Assembly: GCA_038064515.1 (NCBI GenBank)
Contig: JBBTSY010000005.1
Location: 50,093 to 114,092, forward strand
DNA: 64,000 nt
Origin: Patescibacteria group bacterium
GTDB taxonomy: Bacteria > Patescibacteriota > Minisyncoccia > 2-02-FULL-40-12 > GWA2-44-9
Reading direction: 5' to 3'
Positions 1 to 64,000 of the stretch are shown here, one piece after another. The notes under the pieces are model-generated. The model searched no databases. It saw nothing but the letters and a program-made list of their open reading frames with translations, and was not told the DNA's origin. The first letter of the stretch is position 1. The number at the start of each line of letters is the position of its first letter. The position numbers and the translations under genes were made by a program.

Positions 1-183
1 CTCATTGATAGCTACCGTGGTTTTACTTGGTTGGAACGACAGAGCTACACCATTGGCGATAGCCGCACTTCCTTTATTCAAAGCAATATCAAGTTTCGGA
101 TATATGTAATACAAGACTCCCGAACCAACAAGAAGGAGTCCTCCCACAACCAGCAAAAGATTTTCCAAACGTTTATTCATAAA

Positions 184-1149
184 TTATCTGCCAAAATTGG
201 TTACTATAATATTATAATCAAAAAGATCTATATCGCCGTCTGTATCAAGGTCAGCTGATGATGAATTGTTTATAAATGCGCTTACAAATGCATTGTAATC
301 AAAAATATCTATCGTATTGATCGGCGCTACCATATCCCCAATTTTACTCACCTGCACAGTTACTGTTCTCGTGATGGACGATGATGGATTGGACGCAGTG
401 AGTGTATAGGTTGTGGCCGTGCTCGGAGCTACATCTTTTATTCCAGACAACTGAACCGTACCTACTCCTTGGTCGATACTTACCGCCGTAGTATTGGCAG
501 TTGACCAGGTTAATCGCGAGGAAGCTAAGGAACTAGGAACCAATAGTCCGGTTTTAATTGCCAGTGGTGAAGCCGATAGCTCGGCCGTAGGCGGATTATT
601 GGTAATAGTCATAGTAAGAGGAACACGGGTAGTTAATACGTTTGCCGGCTCTCCGACGGCAGCAACCTGACTTGTGGCATCAACTTGAATAGTCGCGGTG
701 CCAATTTGTACGGCTCGAAAAGTAATCAGAGCCACGGTTCCAATTCCCTGCCTGCCGGCAGTACCACTGCCTACGACAATGCTTGCCGTTCCCGATCCGA
801 TGATGCCTGGTGATAGTACTGACGGCAGAAAAGATCCGCCAGTAATACTGATCGGTTGCAATGTATTTTGCGGAAAGCTGATGCGGATATCGGCGGCGGT
901 TACCATGGCGGTCCCCGTATTAAGCACGACATCAACGGTAAATTGATTATTCAAAACAACGCTCGTAGTAGTGGATTGTACCGAGAGAGTCACCCCGCTC
1001 ACCGCCGCATCACCCCTATTAAAATCTAGCTGGGATTTAGGGAGAACATATTGATATGCGAGAAAACCAATCACTACGATAACAATAATACCAAAAAGCG
1101 CACGGTGATTTACCGGAGGCGGAGCATCAAACGGGTGTATTGGGTCCAT
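184..1149 (-). CDS. Secreted/membrane-anchored protein with Ig-like repeats and a C-terminal dockerin-type Ca-binding repeat pair
   Basis: N-terminal TM helix (ALFGIIVIVVIGFLAYQYVL). The C-terminus has two DxDxDGxIDxFDYN repeats (DTDGDIDLFDYNIIVTNFGR), the dockerin type I signature. The body is Thr/Ser/Val-rich beta-type sequence. Confidence 0.6.
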   Translation of the reverse strand: MDPIHPFDAPPPVNHRALFGIIVIVVIGFLAYQYVLPKSQLDFNRGDAAVSGVTLSVQSTTTSVVLNNQFTVDVVLNTGTAMVTAADIRISFPQNTLQPISITGGSFLPSVLSPGIIGSGTASIVVGSGTAGRQGIGTVALITFRAVQIGTATIQVDATSQVAAVGEPANVLTTRVPLTMTITNNPPTAELSASPLAIKTGLLVPSSLASSRLTWSTANTTAVSIDQGVGTVQLSGIKDVAPSTATTYTLTASNPSSSITRTVTVQVSKIGDMVAPINTIDIFDYNAFVSAFINNSSSADLDTDGDIDLFDYNIIVTNFGR

Positions 1150-1163
1150 GTATGTTTATTATA

Positions 1164-3200
1164 TTACGATCCGAAGTTCCCTACCAGGATATTATAATCA
1201 AAGATATTCACCGTGCCATTGCCGTCAATGTCTTCGGGAATCCATCCCGGAGAACCTGATTGACCAAATCTGCCGACTAGGCGGTTATAGTCGAAGATAT
1301 CAATATCACCGTCGCGGTCAATGTCGCCGGGACGGTAGGTTGTACTACCGCAAATGAAGTTACTTGCAGTCGCCGCACTGTTCCCACCGCTATTAGCGGC
1401 GTGAACCCACCAGTTGTAGGCCCTATTTTGAGTAACGGGTAACGTATAGGTGACCACGGTCAGGTTATTGACGATTTTATCCGGCGGATCAGAGCAGAAC
1501 CAGCCATCTTGGCAACTTGAAGTATTATTGGTGGTCTCATCCACTCGGATATAGTAGGCAGTAGCTCCTGATACTGGTTGCCAGCTAAGCACAACTTGGG
1601 TGTTATTGTTACTGCAGACGCTCGTAAGCCCTTGGGGAGATGCGGGCGGAACTATGATAACGGGAGGCAGAAGATGAAATGTTTTCGTTCCCAAGAGAGG
1701 ATTGGTGGCCGTCCCGGCTTGGCCTTGCGGAGGGATATTGATGGCATACGCAGAAACGGTGTGGTTTTGGCCATCAAGGAATCTTGCGGGGAGTTGAGTA
1801 AGGTCATAAGTAAACCCATGGTTATCGGTGATTGTGGGATACGTGGGTCGGTAGACCCGGCTCACATCGCCCCTGATTTTATCGGCAGAAACAGCCGCCA
1901 AGACACAGGTAGCGGGAGGACACGCTCCCGGGATACCGTCAAAGTAGAGATGCACCGTAGCTGTCTGTGTCGGATCATCCGGATCAAAGGTCCAGCCGAA
2001 GATGCTGTTTGCTGCTATTATTCCCCCGCCTTCAGTGGGAATTTGCGTGTAGGTGGGTCCGTCGTTGGAGCCCAGAGCGGTCTGGTCCGGCGCGGGAGGC
2101 GGCGGACCACCCGTGACAGATGGATATGCAACTTTAAACCAGCGACTGAGCGTCAGATTGCCGTACTCACTTCCCGTTTCAATCGCAACGATCTTTGTTA
2201 TCTCTCCACCTTCCAGCACGCCCAGATTAGTTAGAATATGGCCTCCCGAATCCGATGCGGGATCGTAACAACCATTGTCATTGAAGTCATGACCGCCATG
2301 CCAATACATCAGCGTGTGACTCAAGGCTGGTCTAGCATAGTCGCTGTAATTAAACAACCAGGTGTGATTTCCGTACACAGACCGCGGATCGTTCACCAGT
2401 AGCATAGTGCGTCCCCATATATCAGGATCCGCGTCGCTGTAGTAGCCCAGAGGAAGTGGCGGAACATGAAAAGCGGGAGCATACGGGAAGAACCCGCCGA
2501 TGGATGTCATGTAAGAATCGGTTAATTCGGGAGCCATATAAGTCCATTCCGCACTCGCTCCAAAACCCTGGCGGATTGCCGACAGTCCCCAGTAATGCTC
2601 CGAGAACTGCGATGCGGTGAGCTGGGCAGAGGAGTACGGGGATTGCGATGAGATGTATGCGTATCCGTACACGCCACCGGCATACCAGGGAGACGGATCG
2701 TTATCACCCACGACACTGCGAAGAATTAGTGACTGTGTTTGTGATCCTTGTTCGGGCGTCCAGGAAAAGGTAAATCCGACCGACACTTCGGGAGGGCCGG
2801 ACGCATACTCTATATCGGGAACATAGATTTGGAGAGAAGACCCGTTAAATGACCAGGAACCCGCGCGCTGAACCATTCTAAAATTTCCGGCCGTAATAAA
2901 CCCCGGCTGACAGTTTGGATTGTAGTTGGGCGGGAGAATGCCCGGCGTAAGACGCATCGCATTGTGTTTCTTCGTCGTGTCAGAATAGTCACCTACAACC
3001 GTCTTAAGATAATACATATCCGCCGTCCCACCCGCATTGAGCGCCGCATACCCGAGAATCACGGTGCTTCCGTTGGGAGTGCCGAAGTTTCCATTGAACA
3101 GAATATATTTACCAGAAAAGTCGGCAACGGTTTTCATGCCGGAACCATGAGCGGATATCGTGGCACTCGTCTGGCCTCCGCGGCCGTCATTCACCGTCAC
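1164..3200 (-). CDS. Large secreted protein, C-terminal FN3-like region plus dockerin repeat pair; GTG start as called is probably artificial (see in-frame upstream fragment)
   Basis: The C-terminus reads GDIDRDGDIDIFDYNRLVGRFG...DIDGNGTVNIFDYNILVGNFGS, i.e. two dockerin repeats. It is preceded by an FN3-like segment (VVLSWQPVSGATAYYIRVDE). The ORF is in the same frame as 3240..3512, separated only by one TAA. Confidence 0.55.
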   Translation of the reverse strand: MTVNDGRGGQTSATISAHGSGMKTVADFSGKYILFNGNFGTPNGSTVILGYAALNAGGTADMYYLKTVVGDYSDTTKKHNAMRLTPGILPPNYNPNCQPGFITAGNFRMVQRAGSWSFNGSSLQIYVPDIEYASGPPEVSVGFTFSWTPEQGSQTQSLILRSVVGDNDPSPWYAGGVYGYAYISSQSPYSSAQLTASQFSEHYWGLSAIRQGFGASAEWTYMAPELTDSYMTSIGGFFPYAPAFHVPPLPLGYYSDADPDIWGRTMLLVNDPRSVYGNHTWLFNYSDYARPALSHTLMYWHGGHDFNDNGCYDPASDSGGHILTNLGVLEGGEITKIVAIETGSEYGNLTLSRWFKVAYPSVTGGPPPPAPDQTALGSNDGPTYTQIPTEGGGIIAANSIFGWTFDPDDPTQTATVHLYFDGIPGACPPATCVLAAVSADKIRGDVSRVYRPTYPTITDNHGFTYDLTQLPARFLDGQNHTVSAYAINIPPQGQAGTATNPLLGTKTFHLLPPVIIVPPASPQGLTSVCSNNNTQVVLSWQPVSGATAYYIRVDETTNNTSSCQDGWFCSDPPDKIVNNLTVVTYTLPVTQNRAYNWWVHAANSGGNSAATASNFICGSTTYRPGDIDRDGDIDIFDYNRLVGRFGQSGSPGWIPEDIDGNGTVNIFDYNILVGNFGS

Positions 3201-3239
3201 TGTAGTGGTAACTACAGTTGCTGACCCCGTAATTGGACA

Positions 3240-3512
3240 TTAAGCTTTGTTTCCGGACCCGGAAGCGCACCCGGACCAAGCATAAGAAAGCGGGTCGCCG
3301 TCGAGATCGGCCGCGGTCGCTTCAAAAAATGCCGTACAATTTGCGACACACTTTCCGCTGCTCTTGAGCGTAACCGAAGGAGCGCGATTCGACTCTGCCG
3401 CTTTGGGTTGTGAAAAATCTACGCGATACCCAAAATTGATAAATAATTGATAAATGCCTATCGGTAAAAATAGGATAATGAGACCGATGATTATTTTTTC
3501 ACGATTATTCAT
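3240..3512 (-). CDS. N-terminal fragment (signal/TM plus start of a PKD-like domain) of the downstream dockerin protein, interrupted by an in-frame TAA
   Basis: MNNREKIIIGLIILFLPIGIY is a TM/signal segment. DLDGDPLSYAWSGCASGSGNKA is the first half of a PKD-like motif. Translation continues in frame after the TAA as CPITGSATVVTTTVTVNDG..., which is the start of ORF 1164..3200. Confidence 0.5.
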   Translation of the reverse strand: MNNREKIIIGLIILFLPIGIYQLFINFGYRVDFSQPKAAESNRAPSVTLKSSGKCVANCTAFFEATAADLDGDPLSYAWSGCASGSGNKA

Positions 3513-3536
3513 TCACCAATGCCCCCGTTTATGCCT

Positions 3537-4190
3537 TTATTGTCGTCGATACACGGGAATCTGGCCTACGAAGGTGTAAGGATCAGCTTTTGCGTACCAA
3601 ACAAATTCATTGTTGTTGATGCAGAATACTTTCTTGAAAAAGTTCGCGTCCCATCGGACCGCGACATCTCCCGCGACTTGGACATGATGCAACGTTCCAG
3701 TATCCTCACCGGTTACTTCTAGCGCGTACACTTTCGGATCATTCGTTTCGCAATTCTGAAAAAGAACGCTCGTGAAATACTGGTCTCGAAGCACCGGAGA
3801 CACCCGAGTTACATTCCCCCACCCACCAAGGTGACCATAGAAATTGAAGATTATGGGGTTCAGAAAAAGGCGTTTATAGCCCCACGAATTCACAATGTAA
3901 ATATCAGGGTCAATAGTGCCAAAAGCGCTGACCATCGTACCTTCGGGTAGAATCACCGCTGGGATTGGCAACGGACAAATAAAAATCGGATCGCACGGCG
4001 TCGTAAAGCACTGAACTACTTCGTAATAGCACCCGAAAGCGCAATATCCTTCTTCAGGTTCAGGGATCATACAGGCCGGACGGGCATCCAAACACGCTGG
4101 ACGCACCTGACAAGCCGGCGCTTCAGCCTGCGCCGCGAATCCCACCATAAAGAATCCGATCATGATCCCAAAGAAAATGAGTTTTTTCAT
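3537..4190 (-). CDS. Secreted cysteine-rich hypothetical protein (start moved to MKKLIFFG...)
   Basis: The ATG at 4190..4188 lies immediately after the tkt stop codon (TAA 4194..4192). It gives a signal peptide MKKLIFFGIMIGFFMVGFAAQA followed by many Cys. The longer ORF-track start would overlap tkt by ~120 bp. Confidence 0.5.
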   Translation of the reverse strand: MKKLIFFGIMIGFFMVGFAAQAEAPACQVRPACLDARPACMIPEPEEGYCAFGCYYEVVQCFTTPCDPIFICPLPIPAVILPEGTMVSAFGTIDPDIYIVNSWGYKRLFLNPIIFNFYGHLGGWGNVTRVSPVLRDQYFTSVLFQNCETNDPKVYALEVTGEDTGTLHHVQVAGDVAVRWDANFFKKVFCINNNEFVWYAKADPYTFVGQIPVYRRQ

Positions 4191-4191
4191 A

Positions 4192-5055
4192 TTATTCATG
4201 TTCCGATTGTATTTTACCACGAAGCGTTCGGAGTTCAGATAGAAATTTTTTTGCTTCTTCTGGTTTCGGCGGCACGCCATGCCATTTATAATCAAACTGA
4301 ATCGCTTCAATCCCCTTCCCGGGAATAGTATGTGCGATAATTAACGTTGGTTTTTCATGGATGGCTTTAGCTTGTTCTACTGAATCGACAAACTGCTCGA
4401 TATTGTGGCCATCGACCTCAAGAACATGCCAATTAAAAGCTTCCCACTTAGCTCGCAATGATTCAAGCGGCATAATATCCTCTGTCATCCCATCAATCTG
4501 AATATTATTCCTATCGATAACGCCCGTAAGGTTCGAAAGTTTGTATTTTCCGGCAAACATTGCCGCCTCCCATGTTGCTCCCGAGTCCTGTTCTCCATCC
4601 GACATGGCGCAGTACACGCGGAATTTTTTGTTATCCATGCGCGTAGCATAGGCATAGCCGGCGGCCTGCCCCAAACCGGAGCCAAGCGGTCCCGAGGTAG
4701 TTTCAAGGCCGGGTAATCGTTCTCGTTCGGGATGGCCCTGCAGACGCGAACCAAATTTGCGAAGCGTTTTTAATTCTTCCAATGGGAAATAACCGGCATG
4801 AGCCATGGTTGCATATTGCACTGGCGCAATGTGACCATTGGAAAGAATAAACCGATCCCGCTCGCTCCAGCTAGGATCTTTAGGATTATGATTAAGGACA
4901 TGGAAGTAGAGCGCCGTGAAGATATCCGCCATGCCTAAAGGTCCAGCCGTATGACCCGAACCCGCTTCTACGAGCATCTCAATAATACTTTGTCGTATAT
5001 CGTTGGCTTTGAGCTCGAGCTCTTTTATTTTATCTTCGTGGATGTAATGGGACAT
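4192..5055 (-). CDS. tkt: Transketolase, N-terminal (thiamine-diphosphate-binding) subunit
   Basis: GHTAGPLGMADIFTALYFHVLNHNPKDPSWSERDRFILSNGH and GHPE motifs are typical of the split transketolase N-terminal subunit. At 287 aa it is the subunit form. No C-terminal subunit lies adjacent. Confidence 0.85.
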   Translation of the reverse strand: MSHYIHEDKIKELELKANDIRQSIIEMLVEAGSGHTAGPLGMADIFTALYFHVLNHNPKDPSWSERDRFILSNGHIAPVQYATMAHAGYFPLEELKTLRKFGSRLQGHPERERLPGLETTSGPLGSGLGQAAGYAYATRMDNKKFRVYCAMSDGEQDSGATWEAAMFAGKYKLSNLTGVIDRNNIQIDGMTEDIMPLESLRAKWEAFNWHVLEVDGHNIEQFVDSVEQAKAIHEKPTLIIAHTIPGKGIEAIQFDYKWHGVPPKPEEAKKFLSELRTLRGKIQSEHE

Positions 5056-5057
5056 AG

Positions 5058-5354
5058 CTATGAAAAACGAATATAGAAATGGAGAAAGCCTCCAAACACT
5101 AAAGCTCCGAGAGAACCCCCAAGAAAATAGGCAGCAATACTTCTCATCTGATTAGTCCTGAAAATCATTAAAAAAATACTTGAGAGTATGATGCCAATTC
5201 CGCTAGCCATCAATATAGAAACAGAAAGTATTGATAAGCCAAGATATCCGAACCCGTCAGCATTCATAACATCTTTGCCGAAAAATACGGCCATTAACAT
5301 AAGCGCAGTTATAGCTCCATACAGCACTTTTTTTTGTATTTCTTTCATAATCAT
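5058..5354 (-). CDS. Small integral membrane protein (3 predicted TM helices)
   Basis: The hydrophobic composition is read from the translation only. Confidence 0.4.
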   Translation of the reverse strand: MIMKEIQKKVLYGAITALMLMAVFFGKDVMNADGFGYLGLSILSVSILMASGIGIILSSIFLMIFRTNQMRSIAAYFLGGSLGALVFGGFLHFYIRFS

Positions 5355-5534
5355 TTATACTGTGATTGCATCCTACTTTTGAGGGCAGCAAGGAGATGGT
5401 GGTCTTCTCCTCTACCGTCAGACCGTTAGGGCGGAAAGAGGCTCAGATTACATGGATGCTTTAGCGTGGTTGGGCAACGAACCCACACGCAAGATCATAG
5501 AGCCGTGCCCCCCTGCTATCACAGGAGGGTCGTT

Positions 5535-6602
5535 TTATAAAGAGCCTGCTACTTTCAATACATGCTGTACTAGGGTATTCGTATAGCCAAATTCATTGTC
5601 ATACCATGAATACACACAACACAGATCGCCATCCACGACTTTGGTCAGAGATAGATCAACGATAGCGGCGTGAGGATCGCCGATAATATCGGTCGAAACA
5701 ATGGGGTCGTTCGTCGTCCGCATGATCCCCCGCCAGCGAGACTCTTGTTCGGCAGATTTGAGAATTGAATTAATTTCTTCTATAGTCGTCGACTTTTCGG
5801 AAATAAACACGATTGCCGAAAGCGAGCCGGTAACCGTCGGCACCCGCATGGCGACACCGTCGAATTTATCTTTCAGCCCTACTACGGCTCGAGCAACGGC
5901 GATTGCCGCACCGGTGGTGGAAGGCACGATGTTGACTCCGGCCGCCCGTCCCCGCCGCAGATCATCGCCTTTCACGGGACCATCGATCAAATTTTGAGTG
6001 GCGGTATAGCCGTGCACGGTGTTGAGGAACGCTTTTTTGATACCCAGCTTTTCGGAGAGAATCTGCATCACCGAGGAAGCGGAATTTGTCGTACAAGAGC
6101 CGTTGGAGGAGATGGAACAGGTTTTGAGATCGCCGTCGTTAACTCCCATAAGCACCGTTCGCGCATCCGGCCCATCTTCGTCTTTGGCCGGAGCCGTTAA
6201 TACCACCCGTTTGGCGCCAGCTTGGATGTGCACCCTCGCTTTATCATAGCTTTCAAAAGCACCGGTTGATTCAATGACGATGTCTATCCCAAGTTGTGCC
6301 CATGGAAGTCGGGTTGGCTCCTTTTCCTGTATAAAACACACCTCTTTATCGCCGACGATTAAGTACCTCTCCCTGCCAGATTCTCTAGTGCTCACCTGCT
6401 TATCGTAGCGGCCATATACCGAATCATATCGCAGGAGATAGGCTAAGTTTTCAATATTACCTAGATCATTGACGGCCACGATATCGAGCCTTGCCTGCGC
6501 AGGCAGGCCTGCCTTTTCCAAAGCAAGCTTAAAAAATGACCGGCCAATTCGGCCAAAACCATTGATAGCTACCTTAACCGGCGTTGAGGCGGCAAACAAC
6601 AT
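5535..6602 (-). CDS. gap: Glyceraldehyde-3-phosphate dehydrogenase (type I)
   Basis: VKVAINGFGRIGR is a Rossmann NAD-binding motif, and SCTTN carries the catalytic Cys. The start was moved to ATG 6602 (MLFAASTPVKV) because the longer ORF-track call would swallow the 3' end of rnhB. Confidence 0.85.
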   Translation of the reverse strand: MLFAASTPVKVAINGFGRIGRSFFKLALEKAGLPAQARLDIVAVNDLGNIENLAYLLRYDSVYGRYDKQVSTRESGRERYLIVGDKEVCFIQEKEPTRLPWAQLGIDIVIESTGAFESYDKARVHIQAGAKRVVLTAPAKDEDGPDARTVLMGVNDGDLKTCSISSNGSCTTNSASSVMQILSEKLGIKKAFLNTVHGYTATQNLIDGPVKGDDLRRGRAAGVNIVPSTTGAAIAVARAVVGLKDKFDGVAMRVPTVTGSLSAIVFISEKSTTIEEINSILKSAEQESRWRGIMRTTNDPIVSTDIIGDPHAAIVDLSLTKVVDGDLCCVYSWYDNEFGYTNTLVQHVLKVAGSL

Positions 6603-6609
6603 ACCTATA

Positions 6610-7251
6610 TTATAGCAGTTTTCCCGCCCACGAGAATGAGCGCCTGTGTATAGGCGAAGGTCCGAGCGCGATAAGTCGGGCATGATGTAGTTTCGTACCA
6701 TAACCTTTGTGTTTTTCGAAGCCGTATCCCGGAAATTTTTTAGCATAACGGCCCATCATCTCATCACGAAAAACCTTCGCAATGATTGAGGCACATGCTA
6801 TGGCAAATACCTTGCGGTCGCCTTTGATTATCGCCTCCTGTGCAAATGGAATATCTTTGATTTTTTTATTTCCGTCTACGAGTACCACGACTTTCTTCTT
6901 TTTGCTTTCTATTTTTAGCTTGCGTATCACTTGCCTCATGGCTTGGCGAGAAGCTTGGTAAATATTGATACGGTCGATTGTTCGAGAAGAACAATATGCC
7001 ACTTTAAATCGAATGTTTTCCTGTTTTAATGCACTGGAAAATACTTTCCGTTGATGTGGCGCAAGAAGCTTAGAATCCCGTAGGCCGTGGAGTGCGCGAT
7101 GATTTGTATTAAAAAAATCTTTTCCAAAAACTGCCGCACAGACTACGACAGGACCCGCCAAACACCCCATGCCCACTTCATCAATACCAACAACATGCGA
7201 GTATCCTTCTTGAAATAATTTGCGTTCTTTGGTTTTAGATGGTAATTTCAT
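6610..7251 (-). CDS. rnhB: Ribonuclease HII
   Basis: The GIDEVGMGCLAGPVVVCAAV motif is present and the size fits (213 aa). Confidence 0.85.
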   Translation of the reverse strand: MKLPSKTKERKLFQEGYSHVVGIDEVGMGCLAGPVVVCAAVFGKDFFNTNHRALHGLRDSKLLAPHQRKVFSSALKQENIRFKVAYCSSRTIDRINIYQASRQAMRQVIRKLKIESKKKKVVVLVDGNKKIKDIPFAQEAIIKGDRKVFAIACASIIAKVFRDEMMGRYAKKFPGYGFEKHKGYGTKLHHARLIALGPSPIHRRSFSWAGKLL

Positions 7252-7277
7252 ACAGGTTTGCGAGAAAGGAGAACGAC

Positions 7278-7556
7278 ATGCAACGTTGGGATGACGTTCA
7301 GACGTACACTCAAGGCAAGTGCCAGATGTGCAACCGTCAGAAACAGCTTCGGGCCGGCACCCTGGATTCCGGGAAACAGTGGCGGCTCTGCGACGACTGT
7401 CACCAACGCTGGGAGATCACCGAATCCGAGCAGGGTAACCCCGAATTCATCGGCGCAACGCTCCGCGAGGAAGTTGATGCGCGAGATGGCGGCACTTCCT
7501 ATCGTACCGTTCGTATGATGAGCACCCCAGCGACGGTCCCGGGCCTAGGCGACTAG
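7278..7556 (+). CDS. Small zinc-ribbon protein (two CxxC pairs), GC-rich relative to neighbours
   Basis: CQMCNRQ...CDDCHQRW provides the CxxC pairs. A canonical AAGGAG sits 6 nt upstream of the ATG at 7278. GC content is visibly higher than in the flanking rnhB and SpoU genes. Confidence 0.45.
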   Translation: MQRWDDVQTYTQGKCQMCNRQKQLRAGTLDSGKQWRLCDDCHQRWEITESEQGNPEFIGATLREEVDARDGGTSYRTVRMMSTPATVPGLGD

Positions 7557-8059
7557 GCCCTTTTCTTTTCCATGAGCTTGTATGCCGCAATCCCAAACGC
7601 GACCGCAACATTCAGCGATTCCTTTCTGCCACACATCGGTAATTCAATAATCGCATCACAGGAATTTAGAACCTTCTTACTCATACCATTCACTTCATTG
7701 CCCACGATTAATGCTAGAGGAAATTTCGGTTCGTACTTTCTATAGTCTATTGATTTTGATGATTGTTCAAGAGCGATGATATGAACATCTTCCTTCTTTA
7801 GTCGTTCAATAAGTCGCCACGCTTGAGGAACATACTCCCATGCCACTGACTTTTCCGCTCCCAGCGCCGTCTTGGCAATTTTGCTGCGTCCGCCGAAATC
7901 TTGATGGAGGCTGATCTCTTTACTAGTGAGCGGTGTTGGCGTGTAACCGCATAGATAGATTTTTTCTACGCCAACTGCATCAGCAGTACGAAAAATTGAG
8001 CCTACATTAAAGGCGCTGCGGATGTTATTGAGTATCAACATGATGCTTTTTCTGGGCAT
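7553..8059 (-). CDS. SpoU/TrmH-family RNA 2'-O-methyltransferase
   Basis: The family is identified from the motifs RSAFNVGSIFRTADAVGVEKIYLCGYTPTP and IVGNEVNGMS. The start was moved to MPRKSIMLI at 8059. Confidence 0.75.
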   Translation of the reverse strand: MPRKSIMLILNNIRSAFNVGSIFRTADAVGVEKIYLCGYTPTPLTSKEISLHQDFGGRSKIAKTALGAEKSVAWEYVPQAWRLIERLKKEDVHIIALEQSSKSIDYRKYEPKFPLALIVGNEVNGMSKKVLNSCDAIIELPMCGRKESLNVAVAFGIAAYKLMEKKRA

Positions 8060-8359
8060 AGGAGGTCTTTTGTTTAGTAGGTTCGTTACGAAATTTTCAG
8101 ATGTGTGACGAGGCAAAACAAAAATTTTGAAGCATAGAAATCTCTGTTGATAAATTTTTGTGAAGCCGCAGTCCACATGTGAAAATTGCAGTAGAAATTT
8201 ACTATACAAAAGACCTCCTCGAATGCTATAGTATCAATGCACTAACTACAAGCCATAAGGTAGAAATATGCCTGCTTTTAGCGAGTATACGGCACCTCAT
8301 GGCGGAATACACAGTATGGAAACATTAAACCTCTCGTCTGGGCCGGGACGGTCGTCCTG

Positions 8360-9055
8360 GTGGTTCTCGGACTTTTCCTGCTCGTCAGTACCAATCATCT
8401 CTTAAATACCGCAACGACCTCGAATACGGTTTCCTTCAGCGGTGAAGGAAAAGTCATAACTAAACCAGATATTGCTACGGTCAGTTTGGCAATCGTAACT
8501 GAAGGAGTAACTTCCAAGGCGGCCCAAGACGCAAACTCCCAGAAATCAAAATCATTAACCGATTTCTTAAAGAAGAGCGGTGTTGAAGACAAAGATATCA
8601 AGACATCTTCATACAACATCAATCCGACCTACACTTATCCTCCATCTGGCACTCCTCGCATTACCGGATATTCCGTCAATCAATCAGTAGGGATAAAAAT
8701 CCGTGATCTTGATAAAGTAAACGACATTCTCGACGGCGTCGTCACTGCTGGCGTAAACCAGGTTAGCGGCTTACAGTTCACCGTTGATGATATTGAAAAA
8801 CTCCGTGCGGAAGCTCGTGAACTGGCAATCAAAGATGCCAAGAAAAAAGCCGATGTACTAGAGGATCAAATTGGCGTCAGTCTTGGTAAAATCGTAAATT
8901 TTTCCGAGAACTTCAGTGACTATCCCACCCCGATCTACTTCGCTAAAGAGCTTTCCGCTGATGGTCGCGGCGGCATGGGCGGCGGCGGACCGTCCATCCC
9001 AGCAGGCGAAAATGAAATAATCATCCAGATACAGATAACTTACCAAATTAAGTAA
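8360..9055 (+). CDS. SIMPL/DUF541-domain periplasmic protein
   Basis: There is an N-terminal TM segment. The remaining sequence (ITGYSVNQSVGIKIRDLDKVNDILD...GLQFTVDDIEKLRAEARELAIKDAKKKADVLEDQIG) matches the SIMPL family pattern. Confidence 0.7.
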   Translation: MVLGLFLLVSTNHLLNTATTSNTVSFSGEGKVITKPDIATVSLAIVTEGVTSKAAQDANSQKSKSLTDFLKKSGVEDKDIKTSSYNINPTYTYPPSGTPRITGYSVNQSVGIKIRDLDKVNDILDGVVTAGVNQVSGLQFTVDDIEKLRAEARELAIKDAKKKADVLEDQIGVSLGKIVNFSENFSDYPTPIYFAKELSADGRGGMGGGGPSIPAGENEIIIQIQITYQIK

Positions 9056-9070
9056 CCTGCTTGGCCTATC

Positions 9071-9097
9071 ATAAAACCGCCAGCAAGGCGGTTTTAT
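9071..9097. terminator. Bidirectional rho-independent terminator between convergent genes
   Basis: ataaaaccgcc-agcaa-ggcggttttat is a perfect hairpin flanked by A/T runs. Confidence 0.7.
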
Positions 9098-9099
9098 GA

Positions 9100-9669
9100 T
9101 TAGAGTTCTTTGTGCACTTCCCGTCCATCTTTGTGGATCTTCATGTACTCGTTATGCATTTCCATGATGGTATCCTTTACCGCGCGCGGGTTTGGGATCT
9201 GCTTGAAGTGGAATCGTTCCTGCGTACCAGCTGTTTGAATGATGAGCTCGCCGAAATCAAAGAATGTCGGGATTGGCCCGCGTATTCGCACCGTGATATC
9301 TTGAATTTTCAAGAGATTTAATTCTGAAACCGTTCGTCGGAAAAATCCCTGCTGTTCACTATCAATAATTCGATGATCAGTTACGATCCAGGTATCGAGC
9401 AGATACATGGTAATGGTGTAAAATAAGCCGTACCACCACACCAGAACGTAAATTGAGACTAAGAACCAAAAGAGCTCCGTAAGTCCCAGGCCTTCCAGAT
9501 AACTTCCAACAACTATGTAAAGTATGCCCGGCAGGGATGCAAAAAATAAAAACGCGATAAGTTTTTCGACGAGTATAAACCAGTGCCGATAAAGCAGTAG
9601 TTTTACGTTCTCATAGGAGTGCTTGCCTTCGAACGTATTTTCAGTCGTCAGAAGATATTCAAGTTTCAT
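9100..9669 (-). CDS. Membrane protein with bacterial PH (YdbT/DUF304-like) domain
   Basis: Two TM helices are followed by TDHRIIDSEQQGFFRRTVSELNLLKIQDITVRIRGPIPTFFDFGELIIQTAG. Confidence 0.5.
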   Translation of the reverse strand: MKLEYLLTTENTFEGKHSYENVKLLLYRHWFILVEKLIAFLFFASLPGILYIVVGSYLEGLGLTELFWFLVSIYVLVWWYGLFYTITMYLLDTWIVTDHRIIDSEQQGFFRRTVSELNLLKIQDITVRIRGPIPTFFDFGELIIQTAGTQERFHFKQIPNPRAVKDTIMEMHNEYMKIHKDGREVHKEL

Positions 9670-9953
9670 AGTTTGATGCGCACAGTAGGTAGTTCCAAGG
9701 GTCGTATGTACTCTCCATTAAACCGTTCAAGAGATTTTGAAAGATTTACCTGTGTATATGAGGCAAAGGTAGTGATAAAGAGCACGACGGAACCCAGGAA
9801 AAATGTCAGCGCAAGAATTTTGGGCGCAATGCCAATACCAAACCGAATCAGGTGATACAAAATAAAAAACGCCTGCGTCCAGTAGACGAGCAATAAAAAT
9901 ACCGCGAAGACAGTTGAGAATGGGATATTTCCGAAGAGAGCAACGGTAGCCAT
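9666..9953 (-). CDS. Small membrane protein (3 TM), in an operon with the bPH-domain protein
   Basis: Hydrophobic. Its stop overlaps the downstream gene start. Confidence 0.4.
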   Translation of the reverse strand: MATVALFGNIPFSTVFAVFLLLVYWTQAFFILYHLIRFGIGIAPKILALTFFLGSVVLFITTFASYTQVNLSKSLERFNGEYIRPLELPTVRIKL

Positions 9954-9982
9954 GTATTTATTGTACTCTATTTTTTCTCAAC

Positions 9983-10006
9983 AAAAAACACCTATCGGTG
10001 TTTTTT
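9983..10006. terminator. Rho-independent terminator downstream of 16S rRNA
   Basis: aaaaaacacc-tatc-ggtgtttttt is a perfect 10-bp stem with U-runs on both strands. Confidence 0.7.
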
Positions 10007-11138
10007 GCCCACATGCGGCTTGCTAGCCGCAGTACTTCAGCACCTTCGTGCTTCAGTTGCAAATCTTGTACAGTTAACCAGGTATTGGTGTATTTTTAGT
10101 CGGAGGCGATTCTTGAGCGGCTTTCGCACGCTCATGAAACTTCGCCTGGAACACCATACGACTTCCGATTTAGGCTTCGGATCAGCCTGGCTGACAAGTC
10201 ACTTGTGGTGAGCCTGCCGAACCAATCGACATCATTTTGTTGACCCTGTAGTGAATTTTCAACTTGCTTTCGCATTGGCCTTTAGGCCGGTTGAAAATCT
10301 ACTACGGGGTGAAGGATAGAGGTTGGATGTGAAAAATTAGAAAATAATTCTTCCCACCTTTCGCCTCAAACTTCTAACCTTTCAGGATTTTTTCGAAATT
10401 CGAAAAAATAGAAAGGAGGTGATCCAAGAGCAGCTTCCGCTACCCTTGCCTTGTTACGACTTAGTCTTTGTCATCGAGCCTACCTTGTCCCCACATAAAA
10501 ATATGGATCTTCGGGTATTCCCGACTCCCCTGACTTGACGGGCAGTGAGTGCAAAACTCGAGAACGTATTCACCGCAGCATTCTGATCTGCGATTACTAG
10601 CGATTCCAGCTTCAAAGAGGCAAGTTGCAGCCTCTTATCCGAACTAGGGATGCCTTTGATGGGATTAGCTCCACCTCGCGGTTTGGCAACCCATTGTAAC
10701 ATCCATTGTATCATGCGTGTAGCCCAGGGCATCAGAGGGCCACGCTGACTTGACGTCATCCCCGCCTTCCTCTGCGTTACCGCAGCAGTCTCGCGTGACA
10801 TATTTAACACACGATAGGGGTTGCGCTCGTTAATCCACTTAAGGAAACCTCTCACGAGACGAGCTGACGACAGCCGTGCAGCACCTGTCCTAGTGCCTTG
10901 CGGGGGCCAAAGTTTCCTAAGGCTTACACTAGAATTTCAAGCCCTGGTGAGGTTCCTCGGTTAGAGTCGAATTGAACCGCATGATCCACCGCTTGTGCGA
11001 ATTCCCGCCTATTTGTTTGAGTTTTAATCTTGCGATCGTACTTCCCAGGCGACACACTTAACGCGTTAGCTTCGCCACTGGAAGGGTCGATGCTCCCAAT
11101 AGCTAGTGTGCATAGTTTAGGGCGTGGACTACAAGGGT

Positions 11139-12133
11139 CATCTTGTATTAACTGCTATCTTCATTTCGAAGATTTTCCGTGTTACCACGGAGATCGGACT
11201 ATATCATTCTCTGAAGATTTTCCACTTTTTCTTCTTCTCTTGAACATATCTCTCAACGATCAGTTGAGAAAATCCGGTCAGAGAGCTTACTTCAGAGATC
11301 CAGCGTTGTTGTAATTCAGCATTTTTGTAAAGCAGGAGGACTTTGGGCAACATTGATGCCACCGCGATGTGAGGCAGGATGATGCGAAGAAGCTTTTGAA
11401 GCTCCTCGCTCGATCTTAGCCACAATCGGTAGTATTCGATCCGACGCCCTTCATGTACGCGAGAGGTTTTTGCAATGTGCACATGCACATCCCATACCAC
11501 ACGCAGGTACTTCTGGAGAAGTTTTTGTTCCTCCAAAGTAAAGGGGTCCGTACAGAATACTCCACGACGACTGTTCACGATAAGCGAACCGTCATCGAGC
11601 CACCAAACCGCAAGCGAGAGTGGCGTCAACTGATTGAGCCACTTCCGCCTGATCCGCAGTCGACCACCTTCGTGGGTGAGTCGATAGAGTTCCGTGAGCG
11701 GTTCAGTTGCCAGGCTTTGATACCTCAACTTCTCTCCTCCATAACCATCGGCTTTTTGAAGCCAGTGATCTGATTTCCCAGAAATTTCCTTCAACTGATC
11801 GGCTTTCCAAAAGAAATACTCCTTTTGATGAACCGAGTGCCGAAACGAAAATCTGGCATTCTTGTAGGGTTGATAGAGCTTTAATGAGCCGTCTCCCAAC
11901 ACAGAACCAAGAATGAGTGCTTTACATTGATCCGACAAAAATGATTTGGTCATTTTCTATCTTCTAAATTTACATAGTCTCTACGGGGTCCTCGATGTTA
12001 CCATCGGGACTTCCCTCGGGATTCCCCTTCAGAAAAGAAGGGCTTCCCCGATACAGCTAGATGCGCACCTCGATATCGCTATCGAGGGGGACACCGTTTA
12101 GTCCGCGATACATTCGTATCGGGACAAGGATTT
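11139..12133 (-). mobile_element. Self-splicing intron (group I-like) inserted in 16S rRNA after the position equivalent to E. coli ~793, carrying a homing endonuclease ORF
   Basis: The conserved 16S segment GGATTAGAT|ACCCTTGTAGTCCACGCC is split. The 5' exon ends in U and the last intron nucleotide is G (omega-G). The intron contains the LAGLIDADG ORF. Confidence 0.75.
11204..11953 (-). CDS. LAGLIDADG homing endonuclease (double-motif), intron-encoded
   Basis: The two motifs are LILGSVLGDGSL and LAVWWLDDGSL. The ORF is co-oriented with the rRNA. Confidence 0.85.
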   Translation of the reverse strand: MTKSFLSDQCKALILGSVLGDGSLKLYQPYKNARFSFRHSVHQKEYFFWKADQLKEISGKSDHWLQKADGYGGEKLRYQSLATEPLTELYRLTHEGGRLRIRRKWLNQLTPLSLAVWWLDDGSLIVNSRRGVFCTDPFTLEEQKLLQKYLRVVWDVHVHIAKTSRVHEGRRIEYYRLWLRSSEELQKLLRIILPHIAVASMLPKVLLLYKNAELQQRWISEVSSLTGFSQLIVERYVQEKKKKWKIFRE

Positions 12134-12349
12134 ATCTAATCCTTTTTGATCCCCACGCTTTCGTGATTGACCGTCAGTTGAGCACTAGCAAGCTGCCTTC
12201 GCTTTTGGTGTTCCGTGCAATATCAATGGATTTCACCCCTACACTGCACGTTCCGCTTGCCTCTTACCCACTCTAGTCGTGCCGTTTCCAACGCGGTCCC
12301 GAAGTTAAGCCTCGGGATTTAACATCAGACTAGCACAACCGGATGCTCA

Positions 12350-12382
<33 letters not shown>

Positions 12383-13103
12383 GGGTCTCTGTATTACCGC
12401 TGCTGCTGGCACAGAGTTAGCAACCCCTTATTCTCGTGGTACCGTCAAAATTCGTCCCACGCAAAAGCGGTTTACGACCCGAAGGCCTTCTTCCCGCACG
12501 CGGCGTCGCTCCATCAGGCTTTCGCCCATTGTGGAATATTCTCGACTGCTGCCACCCGTAGGTGTACGAACCGTGTCTCAGTTTCGTCGTTGAGGGTCGT
12601 GCTCTCACACCCCCTACCCGTCATAGCCTTGGTGGGCTTTTACCCCGCCAACAAGCTGATAGGACCTAGGCCACTCCCAAAGCGGCTTGCGCCTTTAATC
12701 TTACGATACCATCGGGAATTAGCGGAACTTTCGCCCCGTTGTGCCCGACTCTGGGTTATGTACCAAGGTGTTACTAACTCGTTCGCCACTAGCTCGCCTC
12801 CTTGCGGAGGCGGCCCGTTCGACTTGCATGCCTTATCCACGCCGCCAGCGTTCATCCTGAGCCACAATCAAACTCTCTTAAAGAATACTGGTTAACTGTA
12901 CAAGATTGACAACGAACTGTTGCATCTATCGGAACACGCTAGAATTCGCATGGTAGGGCGTCCAGACAATAACACAACCACGATTAGCTCCATTGAGAAC
13001 CAATCGTGGTTGCACTACCAGCACTACCTTGTAAACATGTTAGTTTCCTACATCCATAGTGTACTGTCTATTATAATCCCACGGGGATGAATGTCAATAC
13101 CCT

Positions 13104-13763
13104 CTATCTGTGCGTATCCCGCCAAGCCTTGATTTTCGTGTGATCACCCGAAAGAAGCACTTTTGGCACTTGCCACTTCTTCCCTTTCTTGGGCTCAAAT
13201 ACTTCGGGTTTCGTGTATTGTGCGTGGTCGTCTTTTGAGGCCGAATCGGCGTCGTGCATAAATCCGGGAATAAGGCGGCTCACGGCTTCCATGATAACCA
13301 TTGCACCTACTTCTCCGCCATTAAGAACAAAGTCCCCCACGGACACCACTTCGTCGGCGATATTATCCGCAACCCGTTCATCAACGCCTTCGTATCGCCC
13401 GCAGATGAAAATCAGTTGATCAAGCTTTGAAAACTTTTTCGCCATTGCCTGATCGAACTTTTCACCGCGCGGCGAAAGTAAAATCACCTTTGATTTGCTT
13501 TTTTTGCCTTGTCTCTTGTCACTTATCTCTTGTCTCTTTTTTAAAGCCATTACAGCTTTAAAGATCGGTTCCACTTTCATTACCAACCCCGGTCCGCCGC
13601 CGTACGGACGGTCATCAACGGTCTTATGGTTATCGGTCGTCCATTTCCGCAACTGGTAAGCTTTGACGGAGATTAGCTTCTTCTTTATCGCGCGCGCGAT
13701 TAACGACTGGTTCGTAAAGTCGTTGAACAGTTCAGGAAAAATAGTAATGATATCAAATTTCAT
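13104..13763 (-). CDS. trmD: tRNA (guanine37-N1)-methyltransferase
   Basis: MKFDIITIFPELF...DDRPYGGGPGLVMKVEPI...CGRYEGVDERV matches the TrmD pattern. An alternative start 27 nt upstream is possible. A short Lys-rich insertion is present. Confidence 0.85.
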   Translation of the reverse strand: MKFDIITIFPELFNDFTNQSLIARAIKKKLISVKAYQLRKWTTDNHKTVDDRPYGGGPGLVMKVEPIFKAVMALKKRQEISDKRQGKKSKSKVILLSPRGEKFDQAMAKKFSKLDQLIFICGRYEGVDERVADNIADEVVSVGDFVLNGGEVGAMVIMEAVSRLIPGFMHDADSASKDDHAQYTKPEVFEPKKGKKWQVPKVLLSGDHTKIKAWRDTHR

Positions 13764-13827
13764 TGGATGCTTACTATACCATGAAAACAAAAAACCGCCA
13801 TAAGCGGATTTTTGTTATGACTGTCAT

Positions 13828-14157
13828 TTACATTCCGAGTTCACTGATAATATCTTCGGGATCGGAGAGCTTATTCTGTCCTGACATCTTGCCGCCCTCC
13901 GGCTCTTCAATACGCAGATTTACTCGAGCGTTGTTGCGCATGCCGACAATTCGAGCAAGAATTCGAATCGCTTTAGCCGTAGAACCGCTCCGGCCGATGA
14001 GAAGCCCCATGTCTTTAGGATCGACTTTGACGGAAAGCAGGACGCCGAGCTCATCCACGGTACGCACTACTTGAACGGCATCGGGATTATTTACAATAGC
14101 TTTAATAATATACTCTACAAACTGTTGATCATGTTCCATATATTCAGGGTGCTGCAC
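13828..14157 (-). CDS. KH-domain RNA-binding protein (YlqC/UPF0109-like)
   Basis: VKVDPKDMGLLIGRSGSTAKAIRILARIVG carries the KH GxxG loop. The gene sits directly upstream of trmD, as in the rpsP-KH-rimM-trmD neighbourhood. Confidence 0.7.
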   Translation of the reverse strand: MQHPEYMEHDQQFVEYIIKAIVNNPDAVQVVRTVDELGVLLSVKVDPKDMGLLIGRSGSTAKAIRILARIVGMRNNARVNLRIEEPEGGKMSGQNKLSDPEDIISELGM

Positions 14158-14359
14158 TATGACTATCGTTCAGCGAAATGCGGCGACGATACTCACCAAA
14201 CAGCATATTCATTACATTCGCGCTGATGCGCTCAGTATTTCCTCACCTTCGCTCGTCAACAACTATCTTTACTCTATCTTGGATGACCGGGAACGTCAAA
14301 CCCTGTAGTAGAAGTTCCAAATACAACTTTGTTGTATGGCAGAGCCATTGGAACTTTCA

Positions 14360-16696
14360 CTACGGGGAAACGACTATACTTATCATTCTACGCGGAATAA
14401 TGAGGAATTTCTGAACCTCTTTTCCATCGATAGCTTTTTGCACTTTTTCCGAAGCTAAGGCTAAGCTTTTTATTTCATCTTCAGTCGCATCAGAGGAAAC
14501 AGCAATGGTATCTCGCAGTTTTCCATTCACTTGAACTGGCATCTGATATTCGTCCTCGACAAGAAGCGATCCATCGAAATCCGGCCATGGCTGGAGGTGG
14601 ATAGAATCTTCGTGTCCCAGCGAATGCCATAATTCTTCCGAGATATGCGGAGCAAGCGGAGCAAGTATTTTAACGAACGATTCGAAATCTTCCCTGCCAA
14701 TTCCAGATTCGATTTCATTGAGCGCTTTCATGAGTTCGCTTACGGCCGTGTTGAGCCGCAGATCATTCAGATCCTCGCCTACTTTTTTGATCGCGTGATG
14801 TACTGCTTTCTTCGCTGATGGCGCATCTTGAAAATCCTGTTCGCTCAGCTTCCAGACGCGGTTTAAAAATCGGTGCACGCCATTGATGCCTTTGGGATCG
14901 CACGGACCCCCCTGCTCGTAGGGAGCCATGAATGCCAAATACATGCGGACCGTATCAGTGCCATAAAAATTCACCTGCTCGTCAGGATCAACGACGTTTC
15001 CCCGTGACTTAGACATCTTTTGGCTGTCAGGACCAAGAATGATGCCGTGATTGCGACGAGAGAGAAAGGGTTCATTGAATGAAATATGCCCGAGATCCTT
15101 TAATGCTTTCGTAAAAAATCGCGAATAAAGCAAATGCATCGTATTGTGCTCTGCTCCTCCGACATACATCGGCACCGGAAGCCATGCATCCATTTTTTTC
15201 TTCGATGCAAATTCTTCAGAGTTCTGAGGGTCTGCGTAGCGCATGAAGTACCATGAAGAGTCGACGAAGGTATCCATCGTATCGGTTTCGCGCTCGGCAT
15301 CATTGCCGCATTTTGGACATTTTACCCGCACCCACTCTTCTGCCTTCGCCAAAGGAGAACGCCCGTCATCGGCGGGCTTAAAATCATCCAAGTGCGGAAG
15401 CTCTACGGGCAATTCCTTTTCTCCTACCGGCTGATAGCCCTGCCGGCCGGGCAGGCGGGCGCACGCATCGCAATGAATCATCGGAATCGGTACGCCCCAG
15501 TATCGCTGACGTGAAAGCACCCAATCGCGGAGGCGGTAATTGGTCTTTGCCTCCCCTACTCCTTTTCCCTGAAGCATCGCAATAACTTCTTTCGCATCAT
15601 GGAGCGACGCACCGCTAATAGGCAGTCTGAATTTGTCTGCGAATTCTTTATCGCGCTCATCATGCGCTGGTACTGCCATAATGGCCCCTGTGCCGTACGA
15701 GCCTACGACGTAATCGGCGATCCATACGGGAATTTCTTTTTCGGTTGCGGGGTTAATAGCAACGATACCCGCATCAACGCCGGTTTTTTCTTTTTGTTCG
15801 AGGCGCTCAAGCTCACGTTTCGTCAGCGCTTCGCTCACATACTTTTTCACCTTGTCATTTGCTTGCCACCCTACATCGAGCCATTTTTTGGCAAGCTCGG
15901 GCGAAATAACAATAAAGGTTGCTCCGTAAATAGTATCGAGACGCGTCGTAAATACTTCAACGAAGTGCTTTTCATCATCCTGGCCAGGGATATTTGCAAG
16001 TTTGAATTTAATTAATGCGCCCTGCGAGCGGCCTATCCAATTTTTCTGCGCAAGTTTTGTTGTCTCCGGCCAATCCAATCCTTCCAAATCATCGATGAGC
16101 CGATCGGCATATTCAGTAATCTTAAACATCCACTGCTCAATTTCCCGTTGCTCAACGGGCGAACCATCCCGTTCGCACTTCCCATCGATCACCTGTTCAT
16201 TGGCTAAAACGGTTTTGTCCGTCGGGCACCAGTTCACTTTTGTCTTTGCGCGATATGCCAAGCCTTTTTTATAAAACTCCAAGAACATCCATTGCGTCCA
16301 GCGATAATAATCAGGGTCAATCGTAGAAACTTGCCGAGACCAATCAAATGAAGCGCCCATACTCCTCAACTGCTTCGTCATATATTCGATATTACCCTCG
16401 GTCCACTCTCTCGGACTGACATTGTTCTTGATTGCTGCATTCTCTGCAGGCAGTCCGAACGCATCAAAACCAATCGGGTACATGACGTTGTACCCTTTCA
16501 TGCGCAGATAGCGCGCCCGCATATCGGGCAATGCAAAGGCGTACCAATGGCCAATATGCAAATTGCCCGATGGATACGGAAATTCGGTAAGGAGCATGTA
16601 ATTTTCTCCTTTGCCGAAATCAGGAGTTTTGTAGAGCTCTTGCTTCTCCCACTCCTTTTGCCACTTGGATTCAATTTTTGAAGGATTATATTTCAT
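14360..16696 (-). CDS. leuS: Leucyl-tRNA synthetase
   Basis: The HIGH motif (PYPSGNLHIGHWYAF), the KMSKS motif and the 778-aa length all fit a bacterial LeuS. A nested hairpin at 14313..14355 immediately follows the stop. Confidence 0.95.
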   Translation of the reverse strand: MKYNPSKIESKWQKEWEKQELYKTPDFGKGENYMLLTEFPYPSGNLHIGHWYAFALPDMRARYLRMKGYNVMYPIGFDAFGLPAENAAIKNNVSPREWTEGNIEYMTKQLRSMGASFDWSRQVSTIDPDYYRWTQWMFLEFYKKGLAYRAKTKVNWCPTDKTVLANEQVIDGKCERDGSPVEQREIEQWMFKITEYADRLIDDLEGLDWPETTKLAQKNWIGRSQGALIKFKLANIPGQDDEKHFVEVFTTRLDTIYGATFIVISPELAKKWLDVGWQANDKVKKYVSEALTKRELERLEQKEKTGVDAGIVAINPATEKEIPVWIADYVVGSYGTGAIMAVPAHDERDKEFADKFRLPISGASLHDAKEVIAMLQGKGVGEAKTNYRLRDWVLSRQRYWGVPIPMIHCDACARLPGRQGYQPVGEKELPVELPHLDDFKPADDGRSPLAKAEEWVRVKCPKCGNDAERETDTMDTFVDSSWYFMRYADPQNSEEFASKKKMDAWLPVPMYVGGAEHNTMHLLYSRFFTKALKDLGHISFNEPFLSRRNHGIILGPDSQKMSKSRGNVVDPDEQVNFYGTDTVRMYLAFMAPYEQGGPCDPKGINGVHRFLNRVWKLSEQDFQDAPSAKKAVHHAIKKVGEDLNDLRLNTAVSELMKALNEIESGIGREDFESFVKILAPLAPHISEELWHSLGHEDSIHLQPWPDFDGSLLVEDEYQMPVQVNGKLRDTIAVSSDATEDEIKSLALASEKVQKAIDGKEVQKFLIIPRRMISIVVSP

Positions 16697-16834
16697 TTTT
16701 CAAAACAAACGATTTTTCAGATCTTCAACTAATACATCGGGTTTCTTGGGATGCTATATTTTCCGCCAAAGACGGATCAGCCTTCGGCTGACATACAGCT
16801 GTTCCCCTACTATATATAATGTAGGATTAAAAAT

Positions 16835-16864
16835 CAAAAAATCCGCAGGAGAAGCGGATTTTTT
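16835..16864. terminator. Rho-independent terminator (downstream of the 16886..17320 gene)
   Basis: aaaaaatccgc-aggagaa-gcggatttttt. Confidence 0.65.
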
Positions 16865-16885
16865 GAGTTTTCTTAATATGAACTG

Positions 16886-17320
16886 CTATTGTGCTGACGG
16901 CTGCGGAGTGTTGCCGATGTTGATGGGGGCAACTTCTATAATCTTATGAGCAACCGGATCATAGAGAATTGCCTTCTTTGCATTGGTATAAATAAGCACC
17001 TTATCTCCGTTCTTCGCATTTACGAAGAACGGTTGGTCCTTCAGTTTTTCCAAATCAGAAACCGTAGCAATGGTCGGCGTTTCTCCTTCGGGCAAAAGCA
17101 TGAGTTTCCCGACCGATGCCACCAGCTCACTGCTTTCATTCTCGAGGGATGCTGGCGGAGCTTTAAGCCCCTGCCATTGCGCATAAAAATAAACTGCGCC
17201 AGCCAGCGAAATTGCGACCGCTAAGCTCAGAACCGCGACTATCCGATTAGCGGCAAAGAGAGATGCGGTCTGCCGCGAACGATTTTTGAGCTCACTAATG
17301 ATTTCTGAGAAGGTCATCAT
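16886..17320 (-). CDS. Hypothetical membrane-anchored protein
   Basis: A single N-terminal TM segment. No recognisable motif. Confidence 0.4.
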   Translation of the reverse strand: MMTFSEIISELKNRSRQTASLFAANRIVAVLSLAVAISLAGAVYFYAQWQGLKAPPASLENESSELVASVGKLMLLPEGETPTIATVSDLEKLKDQPFFVNAKNGDKVLIYTNAKKAILYDPVAHKIIEVAPINIGNTPQPSAQ

Positions 17321-17368
17321 AGGTATGAAACAATAAAAAAGCCGTTAAGACAAGTGTCTCTGTTGATA

Positions 17369-17992
17369 CTAGAAAAACTTGAGTGTTAAAAGCATATTGT
17401 CAAAAACTTCTATATCATTGCCGGGCACAGGAATAGTTAAGGGTCTTTCCTCCCAACGGAAAGCTAGATAATAGCTGTCATCATTAAAACTGACTTGCGG
17501 CCCCAAATATATAATGATCCGGCCAGTACTTTCACCGCCAGCCGAACCATAATCTATCAGATCATATTTTCTAAAAGTCTTGCCATCGATTTTAACGGTA
17601 GAATCTGGCGATCTTCTTTTATTCGTGGTGATTTGATATTTTAAATCGCTTGTTTCAAATAGATCTTTGGAAATTAAATCAAAATAAACCGGCGCATCAA
17701 CGCTAACCATATCGTAGTATTTGATTTTTTGCGGGCTAAAATAATGGCCGTTATTATGCCAATGAGCCGGATACCTAAATTCAAAACCACCGCCGATCAC
17801 CTCTTCTCCGTGAAGATTATTAAATACAAAGATTTTTATATCCCCCTCTGGACTAACACTAGGAGTCGACTGCAAAATATTAGCAGTAACTGACTGATTA
17901 TTTTCCGGTGATTCTTTTACAAAAACAAAATAACCGGTCGCAATAGTTGCCCCTAAAATAAGAAGGCCAATTTTTTGGAAAAATTTTGTCAT
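17369..17992 (-). CDS. Hypothetical secreted protein
   Basis: An N-terminal signal/TM segment. No recognisable motif. Confidence 0.4.
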   Translation of the reverse strand: MTKFFQKIGLLILGATIATGYFVFVKESPENNQSVTANILQSTPSVSPEGDIKIFVFNNLHGEEVIGGGFEFRYPAHWHNNGHYFSPQKIKYYDMVSVDAPVYFDLISKDLFETSDLKYQITTNKRRSPDSTVKIDGKTFRKYDLIDYGSAGGESTGRIIIYLGPQVSFNDDSYYLAFRWEERPLTIPVPGNDIEVFDNMLLTLKFF

Positions 17993-19036
17993 TTACCTGA
18001 ATTTTACGCCGCCGCGGATCGTTATTTTACCTCTTACAACATGACCACTGGGCCAATAGGTAATGATGACAATGCCCTGTGCTCCCGGCGCATCACTACC
18101 AGCAGCAGTATCCTCACCGCCGCCACCGCCGCCACCGCCATAAAGACCCCCAGCGCCAGGATCGCCTGCATCAGCCGCGCCGCCGCCGCCACCGCCAGTA
18201 CCTACAGTAGTTGACCATTGGGTAGCTGTACCGCCAGCGCCGCCGGTTTCGGTGCTAAGATCGGTGCCCCCGCCACCTCCTCCACCGTCGGAACCGTTAC
18301 CGGCAGGCACTGTGCCACCACCGACACCGTTAGGACCGTTCCCACCGGCACCACCAGTGTCAGAACCAGGACCGTTGGCACCTGCAGTAGACTGAGCTCC
18401 TCCTGATCCCCCTCCGCCTCCGCCGCCATCAGAAGCAGCACCAGCAGGAGAACCGCCAGCTCCACCGACTCCGCCTGGACCTGCAGCGCCTCCTCCTCCT
18501 CCTCCTCCTCCATCTGTGCCGCCGGTACTGCTTCCGCCATTACCCCCAGCAAAAGTGATGTCTCCAACGCTATCTGCAGTTGACCCACCAGTACCGCCGG
18601 TATTCCCGCTTCCAGCTTTTCCTCCATCGGCAACAACGTTCGCACTCGTTGATGCAGCTGCGCCAAACCACGTATCTTCGCCTTTGACAGCGTCACCACC
18701 CCCTACACCGACATTAACATTAACACTACTCCCGCGAGTCAAACTAATATTCCTAACATAGGCGTACGCCCCTCCGCCGCCGCCGCCGCAACCATGGGTT
18801 CCACAGACGTCATTTCCTCCTCCGCCGCCGCCAATCGCTTCAATTACGTTGGCTTGACTGTTCCAATCACGAGGAACAGTCCACGTTGAAGCCCCTGTTA
18901 TTGTTATAAATACCTGTGTCTTAATTCCGGCTTGCGCTTCCTCAATATCATAAATACCATTGGGAAAAGGAAAGGCAAAAGTGATTACTAAAATAACCGT
19001 TATTATATTTTTAATTTTGATGATAAACTGGATCAT
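17993..19036 (-). CDS. Glycine-rich secreted protein (Gly_rich-family-like, C-terminal G-IVIITY motif)
   Basis: An N-terminal TM/signal is followed by long poly-Gly tracts interspersed with T, S, A and D. The C-terminal QGIVIITYWPSG resembles the conserved GxVxIxY end of glycine-rich proteins. Confidence 0.55.
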   Translation of the reverse strand: MIQFIIKIKNIITVILVITFAFPFPNGIYDIEEAQAGIKTQVFITITGASTWTVPRDWNSQANVIEAIGGGGGGNDVCGTHGCGGGGGGAYAYVRNISLTRGSSVNVNVGVGGGDAVKGEDTWFGAAASTSANVVADGGKAGSGNTGGTGGSTADSVGDITFAGGNGGSSTGGTDGGGGGGGGAAGPGGVGGAGGSPAGAASDGGGGGGGSGGAQSTAGANGPGSDTGGAGGNGPNGVGGGTVPAGNGSDGGGGGGGTDLSTETGGAGGTATQWSTTVGTGGGGGGAADAGDPGAGGLYGGGGGGGGEDTAAGSDAPGAQGIVIITYWPSGHVVRGKITIRGGVKFR

Positions 19037-19057
19037 TTTTAATAAAATTATAACACG

Positions 19058-22000
19058 CTACAAGGTTGGCTCTGTTGATATTTCTGGGGTTGGTTCTGAA
19101 CTTATCGAAGGAATTGGAGTGATTTCTGGTGTTACACTAATACTCGGTTCAGGAGTTGATTCCGCAACTGGTTCTAGCGTTGGTTCTACTGAAGGTTCTG
19201 GCGTGACTGATGGCGCTGGAGTTGATTCCTGGGTTGATTCAGGAGTCGGTTCTAGCGAAAACTCAGGTGTTGCCGAAGGTGTTGCAGACGGCGCGATAGC
19301 ATCTATCGCTGTGCCCTCCGTAGCTTCTAGCGAAGGACGGGGCGAGAATACCGTCTTAGCGTCTTTGATTGCCAAAGCAATCCAACTGAATTGGATATCA
19401 AACGGTGCAGGTTTGTTGAGTTTCACCGTAAATCCTTTAACATTCTTGTTGGTTACAATGTATCTGATGTCGCTATCAAACAGCAACTGCTCGTCTGCTT
19501 CGCTGGCTGAAGCGGTATTTAAAGATATGGTCGTATTCACAACCGGCTGGTTCAAGTATTCCCTCTCAAATGAAACACTAGCATACGTCGCGCCTTTGGA
19601 AACCACCAAAAATCCTCCGGTATCATTATTGAAGTACGGCCGGCCAAAGAATTCAACATCGCTGTTGAACAGCACCAGGTTGCCTTCAGAACCGATGCGG
19701 TCCACCGTTAAGCCACCGTTGAACACTGCCGAACCCTCAACGCTCAAACCGGCATTAAGAGCAATGTCTTCCCTCGGATTCCACGAGTTGCTGGCCAGAG
19801 CCATTAACTGCTCACCGGTCAAGGCCATCTGGCTGTTGAGCGCATACACGCTATTGGCTAACACGGCTAGCTGATTATCCATTAGCTCTAAAGCTGGGCT
19901 ATCGATCTCGTCAGCAACGATTTTCAAGGCTCTCAATTCATTCAAGTAAGCCAAGCCGACAATACTCAAATTATTTGCCGAAATCCTAGAGGCGATGATT
20001 TCTTTATTAGCAACTATCAGGTCAGTCACGACCTGCGAAGGGATTTCCTGATCCGGATCCTGCTTCAATAGCGCGGTCAGTATGGACTGCGTATCGCCCA
20101 AATCAGACATAAGGCCGGAATTTTCTATTCTGCCGCTGTAGTAGGTGTTATTGATGAATAACAATATGGTACCGATGTTTTTTTGGTCGTTGTAATTTTC
20201 AAGTGCTTGCCCGATAACCCGGCCAGCTTTCGATGCGCGCATGGCTACACCGGGTCGGGTGGCTGAATTAGTAAGATAGTCCCCCACCTTAATTGGACCA
20301 TTCTCGGTAGACACTTTCACGGGCACACGGCCAGCTAAAGCAATTGGCACATGCCCAGGTGGCAAATGTTCCAAGGCCTCAGCACCATAAGCAAATTTTG
20401 TACCAGTAATCAGGGCCGCTGGGTTGGTTGACACTACACCTAAGGGTAGCGAACCAGGCACGGCTCTATTTACATATTGAGAACTAGCCAAATCTGCCGA
20501 AACAATCTCACCGGCAGTAAGCGTTGAATCGGATGTCGGAAACGCTTCGGCATAGTCAACACATCCCGGATTTGGAGCACTTACACCGGTACATAGAGCC
20601 GATCCGCCAGCATGTGAGTTAATGCTTCCGCGAATACCCAGCCGTCCGGCATTACTCATAGAAGCCAAGGTCAAACTGTTAGAATCCTGAACCCAGAGAA
20701 CACCGTGAGGAAGCTGCCTTGATGATGAAGCTAAAACCGTAATGGTTAGGGCGCTATTGCCAGCTGCAAATTCTGATACATTGGAATTAATATCCAGACC
20801 GGGATTAGAAGCCGAGGCAGTAGTATCAACCTGCAAAATATCATCATCTCCGCCAGCATCCTGAATCGTAAATGCTCTAGCGCTATTGCGGAAAATATTG
20901 AAGTCACCTACAGATGCTGATGCATTAGTGGTAAAGGCAACCTTTCCGTCATCAGTAATAGTAAACACCGTAGTACCGGCGTCTTGGATTATAAAATCTC
21001 CGGTCCCCTTAAGGTTTAAATTAAAGTCCAAACCATTTATTGAAATTGAAGCAAAGCCACTAAGTTCCAAACCGGTCAGTTGGGTCGAGGCAGCCGTAAA
21101 TTTCCAGAAACCGGTAATTGTTTCATTGAAAGCACGTGAAGCAGGGCCATTGGTCCAATCTAACCTGACAAATCCTTCAGAAGCAGTATTAGATATATTA
21201 AAGTGATTTGCTTCGAAGGAAATGCTGGTAATTTTTACTTGGGAACCACCGATTAAACCAAAGTCGAGGCCTGAGAATGATGAACCGCCACCAGTGTCAT
21301 CAGTCAGACAAGAGAATTTACCAGTAGTCGAGTTCCAGTTTAAAGTTTGAGTTTCAGTATTACAGTTGGAGCCAATGCTAGAGAAGGCAGAGCCAAACAA
21401 GGCTGAGACTGAGGCGTTACCGACTACTTCAAAGTTAGCGCTAGAAGAAGCTCCCAGGGTGAATGTCTGGAGTTGGGTCCAGGTATTGGCTAGAGATCTT
21501 GAGGCCGGGGCACCAGCATTAGACCAATCTAGGTCAATGACTGATTCGGAAGCAGTGTTGGAAAGAAGGAAGATATTAGATTCAAAGGAAAGCGACCCAA
21601 TATGGCTGAATGTCCCTCCAGTCTCACGGACTGAGATGCCTTTAGGACTGGAGCTGCCGCCACTGTTTTGATCAGCTTCACAATTGAACTTACGGTTAGT
21701 TAGATCATAGGTGACTTTGTTAGCGGTGCCATCACAATCAGAGAAGGTGCCGCCATCAGTGTCTTGGAGATAGAATTGAGAGATAGAGGCATAACCGACG
21801 ACTTCAAAGTTAGATGATGTTGAAGCATTGGTGAAAGTAGCCAGGCCGGTCACACCGAGGGTGGAAGAGAGCGTTGTAGCCCCAGTTACGCCAATAGTAG
21901 AGCCAAATGTCGTCGCTCCGGAGATAGAAGCTGTACCCCCCACTTCTAAGTTGGTGTTAGTCGTACCGCCAGCATTGATACCTAAGCGGGTGTTGCCAGT

Positions 22001-25000
22001 TAATTCAAAGTTAGTAGAGACGGAAACACCGCCATTGAAGGTAGCTAAGCCAGTATTGGTGAAGGTCAGAGCAGCAGTAACGGGACCATTTAAGGCAATG
22101 GCGCCTGTGCCAGTGGTAAAGGTGGAAGCACCAGCTTGGGTAAAGTTACCAGATATGGAGGCAGCACCGCCCACTTCCAGGGAGGTGTCAGTGCTGCCAC
22201 CGGGATTGATGCCTAAACGGAAGTTACCGGTTAATTCAAGGTTTGCCCCGACTGACGCTCCTGCAGAGAATGTTTGTAGTCCAGTGAAGGTGTTGGCTCC
22301 TAAGATGGCTAAGGTACCCGCGGTGGGTAGCGTCACCGATGTGACGCCGCTCACCGTTAATGTGGTAGCAAAGTTGCCCGATATGGTTAGGGTAGAAGCA
22401 GCATTGTTGGCTACACCCGTGCCACCGAAAGCAGGAGTAATAACGCTGCCGTTCCAGGTGCCGGTCGTAATAACACCGGTATTAGGAGTGATAACGAGGC
22501 CATTGTAGCCTGTAGCACCTGTGACAGCGCCACTCAAGGTAACAGCGCCAGAAATGGAAGCCGTACCTCCGATTTCAAGAGTCTGGTTGGTATTAATTAC
22601 GTTGATGCCTAACCTGGTATTGCCAGTTAATTCAAAGTTGGTGGAGACGGAAACACCGCCGGAGAAGGTAGCGAGGCCGTTTGCGGTGAGTCCTGATGTA
22701 GCAGTAATGAGTCCCGAGATCGTCGGTGTTGCCGTCCAAGATGTGGGCGAAATAGTAAGTCCGGAACCTGCAATGGTCGTTCCCGTTGACGCATTACCGA
22801 AGGTAATTGCGCTGTCTCCGGAATAAACTGTCGCTTTCACCGTGCCACCAGCCGCCTCAAACGTGCCTGAAACAGATGCTCTGCCAGTAAGGGAGATGAG
22901 GCCATTGGTCGCATCGAAGGTAATTCTGTTGGCCTGGCCAGAATCCCTGATGTCATTGCCGGATACCTCGATATCGTCGTTGAAGTCGACGAAACCGGTG
23001 GCCAGGTTGAGGCGAGAGGCGCCTGTGGAGTCCTGGATATCATTGCCATTGATGCGAATGTCATCGGAGATAGAGGCTAGGCCTACTACTTCTAAGGCTA
23101 CGGAGAGATTTGATGTGTTCACGCCGATACCGGTGGTGTTGACGAAGAAGTCAGAGGTACCTACTTCGAAGTTCGAAGAGACAGAAGCATTAGCAAGGGT
23201 GGTTTGGCCCGTAACATCGAGGGTAGATGAGAGGGTTGTAGCCCCAGAAACGCCAAGTGTAGAGCCAAATGTCGCCACTCCTGAGATACTCGCAGTGCCG
23301 CCGACTTCTAACCGAGCACTCGTGATTGGGCCCGCATTGATGCCCAAGTTGCCGGTAGTGATCTCAAAGCCGGTGGAAGAAGAAGCACCGCCGGAGAAGG
23401 TGGCAAGACCGGTGGTAGTGAGCGTAGAAGCAAAGGTTGCGTCATCTTGCACATCCAAGGTGCCGGCTGAGTTCAGGGTGAGGTTTCCGCTCGTGGTGCC
23501 GATGGTGGTGGTGTCCAGCGTGATGTTGTCAAAGGTGAATAGGCCGGCATCCGTGATGGTGAGGTAAGTCGTGCCGCCACGCTTCACAATGAAGTCTCCG
23601 GTGGAGTCCAGATCAACCAATAGGCCAGTCGCACCGCCGGAAAGCGATGCCCCAGAGCGGAATTCCCAAAGGGAGGTGATGGTTTCTGCCGCATTGACAT
23701 GCGCAACATTCACCGAAAGCGCCGCATCGTTCACGCTTCCTCCAGAACCTACGGTTAAAGTATCCGAAACCTCGTCATCAGCCCACGGGTTGGCGATGTT
23801 TACCCAGTTGCCCGCAATAGTTTCAGCTTCGGAGAGCGATGCGGGTCCTGCGGCTCCCCAATCTAATCGGACCAGTGCTTCTGTTCCCGAAAAGGAAACG
23901 GCAAATGAACCGCCTTCAAAGGATACGGAAGAAACATTCGTGCCGCTTCCGCTGAATCCCTCGCGTACCTCAATTAAGGCCCCGCCCCCTCCTCCTGCGT
24001 CGTCATCCGTACATGAGAAAAGCCCAGTTTCTCCGCTCCAATTCAATGCTTTGTTGCCGGCACCTGCATCGCAGTCAGTGAGGCCTGCACCGAATAATGC
24101 GGAGACAGATGCTGTGCCAATCTCAAGGGCATTGGCAAACTGGCCAGATGCCGCAGTGAATCTCCAGAGACCGGTAATCTGCTCATTAGCTGCCCGTGAC
24201 GCGGGACCGTTGGTCCAGTCAAGGCGCACAATCGATTCAGTTGAACCTGAAGCAGCCAGCGTAAACATATTACCTTCAAAATTGAGCGTTGTTGCTGCGG
24301 CGAGATTCTGGGTGCCTCCTTCTTCGGTTTTAACGCCTGATCCTCCGCCGCCCCCATCTGCCAGACATGAGAACCGTCCCGTTGACGAGCTCCAATTCAG
24401 AGTTTGGGATTCATCACTGCAATTGGTAAGCCCCGCGCCGAAGAGAGAAGAAGCAGAGGCATAGCCGACCACTTCAAAGTTCAACGATGCAGTAGCGTTG
24501 TTTGATATGAGGATACGACCAGAATCAACGGCCAAGGTGCCGAATTTGCCCGTAGTGGCTTCAAAGAATGATCCGGAGGCGTTCACCAGCGAGAGGTTAT
24601 CCGCAAGCGTCAAGGTTGGGTTTCCGCTCACCCCATTGCCGTTGGAAACATCAATTTTGTTCGTCGTGCCGGTGATTGTCCGGGCGGCGAATGAATTAGA
24701 TCCTGTAACCGTGAGGAGGCCATTCGATCCGCCAGTTCCCGCAAGTGCGGTTAAGGTAGCATCTAATGGCTGAAGTCCGGATACATTAAGCGTATTCGTA
24801 GACCATGAGAGGTTCGTGCCTGCAGTAATTCTCGTTGAAGGCGTATCTCTGAATAATTCCCACGCTGTCTGCGACGCGGTCAGTGGCATAGTAAACCCCG
24901 TATCAGCACCGAATGTATTGCCTGACCATGCAAAACCAGTTCCTGCTGTGATGCGCGTACTTGGAATATCGCGGAATGTTTCCCAGTTGCTTGTTGATGC

Positions 25001-28000
25001 GGTGAGAGGAATGTTAAATCCAGCCATAAGCGTGATGGCATCTCCGGAAAGCGCTAGGCCGGTAGCCGTTACGCTAAGATTCGTCATGCCAGAAATATTC
25101 ACTGAAGCGCATGTAAGGGTATCCCCAATCGTTGTGACGAACTGGTTAGTGCATCCGGTTGGATAGTTCTGCAATCCGGTCCAATTAATAGTGATGGCAT
25201 CAGCAATGGATGCATCGGTGAGAGGCGTACCAAGAGTCAATATTGAGATTGACGCAGTCCCGATTTCAAGCGTATTCGTAAATTGGTTCGATGCGGCAGT
25301 GAATCGCCATGCTCCTGCAATAGTTTGATCAGCCGACCGTGAAGCAGGTCCACCTGAACCCCAATCAAGATTGATTCGCGCTTCGATGGATCCCGAAGCA
25401 GCGAGTGTGAATTTTCCGCCGTCAAAATTTAATATCGTTGTCGTGGAAAGTATCTGCGCACCGCTTTCCTCAGTCTTAAACTCCGCTCCGCCCGCTCCGC
25501 CCGCATCAGCTCCGCATGAGAATCTTCCCGTGGTCGAATTCCATAGAAGATTCTGCGATTCGGCACTGCAATCAGTTGCGGGAAACGCGGAACCAAAGAG
25601 CGCCGACACTGATGCATTATTACGGAACTCCCATGCTCCCGTCACCGTTTCATTGAGCGAGAGTGACGCGCCACCGCCACTGATGGTCGTCCATGTAAGA
25701 ACACCGTTTCCGTCAGTCGACAAAGCTTGATTTGCCGTGCCATCGGCTCCTGGCCATGTATAGCTTACGTTTCCAAGCTTCAGCGCCGCGGGCAACTCCA
25801 GCACGCCGGACGTCGCGGTGATTGCATTTCCATCAATTCGAACGTTATCGACAGTAAGTACCGAACTGCTTAGCCCTACTTGATGGTTATTGCCGGTATA
25901 CTGCAATGGAAACGGAACCCTCTGCTGTAACGACAAGAGCGATCCTTTGATCGCATCGAGTTCTTCTCGGACGCTGTTGGACACAGGAGGAGCGTTTACC
26001 GTAATTGCACTTCCTACATAGCGCCTTATGAGAGTATTTAATTCATTGATCTGACGCTGGGAGAATGTTGCGGATGCCGATGGCGTCGGAGTGCCCGCCG
26101 GAGAAGGAGTGGGTGTCGGCCGACGCCGCCCGAGAGGGAACAGCCGCGGGAGTGCCGCAGTGGTCTGGTTGGATGCTCGCAGGATCGAAGGAGACTTTAT
26201 TGAAGCGATTGGTGCTGGAGCTTTTGATTTTCGAAAAGATGCGAAAAGTGTCGAAAGCGAAGCTTGCTGGGACCAAAAGGTCCGATGGGAAGCATACGTT
26301 TGGTCTGCCAGCGTACCGACCTTTCCTTGGACGATATTCCTGAATGATAGTGCTAAGCGGCCAAAGCCCAACGAGAATTGCTGGGTCTGGGATGGAAGAA
26401 CGGGCCGCGCCAAGGGAGCTGTCTTAAAATGCGTAATGCCTTCGTTCAAAGATCTCCATCCCTCTTCTGCTACTGATTCAAATCCTTGAACCTGCGGACC
26501 CGCAAGAGTTCTTTTGCCAAATGAGTGCGGATCCTTGATGGCGATGCGGGTTTTAGTGGTTCCTCGGTTTGTCCATGCGGTATGAATCTGCCATGCGGTT
26601 CCCCCTAATCCCCGATCAACGGCTTTGACCAGAATGGCCATGCCGCGGTCGATGGGGTTGAGGAAGTAGCCGTTGAATGCTTCAAGCTGTGCGAGAAGCG
26701 AGCCCCGCTCCTTAACCGGCAAAGGCAGAGTCATATCTGGCGTTTTTACTACATACGAGAGAATTCCCAGCTGTTCAGATGCACGGAGAATAGGGGGAGG
26801 AATTGCTGCTGGCCGTGCCGGAGTTCGACGAGGTATAGCAGCGATACCAGCGGTTTTCGATTGCTGTTGGAGAAAAATTTTATGGGCCACATACGTATTA
26901 TCAGCAATAGAACCGATGCGATGAACCAATATATCAGTCGCCCATCCAAGCAGATTTTCAACGGGATTATCTACATTGAGAGAGAATGAGACCTGGCTCG
27001 GCTCTCGGCGCGGCATCTGAGGTCCAGACATGAATGCAATCTGGTTTTTTGCGATACCCTTTCGCATGCCGCCTTCAATATCTTTAACGGCGGTATGTGC
27101 AAAAGATTCAAAATCTCCAACACGAGGATACGCCAATTTTTCCTTTCCAAACATCTGCGGATCTTTGATAGCGATTGGGCGAGGATCGCGGTTTGGTATC
27201 CACGACAATACTTGAGGAATATAATTCGATCCCGTAGCAAGCTCTTGATCGACGGTGCGGACAAGAGCGCTCATCGCACGGTCGATGGGGTTGAGGAAGT
27301 AGCCGTTGAATCCTTCAAGCTGTGCGAGAAGCGGTTTCCATGTATATGCTTGAACCGTTGCACCTTTCGTCAGCGGCAAAGGAATCGGAATGTCCGCTTC
27401 TTGCACGAATGCCATCAGAGGTTCTGCAAATGCTTGTCTCGATCGCTCGAGATCATTTGAAAAATCAGAATGCTTTGCCGGAAGTAATTCAGGAACATGA
27501 GCATTCTGTTTGCTCACCTCGTGAGCGCTGGCACTCCAGAAAATGAAAAGGGCAAGGAGGATAAGCCCCAAACCACGTGGTGATGGTCTCAGGTTTATCC
27601 TACTTGCCCGAATTCGTTCGGCTATGTGGAAAAGAGCTAGTGAAGGAACTGTTATGGGCTTTCGAAGAAGGCCGTTCTCCGGAACCTCTTTAGAGATCTG
27701 GACACTTTCAAACGCGCGTACTCGTCGTTGGATCTCTGTCACTTTTTTATACGCTTCCAACGAACCGCGCGATACGAACCATCGCTTGTCTTCCCGTATG
27801 CTCCTCACCCGTCCTTGGCGCGCTAACCGTCCGATGTGATCAGCATCGTATCCGAACTCCTGCGCCAAGACTGAGGTAGCAGCATAGGTTTCTCCTCCAA
27901 CTTCTCGCACCGACGATTCACTCGTGGGACTCTTCTCGTCTTGGGCGAGCTGGGCGGAAGCGGCGGTTTGCTTTTTGATTGTATCTGATCCCTGCAAGGT

Positions 28001-28003
28001 CAC
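19058..28003 (-). CDS. Giant (2981 aa) single-pass membrane-anchored surface protein with multiple internal repeat families
   Basis: An uninterrupted 8.9-kb ORF. There is a TM helix at about aa 144-160 (GLGLILLALFIFWSAS). Two tandem ~200-aa repeats follow, each with LAQLE(G/A)FNGYFLNPIDR. Next come at least five ~100-aa modules carrying a conserved Cys pair and an LDW(T/S)NGPASR motif, then numerous T/G/S-rich ...TGLATFSGGVSVSTNFELTGNTRLGIN... repeats. The C-terminus is a PT/E-rich linker. Confidence 0.8.
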   Translation of the reverse strand: MTLQGSDTIKKQTAASAQLAQDEKSPTSESSVREVGGETYAATSVLAQEFGYDADHIGRLARQGRVRSIREDKRWFVSRGSLEAYKKVTEIQRRVRAFESVQISKEVPENGLLRKPITVPSLALFHIAERIRASRINLRPSPRGLGLILLALFIFWSASAHEVSKQNAHVPELLPAKHSDFSNDLERSRQAFAEPLMAFVQEADIPIPLPLTKGATVQAYTWKPLLAQLEGFNGYFLNPIDRAMSALVRTVDQELATGSNYIPQVLSWIPNRDPRPIAIKDPQMFGKEKLAYPRVGDFESFAHTAVKDIEGGMRKGIAKNQIAFMSGPQMPRREPSQVSFSLNVDNPVENLLGWATDILVHRIGSIADNTYVAHKIFLQQQSKTAGIAAIPRRTPARPAAIPPPILRASEQLGILSYVVKTPDMTLPLPVKERGSLLAQLEAFNGYFLNPIDRGMAILVKAVDRGLGGTAWQIHTAWTNRGTTKTRIAIKDPHSFGKRTLAGPQVQGFESVAEEGWRSLNEGITHFKTAPLARPVLPSQTQQFSLGFGRLALSFRNIVQGKVGTLADQTYASHRTFWSQQASLSTLFASFRKSKAPAPIASIKSPSILRASNQTTAALPRLFPLGRRRPTPTPSPAGTPTPSASATFSQRQINELNTLIRRYVGSAITVNAPPVSNSVREELDAIKGSLLSLQQRVPFPLQYTGNNHQVGLSSSVLTVDNVRIDGNAITATSGVLELPAALKLGNVSYTWPGADGTANQALSTDGNGVLTWTTISGGGASLSLNETVTGAWEFRNNASVSALFGSAFPATDCSAESQNLLWNSTTGRFSCGADAGGAGGAEFKTEESGAQILSTTTILNFDGGKFTLAASGSIEARINLDWGSGGPASRSADQTIAGAWRFTAASNQFTNTLEIGTASISILTLGTPLTDASIADAITINWTGLQNYPTGCTNQFVTTIGDTLTCASVNISGMTNLSVTATGLALSGDAITLMAGFNIPLTASTSNWETFRDIPSTRITAGTGFAWSGNTFGADTGFTMPLTASQTAWELFRDTPSTRITAGTNLSWSTNTLNVSGLQPLDATLTALAGTGGSNGLLTVTGSNSFAARTITGTTNKIDVSNGNGVSGNPTLTLADNLSLVNASGSFFEATTGKFGTLAVDSGRILISNNATASLNFEVVGYASASSLFGAGLTNCSDESQTLNWSSSTGRFSCLADGGGGGSGVKTEEGGTQNLAAATTLNFEGNMFTLAASGSTESIVRLDWTNGPASRAANEQITGLWRFTAASGQFANALEIGTASVSALFGAGLTDCDAGAGNKALNWSGETGLFSCTDDDAGGGGGALIEVREGFSGSGTNVSSVSFEGGSFAVSFSGTEALVRLDWGAAGPASLSEAETIAGNWVNIANPWADDEVSDTLTVGSGGSVNDAALSVNVAHVNAAETITSLWEFRSGASLSGGATGLLVDLDSTGDFIVKRGGTTYLTITDAGLFTFDNITLDTTTIGTTSGNLTLNSAGTLDVQDDATFASTLTTTGLATFSGGASSSTGFEITTGNLGINAGPITSARLEVGGTASISGVATFGSTLGVSGATTLSSTLDVTGQTTLANASVSSNFEVGTSDFFVNTTGIGVNTSNLSVALEVVGLASISDDIRINGNDIQDSTGASRLNLATGFVDFNDDIEVSGNDIRDSGQANRITFDATNGLISLTGRASVSGTFEAAGGTVKATVYSGDSAITFGNASTGTTIAGSGLTISPTSWTATPTISGLITATSGLTANGLATFSGGVSVSTNFELTGNTRLGINVINTNQTLEIGGTASISGAVTLSGAVTGATGYNGLVITPNTGVITTGTWNGSVITPAFGGTGVANNAASTLTISGNFATTLTVSGVTSVTLPTAGTLAILGANTFTGLQTFSAGASVGANLELTGNFRLGINPGGSTDTSLEVGGAASISGNFTQAGASTFTTGTGAIALNGPVTAALTFTNTGLATFNGGVSVSTNFELTGNTRLGINAGGTTNTNLEVGGTASISGATTFGSTIGVTGATTLSSTLGVTGLATFTNASTSSNFEVVGYASISQFYLQDTDGGTFSDCDGTANKVTYDLTNRKFNCEADQNSGGSSSPKGISVRETGGTFSHIGSLSFESNIFLLSNTASESVIDLDWSNAGAPASRSLANTWTQLQTFTLGASSSANFEVVGNASVSALFGSAFSSIGSNCNTETQTLNWNSTTGKFSCLTDDTGGGSSFSGLDFGLIGGSQVKITSISFEANHFNISNTASEGFVRLDWTNGPASRAFNETITGFWKFTAASTQLTGLELSGFASISINGLDFNLNLKGTGDFIIQDAGTTVFTITDDGKVAFTTNASASVGDFNIFRNSARAFTIQDAGGDDDILQVDTTASASNPGLDINSNVSEFAAGNSALTITVLASSSRQLPHGVLWVQDSNSLTLASMSNAGRLGIRGSINSHAGGSALCTGVSAPNPGCVDYAEAFPTSDSTLTAGEIVSADLASSQYVNRAVPGSLPLGVVSTNPAALITGTKFAYGAEALEHLPPGHVPIALAGRVPVKVSTENGPIKVGDYLTNSATRPGVAMRASKAGRVIGQALENYNDQKNIGTILLFINNTYYSGRIENSGLMSDLGDTQSILTALLKQDPDQEIPSQVVTDLIVANKEIIASRISANNLSIVGLAYLNELRALKIVADEIDSPALELMDNQLAVLANSVYALNSQMALTGEQLMALASNSWNPREDIALNAGLSVEGSAVFNGGLTVDRIGSEGNLVLFNSDVEFFGRPYFNNDTGGFLVVSKGATYASVSFEREYLNQPVVNTTISLNTASASEADEQLLFDSDIRYIVTNKNVKGFTVKLNKPAPFDIQFSWIALAIKDAKTVFSPRPSLEATEGTAIDAIAPSATPSATPEFSLEPTPESTQESTPAPSVTPEPSVEPTLEPVAESTPEPSISVTPEITPIPSISSEPTPEISTEPTL
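26649..26699. repeat. Intragenic near-identical direct repeat, copy 1 (partner at 27277..27333)
   Basis: cgatggggttgaggaagtagccgttgaat(g/c)cttcaagctgtgcgagaagcg occurs twice, ~630 bp apart, inside the giant gene. This matches the tandem protein-domain duplication. Confidence 0.8.
27277..27333. repeat. Intragenic near-identical direct repeat, copy 2
   Basis: The same ~55-bp sequence as at 26649, with 1-2 mismatches. Confidence 0.8.
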
Positions 28004-28297
28004 CGTGATGACCCTTCAAAAGCTTTCCTAATAGCCGACAACCGACATATCCAATGTTTTCAAAGAATGTCGGACCGAACAAGTACATTATCCCCCATAT
28101 TCGAGAGAGCGTCAAAGAACAGCTGTTGATAATTAAAGAATCTTCTTCTTTAAAAAAGAGTGAGGCGTGTCTTTAAGAAAAAAGGAGGACTCGAAGTCCG
28201 ACATTCTTAGCAATGACGCCATTTGTTGCCGGTCGGCTAAGATTGTAAAAGGTTACTATTTTTTTGAAGAAACCTTACAAAAGCTAAATAGTTTCCC

Positions 28298-29107
28298 CTA
28301 TTCGAGCCCAAAGAGCGTTTGAGCCGTTTTTGAGGTCACGGCGATGACATCTTCATCGGAAATGTTGCGCAGGACTCCTATTTGTTTAATCACCTCAACA
28401 ATATATGCAGGCTCATTGCGCTTGCCACGGTGTGGTTCAGGCGCGAGATATGGCGAATCGGTTTCTATTAGAATTTTTTCTAACGGAATCTTCTGAACTG
28501 TCGCATCGTACTGCCGAGTAAAGGTAATAATGCCATTGAGACCAATGCAAAAACCAAGCTCAATGTACTTTTTTGCATCGTCGTATGTTCCCGTAAAACT
28601 ATGGATGACACCGCCAAGCAATTGATGCGCACGAGATTTCAGAATCTCCTGCATATCCCGGTGCGCGCTCGCTTCGCTTGCGCTTTGACCAGCCTTGAGT
28701 CTAGGCGGACGAAGTGGGTCGCGGCAATGGATAATCACTGGTTTCTGTGTTTGCTCTGCGAGCTCAAGTTGTTGTAAAAATCGCTCACGTTGAAATTTTT
28801 TCTTCTCCTCATCAACCGTACGATAGTAATCCAACCCAATTTCTCCGATCGCGATCACTTTTGGATGTTGCGCGAGTGATTTATACTGTGACTGATCATA
28901 CACTTCTCCCAAATTGTCATTAGGGTGAAGCCCAATGGATGCCCATATGTCATTATGCAGCTCCGCGAGTGCAATTGCTTTTTGAGACATTTTAAAATCA
29001 GTCCCAACACAAATCATGCTCACGTTATTTTCGCGAGCACGTTTGATGATTTCGTTTCGATCGACATCATACTGTCGATCCTGGATATGGCAATGGGTGT
29101 CGATCAT
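28298..29107 (-). CDS. tatD: TatD-family metal-dependent DNase/hydrolase
   Basis: MIDTHCHIQ, the Asp/His metal ligands and IGEIGLDY match the family. It carries a short GC-rich insertion relative to the usual family length. Confidence 0.8.
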   Translation of the reverse strand: MIDTHCHIQDRQYDVDRNEIIKRARENNVSMICVGTDFKMSQKAIALAELHNDIWASIGLHPNDNLGEVYDQSQYKSLAQHPKVIAIGEIGLDYYRTVDEEKKKFQRERFLQQLELAEQTQKPVIIHCRDPLRPPRLKAGQSASEASAHRDMQEILKSRAHQLLGGVIHSFTGTYDDAKKYIELGFCIGLNGIITFTRQYDATVQKIPLEKILIETDSPYLAPEPHRGKRNEPAYIVEVIKQIGVLRNISDEDVIAVTSKTAQTLFGLE

Positions 29108-30528
29108 GTGTGTCGAGGAAATAATACATCACCAGGTTTGATGGTAAGCGCGTCCCCTTCCCACACGATACGCTTGGTAATTTTTTCAGCGGTCTCCGGC
29201 ATGAATGGTTGGAGTAGAAACGCTACATTGTCCAGTAATGTGACCAGACTGAAAATGACATTCTTGTCTTCGCGTTTCCAGGCTTGTGTTGCATTTACAT
29301 ATGCGTCTCCGAATGCGAGCAATTCCCAAATGTGCGCAAGTGCCTCGTGAAGTTTGAACTGTCGTATCTTTTCATCAACAATCGCTTTTGTCTCCTTTAT
29401 TTTAAATTCAACTTTTTCAGTTACTTTTTCCTTTTCGGAGAATGTTTCTTTTGCGGCGAGTGTCAGCACGCGAGCAGTAAAATTACCAAGTCCATTTGCA
29501 AGATCGCTATTGTAGCGTTCTTTCAATTTTTCTTCGGAGAAATTACCATCTTCGCCATACGGAATTTCACGAAGCAAAAAATACCGGAGTACGTCAACGC
29601 CATATTTTTCAGCAAGACTAAGCGGATCGATGGCATTACCGAGGGATTTTGAGATCTTAACATTATCAACGGTAAAGAATCCATTCGCGACAATTTGTTT
29701 TGGAAGCGGCAATCCGGCAGAGAGAAGCATCGCAGGCCAGATTATGGCATGAAATCGGATAATATCTTTACCTACGGTTTGAATGTCAGCCGGATGCTCC
29801 TCCCACTGTTTCATTCCAATGCCAGAAATATAATTGATAAGCGCATCAAACCACACGTAGATTACGTGCTTTAGATCTGTTGGAACCGGGATTCCCCACT
29901 TTTGAGTTTCTCGAGAAATACTGAGATCATCGAGTCCTGCTTGAACAAAACTTTTTACTTCATGAAATCGACTTTCCGGAACAACAAAGTTTGGATGACT
30001 TTTATAAAACTCGAGAAGCTTATGCTGATATTTCGATAATCGAAAAAAGTAATTCTCCTCAACGAGGCGCTCTGGCTTTGTCTTGTGATCGGGACAAAGC
30101 TCATCAATGAGATCACTCTCTTTCATAAAAGCTTCGTGCCCCTTACAGTAGAGGCCCTCGTACTTTCCTTTATACATATCCCCTTTCTCATTGATTCGTT
30201 TCCAAATTTCCTCGACGACACTTCGATGACGCTCCTCCGTGGTGCGAATGAAATCGGTATTTGAGATCCCCAGTTTCTGCCATGTTTCTTTCCAAATCAC
30301 AGCGAGTCGATTCGTATACGCATCTATCGATTCCCCGCTTTTTTCCGCCGCAACAACCGTTTTCTGGGAATTCTCATCAGTGCCAGTAAGAAATGTGACG
30401 TCTCGCCCTTGAATACGGTTCAGGCGCGCAAGAACATCCGCCACGATTGTTGTGTAGGCGTGACCGATGTGTGGCCGATCATTTATGTAGTAGATCGGTG
30501 TTGTGATGTAGAATCTATTCTTCGACAT
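29104..30528 (-). CDS. metG: Methionyl-tRNA synthetase
   Basis: TTPIYYINDRPHIGHAYTTIVADV holds the HIGH motif. KISKSLGN is a KMSKS variant. A CxxC knuckle is also present. Confidence 0.9.
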   Translation of the reverse strand: MSKNRFYITTPIYYINDRPHIGHAYTTIVADVLARLNRIQGRDVTFLTGTDENSQKTVVAAEKSGESIDAYTNRLAVIWKETWQKLGISNTDFIRTTEERHRSVVEEIWKRINEKGDMYKGKYEGLYCKGHEAFMKESDLIDELCPDHKTKPERLVEENYFFRLSKYQHKLLEFYKSHPNFVVPESRFHEVKSFVQAGLDDLSISRETQKWGIPVPTDLKHVIYVWFDALINYISGIGMKQWEEHPADIQTVGKDIIRFHAIIWPAMLLSAGLPLPKQIVANGFFTVDNVKISKSLGNAIDPLSLAEKYGVDVLRYFLLREIPYGEDGNFSEEKLKERYNSDLANGLGNFTARVLTLAAKETFSEKEKVTEKVEFKIKETKAIVDEKIRQFKLHEALAHIWELLAFGDAYVNATQAWKREDKNVIFSLVTLLDNVAFLLQPFMPETAEKITKRIVWEGDALTIKPGDVLFPRHT

Positions 30529-31210
30529 ATTTCTTTTTATAGCCGGGTCCGATGACGATCACAAACTCGCCGAGGAGATTGTCTTTTTGAAGCTTATGCG
30601 CTACCTCCTCAACCGTACCTCGATAAATCGTTTCAAATTGCTTCGTCAGCTCCCGAGCAACCATGATCGGTCGCTCTCCCAAGTGGGATACACTCTTTAA
30701 AGCTTCCAAAGCTTTCACCATTCTATGCTTTGACTCGTAAAAAACAAGTGTTTCCTGATGCAGTACAATCTCTTTAAAAAAGGTTTGCCGACCTTTCTTG
30801 TGCGGCGGGAATCCCAAGTAGGTAAAGGTATCGGCGGGGAAACCGCTTATGCTCAATGCAGTAGTGGCGGCATTTGCGCCAGGAATAGGCACAATTCGAA
30901 GATTGGGTAATGCCTCTAAAATTTTCTGGATTAAGAATGCGCCCGGATCGTTGATTCCCGGAGTCCCCGCGTCCGACACGAGTGCCAATTTCTTGCCTTC
31001 ACTCAAGAGTCCAATAATTGTATCTATTTTCCGAAGGGTGCTGTGCTGATGGTAACTGACAATATCCTTCTTGATGTTGTACCGATCCAGAAGAATTCGC
31101 GTAACACGCGTATCTTCAGCGACGATGAGATCAGCCGCATGTAATGCGCTTACAGCTCGGACGGAGAGATCATCAAGATTTCCGATTGGTGTTGCGACTA
31201 CGTAGAGCAT
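30515..31210 (-). CDS. rsmI: 16S rRNA (cytidine1402-2'-O)-methyltransferase
   Basis: LYVVATPIGNLDDLSVRAVSALHAADLIVAEDTRVTRILL is the tetrapyrrole-methylase-type fold. The start was set to ATG 31210, abutting the upstream stop codon. Confidence 0.8.
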   Translation of the reverse strand: MLYVVATPIGNLDDLSVRAVSALHAADLIVAEDTRVTRILLDRYNIKKDIVSYHQHSTLRKIDTIIGLLSEGKKLALVSDAGTPGINDPGAFLIQKILEALPNLRIVPIPGANAATTALSISGFPADTFTYLGFPPHKKGRQTFFKEIVLHQETLVFYESKHRMVKALEALKSVSHLGERPIMVARELTKQFETIYRGTVEEVAHKLQKDNLLGEFVIVIGPGYKKKYVEE

Positions 31211-31211
31211 A

Positions 31212-32261
31212 TCATGCCGCAACGCGGCGAGATTCCTTATGCTTCGCCAGATCATCAATCATTTCGACGATAATGGTTGCAAGCGGAACACCCAAGATAG
31301 CTCCCGGAATTCCGGCAAGCTTCGCGCCAATAAGCAATGCGAGGATGACCACAACCGGATTGAGGCCGGTGGTCTTTCCGAGCACCAGTGGAACAAGGAT
31401 GTGATTTTCAATCTGTTGGACGGCGATAAATACGCCGAGCACCCACAGGCCTAGCGTCGGATTCTGCAAGAATGCAAACACCACGGCCGGAATAGCGGCC
31501 AGTACCGGGCCGGCAACGGGCACAATTTCAAGGATCATTGAGAGAATGCCGAATACAAGCGCAAATTTTACGCCCATCAATGAAAGGATAACGTACACCA
31601 TAAGCCCGACGATAAGCGCCAAGAGCATCTGCCCTTGAAGCCATCGCCCCACCTTCTGCTCGGAACGCTCCCAAAGATTAATAGCGTACGTTTCATATTT
31701 CTCGGGAACAACCGAAGAAAGGAAGCCCTCTACTCCGCGCTTCATCACCGAAAGATAGAACGAGATAATAATAATTCCTACGAATGAGAAAATGCCGCCG
31801 AATACACTGATAATAAATCCGATCGCCGATTGCGAGAACTGCTGAAGATAGTTACTAAACACATCGAGCATATTCTGCATCTCGCCGACAAAATCAAAAT
31901 ACCCAGGAGAGCCTTGTTGTACGGTATCAAGGGATGAAGAGAGTCTCTCCACGATTTTAGGAAATACGGTTGTCAGTTGCGACAATTCTTGAGAAACAAA
32001 CGGAATAATTAGCGAAAGGACGAATGCAAAAAGGCCAAAAACGGTTAGGTATAATAGAAGAACTCCCCAAAGGCGACCGATCCCCTTTTTCTCAAGCCAG
32101 GTGGCGAATGGTGAAATACCCGATGCAATAATAATCGCGAAAAATAGGATGATAAGAATGTCCTTTAAGAGATAGAGCAGGACAAAGAAGAGCACAATAA
32201 GAATAACTCTGAAAATACTTGCCGTTGAGATCTCTACGTGGATATGATTCTGGTCGGCCAT
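31212..32261 (-). CDS. AI-2E family (PerM/UPF0118) transporter
   Basis: A polytopic membrane protein with the family's characteristic length and helix pattern. Confidence 0.65.
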   Translation of the reverse strand: MADQNHIHVEISTASIFRVILIVLFFVLLYLLKDILIILFFAIIIASGISPFATWLEKKGIGRLWGVLLLYLTVFGLFAFVLSLIIPFVSQELSQLTTVFPKIVERLSSSLDTVQQGSPGYFDFVGEMQNMLDVFSNYLQQFSQSAIGFIISVFGGIFSFVGIIIISFYLSVMKRGVEGFLSSVVPEKYETYAINLWERSEQKVGRWLQGQMLLALIVGLMVYVILSLMGVKFALVFGILSMILEIVPVAGPVLAAIPAVVFAFLQNPTLGLWVLGVFIAVQQIENHILVPLVLGKTTGLNPVVVILALLIGAKLAGIPGAILGVPLATIIVEMIDDLAKHKESRRVAA

Positions 32262-32262
32262 G

Positions 32263-33546
32263 TTATATTTTTAATAGTCGCCTAAACGGCTCTTCATCTT
32301 TGAAGGGACCTATGAGAGCCAAATTGAGGTTTTTTCCATCAAATACTTCGCGCGCCACCTCGATAACCTCATCGCGTGTTACCAATTTAATCTTATCCAA
32401 TTCCTCCTCCGGCGTCAAAACACGATTTTCAAATAAGACCGATTCGGCGTACGACTCGGCGATATTATCCGATTCTTCAAGCGACAGGGCCATGTGGCCG
32501 GCAATCTGATCTTTCGCCTGCTGAAGTTCCTGTATCGTAATCCCCTCCTTCTTTACCTTGCGGATTTCTGCCAATATAACCTCAATCGATTCCAGCGCTT
32601 TTTTATTATTTACTCCGGCACTCACGCAGAAATAGCCTGAATCGGTATAGCAATGCTGGCCGGCGCGGATCGAATACGCCAAGCCGCGCTTCTCACGAAC
32701 TTCTTCCCACAAGCGTGAACTCGCTCCTCCGCCTAAAATAACACCAAGTAATCCAAGGGCATACTTTTTTTTGTCATACATGTGATACGCCCTAAATCCA
32801 AGATCAAGGGTGGTCTGGTCAGTCTTCTTATATTCAAGCAAAAGTGCGGGCTTTTCTTGGGATTCTTTCGTGGCGGGCTTGATCACCGAGGAACCATGGC
32901 GAATCGTAGAAGAATACCGTTCCGCTTTTTCTCGTACGTCATCCGGCTTAATATTTCCGGCTACGGCGACTACGGTATTCTCCGCGATGTAGTGCGTATT
33001 AAAGTATTCCATGAAATCTTTCCGCTCCAGCTTTTTAATAATTTCTTTAGTACCGGCAATATCCCATCCGGCTGGCTGATCGCCGTACAGAAGCCGCTCA
33101 AAGAGATCGCCGACATGCCGTGACGGCACATCATTACACATATTAATCTCTTCAATGATGACGCCCTTCTCCGTCTGGATATCGGCATCGTCCAGCTTAG
33201 AGTTGAGATAAATATCGAACACGACATCCATGAGCGAATCGAGCTTCAAAGCACTCGCCTTCGCATAGTAGCCGGTATATTCTTTGGTTGTAAACGCATT
33301 GTATTCGGCACCGAATGAATCAAGCTCGCGGGCAATGTCCATTTTTCCCGGACGCTTGGTCGTCCCCTTGAACACCATGTGCTCAAGGAAATGAGCGATG
33401 CCGTTATTTTCCTTTGTCTCATACTTTGATCCGGTTCCCACCAGAACATAGACTGCCACTGTCTTGGTCCCTTTCATCGGAACCGATACCAGCCGAAGGC
33501 CGGATTCAAAAGTATGAAACTGATAATTAGGATTTTTCTTGGTCAT
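32263..33546 (-). CDS. M16-family (insulinase-like) zinc peptidase
   Basis: GIAHFLEHMVFKGT contains the inverted HxxEH zinc motif. Confidence 0.8.
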   Translation of the reverse strand: MTKKNPNYQFHTFESGLRLVSVPMKGTKTVAVYVLVGTGSKYETKENNGIAHFLEHMVFKGTTKRPGKMDIARELDSFGAEYNAFTTKEYTGYYAKASALKLDSLMDVVFDIYLNSKLDDADIQTEKGVIIEEINMCNDVPSRHVGDLFERLLYGDQPAGWDIAGTKEIIKKLERKDFMEYFNTHYIAENTVVAVAGNIKPDDVREKAERYSSTIRHGSSVIKPATKESQEKPALLLEYKKTDQTTLDLGFRAYHMYDKKKYALGLLGVILGGGASSRLWEEVREKRGLAYSIRAGQHCYTDSGYFCVSAGVNNKKALESIEVILAEIRKVKKEGITIQELQQAKDQIAGHMALSLEESDNIAESYAESVLFENRVLTPEEELDKIKLVTRDEVIEVAREVFDGKNLNLALIGPFKDEEPFRRLLKI

Positions 33547-33560
33547 ATCAAAAGCTTGAA

Positions 33561-33635
33561 TGGTGCCGGTGGGAAGAGTCGAACTTCCGTTTGATCGTTA
33601 TGAGTGACCCGTTCTAACCGTTGAACTACGCCGGC
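33561..33635 (-). tRNA. tRNA with CAT anticodon (elongator Met or lysidine-modified Ile2), CCA encoded
   Basis: The sequence GCCGGCG-TA-GTTC-AACGGTTA-GAAC-G-GGTCA-CTCATAA-CGATC-AAAC-GGAAG-TTCGACT-CTTCC-CACCGGC-A-CCA folds as a cloverleaf. It lacks the three G-C pairs expected in an initiator anticodon stem. Confidence 0.8.
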
Positions 33636-33741
33636 GCATCATATATAAAGCACCTGAATTCTACATGAAAGCTCGGGTTTTTTCAATAAATACAGCTTGC
33701 CAGTAATAATCTAATAGGATATAATCACTAGGTCATTATAT

Positions 33742-33812
33742 CGCGGGGTAGAGAAACGGCATCTTGCAGGGCTCATAACCCTGAGTTCCGGGTTCGAATC
33801 CCGGCCCCGCAA
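33742..33812 (+). tRNA. Initiator tRNA-fMet (CAT)
   Basis: CGCGGGG-TA-GAGA-AACGGCA-TCTT-G-CAGGG-CTCATAA-CCCTG-AGTT-CCGGG-TTCGAAT-CCCGG-CCCCGCA-A. The C1:A72 mismatch and three consecutive G-C pairs in the anticodon stem are the bacterial initiator hallmarks. Confidence 0.85.
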
Positions 33813-33816
33813 CATT

Positions 33817-33859
33817 AAGTAAATCAAGGCCACCCTTCTGGGGTGGTTTTGATTTACTT
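33817..33859. terminator. Long hairpin immediately 3' of tRNA-fMet
   Basis: aagtaaatcaaggccaccc-ttct-ggggtggttttgatttactt gives ~19 bp of pairing. Confidence 0.55.
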
Positions 33860-33962
33860 CCATGTCTGCGGAGGGAGCGAGATACTTGAGTATCTCGCGT
33901 CGGGATTCGAAAGCCGGAGCAATGCCGTATGAGCAATTGGCGAATCGCAAAAAGTTTTCTTT

Positions 33963-34496
33963 CTACTTCTGTAATAAAATCTGGCCGACATTCACGGCCG
34001 CACCGCAGTTAAGATTAAGGGTCTTGGGCAATACGGCACTGCTGACAGTTACAAGCTTATACCCGTAGCCGCCCAGGGAATGCTGAACTCCCCCTACCGT
34101 AACAATGCGCGCGTCGCCGGAACGATTATCGAGCATGATCGTGGTATCGTTCTTAAATGTGGCGCTTCTTGGATTTGCCTGACAATACTGATCGAATTGA
34201 ATCCGCTTTCCGACATACTGATCAACAAGCTGGCCATACGTACCGGCGGACACCGTTGCTTTAGGAGTTGCTTTTACCGAAGACTTCGGTGTTGCGCTTG
34301 TGGATATGCTCGGAGTAGGAGAAGAAGAGACTAAAGTCAATGGGCCTAAGTTCAGATTATCTACGAGCTTCTTTATAGAACCGTCCTTCTGCTGAATCGC
34401 CCAGAAAGCAATCAGCGCCGCCACCACAACCGCTCCCCACAAATATTGTTTTTTCATAGTTTGGGCGTTCGAGAGAAAAAGTAACTGCTCCCGCAC
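33963..34496 (-). CDS. Hypothetical secreted protein (signal/TM, Thr/Ser-rich linker)
   Basis: The composition is the only evidence. Confidence 0.4.
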   Translation of the reverse strand: MREQLLFLSNAQTMKKQYLWGAVVVAALIAFWAIQQKDGSIKKLVDNLNLGPLTLVSSSPTPSISTSATPKSSVKATPKATVSAGTYGQLVDQYVGKRIQFDQYCQANPRSATFKNDTTIMLDNRSGDARIVTVGGVQHSLGGYGYKLVTVSSAVLPKTLNLNCGAAVNVGQILLQK

Positions 34497-34554
34497 GCGA
34501 TATCTATATATTATACAACATTTCAGAAACTACGAAGAGAGAATGTTGATAAAC

Positions 34555-36369
34555 CTAGAAGGCTGGCGTAGGAGTAATCGGTGGCGCCGGAGAAGAAGAG
34601 GGCATCACGCCGCCCGTGCCCACAAGATATCGGGCCGGCCAGCGGCGGTAATAACTCCTGAATTCTTGAGTCTTCACTTTGCCGTCCGGATACGTAACGG
34701 AGTATATGGCCACGGCGCTGCCTCCGGCATGCGCTGTTTCAATCTGCTTGGTTACTCCCGCCGGCAAAGTATCCGTCTCTGCATAAATCGGATCTCCTGC
34801 AGGAATAGTGCTAAGAAGCGTCGGACCTTTTATGCTCGCTTTACGCCCATCATGCGTACCATACAGTTCAAACGTTAAAGTATCTCGAAGTACATACGCA
34901 TATATAAGAATGGTGGCACTGGTATCATTTTTGAATTTGAGATCCGGATTAGGCTGGTAGATCGTCGCATCTAGACCGGGACCGATATAGCGGCCAGCGC
35001 CGTCCTTTTCATAATATGAGACTCGATAGCTGTGGTTTTGGCGGGCAGTAATCGGTAAACCCGCGTTGAGAATGGCTCGGAAAAGCGTTGTGGAAACTTG
35101 GCATAATCCTCCGCCAAATTCAGGAATCGTCCGATTCTCTTTAATTACAAGTTCGGGAAGATAGCCGGTGGTGTTATCAACTGTGCCCAGCGTTTTAATC
35201 GTCGAAAATTCTTCTCCGGGCGGCACCAATATGCCCGATAAGAAGCGGACGCCGTTTTGAATATTGCTCCTGCGATTAGCCGGACTGCCCGCAAATGTGG
35301 TAGTGGCTTTGCCAAGCAGTTCGACAATGCCCTGGGGTCCGTTAATTACATTGGAAACCGGCTTCGTTGTTTTTATCGGCATCACAATCGCAGTCTTGGA
35401 AGCTGGCTTCGTGCGGCGAAGCTCTATCTCGGCAATGATAAGATCAATCGTGCGATCCTCCTCAAGCGCTTGTCCCGAACGAGGCGGCCTGAATTCCGAT
35501 ACTTTTCCGTCTTCGATTCGTATCACCGGCTGTTGAGCCACTATATTCAGCTGACTCGCCAAAGTGGTGACATACTGCGCAATCCTCTCTCGATCAGCGG
35601 CCGGCACCAAATTATTCTCATCGGAACCAGATTTAATCCATTGGCCCAGTTGAGATTGGGAGATGGTAAATGATTCAGTTTCGGCTTGGAGCTGTAAAGG
35701 AGCGGCGAGTATACGCTTAGCTTGGCGTTGAGCTTCCGTAATTGATGCCGAATTGCGTACTGGTATGTCATCTTGAAGCGTAAGGACGATGGGCATCAGA
35801 TTGAGCTGTGCCATTGATGCCTTTGTCGCCGCTACTGCTTGATCACGATTGATAATTTGCCCCACTTTTGTATCGGTTAAAACCGCAACCTGCGTTCCTT
35901 CAATTTTAAATCGAATGTCTTTACCTGGATTATCAAAAATTTCTGCAATGGCGTTAATCTGTTCCTGCAACGCTTCCGCATCTATTACAAGTTCCGTCTC
36001 CGCAAAGGTGTTCAGAAATGGGGCGCGCAACCGAGCCCACAATTGAGTGCGCCAATCTCCCTCCCGACCGACGGTAAAAGCGCGAGCGACGAACCTTTCC
36101 GCACCCATATCCGCGTTAATTTCGTCTAAAGGAATGGATTCTGACTTTTCCCCCACCTGCAAAATCACGCCTTGCTCGCGAAAGGATTGCAAATGACTTT
36201 CGACGGCCCGTACCGCATCGGCGCGGTTTAAACTACCCACGGGAACAATTCCGATTGAAACGCGAGGAAATATTTTGCCCGCATACGCAAGCGAATATGC
36301 GCCAAAAGCGCCGCCAATGACGGCGACGGCGATGAGGACAGCCATGATGAGTTTCCGAAGGGTATCCAT
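34555..36369 (-). CDS. VanW-domain membrane-anchored protein
   Basis: EFGGGLCQVSTTLFRAILNAGLPITARQNHSYRVSYYE matches the VanW core. There is an N-terminal TM and a C-terminal PT-rich tail. Confidence 0.7.
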   Translation of the reverse strand: MDTLRKLIMAVLIAVAVIGGAFGAYSLAYAGKIFPRVSIGIVPVGSLNRADAVRAVESHLQSFREQGVILQVGEKSESIPLDEINADMGAERFVARAFTVGREGDWRTQLWARLRAPFLNTFAETELVIDAEALQEQINAIAEIFDNPGKDIRFKIEGTQVAVLTDTKVGQIINRDQAVAATKASMAQLNLMPIVLTLQDDIPVRNSASITEAQRQAKRILAAPLQLQAETESFTISQSQLGQWIKSGSDENNLVPAADRERIAQYVTTLASQLNIVAQQPVIRIEDGKVSEFRPPRSGQALEEDRTIDLIIAEIELRRTKPASKTAIVMPIKTTKPVSNVINGPQGIVELLGKATTTFAGSPANRRSNIQNGVRFLSGILVPPGEEFSTIKTLGTVDNTTGYLPELVIKENRTIPEFGGGLCQVSTTLFRAILNAGLPITARQNHSYRVSYYEKDGAGRYIGPGLDATIYQPNPDLKFKNDTSATILIYAYVLRDTLTFELYGTHDGRKASIKGPTLLSTIPAGDPIYAETDTLPAGVTKQIETAHAGGSAVAIYSVTYPDGKVKTQEFRSYYRRWPARYLVGTGGVMPSSSPAPPITPTPAF

Positions 36370-36371
36370 CG

Positions 36372-37049
36372 TTATATTGCTCCCAGTTCTTTCAGCGCCA
36401 TCCGATATTGATCAACGGCATGCTTAGCTTCAGTATAGCGAAGAAAATAGTTGAAGTCATGCGCTATGTGATTTCGAACCTTATGAGCTTCCCAAAGGCT
36501 GTCGAGACTTTGAAGCTGATCTTGATTCATAAGTGTTAATCTCTCTCCCAGCGTATCGCCGGGAAATCCGCTTTTCTTCAAAACCTGCTCGATCAACTTA
36601 TCCGCTTCGATAATCGCAAACTTCCACTCGGCTTCTTTAACTGAATCCATATGCCTCATAATTTCTTCCCAGCGCGATATCATTGGACCTCCCGCCGCCG
36701 GTTCCGGCGGACTAATCTCGCTTGCAAGTCCCGCAAGTGAAGATTCTTTCTGATTGAGTGGCCTCAAACGAAGCCAGATTGACATAAAAAGAATCACAAG
36801 AATAAGCGAAACGAAAAAGGAAATAGTCTTCAGTATCTCTACGAAATTATACGGCAAGCCATAGATCCAGTCTCCTGCGTTGATGTCACCCAAACGATAC
36901 TCGCCAAAACCGGCAGAAGCGACATTGAAAGCCGCATAGCCTTTCAATAATCCGTCTCGCGTAGCGACAAAAACATGATCAATTCCCGGGTGGGCGAGGC
37001 TAAACGCCTCATTAAGCATCGCGTTGGGATCTAGGTTGAGGTTAATCAT
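36372..37049 (-). CDS. Hypothetical membrane protein
   Basis: One internal TM segment. The stop overlaps the gatA start. Confidence 0.4.
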
Positions 37050-38455
37050 ACAAGCGCTCGTTCGAGGTTCGCCGCCGCTTGCAGGACGGTTCCCTCGTCA
37101 AAAAGTTTACCGATAATTTGAAATCCTACGGGCAGATTGCTTTCTGATCCCATTCCGCACGGAATGGAGATCGCCGGCAAACCGGCAAGGTTAACCGGCA
37201 CCGTATATATATCGGAAAGATACATCGCCAGAGGATCTTCCGATTTCTCACCGGCCTTGAACGCTACGGTCGGAGCAGTGGGACCTACGATCACGTCTAC
37301 ACTCCTGAATGCTTCGTCAAAATCTTTTTTTATCAGCGCCCGGACCTTCTGGGCCTTCAGGTAATAGGCATCATAGTACCCGGAAGAAAGCGCATACGTG
37401 CCGAGCATAATTCGGCGCTTCGGTTCGGCGCCAAAGCCTTCCGCGCGAGATGCCAAGTACGTATCAAGGAGCGCCTCCCCCTTCTGCGACGAATGGCCGT
37501 AACGGATGCCATCAAAGCGAGCAAGATTCGCCGATACTTCAGACGGCATAATAATGTAGTAGACCGCGAGAGCGTACTCTGTATGGGGTAATGATATTTC
37601 ATGAATAGTCGCTCCCGCTTCCCGAAGCAGTTCGATGGAAGTCAGAACCTTCGCTGACACTTCTTTATCTAATCCTCCTCCAAAAAATTCTTTGGGCACT
37701 CCTACGCGCAATCCTTTGATATCTTTTTCTAAATTTATGGCAAAATCAGGCATGTCTCGGGAAACCGTCGTCGAATCAAATATATCATGGCCGGCAATGG
37801 CATTCATAACTAATGCCGCATCGGCCACGGTTTTTGTAATCGGCCCGATCTGATCCAGCGAAGAAGCCATGGCAATCAACCCGTGCCGTGAAACACGGCC
37901 ATATGTCGGTTTTAATCCCACCACGCCACAGAATGCGGCTGGCTGACGAATCGAACCACCGGTATCAGAACCGAGCGCAAAGACACAAAGATCCGCCGCC
38001 ACGGCCGCCGCCGATCCGCCGGAAGAACCGCCTGGGACCCGGGAAACATCCAACGGGTTTTTCACCGTGCCGAAGGCGGAGTTTTCCGTGGACGATCCCA
38101 TGGCAAATTCATCCATGTTTGTTTTTCCCAAAAATGAAACGCCGGCTTTTTTTAATTTCTTAATCGCCGTCGCGTCGTATGCCGAAACATAATTCTCCAG
38201 AATCTTTGATCCGGCGGTGGCAATTTCCCCTTCTATCAGCATGTTGTCCTTAATAGCGCATGGCACTCCCGCTAAATCGCCCTCCCTGGCCGGGTAGGCC
38301 CCATGCTCTGCGAATTTAAAAGTAGAGAGGTATGCGTTCAAATCTTTCTTTTCCTCGATCTTTTTTTGATACTCATCAAAAATTTCCCGTGCTGAAAAAT
38401 CGCCTACGGCGATGCCCTTGCGAGCGGATTCGATAGTGTGTCCGATGTCTGCCAT
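37046..38455 (-). CDS. gatA: Glu-tRNA(Gln)/Asp-tRNA(Asn) amidotransferase subunit A
   Basis: The amidase signature [13 protein letters not shown] is present and the length is 469 aa. Confidence 0.9.
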
Positions 38456-38757
38456 TATTTTCTCAAAACTGGCTTAACTTTTACAAAATGACCTTTGGTA
38501 TCTGGCACCTGACCAATTAACAACTCGTTGAGTTTCTCATCCATGATAAATGAAGGGCGCGACTCATCAGGACGGAGGACATTCACTAAGCCGGTCGTTT
38601 GATAGAGCGGCGCCACCTGTTCCGTATCCACTCGTTTAAGTGTTTCAATGTAATCCAAAATCGAAGAGAGCTCTTTTTTGAACTTTTCTTCTTCCTGACT
38701 CGTCAACTTGATACGCGCCAGCGTGGCGATATGTTGGACTTCCTTATCGGAAAGCAT
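38455..38757 (-). CDS. gatC: Amidotransferase subunit C
   Basis: [40 protein letters not shown]. The start was trimmed to the internal Met. Confidence 0.75.
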
Positions 38758-39772
38758 GATTAGTGATGTTGTTGATTTCCTCCACGATACCATAACTGTT
38801 GCAGTGTTTCAAAACGCCGAGGTATGATTGGAGCGACTGTTTCGGAACTCCAGCTGTGACACTTCTCAAAATCCTCTTTTTTGTCTTCGTCCGCAACGTC
38901 CGGCAGTATGGCCGCACGACATATCCAAGAAAATCAATTCCTTGCCGATAACTTCGTACAATAATCTTCTCGGGGTGCAGGGTAAGCTTAAGCTTATGCT
39001 CAAGAAATTCCCGGAATAACGAAACGAAAATAACTGCTTCATCACGACTCTCGATAAGTATAATGAAGTCGTCGCAATACCGAATGTAACAATGGAGCTT
39101 CAGCGTGTGCTTTGCAAACTGATCCAGTTCATTCAAATATATATTTGCAAAAAGCTGGCTAGTTACATTCCCAAGTGGCAATCCTCTTCTGCTCTCCTTT
39201 TCAAAACTTTCTAAGATGCGCCGCACAAGCCACATCACGTCAGGATCAGCCACTCTTTGTTCCATCAAGCGAAACAGAATTTCGTGATCGATAGAATCAA
39301 AAAACTTCTGTACGTCGCATTTCAGAGCAAAAATGTTTTTGCGATTATTTCTACTGAACTTGCGAGCAAACTCTTCTAACCGCGTAACACCGCGATGGGT
39401 TCCTTTACCCACCCGGCATGCGTAGGAATCAAAAATAAACAAACGGTCAAAGAGTGGGTACAAAACTCTGAAAATGGCCCGATGCAATACCCGATCACGA
39501 ACCGTAGCTTTGTGGATATGCCGCAGTTTTGGATCAGTCACATAAAATGGCGTATACTGACCGTGGGTGTATCGCCTATTCTGTAACTGTTCGTGCAAAC
39601 TAAAGAGTTCGTCTTCTAACGCGAAGGTAAATGCTTGTACATCGTGTCTTGATTGTTTGCATCGTTTGAATTCTTGCCACGCTGATACCAGATTCTCCAG
39701 GCTCGAGATTTGATTAAATAAACTATGTCCCTCATTAAGCCCCCCCCCAAGGATTCCGTTCCCCTCATTCAT
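38744..39772 (-). CDS. Diversity-generating retroelement reverse transcriptase
   Basis: VRDRVLHRAIFRVLYPLFDRLFIFDSYACRVGKGTHRG is the DGR-RT hallmark of the (fxDRVVxHA...SYAxRxGKGTH) type. Fingers/palm motifs include RYCDDFIIL (YxDD). The size is 342 aa. Confidence 0.85.
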   Translation of the reverse strand: MNEGNGILGGGLNEGHSLFNQISSLENLVSAWQEFKRCKQSRHDVQAFTFALEDELFSLHEQLQNRRYTHGQYTPFYVTDPKLRHIHKATVRDRVLHRAIFRVLYPLFDRLFIFDSYACRVGKGTHRGVTRLEEFARKFSRNNRKNIFALKCDVQKFFDSIDHEILFRLMEQRVADPDVMWLVRRILESFEKESRRGLPLGNVTSQLFANIYLNELDQFAKHTLKLHCYIRYCDDFIILIESRDEAVIFVSLFREFLEHKLKLTLHPEKIIVRSYRQGIDFLGYVVRPYCRTLRTKTKKRILRSVTAGVPKQSLQSYLGVLKHCNSYGIVEEINNITNHAFR

Positions 39773-40090
39773 AGTGTTTGTGTATTATATAAGGATATCT
39801 ATCACCTCGGACAGAAGATTCCCAAGCGAGATAAATTCGGTATCTATCGCAAAGTTGAAGATGCCACGCTTGATCTTCTCACGACTCTCATAACAGCTAC
39901 GTTCGAGTCGCGAGACCGCAAACACACTATTCTAGTCTCTGCGCGCATCAATGTGGAAGTATTAAAGTGGCTGGTGCGAATGATATACGAAATCAAAACA
40001 ATTCATTTGAGCCGATATATCGCTCTCGAATCTCAACTTCAGGAAATCTCTAAAATGACAAACGGCTGGATCAAATACCTCCAGCCGTAG
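39725..40090 (+). CDS. Avd-like accessory protein (four-helix-bundle / former '23S rRNA-intervening-sequence protein' family)
   Basis: The family is identified from the motifs YKDIYHLGQKIPKRDKFGIYRKVEDATLDLLTTLITA and RINVEVLKWLVRMIYEI. It is 121 aa long. It is encoded on the strand opposite to the RT and target, and its 5' end overlaps the RT start by ~48 nt. Confidence 0.65.
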   Translation: MSLIKPPPKDSVPLIHSVCVLYKDIYHLGQKIPKRDKFGIYRKVEDATLDLLTTLITATFESRDRKHTILVSARINVEVLKWLVRMIYEIKTIHLSRYIALESQLQEISKMTNGWIKYLQP

Positions 40091-40099
40091 TCATCGAAA

Positions 40100-40224
40100 C
40101 TTCTCACGAGCGCGGATGTTGTCGTTGCAGTTCTCGACACTGTTCCAGTTCACGTTGAGCTTGTCGTTGTCGCTGTTCCAGTTCACGTTCGGGACGTTGC
40201 CGTCCGAGTTCCGCGATCTTTTGC
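40100..40224 (-). repeat. DGR template repeat (TR)
   Basis: A non-coding copy of VR that is Asn-codon (AAC)-rich on the minus strand. It is identical to VR except at ~26 positions, all of which are A on the TR coding strand. Confidence 0.9.
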
Positions 40225-40465
40225 CTGATTCCGTCCATTCACCGGAAACCTTTTTCAGAGTTTCCTGTGTTACCGACTCGTATCGGAAGTTTTCCGAGGC
40301 ATACCTCGTGAGAACCAGACAAGCAGTTTCGGTATATATGGCAAACCGCTATCCCATAGGACCGGTTGTAATAGCCATTCGTAAGTATAAAACAAAAACG
40401 AAGGCCCCAACAGACTGAAAGTCCGCCGGGGCCAGGGAAAGGGAACAAGGGTGAAGGGAGAAGTG

Positions 40466-41227
40466 TTAGGCGGCCTGCTTCGCATCCGCCACCGAAACCA
40501 CCTCACGAGCGCGGATGTAGTCGCTGCAGCGCTCGACACCGCTCCAGCGCACGCGGAGCCTGCCGTGGGCGCTGTCCCAGTCCACGCCCGGGACGCTGCC
40601 GTCCGAGTGCCGCGATCCGGAGCAAAGCGTGTAGTTCTTGATGTCCAGATGGCCGCTCGTCTTGTAGTGGAACCACAGTTCCAGAAGCAGGCGCTCCAAG
40701 AGAGTCATCGTCGTGATGTCCCGCTCGGCGATCTTCTTGGCCGAGAGGTTCTTGAGCTCCTCGTCAGCTTCGACGCGAGGACGGCACCAGATGATGTACG
40801 GAGCATCTTTGACGGTTCGCTCGTCCTTGTCCTTGGGGACGGCCTTGTCCAGGGACTGGTCGGTGTACTTCCATCCACGCAAGCGCTCGACGCACTTGTC
40901 GAATGCCTGCTGGACGGAGATACCGGGAATCACCGCGACGCCCCAGCCGAAGCTGGAACGCACGGGAGGAAGTGAAACATGCGACAAGTCCACGACTACC
41001 CCGAAGACATCCGTGTAGAACTTCGTCCAGTCCGCCAAGAACGCGGCCGTGTCCAGGCCCGAGGCGTAGGTAACGCCGCCGTTGGCCCAGCCGTCATGGC
41101 TGATCTGCTGGGCTTTGTCCACCAGTATGAGCTCGCCGGACATGAAGCGCTTGGCGCGCTCCTGGCCGCCGATCTTGTTCCCAAGGTCCATGACCTGCTT
41201 GAGGGTCAGTCCATCAAAGTCGCTCAT
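40466..41227 (-). CDS. DGR target protein, C-terminal C-type-lectin/FGE-like variable domain
   Basis: 253 aa. The C-terminal LCSGSRHSDGSVPGVDWDSAHGRLRVRWSGVERCSDYIRAREV is encoded by VR. An AAGGAG SD lies 7 nt before the ATG. The gene is GC-rich relative to the rest of the window. Confidence 0.8.
   Translation of the reverse strand: MSDFDGLTLKQVMDLGNKIGGQERAKRFMSGELILVDKAQQISHDGWANGGVTYASGLDTAAFLADWTKFYTDVFGVVVDLSHVSLPPVRSSFGWGVAVIPGISVQQAFDKCVERLRGWKYTDQSLDKAVPKDKDERTVKDAPYIIWCRPRVEADEELKNLSAKKIAERDITTMTLLERLLLELWFHYKTSGHLDIKNYTLCSGSRHSDGSVPGVDWDSAHGRLRVRWSGVERCSDYIRAREVVSVADAKQAA
40499..40623 (-). repeat. DGR variable repeat (VR) at 3' end of target gene
   Basis: A ~125-bp copy of TR with substitutions only at TR-adenine positions. 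It lies within the last ~45 codons of ORF 40466..41227. A GC-rich inverted repeat (ggcggatgcgaagcaggccgcc) lies just 3' of it, an IMH/hairpin-like element. Confidence 0.9.
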
Positions 41228-41332
41228 CGCATACTCCTTCCCGCACTACGCAGGAGAGTTTTGGCCGCACTACGCGGCAGTTAAGGAACTCTGGCAGAAT
41301 TGCCAGTACGAGTAAATTGTACTCTTTCCTAC

Positions 41333-43348
<2,016 letters not shown>

Positions 43349-43477
43349 CTAAGCATATCTCTGCACCGATGTTTATGGAATATACGTGGCATACCATAGT
43401 TTTAAATAATGGACCCGCTAGGGCTACTTCTAACGGGATTCATCGAGGTTTCATAAATACCCCTACATTATACCATT

Positions 43478-43909
43478 TTACTGGCCGATTTCAAGAGCGC
43501 GACTCACCCCATTGAAGGTGCCAAGTGCTCGAAACTTAAACGTCGTGGAACTCAACGGCCGACAGTCAGCGCTAACATCGACCGGGCTCGCTGAAAGACT
43601 TGCGATGGTAAATGTGGCTCCATTAATCAAAATCGGCCGCGCAATAGCACTAGCAGGCTGATTGCGCGCTTCGTACAGGCATACCTCCGTTGCGGAATCT
43701 GCGGCATAGATAGCGCGGGTAGAATTGCCAGCTTCCGCAATTGATCTCACCTTCGGAATAAAAACACTGGCTAAGGTTAGTGTAATAGCAAGAATACTTG
43801 CGAGGAGGAGGAGAGAAAAGATGATGATGGAACCTTGTTGGGAGTTCTTCATATCAATTACTAAATTCAATGGCATTATCGCGCGATATGACGGTTGTTT
43901 CGAGATCAA
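43478..43909 (-). CDS. Hypothetical membrane protein (possible minor pilin) in the pilus cluster
   Basis: A hydrophobic N-terminal helix. No clean prepilin motif. Confidence 0.35.
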   Translation of the reverse strand: MISKQPSYRAIMPLNLVIDMKNSQQGSIIIFSLLLLASILAITLTLASVFIPKVRSIAEAGNSTRAIYAADSATEVCLYEARNQPASAIARPILINGATFTIASLSASPVDVSADCRPLSSTTFKFRALGTFNGVSRALEIGQ

Positions 43910-44417
43910 ATACCAGCGTATCCTCGGGACGAGTTGCCCGACTACTCGCTTGCATGATAATCCCCACCCGAGCCTGCTTTTGATCTCCCACGGTAGCAGT
44001 CACGGTCGTGCCAAGGACACAGAAATTAAGACGGCTAAAATTAACATCCGCGGAGGTGATAGTCGTAACCGTTCCTCCGGCTTGGCGCTGGATCAGTCCG
44101 CCGGACGTCGAATAAATCACCGTGCCGTTCACGGGGTGTACGATAGTGAGCGTTGTACGATCGCAAAGAGGAGCATCCTGATTGTCAATCTTGCTCACCC
44201 GGATTTCGCGTGCCATAAGCTCGAGGGCAAACAATGTATTCTCCTGGACTTTTTGCGCTCCCGCGCCGCGACGCTGAAGGGCAAGAATCTGGGTGAAAAT
44301 ACCGCCGATGGCAATTACGATCATCGAGAACACAAATACTGATATCAGAACCTCAATGAGGCTGAACCCGTGTTGATCATTCTTTAATTTATGGCTATTA
44401 AATAGTCTCATTTCCAA
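43854..44417 (-). CDS. Prepilin-type N-terminal domain protein (minor pilin/pseudopilin)
   Basis: GFSLIEVLISVFVFSMIVIA is a class III signal with Glu at +5. Confidence 0.65.
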   Translation of the reverse strand: MEMRLFNSHKLKNDQHGFSLIEVLISVFVFSMIVIAIGGIFTQILALQRRGAGAQKVQENTLFALELMAREIRVSKIDNQDAPLCDRTTLTIVHPVNGTVIYSTSGGLIQRQAGGTVTTITSADVNFSRLNFCVLGTTVTATVGDQKQARVGIIMQASSRATRPEDTLVFDLETTVISRDNAIEFSN

Positions 44418-44959
44418 TCAAATAAATGCGATTCCACTTTAAAACTCCGGCTTCTATTTCTTTCTGTCCATAGAATTTCCGAAGTTATCATTAGTTCAAC
44501 GCTGGATATTTTCTGAATACTCACTTTTCTTTTATAAATGGTTTGAACTGAAGAGCTTCCCGGGTTGATGCGGTATTTCCCTTGTATTCCGCGATAAAGA
44601 AAACGGTCTTGATAGATAGAAAATGGTGGAATTGAATCCCATTGCAGTTCATAGTCGCCGTCGGCAAGATCGGTATCAAAAGCAGAACCGACGAACCAAT
44701 TTGAATCACGAGTCGCCCGTATCACCTCAATTCCCTCCTGGGCCAATCCCGCCGCAATAACATTATTTCTTATGGAATAGGCGATACCTACCGATGAGGT
44801 TGAAAGCGCATACGCCGGCACGATGGCGACGGAAAGTATCGTCAGCGCAACTAGCGCTTCAACAAGCGTAAACCCGTTAGAGTCGAAGCACATATTTTTG
44901 TGAGCTCGATTTTGGCGAATAAATCCTCGGTTATTGCATTGGTTATTCATTATGGGCAC
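44408..44959 (-). CDS. Prepilin-type N-terminal domain protein (minor pilin)
   Basis: GFTLVEALVALTILSVAIV. Confidence 0.65.
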   Translation of the reverse strand: MPIMNNQCNNRGFIRQNRAHKNMCFDSNGFTLVEALVALTILSVAIVPAYALSTSSVGIAYSIRNNVIAAGLAQEGIEVIRATRDSNWFVGSAFDTDLADGDYELQWDSIPPFSIYQDRFLYRGIQGKYRINPGSSSVQTIYKRKVSIQKISSVELMITSEILWTERNRSRSFKVESHLFDWK

Positions 44960-45501
44960 GTAGCGCCTGTTGCCGTATCAATCCGGCTCGAGGGATAAAC
45001 ACAAATAATTCGGCAGCTTCCCGGGCTGGTGGCGCAATCGGCGCCGGTACGACGAATAACGATCTGGACTGGCGGCGTACTTAACCCGGCAATATTATTG
45101 ATAAAGGTCGCCGGATCGGGCGGCTCAAAAAAAATATCGGAAAATGAACTGCGAAATTCCACGCCTTGATCGCGAATGGTGACAGTACGAGCTATGGTAT
45201 CAGTCACTTCGTAATTTCGATTATAGGTCGAGCAGGCATTTGACGCAGTAGGACTCGTGTATATCTTAAATGTGGTAGCGTTAACATAGGACACGCCGTA
45301 CCCGCACCGTAAGGTACTATTGTATGTCGCTGAAGTTATTGCTTTGGTCTGCGTATCGCGGATATCCGCTACCACGAGATTCATCGTATGATCAAGGTTA
45401 AGTTTTGTTTCAGAGAAATTGACCATCAAAAAGCCGGTGATAACGATGGTAATTGAGGCCACCACCAATACTTCGATGAGCGTAAACCCGCTATTTCGCA
45501 T
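44950..45501 (-). CDS. Prepilin-type N-terminal domain protein (minor pilin)
   Basis: MRNSGFTLIEVLVVASITIVI. Confidence 0.65.
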   Translation of the reverse strand: MRNSGFTLIEVLVVASITIVITGFLMVNFSETKLNLDHTMNLVVADIRDTQTKAITSATYNSTLRCGYGVSYVNATTFKIYTSPTASNACSTYNRNYEVTDTIARTVTIRDQGVEFRSSFSDIFFEPPDPATFINNIAGLSTPPVQIVIRRTGADCATSPGSCRIICVYPSSRIDTATGATCP

Positions 45502-45894
45502 TTAGAAAATTTTAACCGTTATGACATCCCCGGAGCGCAAAGGAATAGAATGAATTTTATGGCCATCGATAAGGTTTGAGTTTATAAAAAACCGAATAGT
45601 GTCTCCTGCATCGTGGCCATCAAGTTGCGTAATGATGGTTGCATCACGAACCTCATCAATACTAAATGAAAGCGGAATATTGCCGGCGCGCGCTGAAGCG
45701 TTGAGCGCATCGAGAACAACCATGTCCTCGACAACCTCACCCTGGAAAATCCGTTCTTGATCAGATGATAGAATAATAAGTTGAGCTTCGGCGGATTGGG
45801 ATCTGCTCGTAAGGAACATCGTAGCCATCAAAGCAACAACAACGATGACTTGCATCGGGGTATTAGAAGTACCAGCGAAATGTTTGGATTTCAT
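45502..45894 (-). CDS. Hypothetical secreted protein in the pilus cluster
   Basis: Signal-like N-terminus. Confidence 0.35.
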   Translation of the reverse strand: MKSKHFAGTSNTPMQVIVVVALMATMFLTSRSQSAEAQLIILSSDQERIFQGEVVEDMVVLDALNASARAGNIPLSFSIDEVRDATIITQLDGHDAGDTIRFFINSNLIDGHKIHSIPLRSGDVITVKIF

Positions 45895-46612
45895 TGAAAA
45901 AAATAATATAGACGACGGATACGCCTGCCAGGAATGACCCGAACGGCAGAGCGGACTTTCCCGTAGCTTTGCCTGCCGCTATGAACGCGATGCCGGTAGC
46001 GGCCGCCAGCCAAATGGAAGCGATGGCTGTTAAAACTCCGAACGGATAGCCAAACGCCACGCCAACAAGAAACATGAGCTTAACATCTCCGAAACCGACC
46101 CATCGACCTCGCGAAACTACATATAGTATAGCAAACAGCGCGCTAAGCAGTAAACCGGTTGCCAGTGAAGAAGGCAGAAGACTTTTATTCAAAAAAACTA
46201 AATAACCCACGGTGATGACGGACATGATCGCGATAATAACATCGGGTAAAATAAGATGGATCAGATCAAATAATAGCAACGCGAGAAAGCCGATAACAAG
46301 CATTGCAAACCACAGTGTATGAGGCGAAAGATCAAAACCATATTGGAAAAAGAACGCTACCAGAATTCCAGCGGCCACAAGCTCTACGATCGGGTACTGC
46401 CAGGAAATCTTAGCGCCACATGATCGGCATCGGCCACGTAAAACAATAAAGCTTAAAAGCGGCACCAGGTCATACCAGGCCAATCGCGCATTGCATAATG
46501 GGCAGTGCGATCGCCCAAACAACATTCCGTCCTCTTTCCCCCAGCGCGAGATGACAACATTAAAAAAACTGCCTACGCATAATCCTAAGAGTGCCATAAG
46601 TGCATACAACAT
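45863..46612 (-). CDS. pilD: Prepilin peptidase (A24 family)
   Basis: The N-terminal CxxC...CxxC zinc knuckle (CPLCNARL...CRSCGAKI) and the polytopic membrane body fit the family. Confidence 0.8.
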   Translation of the reverse strand: MLYALMALLGLCVGSFFNVVISRWGKEDGMLFGRSHCPLCNARLAWYDLVPLLSFIVLRGRCRSCGAKISWQYPIVELVAAGILVAFFFQYGFDLSPHTLWFAMLVIGFLALLLFDLIHLILPDVIIAIMSVITVGYLVFLNKSLLPSSLATGLLLSALFAILYVVSRGRWVGFGDVKLMFLVGVAFGYPFGVLTAIASIWLAAATGIAFIAAGKATGKSALPFGSFLAGVSVVYIIFFNEIQTFRWYF

Positions 46613-46676
46613 GATTTCAGTATACCAATAAACACAACGAAAAGGAGGCCCGCTCGGGCCTCCTTTATATTCAGAG

Positions 46677-47315
46677 TTATTTCTGGCCTACATCGTATAC
46701 GCAGTCCGTTTCCGTAGAAACGTAGGGACTGCAATTTGCGAGAACTTCAGCGACACTAAGATTTTCGACATCACCCGTCGGGGTCGCCCATGCCGATGAG
46801 TCAATATCAGCATCAGCGGCAAGACCCGAAGCATTAAAGTTTTCTAACTGAACCCAGATATGAAACTTGGTAGGATTTGTTGCTAGGGTGCCGCCACCGG
46901 AGCCGTAAGGATACGGAGCTTGCGTAACGGGGTCTAGCGGCAGTGCGTTGGTGCTTAGATAGGTGGTAAGCTGGGCAATATCAAGGCGCCCGCCCACGCC
47001 GTGCGAATTATTTGGCGCCGCTACAGACGCCTGGGGATATTTACCGCCGTTATCATCATAGTAAAGCTCCACCGCCGTGCGGAGTTGAGCCACATCTGAA
47101 ATACGCTTTGCATCTCGGGCTTTAGCACGGGCTGTCCCAAGCTGTACAAGTACTAAAGTTGCCAAGACGCCAATGATCGCGATAACAACCAAAAGTTCGA
47201 CCAAGGTAAAACCCTGCGAGAGGCTGAACGTCTTTCTACGGGGAAATGTTGCAGTAAACACTGTACGCAATAGTTGGCATAGAGAGTAGAACAATACGAT
47301 TGTGTCCACCCACAA
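46677..47315 (-). CDS. pilA: Type IV major pilin
   Basis: [42 protein letters not shown]. The leader as called is unusually long, so the true start is uncertain. Confidence 0.75.
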
Positions 47316-47393
47316 CGCTCCTACTTAATTAATGTATCTTCATTATAGAACTCCCTGATGAATGTACAACAAAAGATATCAACAATATCAAGC

Positions 47394-48602
47394 CTACACC
47401 GCGCCTACAAGACTGTAGATCGGCAAGAGGATGCTTGAAACAAGGATCGCCACACCGATACCGAGCACGAATACCAGCACCGGCTCGATGAGTTGAGAGA
47501 TATTCTGGATATCGTTCTCCGATTCCGTCCGGAAAAATTTGGACACATGGCCAAGCATGTACTCGACCTTGCCGGTCTTCTCCCCGATCGCCACCATAGA
47601 GGTCATCAGCGCCGGAATTTCCTTATATTTACCGAAAACTTCCGATATGGAGCCACCGCCGCGAACATTTTCTTCGGCGTCGAGGAGAATACCCTGGAAG
47701 TTCCGATTGCCAACAAGGTCCGAAGTAATTTTAATCGCATCGAGAATTGAAATATCGGCCTTAACCAGAGTGGCAAGACTTTCTGCAATTCGGGCCAGGT
47801 AAAGATTCCGAAAGATTTTGCCAAACAACGGCACTGCTAGCTTAAGACCATCAAACCAAATCTTTCCTTTCTCCGTGGAAAGATAGCGCCAAAAGAAGAA
47901 AATAGACCCGATAACAAACACCATAATCAGCATCAGGTGGGCATTTACAAAATTAGTGACGGCGATCAGGATCCTTGTGGTAATCGGCAATTGACTCACG
48001 CCCGCTTCCTTAAAGATGGAGAGCAGTTGAGGCAAGACATACACCACCATGATAAGCGACACGACAATCATGGCGAAGATTACGAAGCCCGGATACGTCA
48101 ATGCGCCCCTGATCTTTGAATTGATCGCTTGTGTTCTTTCCAGGTAATCAGCTAGATAGGCCAATGAATCCTGGAGTTTACCTGACGCTTCGCCCGAACG
48201 CACCAGTTTGATATAAAAGGGCGAGAAAAGCTTCGGATATTGGGCCAAGGCCGCGGATAGCGAAGATCCCCCTTCTACTTCATCGGCTACATTGCCTATG
48301 ATTTTCGAAAAAGACGCCTTCTCAATCTGTTTTGCGAGTGTCCGCAGACCTTCGGCAAGAGGCATGTCCGCTTCGATCAATGTCGAAAGTTGGCGCGTAA
48401 ATGCTACGATATCTTTTACGTTGGGCCGATCGAAAATCCGGTTGAGATCGGCGGAAAAAATACCTTTTTTTGTCGATTTGAGAGAAAGCACGACATATCC
48501 TTTGCCGTGGAGCAGATCGACAGCAATATTCTCGCTCGGAGCTTCGATGGCTCCCTCAAAGAATTGGCCAGCCTGATCTTTTGCTTGGTATGTAAATTCC
48601 AT
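47394..48602 (-). CDS. pilC: Type IV pilus platform protein (GspF family)
   Basis: 402 aa with two GspF-like repeats and three TM segments. Confidence 0.8.
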   Translation of the reverse strand: MEFTYQAKDQAGQFFEGAIEAPSENIAVDLLHGKGYVVLSLKSTKKGIFSADLNRIFDRPNVKDIVAFTRQLSTLIEADMPLAEGLRTLAKQIEKASFSKIIGNVADEVEGGSSLSAALAQYPKLFSPFYIKLVRSGEASGKLQDSLAYLADYLERTQAINSKIRGALTYPGFVIFAMIVVSLIMVVYVLPQLLSIFKEAGVSQLPITTRILIAVTNFVNAHLMLIMVFVIGSIFFFWRYLSTEKGKIWFDGLKLAVPLFGKIFRNLYLARIAESLATLVKADISILDAIKITSDLVGNRNFQGILLDAEENVRGGGSISEVFGKYKEIPALMTSMVAIGEKTGKVEYMLGHVSKFFRTESENDIQNISQLIEPVLVFVLGIGVAILVSSILLPIYSLVGAV

Positions 48603-48604
48603 GG

Positions 48605-49720
48605 TTATTTGAGCAGTGATTTAAGCGCATCGGGGCTTTGGGAATAGAACTCGGCCCGATCAAGAGAAATTTCATTTTTGCGAACCAATTCAGCAAGGGA
48701 TCGATCAAGAGAAATCATACCCATATCATAGCCGGTTTCGATGGTTAAATCCAACTGCTTCAATCGGTTGTCGCGAATATGGGTCCGCACTGCTGTGGTA
48801 GCGATCATTACTTCCACCGCGGGGATGAGGCCGCCGCGGATCCTGGGAATAAGGCGCTGTGAGACGATGCCTGAAATAGTATTCGCCAATTGACTGCGAA
48901 TTTGGGACTGCTGGGCCGCGGGAAAGCCGTCAATAATGCGTTCGATCGTCTGCGATGCGCTATTCGTGTGGAGCGACGCAAAAACCAGGTGGCCGGTTTC
49001 CGCCGCTGTTACCGCCGCGCTGATCGTTTCATAATCGCGTAGTTCCCCCACCATCATCACGTTGATATCTTGGCGGAAGCTTACGCGCAAAGCTTTGCTA
49101 AATGAGTGCGTATCATGATTCACTTCACGCTGATCGATGATGCTTTTTTCGGATTTGAAAATATATTCAATAGGATCTTCGATAGTAACGATTTTTTCGG
49201 TTCGTTCTTTATTAATGAGGTTGATGAGCGCGGCCAAGGTCGTTGATTTGCCATGTCCCACCGGCCCTACTACGAGTACGAATCCTTGTGAAAGCTTCGT
49301 AAACACTTTGATAATCTGAGGAAGATTGAGCTCTTCGATAGTCCGAATTTCATCAGGAATAAACCGAAGCGCCGCTGCGATATTCCCCTTGGTGTAGTAG
49401 GCATTCACTCGAAAACGAGCCTTCTGCTCAAGCTCATATGAAAAATCGAGCTCTTTTTCGACCAAAAAAAGTTCTTTCCGCTCTCCCAGCATTGTAAACA
49501 CGAGTCCTTCAAGCGCCTCGCGATCAAGGATTTTTTTATTTGTAAGCGCTACCAGTCGGCTATCAACGCGAAGCGTTGGATAGTGACCGGGTGACAAGTG
49601 CAAATCTGATGCGCCCTGCTGCGCAGTCATAAGGAGCAATTCATTAAGATATTGTCGGTAATCTTCCATAGCGATATTAGGCGCTGTCGCCGGATTGGGC
49701 GACTTCCAGGAGCTCCTCAA
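48605..49720 (-). CDS. pilT: Type IV pilus retraction ATPase
   Basis: Walker A GPVGHGKSTTL, Asp box, Walker B and His box are present. At 371 aa it matches the PilT size class. Confidence 0.8.
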   Translation of the reverse strand: MRSSWKSPNPATAPNIAMEDYRQYLNELLLMTAQQGASDLHLSPGHYPTLRVDSRLVALTNKKILDREALEGLVFTMLGERKELFLVEKELDFSYELEQKARFRVNAYYTKGNIAAALRFIPDEIRTIEELNLPQIIKVFTKLSQGFVLVVGPVGHGKSTTLAALINLINKERTEKIVTIEDPIEYIFKSEKSIIDQREVNHDTHSFSKALRVSFRQDINVMMVGELRDYETISAAVTAAETGHLVFASLHTNSASQTIERIIDGFPAAQQSQIRSQLANTISGIVSQRLIPRIRGGLIPAVEVMIATTAVRTHIRDNRLKQLDLTIETGYDMGMISLDRSLAELVRKNEISLDRAEFYSQSPDALKSLLK

Positions 49721-51428
49721 GGGAAGCTACGCCTTTGAGGACTTTTAGAATTCCATCTTGAAACATAGTAATCATTCCTTGTTGTTTCGCTTCCTCGCGC
49801 ATTGCCGCCTCGGAGAGATTGCCTAAAATAATTTCTTCCAGCTTGGTGGTCATTTCCATCATTTCAAAGATAGCGATTCGGCCTTTAAAAGCTTTTCCGC
49901 CGCACTCTTTGCACCCGCTTTTCAGATTGGGCTTGAAAACCGCATAGCCGCTTGAAGAACTTATTTCCTTCTGATACTTCGCCGGCATGCTCATAATGGC
50001 GTCGTTGATGATTTTTTCTTCGCCGACATTCGCTTTTGTTTCAATTTTGCACGTACTGCACAAGCGGCGAAGCAACCGCTGGGCCGCGGCTACATTGAGC
50101 GTAGGAGGAATGAGGTATTTTTCTACACCCATATCGATCAAACGAGGGATAACGCCGAGTGAGTCATTAGTATGGAGCGTCGACAGCACGATATGGCCGG
50201 TCAACGCGGCCTGAATGGCCAAAGATGCCGTTTCTTTGTCGCGGATTTCACCAACCATAATGACGTCGGGGTCTTGCCGTAAGATGTGGCGCAGACCGCT
50301 CGCGAAGGTATAGCCGATTTCTTCATGAATCTGGGATTGGTTGATGCCATCGATGAAATATTCGATCGGGTCTTCCAGCGTCACGATATTAATCTCTTCG
50401 TTATTGATTCTTTTTAAAATGCCCGCGATTGTTGTTGATTTACCGGAACCAGTTGGACCGGTAATTAGAATGATACCGAACGGTTTAGCAATGGCCTTCT
50501 CGAGCAGTTCCGAGGATCTGCCTTCAACGCCCAGCGTCGCCAAGTCGACTTTATTGGCAAGCGGATCTAAAATACGCATCACGACCTTTTCGCCATGTTT
50601 TGTCGGGAACGTGGACACACGAAAGTCAATCTTACGTTTGCCCAGCATAATCGAAAAGCGGCCGTCCTGTGCCAAACGTGTCTCGTCAATCTTCAAATCA
50701 GAAAGAATTTTAATGCGAGTAACGACCGCGGAGTGAAGATTCTTCGGAAGCGTAAGTGAAGTGATAAGAATGCCATCAATGCGAAATCGAGTTCGCACGC
50801 GGTCATCAAACGGTTCGATATGAATATCAGACGCCCGGGATTCCACGGCGTGTTTGAGCGTCGCACTGACAATCTTAGTAACCGGCGATTCAGCGGTAAT
50901 CTCTTCGATTTTGGCATTTTCGTCAGTCTTTTCCGCGGCATCCTCTTCGGAAATAGATTCAAGCGCTTTACCTACTTCACCAGTCAGCGTGCGATAATGA
51001 CGCACCACTGAATCATAGCTTTGGTAGCCAATGACATATTTGTCCAACGTCAGCCCTTTATCGGAGGCGATAAACTTCAACGCTTCAAGCGCTTCAATAT
51101 TTTCAGGGTCGATAATGCCGATCTTGAGGATGTTCCCTTCTTTGGCGAACGGCACAATCCGATAAAAACTGGCGACATCTTCAGAAATTTCTTTAAGCGC
51201 TTCCTTGCTCAATTCTGCCTTATCCAAATCCACGGATGGCAATCCATAAAGCTGCACTTTTAATTGCAGAAGGTCTGCATCAGAAATGACATTTTTTTCG
51301 ACAAGAATTTGACCAAGATCTTTTCCTTCTTTCTGGACAAGCTTGGGCAACGCCTCAATATCCGCCGGCGTCAGTTTGCGGAGCTTAACCAGCTCGTTGA
51401 TAAGCAGTTTGGGTATTTTTATCGCCAT
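49677..51428 (-). CDS. pilB: Type IV pilus assembly ATPase (GspE family)
   Basis: The N-terminal GSPII_E_N-like domain and GPTGSGKSTT Walker A are present. Length is 583 aa. Confidence 0.85.
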   Translation of the reverse strand: MAIKIPKLLINELVKLRKLTPADIEALPKLVQKEGKDLGQILVEKNVISDADLLQLKVQLYGLPSVDLDKAELSKEALKEISEDVASFYRIVPFAKEGNILKIGIIDPENIEALEALKFIASDKGLTLDKYVIGYQSYDSVVRHYRTLTGEVGKALESISEEDAAEKTDENAKIEEITAESPVTKIVSATLKHAVESRASDIHIEPFDDRVRTRFRIDGILITSLTLPKNLHSAVVTRIKILSDLKIDETRLAQDGRFSIMLGKRKIDFRVSTFPTKHGEKVVMRILDPLANKVDLATLGVEGRSSELLEKAIAKPFGIILITGPTGSGKSTTIAGILKRINNEEINIVTLEDPIEYFIDGINQSQIHEEIGYTFASGLRHILRQDPDVIMVGEIRDKETASLAIQAALTGHIVLSTLHTNDSLGVIPRLIDMGVEKYLIPPTLNVAAAQRLLRRLCSTCKIETKANVGEEKIINDAIMSMPAKYQKEISSSSGYAVFKPNLKSGCKECGGKAFKGRIAIFEMMEMTTKLEEIILGNLSEAAMREEAKQQGMITMFQDGILKVLKGVASLEELLEVAQSGDSA

Positions 51429-51473
51429 AATGAAAAAAGCGCCGCTCCCTCCTCCCGTAAGCGATACGCTAAG

Positions 51474-51737
51474 CTATTGAGAGAAAGGATCATTTTTACC
51501 TCGCACCCCGGGATTGACAGGAAATTCTCCATAGAGGCGTAGGCTCTTGTATGCTGGATTTTGAAGTAACGCGAAATCTATCTTCAAATGCTCGAATACT
51601 TTTATGTCATCCCGTCCTTCTTGAGGCAATGGTGCTACGACGTAATCGCTCCCACTTTGGGAATAGTAATAGTACCCGCCCGCAAAGCCGAGAATGATTA
51701 CCAAATATAGGATAAGTTTATTTTGTTGCGGTATCAT
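51474..51737 (-). CDS. Small membrane protein in pilus operon
   Basis: A single TM segment. Confidence 0.35.
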   Translation of the reverse strand: MIPQQNKLILYLVIILGFAGGYYYYSQSGSDYVVAPLPQEGRDDIKVFEHLKIDFALLQNPAYKSLRLYGEFPVNPGVRGKNDPFSQ

Positions 51738-52257
51738 CGAGGAAATAGGTTGCGGCTTGGATTTGATAGCTCAATTGTAGTGTTTGGGGATCGATGGACA
51801 TCTGGATGGTCTGTACATCGATGAGCGGGATATTCTTTTCAAAACTATCAAGCATATTTTTAAGAGCGCCGTACGTTCCCTTGCCCTGTATCGATATCTG
51901 AAGAAGCGCGTGCTCCTCTCCTGCTTTTATCGGTATGGCTGAAAATGCCACCTCGGCGATCGTATTGCCGGTCTGCGTGGCGATGGCTTCAAGGCTTGAT
52001 AATATCTCGGCAGTGCTCTTTTTCGCGGGAACTACGGCGGCAAATGTCGCCAACTCCGAACCGCGCTGTTCGTATTCTTGCTTTAGTTTTTTGATGTTCT
52101 GCTGGATCTCGCCGCGTTCCTTGATAATCACGTCTCGCTCGCTAATGGCGGTCTTTAAAAGGCTGATCTTGCCATACTCCGCATAGGCCAACGGCCAAAA
52201 CAAGAACAGGCTGACCGTGATAAGACCCACTCCCATGAGTTGTTTATTATTGGCCAT
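51718..52257 (-). CDS. pilO: PilO-like pilus assembly protein
   Basis: An N-terminal TM plus coiled-coil, positioned after pilN. Confidence 0.55.
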   Translation of the reverse strand: MANNKQLMGVGLITVSLFLFWPLAYAEYGKISLLKTAISERDVIIKERGEIQQNIKKLKQEYEQRGSELATFAAVVPAKKSTAEILSSLEAIATQTGNTIAEVAFSAIPIKAGEEHALLQISIQGKGTYGALKNMLDSFEKNIPLIDVQTIQMSIDPQTLQLSYQIQAATYFLDDTATK

Positions 52258-52813
52258 TGAAATTTCTTAAGAATTTAGATTCATCGAATTGGAGCGTGAT
52301 ATTAAATTCATAACTGCCGGCATTGGTCGATTTTGCTCCGCTGATATCGACATCCATGACGCCGTCATCCGCGACAAGAGAAGCCATCTGGCGAGCAATG
52401 ACCGTATAGCTGGGCGCCACCGCATTCAAGTTCACGGTATGGGTCGACACCGTCGCATTCATTGATACGACTTTTACCTGTTGTTGGAGCGCTCGCTCAA
52501 TTTTTCCCAACGCAATGGTCCAAAATATATGGTTGGTAAGAAAGCTTGAGATCGAAGCTGATTGCTTGCTAAGCGCCAAGAGCTTTTTTTCCGCTTCTTT
52601 GTCTCGACTATTCTCAAAATTCCGAAGTGATACATTCTGCTCGGTGATCTGCGCCTCGAGCTTATTCGTCATCGCCTTCGCGACGCCGAAAAGCACCAGC
52701 ACCGCAATCAGAAAACCGGCGCCGATATAAAGCATCCTATTTTCACCCGGGATTTTTACCTCTATTTTTTTCCTGGTCTCCGGAAGAAGTTGTATCCCCC
52801 CTTTATCTGCCAT
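52247..52813 (-). CDS. pilN: PilN-like pilus assembly protein
   Basis: An N-terminal TM plus coiled-coil, positioned after pilM. Confidence 0.55.
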   Translation of the reverse strand: MADKGGIQLLPETRKKIEVKIPGENRMLYIGAGFLIAVLVLFGVAKAMTNKLEAQITEQNVSLRNFENSRDKEAEKKLLALSKQSASISSFLTNHIFWTIALGKIERALQQQVKVVSMNATVSTHTVNLNAVAPSYTVIARQMASLVADDGVMDVDISGAKSTNAGSYEFNITLQFDESKFLRNFNGQ

Positions 52814-52837
52814 AGTTATGTAAAGTATACCTCACTT

Positions 52838-53935
52838 TTAAATTTCACGCATCGCCAGACCCGCGGCAATTGAGAAGTTATTGGAAAGTTCCTGAACGAC
52901 AGGCGTTAATTCTTGGGGATGGACGATTCGGGAGAATACATTGCCTATGTAGACATCTCTCCCTAATCGCTCTTTGAAATAATTTACAAAATTAGGCATA
53001 TTCACGATGCCGCCCACTAAAACCACGCGCGTAACTTTTTGGTTCTTGGTCTCTTCGAATGTAGAAATAGTCTTTTTAGTTTCGAAAATCATCATATCAA
53101 CTAATGATGTCATGGCTTCTTTGATGATATTCTCGTTTGAATCGGTCAAGCCAAGCCGATGTTTGAGATCTTCGGCCTTCTCAAGGCTTATATTCAACGA
53201 TCGGGCGATAGACTTTGTAATCTCGAACCCGCCGATCTCATAGTTATGGCTAAGACGCTCGTACCCTTTGCTCACGACAACCATTGATGTGCTTCGCCCG
53301 CCGATGTTTACGATAGCGGTAGAGCTTAAATCATTTCCGAGAAGCGCGCGGATCAACCCGGCATTTTCAAGTTCAAGCGCGACTAGATTAAGTCCCGCCG
53401 CCTGCATGATGCGTTGGTATCGCGCCGTCTCATCTTTGGGAACTGCGGCAAGAAATACTTCAACGATGGTTTTAGCAGTCCCCGCGCCAGGGGTCGGTGT
53501 CGTGGCAGACTGATCGAGGATACCAACGATGGACCAGTCGAGCACTACCTCATCAAGAGGAATCGGCACGTACTTGCGGGCTTCAAAGGGCAAAGCTTTC
53601 GCCAGATCCTCTTCCGACAGATACGGCATCTGAATCACGGTAGTGAACGTCGAGAACGACGGAATCGCCGCCACAACATCCCGGGTTTTGAAATTAGACT
53701 TCTTAATAACCTCCTCAATCCCCCACACAATCTCCTCATCGGGAAGTTTCAAAATGCTTTGGGCGTCATTAGCGCCGCTTTGGCCCTTGAGCTCAAAAAG
53801 GCCATAGTTTTCCAGCTTATAGCGCCCACCGCTATTGCTAAGCTCTACGAGCTTAATAGACGAAGTGCCGATATCGATGCCGAGTTTGCTTTTTGCTCCA
53901 AAAAGTTTGAACATAGAGACAACTAGATACCTCAT
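52838..53935 (-). CDS. pilM: Type IV pilus assembly protein PilM (actin-like ATPase)
   Basis: An FtsA/actin-fold signature (GIDIGTSSIKLVEL) at the N-terminus. Confidence 0.75.
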   Translation of the reverse strand: MRYLVVSMFKLFGAKSKLGIDIGTSSIKLVELSNSGGRYKLENYGLFELKGQSGANDAQSILKLPDEEIVWGIEEVIKKSNFKTRDVVAAIPSFSTFTTVIQMPYLSEEDLAKALPFEARKYVPIPLDEVVLDWSIVGILDQSATTPTPGAGTAKTIVEVFLAAVPKDETARYQRIMQAAGLNLVALELENAGLIRALLGNDLSSTAIVNIGGRSTSMVVVSKGYERLSHNYEIGGFEITKSIARSLNISLEKAEDLKHRLGLTDSNENIIKEAMTSLVDMMIFETKKTISTFEETKNQKVTRVVLVGGIVNMPNFVNYFKERLGRDVYIGNVFSRIVHPQELTPVVQELSNNFSIAAGLAMREI

Positions 53936-53962
53936 TAATCTCCCTTTAGTATAGCATATTCA

Positions 53963-54733
53963 ATGCATATCCCCGCGAAACGACTCATCCAAACTGTGGA
54001 TTATTCTAAAAAGATTTTCCGTTGGTTCTTTGATCTTATTTTTCCTCCTCGTTGTCTGGGGTGCCGCCAATACCTGAATGAGCGGCCCATTGAATATCTC
54101 TGCAAGGCGTGCGGACACACCATTAAAATCAAGCGTTCATTCGAATGTATAGAATGTAAGGCGCCTTCGATCCTCGGCCTTCCTTGTCCCTTATGCCGGC
54201 GTACCGCGGCAATCGACCAGCTCCTTATCGCCGCTGATTTCAACGACCCGCTGGTGGAAAGGCTAATTAAAACATATAAGTATAAATTTATTCCCGAGAT
54301 CGCTCTGCCTCTGGGACGGATTCTCACCCAGTACATCACTTTTCTCAATATAAATAAGTCGTACGGCATTTTTCGCGACAATCCATTGATCATGCCCGTA
54401 CCCCTTCATCCGTATCGCCTCCACTGGCGAGGGTTCAATCAATCCGGCATTCTTGCAAAACAGCTGGCCAATAGCTATCAAATGGAATGGACTGACGAAG
54501 TCCTGATGCGAAAGCGCCGTACGCCGCCGCAAGCCACCGCCGAAAATCGGGAAATTCGCCTGGCAAATATCAATGGGCTCTTCACGTGTCGGCAGTACCA
54601 TAGAATCGAGGGACGACCAATTCTCCTCATTGATGACGTCTGTACGAGCGGCGCTACACTCAATGGCTGTGCCGAAATTCTCAAGAGACATGGCGCCTCA
54701 TCGGTGTGCGCGCTTGTCGTTGCGAGAGGGTAA
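53963..54733 (+). CDS. comFC: ComF-family competence protein (double zinc ribbon + phosphoribosyltransferase)
   Basis: Four CxxC pairs at the N-terminus. ILLIDDVCTSGATL is the PRTase motif. Confidence 0.8.
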   Translation: MHIPAKRLIQTVDYSKKIFRWFFDLIFPPRCLGCRQYLNERPIEYLCKACGHTIKIKRSFECIECKAPSILGLPCPLCRRTAAIDQLLIAADFNDPLVERLIKTYKYKFIPEIALPLGRILTQYITFLNINKSYGIFRDNPLIMPVPLHPYRLHWRGFNQSGILAKQLANSYQMEWTDEVLMRKRRTPPQATAENREIRLANINGLFTCRQYHRIEGRPILLIDDVCTSGATLNGCAEILKRHGASSVCALVVARG

Positions 54734-54764
54734 AATCTATAGTAATATAGGCTCTGCGAACCAC

Positions 54765-54856
54765 GGAGACGTGTCAGAGTGGTCTAATGAGCCTCTTTGC
54801 TAAAGAGGTGGGGGCTTTAACTCCCCCCGGAGGTTCGAATCCTCCCGTCTCCGCCA
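54765..54856 (+). tRNA. tRNA-Ser (GCT), type II with long variable arm, CCA encoded
   Basis: GGAGACG...CCTCT-TTGCTAA-AGAGG-TGGGGGCTTTAACTCCCCCC-GGAGG-TTCGAAT-CCTCC-CGTCTCC-G-CCA. Confidence 0.9.
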
Positions 54857-54911
54857 GATGTCCAAGTTCGAACCGAGGTAGAATAAGGGTTCTTGGACTA
54901 AAATAAAGATT

Positions 54912-55751
54912 ATGCCAAAGTTATTAACTAAAAAAGAAGCTGTTGAATTTCTTGGTCTTGATGACAAGGTTTTTGATAACTACTTCAAAAATGCGGCTGA
55001 ATTTCCATGCATCGATAGGGACGGCGGCAGAGGTCGTTTTTACTTTGACGAAAATGTCCTACGAAAATGGAAGGATAGTTTAGCGTGGAGAACCGTTGAT
55101 CTGAATAAAGACGACTATGCCCTGTGTTTAGATTTTGCACTAGCACAACACTTTCGTAATTATGTGCAGTCAGATTTTGGCACTGGACGACAAAGAGAGT
55201 TTGGGCAAAAAATAACAAACTGGGTCAAGGGACAGCTTGGAGAGGTTGCAGTAAAGAAATTTCTGAAGCGAGAGTTTAATGTAGATATTGAACTTGATTT
55301 TGATATTCGCGATAAAATCGTTTTGCAAGACATTACAGCTGTCAAGGAGAATGGAAAAATGAGAACGCCAAAAATAGGCGTTGGTATAAAATCGTCTAAA
55401 CCAAAAAGCGCTTTCTTGGTACTCGGAGAAAATGAGATAAGGATAAAGGAGCGCAGATCAGATGTTTACATCTATTGTCGCCCTGATATTCCCGATGATC
55501 ATCTTTTAAGGTTAACGAAAGAGGAAGTAAACGAAGCCGTAAAAAATAAACCTCATTATTCCAAATACAAAGATTTAATGCCGGATTTCGTAAATATACC
55601 CTGTGAAGTTGTGGGTTGGTGTCACTATTCTGAATTAAGAGAAACAAAACAAATCCCCGGACAAGAATTTGATGGTATCCGATTTGTTAAAGAATCTGGA
55701 CTTTTAAAGAAAACGAAGAAGGACTGGCAAGAGCTTATAAAGCAACTGTAG
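54912..55751 (+). CDS. Hypothetical protein, candidate type II restriction endonuclease (by position only)
   Basis: Convergent with the adjacent C5-MTase, with the stops overlapping. It has an N-terminal HTH-like segment and acidic clusters (DIELDFDIRDK). No confident catalytic motif was found. Confidence 0.3.
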   Translation: MPKLLTKKEAVEFLGLDDKVFDNYFKNAAEFPCIDRDGGRGRFYFDENVLRKWKDSLAWRTVDLNKDDYALCLDFALAQHFRNYVQSDFGTGRQREFGQKITNWVKGQLGEVAVKKFLKREFNVDIELDFDIRDKIVLQDITAVKENGKMRTPKIGVGIKSSKPKSAFLVLGENEIRIKERRSDVYIYCRPDIPDDHLLRLTKEEVNEAVKNKPHYSKYKDLMPDFVNIPCEVVGWCHYSELRETKQIPGQEFDGIRFVKESGLLKKTKKDWQELIKQL

Positions 55752-56880
55752 CGCCGACTTCTATTTCATCAAATAAACTTACTATCTCTCGTGCGCTAGC
55801 TTCTCCGTTGGTAAGTTTCGATTCCACGAACTCGTAGGGAATCCCTGCGAAAGTTTTTAGCACTGCAGAAATAACGGCTTGTGCTCCAACTGGAGGCACG
55901 GCCATACCGATTTGTTTTCTCGCGCTTTCTTTGGAGCCTTCGAATATAAAGCTATCGGGGAAAGATTGCAATCGTGCTCGTTCTCGGTTTGTAAGAGCGC
56001 GATGTTCTGACCAGTGATAAACATGCGTTCCACCCCCTCCGCTTCCGGTGATTGTATAGGCGGGTTTTTTAGGATCTAATCGTTTATAGATTTGACTCAT
56101 TCGAGCACCTTTCACGTTTAGTCTTAAGTGTTGAGGTATCCCCTCATACCAAGCATTTTCTCCGGCTGGGATATGCTTCAGCCGCTCAACAACACCTGCG
56201 GATTGCTTGGTAAGTTCGTGATTTTGCGCGTCATCTGATATTCGCGGGTTTTCGATAGCTTCGCGCGCACTCACATAGTTATTCCTTGAAGTCGGAGCGG
56301 GAACTTTGAATCTCAATCCCAAATCTTTTCTTATGCCTATAATGACAATACGATGTCTTTGTTGTGGTACTCCGTATTCTTCAAACTTATATAAGTGAGG
56401 GGTAAGAACATAGCCCCTGCCCGCCTCGCCCAGGTCTTTTAAAATTTGTTTAAAAGCGTTTCCACCATTTGCACTCTGTAAGCCGCTAACATTTTCTGCG
56501 ATGAACCATTTTGGATTATGCGTATTTATAGCCCTGACCCCATGAGAGTAGAGAGGACCAAATTTTCCATCAAATCCTTTTTGTTCCCCAACAACACTAA
56601 AGTCATTACAAGGAAATCCAAAAGCGAGCACATCAAACTTTGGCACCTTTTTAAAGTCTATTTCTCTGACATCTGCGCAAACAACCCCTTTCTCATTTCC
56701 GTTATGGATATTACGAGCGTATGTTTTGCAAGTATCCGCATCGTAATCGTTCGCCCAAACTGGCTCAATGCTATATATGCTGTCTTTATTTTCAGCAAAA
56801 GATCGGATGGCTCCAAGAGCAAGGCCACCGGGTCCGGAGAATAATTCTGCTAATTTAAATTTAATTTCTTTTTTCTTCAT
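55735..56880 (-). CDS. dcm: DNA (cytosine-5)-methyltransferase
   Basis: Motif I FSGPGGLALG, motif IV GFPCNDFSVVG and the ENV motif are all present. Length is 381 aa. Confidence 0.9.
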   Translation of the reverse strand: MKKKEIKFKLAELFSGPGGLALGAIRSFAENKDSIYSIEPVWANDYDADTCKTYARNIHNGNEKGVVCADVREIDFKKVPKFDVLAFGFPCNDFSVVGEQKGFDGKFGPLYSHGVRAINTHNPKWFIAENVSGLQSANGGNAFKQILKDLGEAGRGYVLTPHLYKFEEYGVPQQRHRIVIIGIRKDLGLRFKVPAPTSRNNYVSAREAIENPRISDDAQNHELTKQSAGVVERLKHIPAGENAWYEGIPQHLRLNVKGARMSQIYKRLDPKKPAYTITGSGGGGTHVYHWSEHRALTNRERARLQSFPDSFIFEGSKESARKQIGMAVPPVGAQAVISAVLKTFAGIPYEFVESKLTNGEASAREIVSLFDEIEVGATVAL

Positions 56881-56906
56881 AAATTCTCAATTTATTTTAC
56901 CATTTA

Positions 56907-57530
56907 TTAAAATTCTCGCCTAAGCACACCCACAACCCTACCTTGTATTTCAACATTCTTTTCATAAAATGGCTTCATATATTTGTTTGCCGGGACAAGT
57001 TTTATTCGCCTTTTCTCTCTATAAATTTTCTTGAGAGTAACTGCGTTTTTATCGGGCAAATAAGCAACTGCTTTTTCTCCATCATTAACCGCTTGTTGTT
57101 CACGAACAATAACAATATCGCCGTCTGATATGCCCTCCTCAATCATACTTGTTCCGGAAACTTTTAAAGCGTAATAATTTGCACCTCTCGAAAGCATACT
57201 GCGCGGTACTTCTATTGGTTCGGGGTTTCTGATTGCCTCAATCGGCCCTCCAGCGGCAATAAGTCCCATGAGCGGGATTTCTACCAAGTCTCTTTTCTGA
57301 TCGTTGAATGCTTGAATCGAACGCCTTTTACCTTTATCCGCAGAAAGTAAATTTTTCTTTCGTAGATAGGAAATGTGTTGGTGAATTGTCGGGATAGAAA
57401 CCCCAAAATTATCGGCTATCTCGCCAAGAGAGGGAGAGTAGCTCTTTTCTCTTTGAAATTTTGTAACGAATTGCAAGATTTCTGCTTGCCGCTTTGAGGG
57501 CTTACCTGCTCCAACTGGCTTCTTTTCCAT
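56907..57530 (-). CDS. LexA/CI-like S24-peptidase repressor (N-terminal HTH)
   Basis: The C-terminal region has the Ser (VSGTSM) and Lys (VTLKKIY) of an S24 autopeptidase dyad. The gene is immediately upstream of and co-oriented with dcm. Confidence 0.7.
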   Translation of the reverse strand: MEKKPVGAGKPSKRQAEILQFVTKFQREKSYSPSLGEIADNFGVSIPTIHQHISYLRKKNLLSADKGKRRSIQAFNDQKRDLVEIPLMGLIAAGGPIEAIRNPEPIEVPRSMLSRGANYYALKVSGTSMIEEGISDGDIVIVREQQAVNDGEKAVAYLPDKNAVTLKKIYREKRRIKLVPANKYMKPFYEKNVEIQGRVVGVLRREF

Positions 57531-57583
57531 ATCTAAATTATAATACCTAAAGATAACCTAAACAAGAGAAGTTATCCCCAACC

Positions 57584-59029
57584 ATGAAAACAGGAAGAAA
57601 TGACCAGTGCCCCTGCGAAAGTGGCAAAAAATATAAAAAGTGTTGTTTAGAGAAAGATGAGAAAAGAACAAAACTAAAACAACGAGTTATGAGAATAAGC
57701 CGTCGCGATTTTATTTCGGGCCCATATAGGAATTGTCCAAATCCGCAGTGTTTAGCAGAAAATTCTTTTGGTGTCTTTACGCCAATTTCTGAATCGAGGT
57801 CATATTCGAGAGAGTGTATTAAATGTTGGCATAAAGAACATTTTGGATTACCGAGAATTAAAAAGAAAATCGTGTATCTGGATCAATTTGTCATTAGTAA
57901 CTTAGTTAAGTTGTTGGACAAATCATGTCCGAGTCACCAAAAAATAAAAGCTGATCCATTTTGGGAGTCTTTATTCATAAAACTCGAAAAGGCCTCTAAG
58001 CTCCAAGCCATAGTTTGTCCCGATAGCTTCTATCACAGAGATGAATCAATGACGGGAGGTGTTGAGTTTAAATTAATGAAAAGGTTGTATGAACATTTTT
58101 CAAGCGGCAAAACTCTTTATCCAAGTATCATAATCGAGAAAAATCAAATTACTCATCATTTTGAGTCATGGCTTGATGGTAAAAAAGCCAGCTTTGAATT
58201 TAAGCCGGAAGACATTGCTTTCGAAAAAGATTTACATAGCTGGTCAGTTGGCTTGAGAATTTCAGTAGGCGGTAATCCATACCCCGGACAAGTAGAAGGT
58301 CTCCATAAGACGAATGAAACAACTCGTGAACAGCTGAAAGATGTTTGGACAAGGTGGCAAAATGAAAAAGAAGTTGGATTTGTCGAGCGTATCAAAGAAG
58401 AAACATCAGGGCTTTGGAAAGGTCTAATTAGCGCGGCAAGACAATTTGCTATGAGGAGAAACAATGCAATGACAAAGATGGCGGCAGGTGAGAATTATGA
58501 AATGGATTTGGATGATTTTTTGCCACCGATGTCCAACGACATAATAGAAACTCTCACGAGGATTGCTCAAGCTAAAGGACTACAAGGTAATCAGATTCCC
58601 GAGTCAATTGTGAGTTACTTTGGTAACATAGATTCTTTGCTTGAAATACCACAAATTAGAATAAGCTCCGTAATGTTTGCGGGGTGGGCACACAGAGCGG
58701 CAAATGGCAAAAAGAATCCTCCTAAATCTACAGCAGACGTACAATTTATCTCAAGCTATTTGCCGTACTGCGATGCACTATTTGTGGATAAAGAGTCAGC
58801 GATACTTCTCAGAGAATTTCCAAAAGGTACACCGTCAAAATTTAGGTTGGCAGAGTTCAATGCTCACATCTTCTCTCTCGCGAATAAAAAACAGTTTTTG
58901 GATTACCTCGATCAATTGGTTGCGGATATTCCAGCAGAGCAAATGGAAATATTAAAAGATATGGAAGGAGAGGATTATGGAAAGCCATATTGGAGTATAA
59001 TTGAGCATGAGAAACGGGAGAGGGTATGA
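57584..59029 (+). CDS. SEC-C-motif zinc-binding protein with a large uncharacterised C-terminal domain
   Basis: The N-terminal CPCESGKKYKKCC is a SEC-C metal-binding motif. A second Cys4 ribbon (CPNPQC...CIKC) follows. The remaining ~400 aa show no recognisable motif. Confidence 0.5.
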   Translation: MKTGRNDQCPCESGKKYKKCCLEKDEKRTKLKQRVMRISRRDFISGPYRNCPNPQCLAENSFGVFTPISESRSYSRECIKCWHKEHFGLPRIKKKIVYLDQFVISNLVKLLDKSCPSHQKIKADPFWESLFIKLEKASKLQAIVCPDSFYHRDESMTGGVEFKLMKRLYEHFSSGKTLYPSIIIEKNQITHHFESWLDGKKASFEFKPEDIAFEKDLHSWSVGLRISVGGNPYPGQVEGLHKTNETTREQLKDVWTRWQNEKEVGFVERIKEETSGLWKGLISAARQFAMRRNNAMTKMAAGENYEMDLDDFLPPMSNDIIETLTRIAQAKGLQGNQIPESIVSYFGNIDSLLEIPQIRISSVMFAGWAHRAANGKKNPPKSTADVQFISSYLPYCDALFVDKESAILLREFPKGTPSKFRLAEFNAHIFSLANKKQFLDYLDQLVADIPAEQMEILKDMEGEDYGKPYWSIIEHEKRERV

Positions 59030-59033
59030 GTTT

Positions 59034-59267
59034 TTAAATCGAATAATCAACTGCATTTTTCCCTTTATCGGATTTTGGTTTAGGAACCTCAAACCATTCC
59101 GGATGTTCTTTGTGCATATGCCTCAAATTCTTTATAATTGGATCAAGAGTCCAGAAAGTTAGCCTTCTATAAGCCGTTTTAGGTTCTAACTTCGGGACAT
59201 CGTCCCCGCCAAAATCACATCTCGAAAAATCAAGATATGAAAAAAAATAAACAAGTGTTTCTACCAA
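59034..59267 (-). CDS. Small hypothetical protein
   Basis: The ORF is the only evidence. Confidence 0.25.
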   Translation of the reverse strand: MVETLVYFFSYLDFSRCDFGGDDVPKLEPKTAYRRLTFWTLDPIIKNLRHMHKEHPEWFEVPKPKSDKGKNAVDYSI

Positions 59268-59422
59268 AATGGATGCGGTGGTTTTTTATGCCGTTATTTG
59301 TTGGTATTTGGGGATTGGTTACCTATCTCGAATTTTTCAGCCCTGCCAACAGAAATGAGTTAGGATTTATTGGATATCTTGGCATGAGTGTCCTTTTCTT
59401 GGGCCTGGCACTTGTCCTGTGA
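59237..59422 (+). CDS. Small membrane protein (2 TM)
   Basis: Hydrophobic. The ORF is the only evidence. Confidence 0.25.
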   Translation: MKKNKQVFLPKWMRWFFMPLFVGIWGLVTYLEFFSPANRNELGFIGYLGMSVLFLGLALVL

Positions 59423-59740
59423 TTTATGTCAAGCGGAAAACTGCCGGCATATGTTATTGAAGAAGAGGAGTAAAAAGCTATGAATGGTGTTATAATCAGC
59501 ACGTACTAACTAATGCAACATATTGTGAAAAAGTATCTTGTATGGGCTCTAGTTATACTAATATTGGGTGGAGGGGTGTGGATGGTTGCAAACAGTGAGG
59601 TTCTTCGGACTAAAGCCGCCGATCTTTGGCCCGATTAAGGGAGACTCGATATCATAGCTCTTAGCGCAATTACCGCAAATATTTTCAAACACAGACATCA
59701 CTCTAGATGTGATTGAGCCCATCGCAACGCGATGGGCTCT

Positions 59741-60766
59741 TCAGGCGATAGACGCCTCCTTTCTTTCACTACGATAAAAGATCTCAAAGACGACGTGGTC
59801 TTTGTGCGCATCTTGCGGACGAAGTCCACTGATGTCACGGAGTTGGATCCCGGCCAAACGCTCCTCTGGCCCGGAGCACACCGTACGAATGAGCTTGCGC
59901 TCCTGCGTTTCGCCGCCTGACCAGCCCGTTATGCGAGCAACGATCTCGGCAAGCTGGTAGTTAAACCGGATTTTCCGGTAAACCCCCCTGAACAACTGGG
60001 CAGAAAGCAGTTCCACCAACATGTAGGGCTGCCAAGTACGCCTGCCCTTCTTGGGGCAACGGGCCTTGAGCTCCTCGATGAGCCACGCCACATCTTTGCG
60101 CCTTTCAAAGAAGAGCCGCTCGTTTTTGTACTGTGACATGATCTTGTCGATGAACCGAGCAAAAGCTAGATGCGGGTCACGACCATGAAACTGGAGCCAG
60201 TACGCGTCGGCAAGTAGGTGCCGGTCCCTTCGTGCGACGCTGAAACGGACACCCGCGGGAACTGGTCGGAGTCCGCTCTCTTCATTGAGTCCGCTCTTCT
60301 TGTAAAAGCGCACCCGGTTCATCTTAAGAAAAAACGGATTGCTAGGTCCGCACTTGCGGCCTAGCACCATACTGTTCGCCCGTTGTTGAAGAATCTGGAA
60401 GATCCGAGCCGAGAGCCGTGCGTAGTCTTTGTGGCTCAAGTGGCAAAGCGGGTAGCGTGCACCATGCCAGCGACCATTGCACGCCTCATGGTACGGAATT
60501 CCCTTTCCCAACCCCACCTCTAGGAGCACCGCATCGGAAAAATGCGTCTGCCCGGACTGTCCGGGACCGATTACCGCCAGGACATTCAACGATGGCCGAG
60601 GGTTGAAGTGTTCTCGGACACCGTCCGGCAACACCTCCAATACCACTGCGGCATGTTGACGAACACGCTCTGCATCGCGAGCAATGATCTGGGGAACGTC
60701 TTCCTGCCGCCGTCGGAACAGCATCAAAGAACTCACCTCACTTTCGACCTCACCCGGAGGTCCCAC
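59741..60766 (-). CDS. Arg-rich hypothetical protein, GC-rich gene
   Basis: 341 aa with no recognisable catalytic motif. A perfect 11-bp hairpin (gagcccatcgc-aacg-gcgatgggctc) immediately follows the stop. GC content is clearly above the window average. Confidence 0.45.
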   Translation of the reverse strand: MGPPGEVESEVSSLMLFRRRQEDVPQIIARDAERVRQHAAVVLEVLPDGVREHFNPRPSLNVLAVIGPGQSGQTHFSDAVLLEVGLGKGIPYHEACNGRWHGARYPLCHLSHKDYARLSARIFQILQQRANSMVLGRKCGPSNPFFLKMNRVRFYKKSGLNEESGLRPVPAGVRFSVARRDRHLLADAYWLQFHGRDPHLAFARFIDKIMSQYKNERLFFERRKDVAWLIEELKARCPKKGRRTWQPYMLVELLSAQLFRGVYRKIRFNYQLAEIVARITGWSGGETQERKLIRTVCSGPEERLAGIQLRDISGLRPQDAHKDHVVFEIFYRSERKEASIA

Positions 60767-60856
60767 TACTTGCTATAATGATTCATTAAAAATGTTCGAG
60801 CAAGGCGCTGTGTTCATAAAAAGTTGAAAGCCGCCGTTCGGTACGTCGAACGACGG

Positions 60857-62128
60857 CTATTTCCTGTTGTTTTTCCTATTTTGTGGCAGTCCGTTCACCA
60901 CGGACACATTCGGAAGCATCGCGTGAGGATACATCACCCTACGTAGGAGTAGAAGCATCCCAAATGCGTAGAATGGGGCGCTCGGAATCGCCATGCTACA
61001 CAGATGAGACAACGGGCACACACGCGCCACATCAGCATAGCGTGACGGCCAGAGTCCGGGATTGGCTTCCAAAACTTCTGGGTAAAGCAACTTGATGTTC
61101 CGACGCGACTGGCGGGTCTCCTTCCGGCCTCTCCCCCTACTTCTGGTTTGGAGTTCGCGAGGGCACAATTCACGGCTGAGCACCCACAAGGCCGGGTTGA
61201 TCGCAAGGTGGGAAAACCCGTGCTTGACCATGAAGGGCTGTGACCACAAGGCGATCGTGTCAGTAATGCGCTCTGTCACACGAACGATATTCCTGCCATT
61301 AAAGTCAGCCGGGTGGATTTTCTTTCCTTGGAACGGTTGGAGATCTTCCGGCTCCACGACACCGGTTGCAAAAAGCGCACGTTGAGCGTGAAAGTCCACT
61401 GGGATCGGTGCTGGAAAGACGGGAATGAGCCCCTTCTCCTGAAGCCAGATGGTGAACAGCGAGAAGATCTTCCGACGTATGCCTATGAAGGAACGTAGGC
61501 CCTTGTTGATCTTATTCTTGTAGTCGATCCGGGCATACGCTTGTTCGAAATCTGTAACTCCCGCAAAGATGTTGAGCGTGTTGCCTCCCCAGCGCTCAGC
61601 GAGCGTGACGGAGTTGTGGTACCAGGAAGCCGCAAACTCATCGAGCTTGTAGAGATCCTCGTTCTTGCCACTCTTTTTCTTTTTGCGAGGCTTCGTAAGC
61701 TTGAAAAGAGCCGTTTGCTCTGGCTCGGGCACCCAACTCCTTCGTTCTGTAACCACCAGCTTGATGACTTCCTCTATCTTCTTGGGCATCCAACGAGAGG
61801 CAACCGCAAGCGGATCGAAGAGATCTGGATGTTTCACGCAGAGGTGGTTCACCCACTTAAAGGGGTCTTCGCTCACAACTCCCCCGCGCTGGGTGATGGC
61901 CGCATACATGAAGTAGTTGGCTGCCTGTATCGGATCTTCCGGAATCGGCCAGCGATCTTGAGGAAGTTTGATTCCTTCGAACACGCTAGCCTTGCGTTCC
62001 CAGAAGTCTTGCAAGATGGTAAAGAGCTGGACTGCACGTTCTTCGTTGAACCGAAGCTTCATGGACTCACCTTCTTTCGTTCGGTTTGAGAACGTAGCCA
62101 GCGTAACAGGCAATTTTAAATGATACAA
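60857..62128 (-). CDS. Hypothetical protein, GC-rich gene (true start possibly at internal MKLRFNEER)
   Basis: 423 aa and unrecognised. It is co-oriented with and upstream of the 341-aa ORF. Confidence 0.45.
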   Translation of the reverse strand: MYHLKLPVTLATFSNRTKEGESMKLRFNEERAVQLFTILQDFWERKASVFEGIKLPQDRWPIPEDPIQAANYFMYAAITQRGGVVSEDPFKWVNHLCVKHPDLFDPLAVASRWMPKKIEEVIKLVVTERRSWVPEPEQTALFKLTKPRKKKKSGKNEDLYKLDEFAASWYHNSVTLAERWGGNTLNIFAGVTDFEQAYARIDYKNKINKGLRSFIGIRRKIFSLFTIWLQEKGLIPVFPAPIPVDFHAQRALFATGVVEPEDLQPFQGKKIHPADFNGRNIVRVTERITDTIALWSQPFMVKHGFSHLAINPALWVLSRELCPRELQTRSRGRGRKETRQSRRNIKLLYPEVLEANPGLWPSRYADVARVCPLSHLCSMAIPSAPFYAFGMLLLLRRVMYPHAMLPNVSVVNGLPQNRKNNRK

Positions 62129-62162
62129 GGTACCTAATTCAGGTTGCCAGACCGCATAAATC

Positions 62163-63719
62163 GTGGTAGATTTCTTTGGTTCTATGGCACTTGAAGAAGC
62201 CCAAAATCAGGAAAAACAGCTTCGACCACCGGTGGTGGTTGTTTTGGGTCACGTGGACCATGGCAAAACCGCGCTTCTCGACACAATCCGCAAAACTAAT
62301 GTCGCCGGCAAGGAGTCGGGCAGTATCACCCAACATATCGGCGCCTACCAAGCCGAGATTAATGGAAGAAAGATCACGTTTCTCGATACGCCTGGCCATG
62401 AAGCATTTAGCGCCATTCGCTCTCGCGGAGCAAAAGTCGCCGATATAGCAATTTTGGTTGTCGCCGCCGACGAAGGCGTAAAGCCTCAAACAAAGGAAGC
62501 CATTCACATCATTAAAGAAACGAAGATCCCCGTCATCGTTGCTATCAATAAAATAGATAAGGCAGAAGCTAATCCCCAAAAGGTTCGTCAGGATTTGGCA
62601 GTTGAAGAGATCCTCGTCGAGGACTGGGGCGGCACCGTGCCCATAGTTGAGGTCTCGGCTAAAACGGGAAAAAATATCTCTGAACTCCTAGACATGATCC
62701 TGCTCGTTGCCGACATTGAAGAACTTTTGAGCGATCCCTCCGGTCCTACTAAAGGTATTATTATTGAATCAAGTCTCGATAAACGGCGCGGTTACGTTGC
62801 TACGGCATTAATCCAAGAAGGTACATTGCGCGTCGGCGACTGGATTGTCGTAGGAACTATAGTAGGCAAAGTGAAATCGATGGAAAGCTATGACGGTAAA
62901 GCTATGACTCAAGCAATTCCGTCCGATCCGGTACTCCTCACCGGCTGGTCGGAAACTCCCCACATCGGCAAACAGCTGAACGTGGCGACATCCAAGGCCG
63001 AAGCTGAAACACTGGCCGAAGACAACGTTGATCTCGCTCCCCTTCTTCTCTTTATGGGCTCCGAGCCTGCCGCCCAGAATCCCAACAAGAAAATTTTTAA
63101 TGTTGTTATTAAATCAGATGTATCAAGCTCGCTTGAAGCTATCGATTCTGCCCTAAAGACCATACAATCCGACGATGTCGGCTTTAATGTTCTTGATTAC
63201 AGCATTGGCAACATCACCGAAGGCGATGTTAAAGTGGCATCAAGCACCAAGGCCGCAATTCTCGGCTTTCGCGTTAGCGTGGAAGACTCGGCAAAGCGGA
63301 TAGCTGAAAAGCGTGGCATTAAAATCACGACTTACGACATCATCTATGAAATGATCGCTCGAGTGCGCGATGATATGTCGGAACTTTTGGAGCCGGAGGT
63401 CAAGCGCAATGCTCTTGGTAAGCTCCGCGTATTGGCAATTTTTAAAAAAGACAGCAAGTCCATCGTTTGCGGTGGCAAAGTTACCTCTGGCAAAGTCATC
63501 CGTGGCGCTCTCATAGATGTTATGCGCGGCAAGGATCTCGTCATGAGCGGCCGCTTGGCCCAGCTCCAACAGAACAAGCAGGACGTCATCGAGGTCAACG
63601 AAGGTCTTGAGGCGGGTATCCGGTTTGATATCGTCAAGAGCGCAACTCCGTCCTCGGAAATCAAAGAAGGTGATATATTAGAAGTGTACGAAGAAGAGAA
63701 AGTGCAAAGAAGTTTATAA
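62163..63719 (+). CDS. infB: Translation initiation factor IF-2 (short form lacking the long N-terminal region)
   Basis: The G-domain [22 protein letters not shown] and NKID motifs are present. Length is 518 aa. Confidence 0.9.
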
Positions 63720-63721
63720 TT

Positions 63722-63794
63722 GGTGCCGTGGCGAAGAAGCAAACGCATTGGTCTGCAAAACCAACATTCGCGGGTGCAAGTCCCGCCGGCACCT
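63722..63794 (+). tRNA. tRNA-Cys (GCA)
   Basis: GGTGCCG-TG-GCGA-AGAAGCAA-ACGC-A-TTGGT-CTGCAAA-ACCAA-CATTC-GCGGG-TGCAAGT-CCCGC-CGGCACC-T, with discriminator U73. The T-loop is slightly atypical (G55). Confidence 0.75.
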
Positions 63795-63827
63795 CCCCAT
63801 TTCCTCTCAAAGTTGTATAATAATTAG

Positions 63828-64000
63828 GTGGACTTAAATATCGTCCGACCGAAAGATCTCTGGTATGCAGTTGGAATTATTGTTACAGACGGGAGCTTGA
63901 GTAAAGACCAAAGGCATATTTATATCACTTCAAAAGATAAGGAGTTACTTTTGAAACTTCGTAAAGCGCTTCACCTCAAAGTGAAAATAGGTAAAAAAGC
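63828..64000 (+). CDS. LAGLIDADG homing endonuclease, N-terminal part (runs off window)
   Basis: A GTG start is preceded by AGGTG. DLWYAVGIIVTDGSLSKD is the first LAGLIDADG motif. Confidence 0.55.
   Translation, partial: MDLNIVRPKDLWYAVGIIVTDGSLSKDQRHIYITSKDKELLLKLRKALHLKVKIGKK

Follow-up and report, generated by a model that had tools for sequence, protein, structure and literature searches.

A self-cleaving-type LexA repressor in a mobile restriction-modification cassette of a Patescibacteria group bacterium, with a candidate operator module shared by a divergent putative effector gene

The 64-kb window, i.e. the whole 64,000-nucleotide stretch of DNA that was analysed, contains a LexA-type repressor gene located directly upstream of a C5 cytosine DNA methyltransferase gene and head-to-head with the gene of a zinc-ribbon protein. 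The locus is probably a mobile type II restriction-modification (R-M) cassette, in which a LexA-headed methyltransferase operon and a putative toxic-effector gene face away from each other at the same 53-bp module. Judged from sequence comparison, the repressor most likely serves the methyltransferase as a dedicated controller that responds to DNA damage, because its gene and promoter precede varied R-M gene sets and because 48 related protein clusters are methyltransferase fusions in which the cleavage-site and catalytic residues are invariant. The features described in the initial annotation of this DNA, a 207-residue LexA-like protein, a 53-bp divergent region with two copies of ACCTAAA and a 481-residue SEC-C protein, are all present and are listed here with their surroundings.

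54765..54856, plus strand: tRNA-Ser (GCT), identified with ARAGORN, at the left edge of a low-GC island
54904..57582, unstranded: mobile block of 2.68 kb delimited by blastn, comprising the restriction gene, the C5 methyltransferase, LexA and the 53-bp promoter region
54912..55751, plus strand: type II restriction endonuclease candidate, 279 residues, with an N-terminal excisionase-like helix-turn-helix (PADLOC REase_II PDLC03411, 7.7e-20)
55735..56880, minus strand: C5 cytosine DNA methyltransferase, 381 residues (PF00145, 1.2e-74, full length; TIGR00675 dcm; PADLOC MTase_II, 5e-117)
56881..56906, minus strand: 26-bp interval from LexA to the methyltransferase, containing TGGTAAAAT, a possible extended -10
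56907..57530, minus strand: LexA-type repressor, 207 residues, winged helix-turn-helix plus S24 domain
57531..57583, unstranded: putative bidirectional promoter/operator module, 53 bp, conserved across cassettes, with the promoter assigned by eye
57545..57562, minus strand: direct repeat TTTAGGT-N4-TTTAGGT, period 11, candidate operator inside the promoter spacer
57552..57576, unstranded: perfect inverted repeat GATAAC-N13-GTTATC, alternative candidate operator, spanning the -35
57584..59029, plus strand: SEC-C / zinc-ribbon / PIN-like protein, 481 residues, SEC-C motif at residues 5–22

The GC content changes from ~48% before tRNA-Ser to 36–44% past it. A distance of 55 bp separates the tRNA gene from the start of the restriction gene, which lies downstream on the same strand, and residues 1–55 of the restriction gene product match helix-turn-helix (HTH) families of PHROG. 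The restriction gene converges on that of the methyltransferase and overlaps it by 17 bp, such that a methyltransferase and a restriction endonuclease gene are immediate neighbours, as in type II R-M systems. Prediction of terminator-like sites gave none in the 26 bp that separate LexA from the methyltransferase, and the two genes may be co-transcribed. The corresponding gap contains TGCTAAAAT in locus L166 and TATAAT in locus L162 (assigned by eye), and the sequence found in the window gap is a possible basal, LexA-independent promoter for the methyltransferase.

The 207-residue protein is a full LexA-type repressor. An N-terminal winged HTH (PF01726 LexA_DNA_bind, 3.5e-09) is followed by an S24 peptidase domain (PF00717 Peptidase_S24, 3.7e-26), and the TIGR00498 lexA equivalog model matches residues 12–205 with 155.4 bits, above its cutoff of 110.95. 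Alignment to the E. coli and Thermotoga LexA structures positions the cleavage site at A93-G94 and the catalytic residues at Ser128 and Lys167, which correspond to E. coli A84-G85, S119 and K156. The Ser/Lys dyad assigned at first reading is thus intact, as is the cleavage site. The best 120 LexA protein clusters all show 89–95% identity even though they originate from Shapirobacteria, Giovannonibacteria and Parcubacteria, and the cassette LexA genes of other CPR lineages match that of the window at 90–95%. No relatives on viral contigs were found in a scan of IMG/VR.

The block 54904–57582 aligns by blastn with the Giovannonibacteria loci L166, L167 and L172 at 83.7% identity over 2681 bp, and the methyltransferase and the restriction partner are each 88% identical to the L166 proteins. 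L162, which carries a different R-M system, shares 56872–57582 only, i.e. LexA and its promoter, at 86.8% identity. The flanking genes of the LexA loci are different in every locus, as expected if LexA moves with R-M genes and not with a chromosomal neighbourhood. The LexA and promoter module, at 90–95% protein identity, also stands ahead of four other, different sets of R-M genes, each at an unrelated place in the chromosome, and a DNA methyltransferase starts 10–53 bp downstream of LexA in all six distinct contexts. These six contexts represent five R-M gene sets: a C5 methyltransferase with an unnamed restriction enzyme; Eco57I-like and C5 methyltransferases with an Alw26I-type enzyme; two C5 methyltransferases with an HNH enzyme; a C5 methyltransferase with an intact HindVP-type enzyme; and the same HindVP-type set in a decayed state. 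As in the window, tRNA genes adjoin sister cassettes, namely Ser (L174, L162), Leu (L184, L187) and Glu (L193).

The coupling to methyltransferases extends to the protein level. N-terminal LexA fusions account for 48 of the 150 nearest clusters defined at 50% identity and are concentrated near the top, with 34 among ranks 6–60. Each of the 48 carries PF01726, PF00717 and a DNA methyltransferase domain, and the Ala-Gly cleavage site, the Ser and the Lys are invariant in all of them. The methyltransferase domains belong to at least four Pfam families, N6_N4 (30), D12 (7), Eco57I/N6_Mtase (7/5) and C5 (3). One fusion family comprises at least 120 clusters from many lineages of the Candidate Phyla Radiation (CPR). 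As Rosetta-stone evidence, the fusions point to a functional tie between LexA and the methyltransferase. The pairing of LexA with R-M genes, often as a fusion, appears to be widespread in the CPR and to involve hundreds of protein clusters.

A different interpretation treats the protein as the housekeeping LexA, a global SOS repressor beside which R-M and island genes were inserted repeatedly, or which lies in a recombination hotspot near tRNA genes, with any effect on the methyltransferase or SEC-C gene being incidental. The score exceeding the lexA equivalog cutoff, the expectation of one LexA in small CPR genomes and the location of the islands next to tRNA genes would agree with this interpretation, as would L203, where LexA is intact beside fragmented R-M genes and may therefore have a role beyond R-M. 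A 2017 comparative study of the Patescibacteria SOS regulon by Sanchez-Osuna, Barbe and Erill (Environ Microbiol 19:3465; cited in PMC8565304), the most relevant earlier work on Patescibacteria LexA, is also counted on this side. We nonetheless consider a purely housekeeping LexA unlikely. LexA and its promoter are 87–95% identical across CPR phyla in unrelated chromosomal contexts, LexA itself is better conserved (92–95%) than the R-M genes that travel with it (88%), the window contains no second operator copy in 64 kb, and adjacency to a hotspot does not account for the translational fusions, with methyltransferases of at least four families, that make up the nearest relatives. The genes recA, uvrA, uvrB, dinB and ruvB were sought in the 64-kb window and none was found. 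A mobile LexA could be the only LexA of the cell, and thus also the global SOS repressor, which is compatible with a role as cassette controller.

The low-GC island at a tRNA gene would also agree with LexA being a CI-like immunity repressor that belongs to a prophage remnant or an integrative element, with the R-M and SEC-C/PIN genes as defence cargo. Serine recombinases or tyrosine integrases occur near L003-L007, L180, L187, L192 and L203, and Thermus prophage modules, in which defence genes including restriction enzymes lie beside a LexA-like repressor on a mobile element, provide a precedent (PMC11437467). In the Thermus modules, however, the repressor governs lysogeny and the cargo is located between repressor and integrase, whereas in the window no integrase, recombinase, cro-like or phage gene is present between tRNA-Ser and IF-2, and the LexA relatives are fused to methyltransferases. 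Such fusion indicates direct functional coupling and not immunity control of a whole element. The window protein, moreover, matches the LexA equivalog and not CI-type models alone, IMG/VR contains no match for it, and a tblastn search of GenBank phages gave no match for the SEC-C protein. We attach little weight to a CI-like repressor.

The initial annotation had proposed that the S24 protein may regulate the R-M system instead of a classical C protein. The link to the methyltransferase on which this proposal builds is supported by its recurrence, the five R-M sets and the fusions. Replacement is not general, as a gene for an HTH_3 C protein still precedes the restriction gene in L162, L184, L187 and L200; in those cassettes LexA, on the methyltransferase side, would supplement C control and not substitute for it. 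The C proteins of type II systems such as Esp1396I, AhdI and Kpn2I are likewise small DNA-binding regulators inside mobile R-M cassettes; they are autoregulated via operators in their own promoters and are thought to time the methyltransferase relative to the restriction enzyme after transfer (PMC3488213, PMC6237814, PMC3874152). They differ in being Xre-type HTH_3 proteins of ~70–100 residues, usually encoded upstream of the restriction gene and devoid of an inactivating signal, whereas the window regulator is a 207-residue LexA of winged HTH and S24 domains, the latter of the self-cleaving type, encoded upstream of the methyltransferase gene. In SsoII, EcoRII, Ecl18kI and ScrFI (references 169–172 in PMC3874152), an N-terminal DNA-binding region makes the methyltransferase a repressor of its own promoter. 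The same overall layout is seen in the sister clade, where LexA is fused to methyltransferases. The SsoII-type enzymes contain a short HTH without a protease, whereas the CPR fusions contain a complete LexA (HTH, Ala-Gly, Ser/Lys S24) that could be cut off upon damage; the SsoII-type regulator is also fused to its methyltransferase, in contrast to the window LexA, which is a separate protein.

On the LexA strand, the 53-bp region is arranged as GGGGATAAC (57579–57571), a predicted -35 TTGTTT (57565–57560), a 17-nt spacer, a -10 TATAAT (57542–57537), 6 nt and the ATG. This promoter was not called by a promoter scan because the -35 matches the consensus at 3 of 6 positions. The -10 is located within the palindrome ATTATAAT (57537–57544), and TATAAT is therefore read towards SEC-C as well; no recognisable -35 in that direction was found in the window. 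The two ACCTAAA copies (57545–57551 and 57556–57562, two TTTAGGT copies on the LexA strand) recur with a period of 11, and both the direct and the inverted repeat overlap the predicted -35 and spacer of the LexA promoter.

The suggestion to look beyond the intergenic region for such motifs was followed in the 64-kb window, where TTTAGGT-N4-TTTAGGT has no second match. Allowing up to 2 mismatches, 0.38 matches are expected and 31 of 100 shuffles contain at least one. GATAAC-N13-GTTATC also has a sole exact match in the window, and neither repeat is statistically significant in the window alone. Their weight derives from conservation and not from window statistics: at least five other genomic contexts (L162, L184, L166, L200 and L203) have the whole 53-bp region in nearly identical form, and the diverged fusion clade retains an 11-bp period at the same position, where TTCTAT-N5-TTCTAT takes the place of the window direct repeat. 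The entire layout, GGATAAC, -35, 17-nt spacer with 11-bp-period repeats and palindromic -10, is common to the unfused and fused clades. TTTAGGT-N4-TTTAGGT is accordingly placed as the best operator candidate, and GATAAC-N13-GTTATC as the alternative. The latter was not adopted as the sole operator, as the fusion clade keeps its left arm GGATAAC only but keeps the 11-bp-period layout. The direct repeats, regarded as plausible operators at first reading, lie in the conserved spacer of the LexA promoter, where an operator is expected, and remain good candidates. LexA binding to a direct repeat has a precedent in GTTC-N7-GTTC of Alphaproteobacteria (PMC8565304).

The mobile block with LexA stops 1 nt short of the SEC-C start codon, which places the SEC-C gene outside the conserved cassette. 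The start codon of the divergent partner is 2–22 nt from GGGGATAAC, and the partner varies: a PIN protein in the window, L001 and L174-179; GIY-YIG and SNase proteins in L162 and L184; Trypsin_2 in L200; and SEFIR/TIR in L187. In L174 and L179 a perfect TTGACA-18-TATAAT promoter faces the SEC-C gene across the repeats. A close divergent gene is missing in some cassettes (L193, L180 and L166). The occurrence of varied effector-like genes at this position suggests that it is a LexA-gated effector slot.

The two zinc motifs attributed earlier to the window partner are confirmed: PF02810 matches the SEC-C motif with 35.7 bits (cutoff 20.4), and 24 homologues retain a second Cys4 ribbon (C51, C56, C78 and C81) without variation. 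Many family members do without the optional SEC-C motif, and the conserved core of the family consists of the zinc ribbon and a split PIN-like nuclease fold. This core has the alpha/beta/alpha fold of PIN domains and is interrupted by a helical insert of ~230 residues. Among the acidic residues, D100, E154 and D402 show no variation, with D147 and D397 near-invariant; they are candidates for the PIN metal site and are situated at predicted core strand ends or in the following helix. The protein is likely a PIN nuclease. It is no housekeeping protein, and its fold is effector-like. Pfam, NCBIfam, PADLOC and PHROGs matched the SEC-C motif alone, with no Pfam PIN match, Foldseek against the PDB returned no significant match, and the family profile retrieved from PDB sequences only the SEC-C tail peptides of SecA and YchJ. 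Compared with VapC-type PIN toxins and Nob1-type PIN and zinc-ribbon nucleases, the protein is distinguished by its 481 residues, its split fold, its optional N-terminal SEC-C motif and the lack of a VapB-type antitoxin or a Pfam PIN match.

In the mechanism that we propose for the mobile cassette, LexA dimers would bind the repeats in their own promoter, which is probably leaderless, over its -35, spacer and -10, and would repress the LexA-methyltransferase transcript. Bound LexA would also block transcription towards the divergent gene, because the -10 is palindromic and the partner ATG is 1–4 nt past the module. In a naive cell without repressor, the methyltransferase would be made first and throttled later. 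DNA breaks, arising from self-restriction of under-methylated DNA or from phage attack, would generate RecA filaments that trigger LexA self-cleavage at A93-G94. Cleavage would increase methyltransferase synthesis, acting as a brake on autoimmunity, and would de-repress the PIN nuclease as a second-line, possibly abortive, response. R-M regulation is commonly attributed to C proteins, to methyltransferases that repress themselves and to antisense RNAs; to our knowledge, none of these senses the damage from a mis-regulated restriction enzyme. A LexA wired or fused to the methyltransferase would close this loop, with breaks leading to RecA activation, repressor cleavage and more methylation, and LexA-R-M pairing would link DNA-damage sensing to genome self-protection.

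Elements of this design are familiar. The lexA2-imuA-imuB-dnaE2 mutagenesis cassette has a dedicated regulator that travels with the controlled genes, and with CapH/CapP a defence system, CBASS, is switched on by DNA damage through a separate metalloprotease. BrxR of BREX is also a dedicated regulator travelling with the genes it controls and has a WYL ligand sensor (PMC9122589). The window cassette differs from these three in its cargo, R-M methyltransferases, and in its proposed sensor, LexA autoproteolysis, which is neither a metalloprotease nor WYL. Canonical LexA/SOS regulation and the SOS toxins SymE, TisB and DinJ-YafQ (PMC3874152, PMC8565304) share with the window locus the family, domain order and catalytic residues of the repressor and a toxin-like gene behind a LexA-occupied promoter, which is putative here. 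Unlike the canonical system, the window LexA is mobile, tied to R-M methyltransferases and without a DNA-repair gene nearby; its one candidate operator in the 64 kb does not resemble the canonical CTGT-N8-ACAG or GAAC-N4-GTTC.

More tentatively, and with some doubt, the cassettes may represent a mobile SOS-sensing R-M controller of the CPR, in which a self-cleaving LexA, either free-standing or joined to methyltransferases of at least four families, uses one bidirectional promoter to gate a protective methyltransferase and an exchangeable effector or suicide gene (PIN, TIR, GIY-YIG/SNase or trypsin-like). If so, breaks from restriction or phage would simultaneously raise self-methylation and arm an abortive second line, which would constitute a new regulatory class for R-M and a modular two-tier defence design. 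No published description of LexA-type R-M control was found in the literature that the search covered. Public databases label the cassette proteins merely 'LexA', and many of the genes called 'lexA' in the CPR may act locally on a cassette and not globally as SOS repressors, which would affect SOS regulon reconstructions for this radiation. The 53-bp module with its exchangeable effector slot could also serve as a handle for finding new defence effectors, of which the uncharacterised zinc-ribbon/PIN family is a candidate.

That family is widespread, occurring in nearly 200 species genomes, and usually solitary. LexA and the SEC-C/PIN protein could in principle form a toxin-antitoxin-like pair of their own, with LexA repressing or neutralising the PIN toxin and the R-M genes as unrelated neighbours. 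PIN toxins are usually accompanied by a DNA-binding partner, and the head-to-head SEC-C junction occurs with three LexA/methyltransferase versions (window, L001 and L174-179); in addition, L006 has a distant LexA 118 bp upstream on the same strand, and L180-183 combine a LexA-methyltransferase fusion and SEC-C in one island. Such a pair is improbable given that the same LexA module faces GIY-YIG, trypsin-like or TIR genes elsewhere, that every context has a methyltransferase linked to LexA, and that in 77 of the 80 family loci no S24 gene lies closer than 8 kb. The suggested check for co-occurrence of homologues of the two genes thus found little, an S24 neighbour being present within that distance in only three loci. 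Neither a VapB-type antitoxin nor any other conserved neighbour was found across the 80 genome loci, and a fixed two-gene system of LexA and SEC-C was rejected when neighbour clustering over these loci gave no family-wide partner. Plasmid matches to the SEC-C protein are confined to two rhizobial plasmids, where they are annotated 'hypothetical protein' in an uninformative accessory region. In a metagenome scan with the single SEC-C protein, all 80 loci match residues 1–45 only, the GKKYKKCC zinc motif dominating the matches.

The segment 54900–59500 of this Hainich groundwater CPR/Patescibacteria contig begins just past a tRNA-Ser gene and has a GC content of 36–44%, compared with ~48% in its flanks. 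The relevant features are:

54765–54856: tRNA-Ser
54912–55751, + strand: restriction-enzyme candidate, 279 aa, recognised by a type II restriction-enzyme model in PADLOC (7.7e-20), convergent with the methyltransferase
55735–56880, − strand: full-length C5 DNA methyltransferase, 26 bp downstream of the LexA stop
56907–57530, − strand: LexA-type repressor, 207 aa, with LexA_DNA_bind and Peptidase_S24 matches
57531–57583: divergent intergenic region, 53 bp, between the LexA and SEC-C genes
57584–59029, + strand: SEC-C protein, 481 aa, with two zinc motifs, a SEC-C motif (aa 5–22) that exceeds the Pfam cutoff and a Cys4 ribbon

The LexA-type protein scores 155.4 bits against the TIGR00498 lexA equivalog (curated cutoff 110.95). 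Alignment to solved LexA structures equates its A93-G94 bond with the E. coli self-cleavage bond A84-G85 and shows Ser128 retained as the nucleophile and Lys167 as the base. The Ser/Lys dyad proposed in the initial annotation is thus retained, and that annotation's coordinates and features for 56907–59029 are all correct, including the location of the S24 gene upstream of dcm, the direct repeats of the 53-bp region and both zinc motifs of the divergent protein. By sequence, the protein is a bona fide LexA-family member with a putative regulon role.

With a threshold of E ≤ 1e-20, a search of 5.8 billion proteins yielded 2918 LexA homologues. All of the top 120 clusters share 89–95% identity with the window protein despite their origins in Shapirobacteria, Giovannonibacteria and Parcubacteria. 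The DNA segment 54904–57582 aligns with Giovannonibacteria loci at 83.7% identity over 2681 bp. It spans the restriction-gene start codon, the methyltransferase gene, the LexA gene and the end of the 53-bp region, and its borders lie 48 bp past the tRNA gene and 1 nt short of the SEC-C ATG. L162 (retrieved genome loci carry L-numbers) has only the LexA gene and promoter in common with the window (56872–57582, 86.8%), its downstream restriction–modification (R-M) genes being unrelated. LexA is conserved at 92–95%, versus 88% for the co-travelling methyltransferase and restriction enzyme. Judged from these alignments, the window LexA gene belongs to a mobile cassette. A role as immunity repressor of a prophage or ICE that carries defence genes, the arrangement described for Thermus phages (PMC11437467), is very unlikely, since the window island contains neither integrase nor phage genes and no viral relatives were found in IMG/VR (LexA) or among GenBank phages (SEC-C).

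The R-M/LexA islands repeatedly adjoin tRNA genes (Ser, Leu, Glu), at 54765–54856 in the window and at L174:1969–2056, L162:13438–13522, L184:5912–5996, L187:8512–8598 and L193:6549–6621. Similar sequence is present just past tRNA-Ser in the window and L174 (CGCCAGAT..CCAAGTT.GAAC), and the host flanks Peptidase_M48 and CDP-OH_P_transf are common to L162 and L174. The recurrent tRNA adjacency, together with the shared post-tRNA sequence and flanks, suggests a variable hotspot with swapped R-M content.

In all six distinct contexts retrieved, from a small sample of 12 exact proteins looked up and one genome scan, a DNA methyltransferase starts 10–53 bp downstream of LexA on the same strand. The chromosomal flanks differ each time.

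R-M genes accompanying LexA (C protein, HTH_3 controller of R-M systems).
Window, L166–173: C5 methyltransferase; unnamed restriction enzyme
L162–165: Eco57I-like N6 and C5 methyltransferases; Alw26I-type restriction enzyme; C protein
L184–186: two C5 methyltransferases; HNH restriction enzyme; C protein
L200–202: C5 methyltransferase, 323 aa; HindVP-type restriction enzyme; C protein
L203: decayed L200-type R-M system

The first 55 residues of the window restriction-enzyme candidate (54912–55076) match an excisionase/MerR-like HTH (PHROG 668, 3e-05); as the window cassette has no separate C protein, this fused HTH might act as the enzyme's own regulator.

An exhaustive HMMER search with LexA covered 1.84 billion cluster representatives. 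Proteins of at least 290 aa with an N-terminal LexA account for 48 of the best 150 hits, including 34 of those ranked 6–60. All 48 comprise LexA_DNA_bind and Peptidase_S24 followed by a C-terminal DNA methyltransferase (N6_N4_Mtase, 30; D12 class, 7; Eco57I/N6_Mtase, 7/5; C5, 3), and the Ala-Gly site, Ser and Lys are invariant throughout. One fusion family of ~506 aa, with at least 120 clusters at 75–100% identity, occurs in Jorgensen-, Falkow-, Taylor-, Yonath- and Gribaldobacteria; public records name its members 'transcriptional repressor LexA' or 'adenine-specific methyltransferase'. Such fusions are abundant in CPR, where the NCBI label is merely 'transcriptional repressor LexA'. That such fusions arose repeatedly and independently argues strongly for a joint function of this LexA clade and R-M methyltransferases.

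Methyltransferase fusions with a complete LexA (HTH, Ala-Gly, Ser/Lys).
L174:2768–4291
L179:1081–2604
L001:1070–2935
L180:2734–4188
L187:4001–5521
L193:4001–5524

The L180 fusion is followed by DUF6996/DUF6997 (L180:4193–4963), possibly the cognate restriction enzyme. In the defence-island copy at L203:4398–7110, the C5 methyltransferase is in pieces of 136 and 175 aa and the HindVP-type restriction enzyme in pieces of 204 and 132 aa, beside an intact LexA gene and promoter (94% identity). This points either to a benefit of LexA in the absence of its R-M system or to very recent decay. A housekeeping global LexA, alongside which R-M genes were inserted, would agree with the survival of LexA in L203. 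However, that explanation is made unlikely by the methyltransferase fusions, by the mobility of LexA across lineages and by flanks that differ between loci. LexA may still act globally in addition to its cassette role; within the 64-kb window, the direct repeat has no second copy and no recA, uvrA, uvrB, dinB or ruvB gene was found.

Read along the LexA strand, the 53-bp region has the order GGGGATAAC-N5-TTGTTT-(17 nt)-TATAAT-N6-ATG (elements assigned by eye), with TTTAGGTTATC/TTTAGGTAT occupying the 17-nt spacer. It contains two copies of ACCTAAA at an 11-bp period, direct repeats that are not statistically unusual within the window alone, and a perfect inverted repeat, GATAAC-N13-GTTATC, which is an alternative candidate operator. 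The TATAAT-N6-ATG layout predicts that the LexA mRNA is leaderless or nearly so. A promoter scan of the window did not call the LexA promoter because its −35 matches at 3 of 6 positions. L162, L184, L166, L200 and L203 have nearly the same 53-bp sequence. In the fusion clade, the LexA domain is only 41–45% identical to that of the window, and the promoter has the same layout with other repeats, GGGGATAAC (TGTGGATAAC in L193)-N5/6-TTGATT-TTCTAT-N5-TTCTAT-TATAAT, and an inverted ATAGAA 3' of the −10. The repeat sequence varies with the recognition helix whereas its position and period are constant, a pattern that an operator would be expected to show; binding of LexA proteins to direct repeats of such a period has been described (GTTC-N7-GTTC; PMC8565304). 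The −10 is palindromic in every promoter version (ATTATAAT or AGTATACT) and hence readable on both strands. L174 and L179 additionally have a perfect TTGACA-18-TATAAT promoter aimed at the SEC-C gene across the repeats.

A GGATAAC element lies 5–6 nt upstream of the −35 in every LexA or LexA-methyltransferase promoter, invariant regardless of LexA subtype or operator: GGGGATAAC at window 57571–57579 and upstream of LexA in L162, L174, L187 and L200, and TGTGGATAAC in L193 and L180. It resembles a DnaA box (TGTGNATAA) and could tie expression of the methyltransferase to replication; alternatively, it could mark the joint at which the module recombined.

The SEC-C ATG lies 1–4 nt from GGGGATAAC in the window, L001 and L174–179, and the divergent arm has too little space for a promoter of its own. 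Close relatives of the SEC-C protein recur with LexA.

SEC-C relatives (identity to the window protein) and their LexA partners.
L174–179: 91%; head-to-head with a 507-aa LexA-N6_N4 methyltransferase fusion and a TaqI-type restriction enzyme
L001: 73%; head-to-head with a 621-aa fusion
L180–183: 70%; same island as a 484-aa fusion and an integrase
L006: 62%; 118 bp downstream of a distant LexA, same strand

Co-occurrence of the pair, raised in the initial annotation, is therefore seen in this close CPR subclade but does not extend to the family, in which an S24 gene lies within 8 kb in only 3 of 80 genome loci. No conserved neighbour was found across these 80 loci; in CPR, the gene is often adjacent to large serine recombinases and methyltransferases, i.e. 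in mobile/defence islands. The slot across the promoter holds other genes elsewhere: a 118-aa GIY-YIG protein and an 87-aa SNase-like protein (L162, L184), a 292-aa trypsin-like protease with its ATG 2 nt from GGGGATAAC (L200), and a 488-aa SEFIR/TIR protein in the fusion clade (L187). A ThsB-type TIR gene is 545 bp away in L203, and the L193, L166 and L180 cassettes lack a close divergent partner. Across cassettes, the LexA-methyltransferase arm is fixed, and the divergent arm is effector-like and exchangeable. The exchangeable partners and the family-wide lack of S24 neighbours contradict a toxin–antitoxin-like LexA/PIN pair, which has little probability. Just upstream of the L180 SEC-C homologue, L180:6944–7870 gives a weak Apea-like HEPN match (0.0026).

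The SEC-C protein has ~140 homologues and 197 genome loci, distributed over CPR, Acidobacteriota, Verrucomicrobiota, Planctomycetota, Bacillota and Gammaproteobacteria. Only some members have the SEC-C motif, and the conserved core begins at the Cys4 ribbon. An AlphaFold model from 24 sequences is confident (pLDDT 88.9, pTM 0.82). Three acidic residues are invariant: D100 (in YLDQ, where the first core strand ends), E154 (DES) and D402. D397 (CDALFVD) is nearly so, and the four are compatible with the acidic set of PIN nucleases. Foldseek and Pfam gave no PIN match, probably because a helical insert of ~230 aa splits the fold. From the model and the acidic residues, the protein is likely a zinc-ribbon/PIN-like nuclease in which the SEC-C zinc knuckle is an optional addition.

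The proposed mechanism rests on sequence, structure and comparative facts, from which we infer LexA binding, co-transcription, RecA dependence, SEC-C control and nuclease activity. LexA would repress its own operon, hence the methyltransferase, and, given the shared promoter module and palindromic −10, probably the divergent effector too. In a new host cell, absence of the repressor would favour early methylation; at steady state LexA would throttle the methyltransferase, and the 26-bp gap of the window has a possible extended −10 (TGGTAAAAT) that may provide basal expression. DNA breaks would activate RecA and trigger LexA self-cleavage, raising the methyltransferase and releasing the putative PIN nuclease. 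The fusions would hard-wire the same logic, with cleavage cutting the S24-methyltransferase body loose from the part that binds DNA.

In function, the module is akin to C-protein control and to the self-repressing methyltransferases SsoII, EcoRII and Ecl18kI (PMC3874152), but those systems lack its signal-responsive protease domain. Unlike C proteins, LexA is not Xre-type and is not upstream of the restriction gene. The suggestion that LexA takes the place of a C protein does not hold generally, as true C proteins coexist with LexA in L162–165, L184–186 and L200–202. LexA-type R-M control or fusions are not mentioned in two R-M reviews (PMC3874152, PMC12707154) and a 2026 CPR-methyltransferase preprint. 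Targeted literature searches for such control found nothing; Sanchez-Osuna et al. 2017 lay outside their coverage, and the linkage may have been noticed earlier. We rate the module as a probable R-M controller plus local LexA paralogue, and its cargo as a putative new PIN superfamily member.

Between the SEC-C gene and IF-2, 59741–62128 (− strand, 53–57% GC, above the ~48% of the host) carries one ORF of 341 aa and another of 423 aa, for which the annotation gives 401 aa, both without a match in Pfam, NCBIfam, PADLOC or PHROGs, and looks like a second, separate foreign insertion. A single ORF of 2981 aa occupies 19058–28003 (− strand) of the window.
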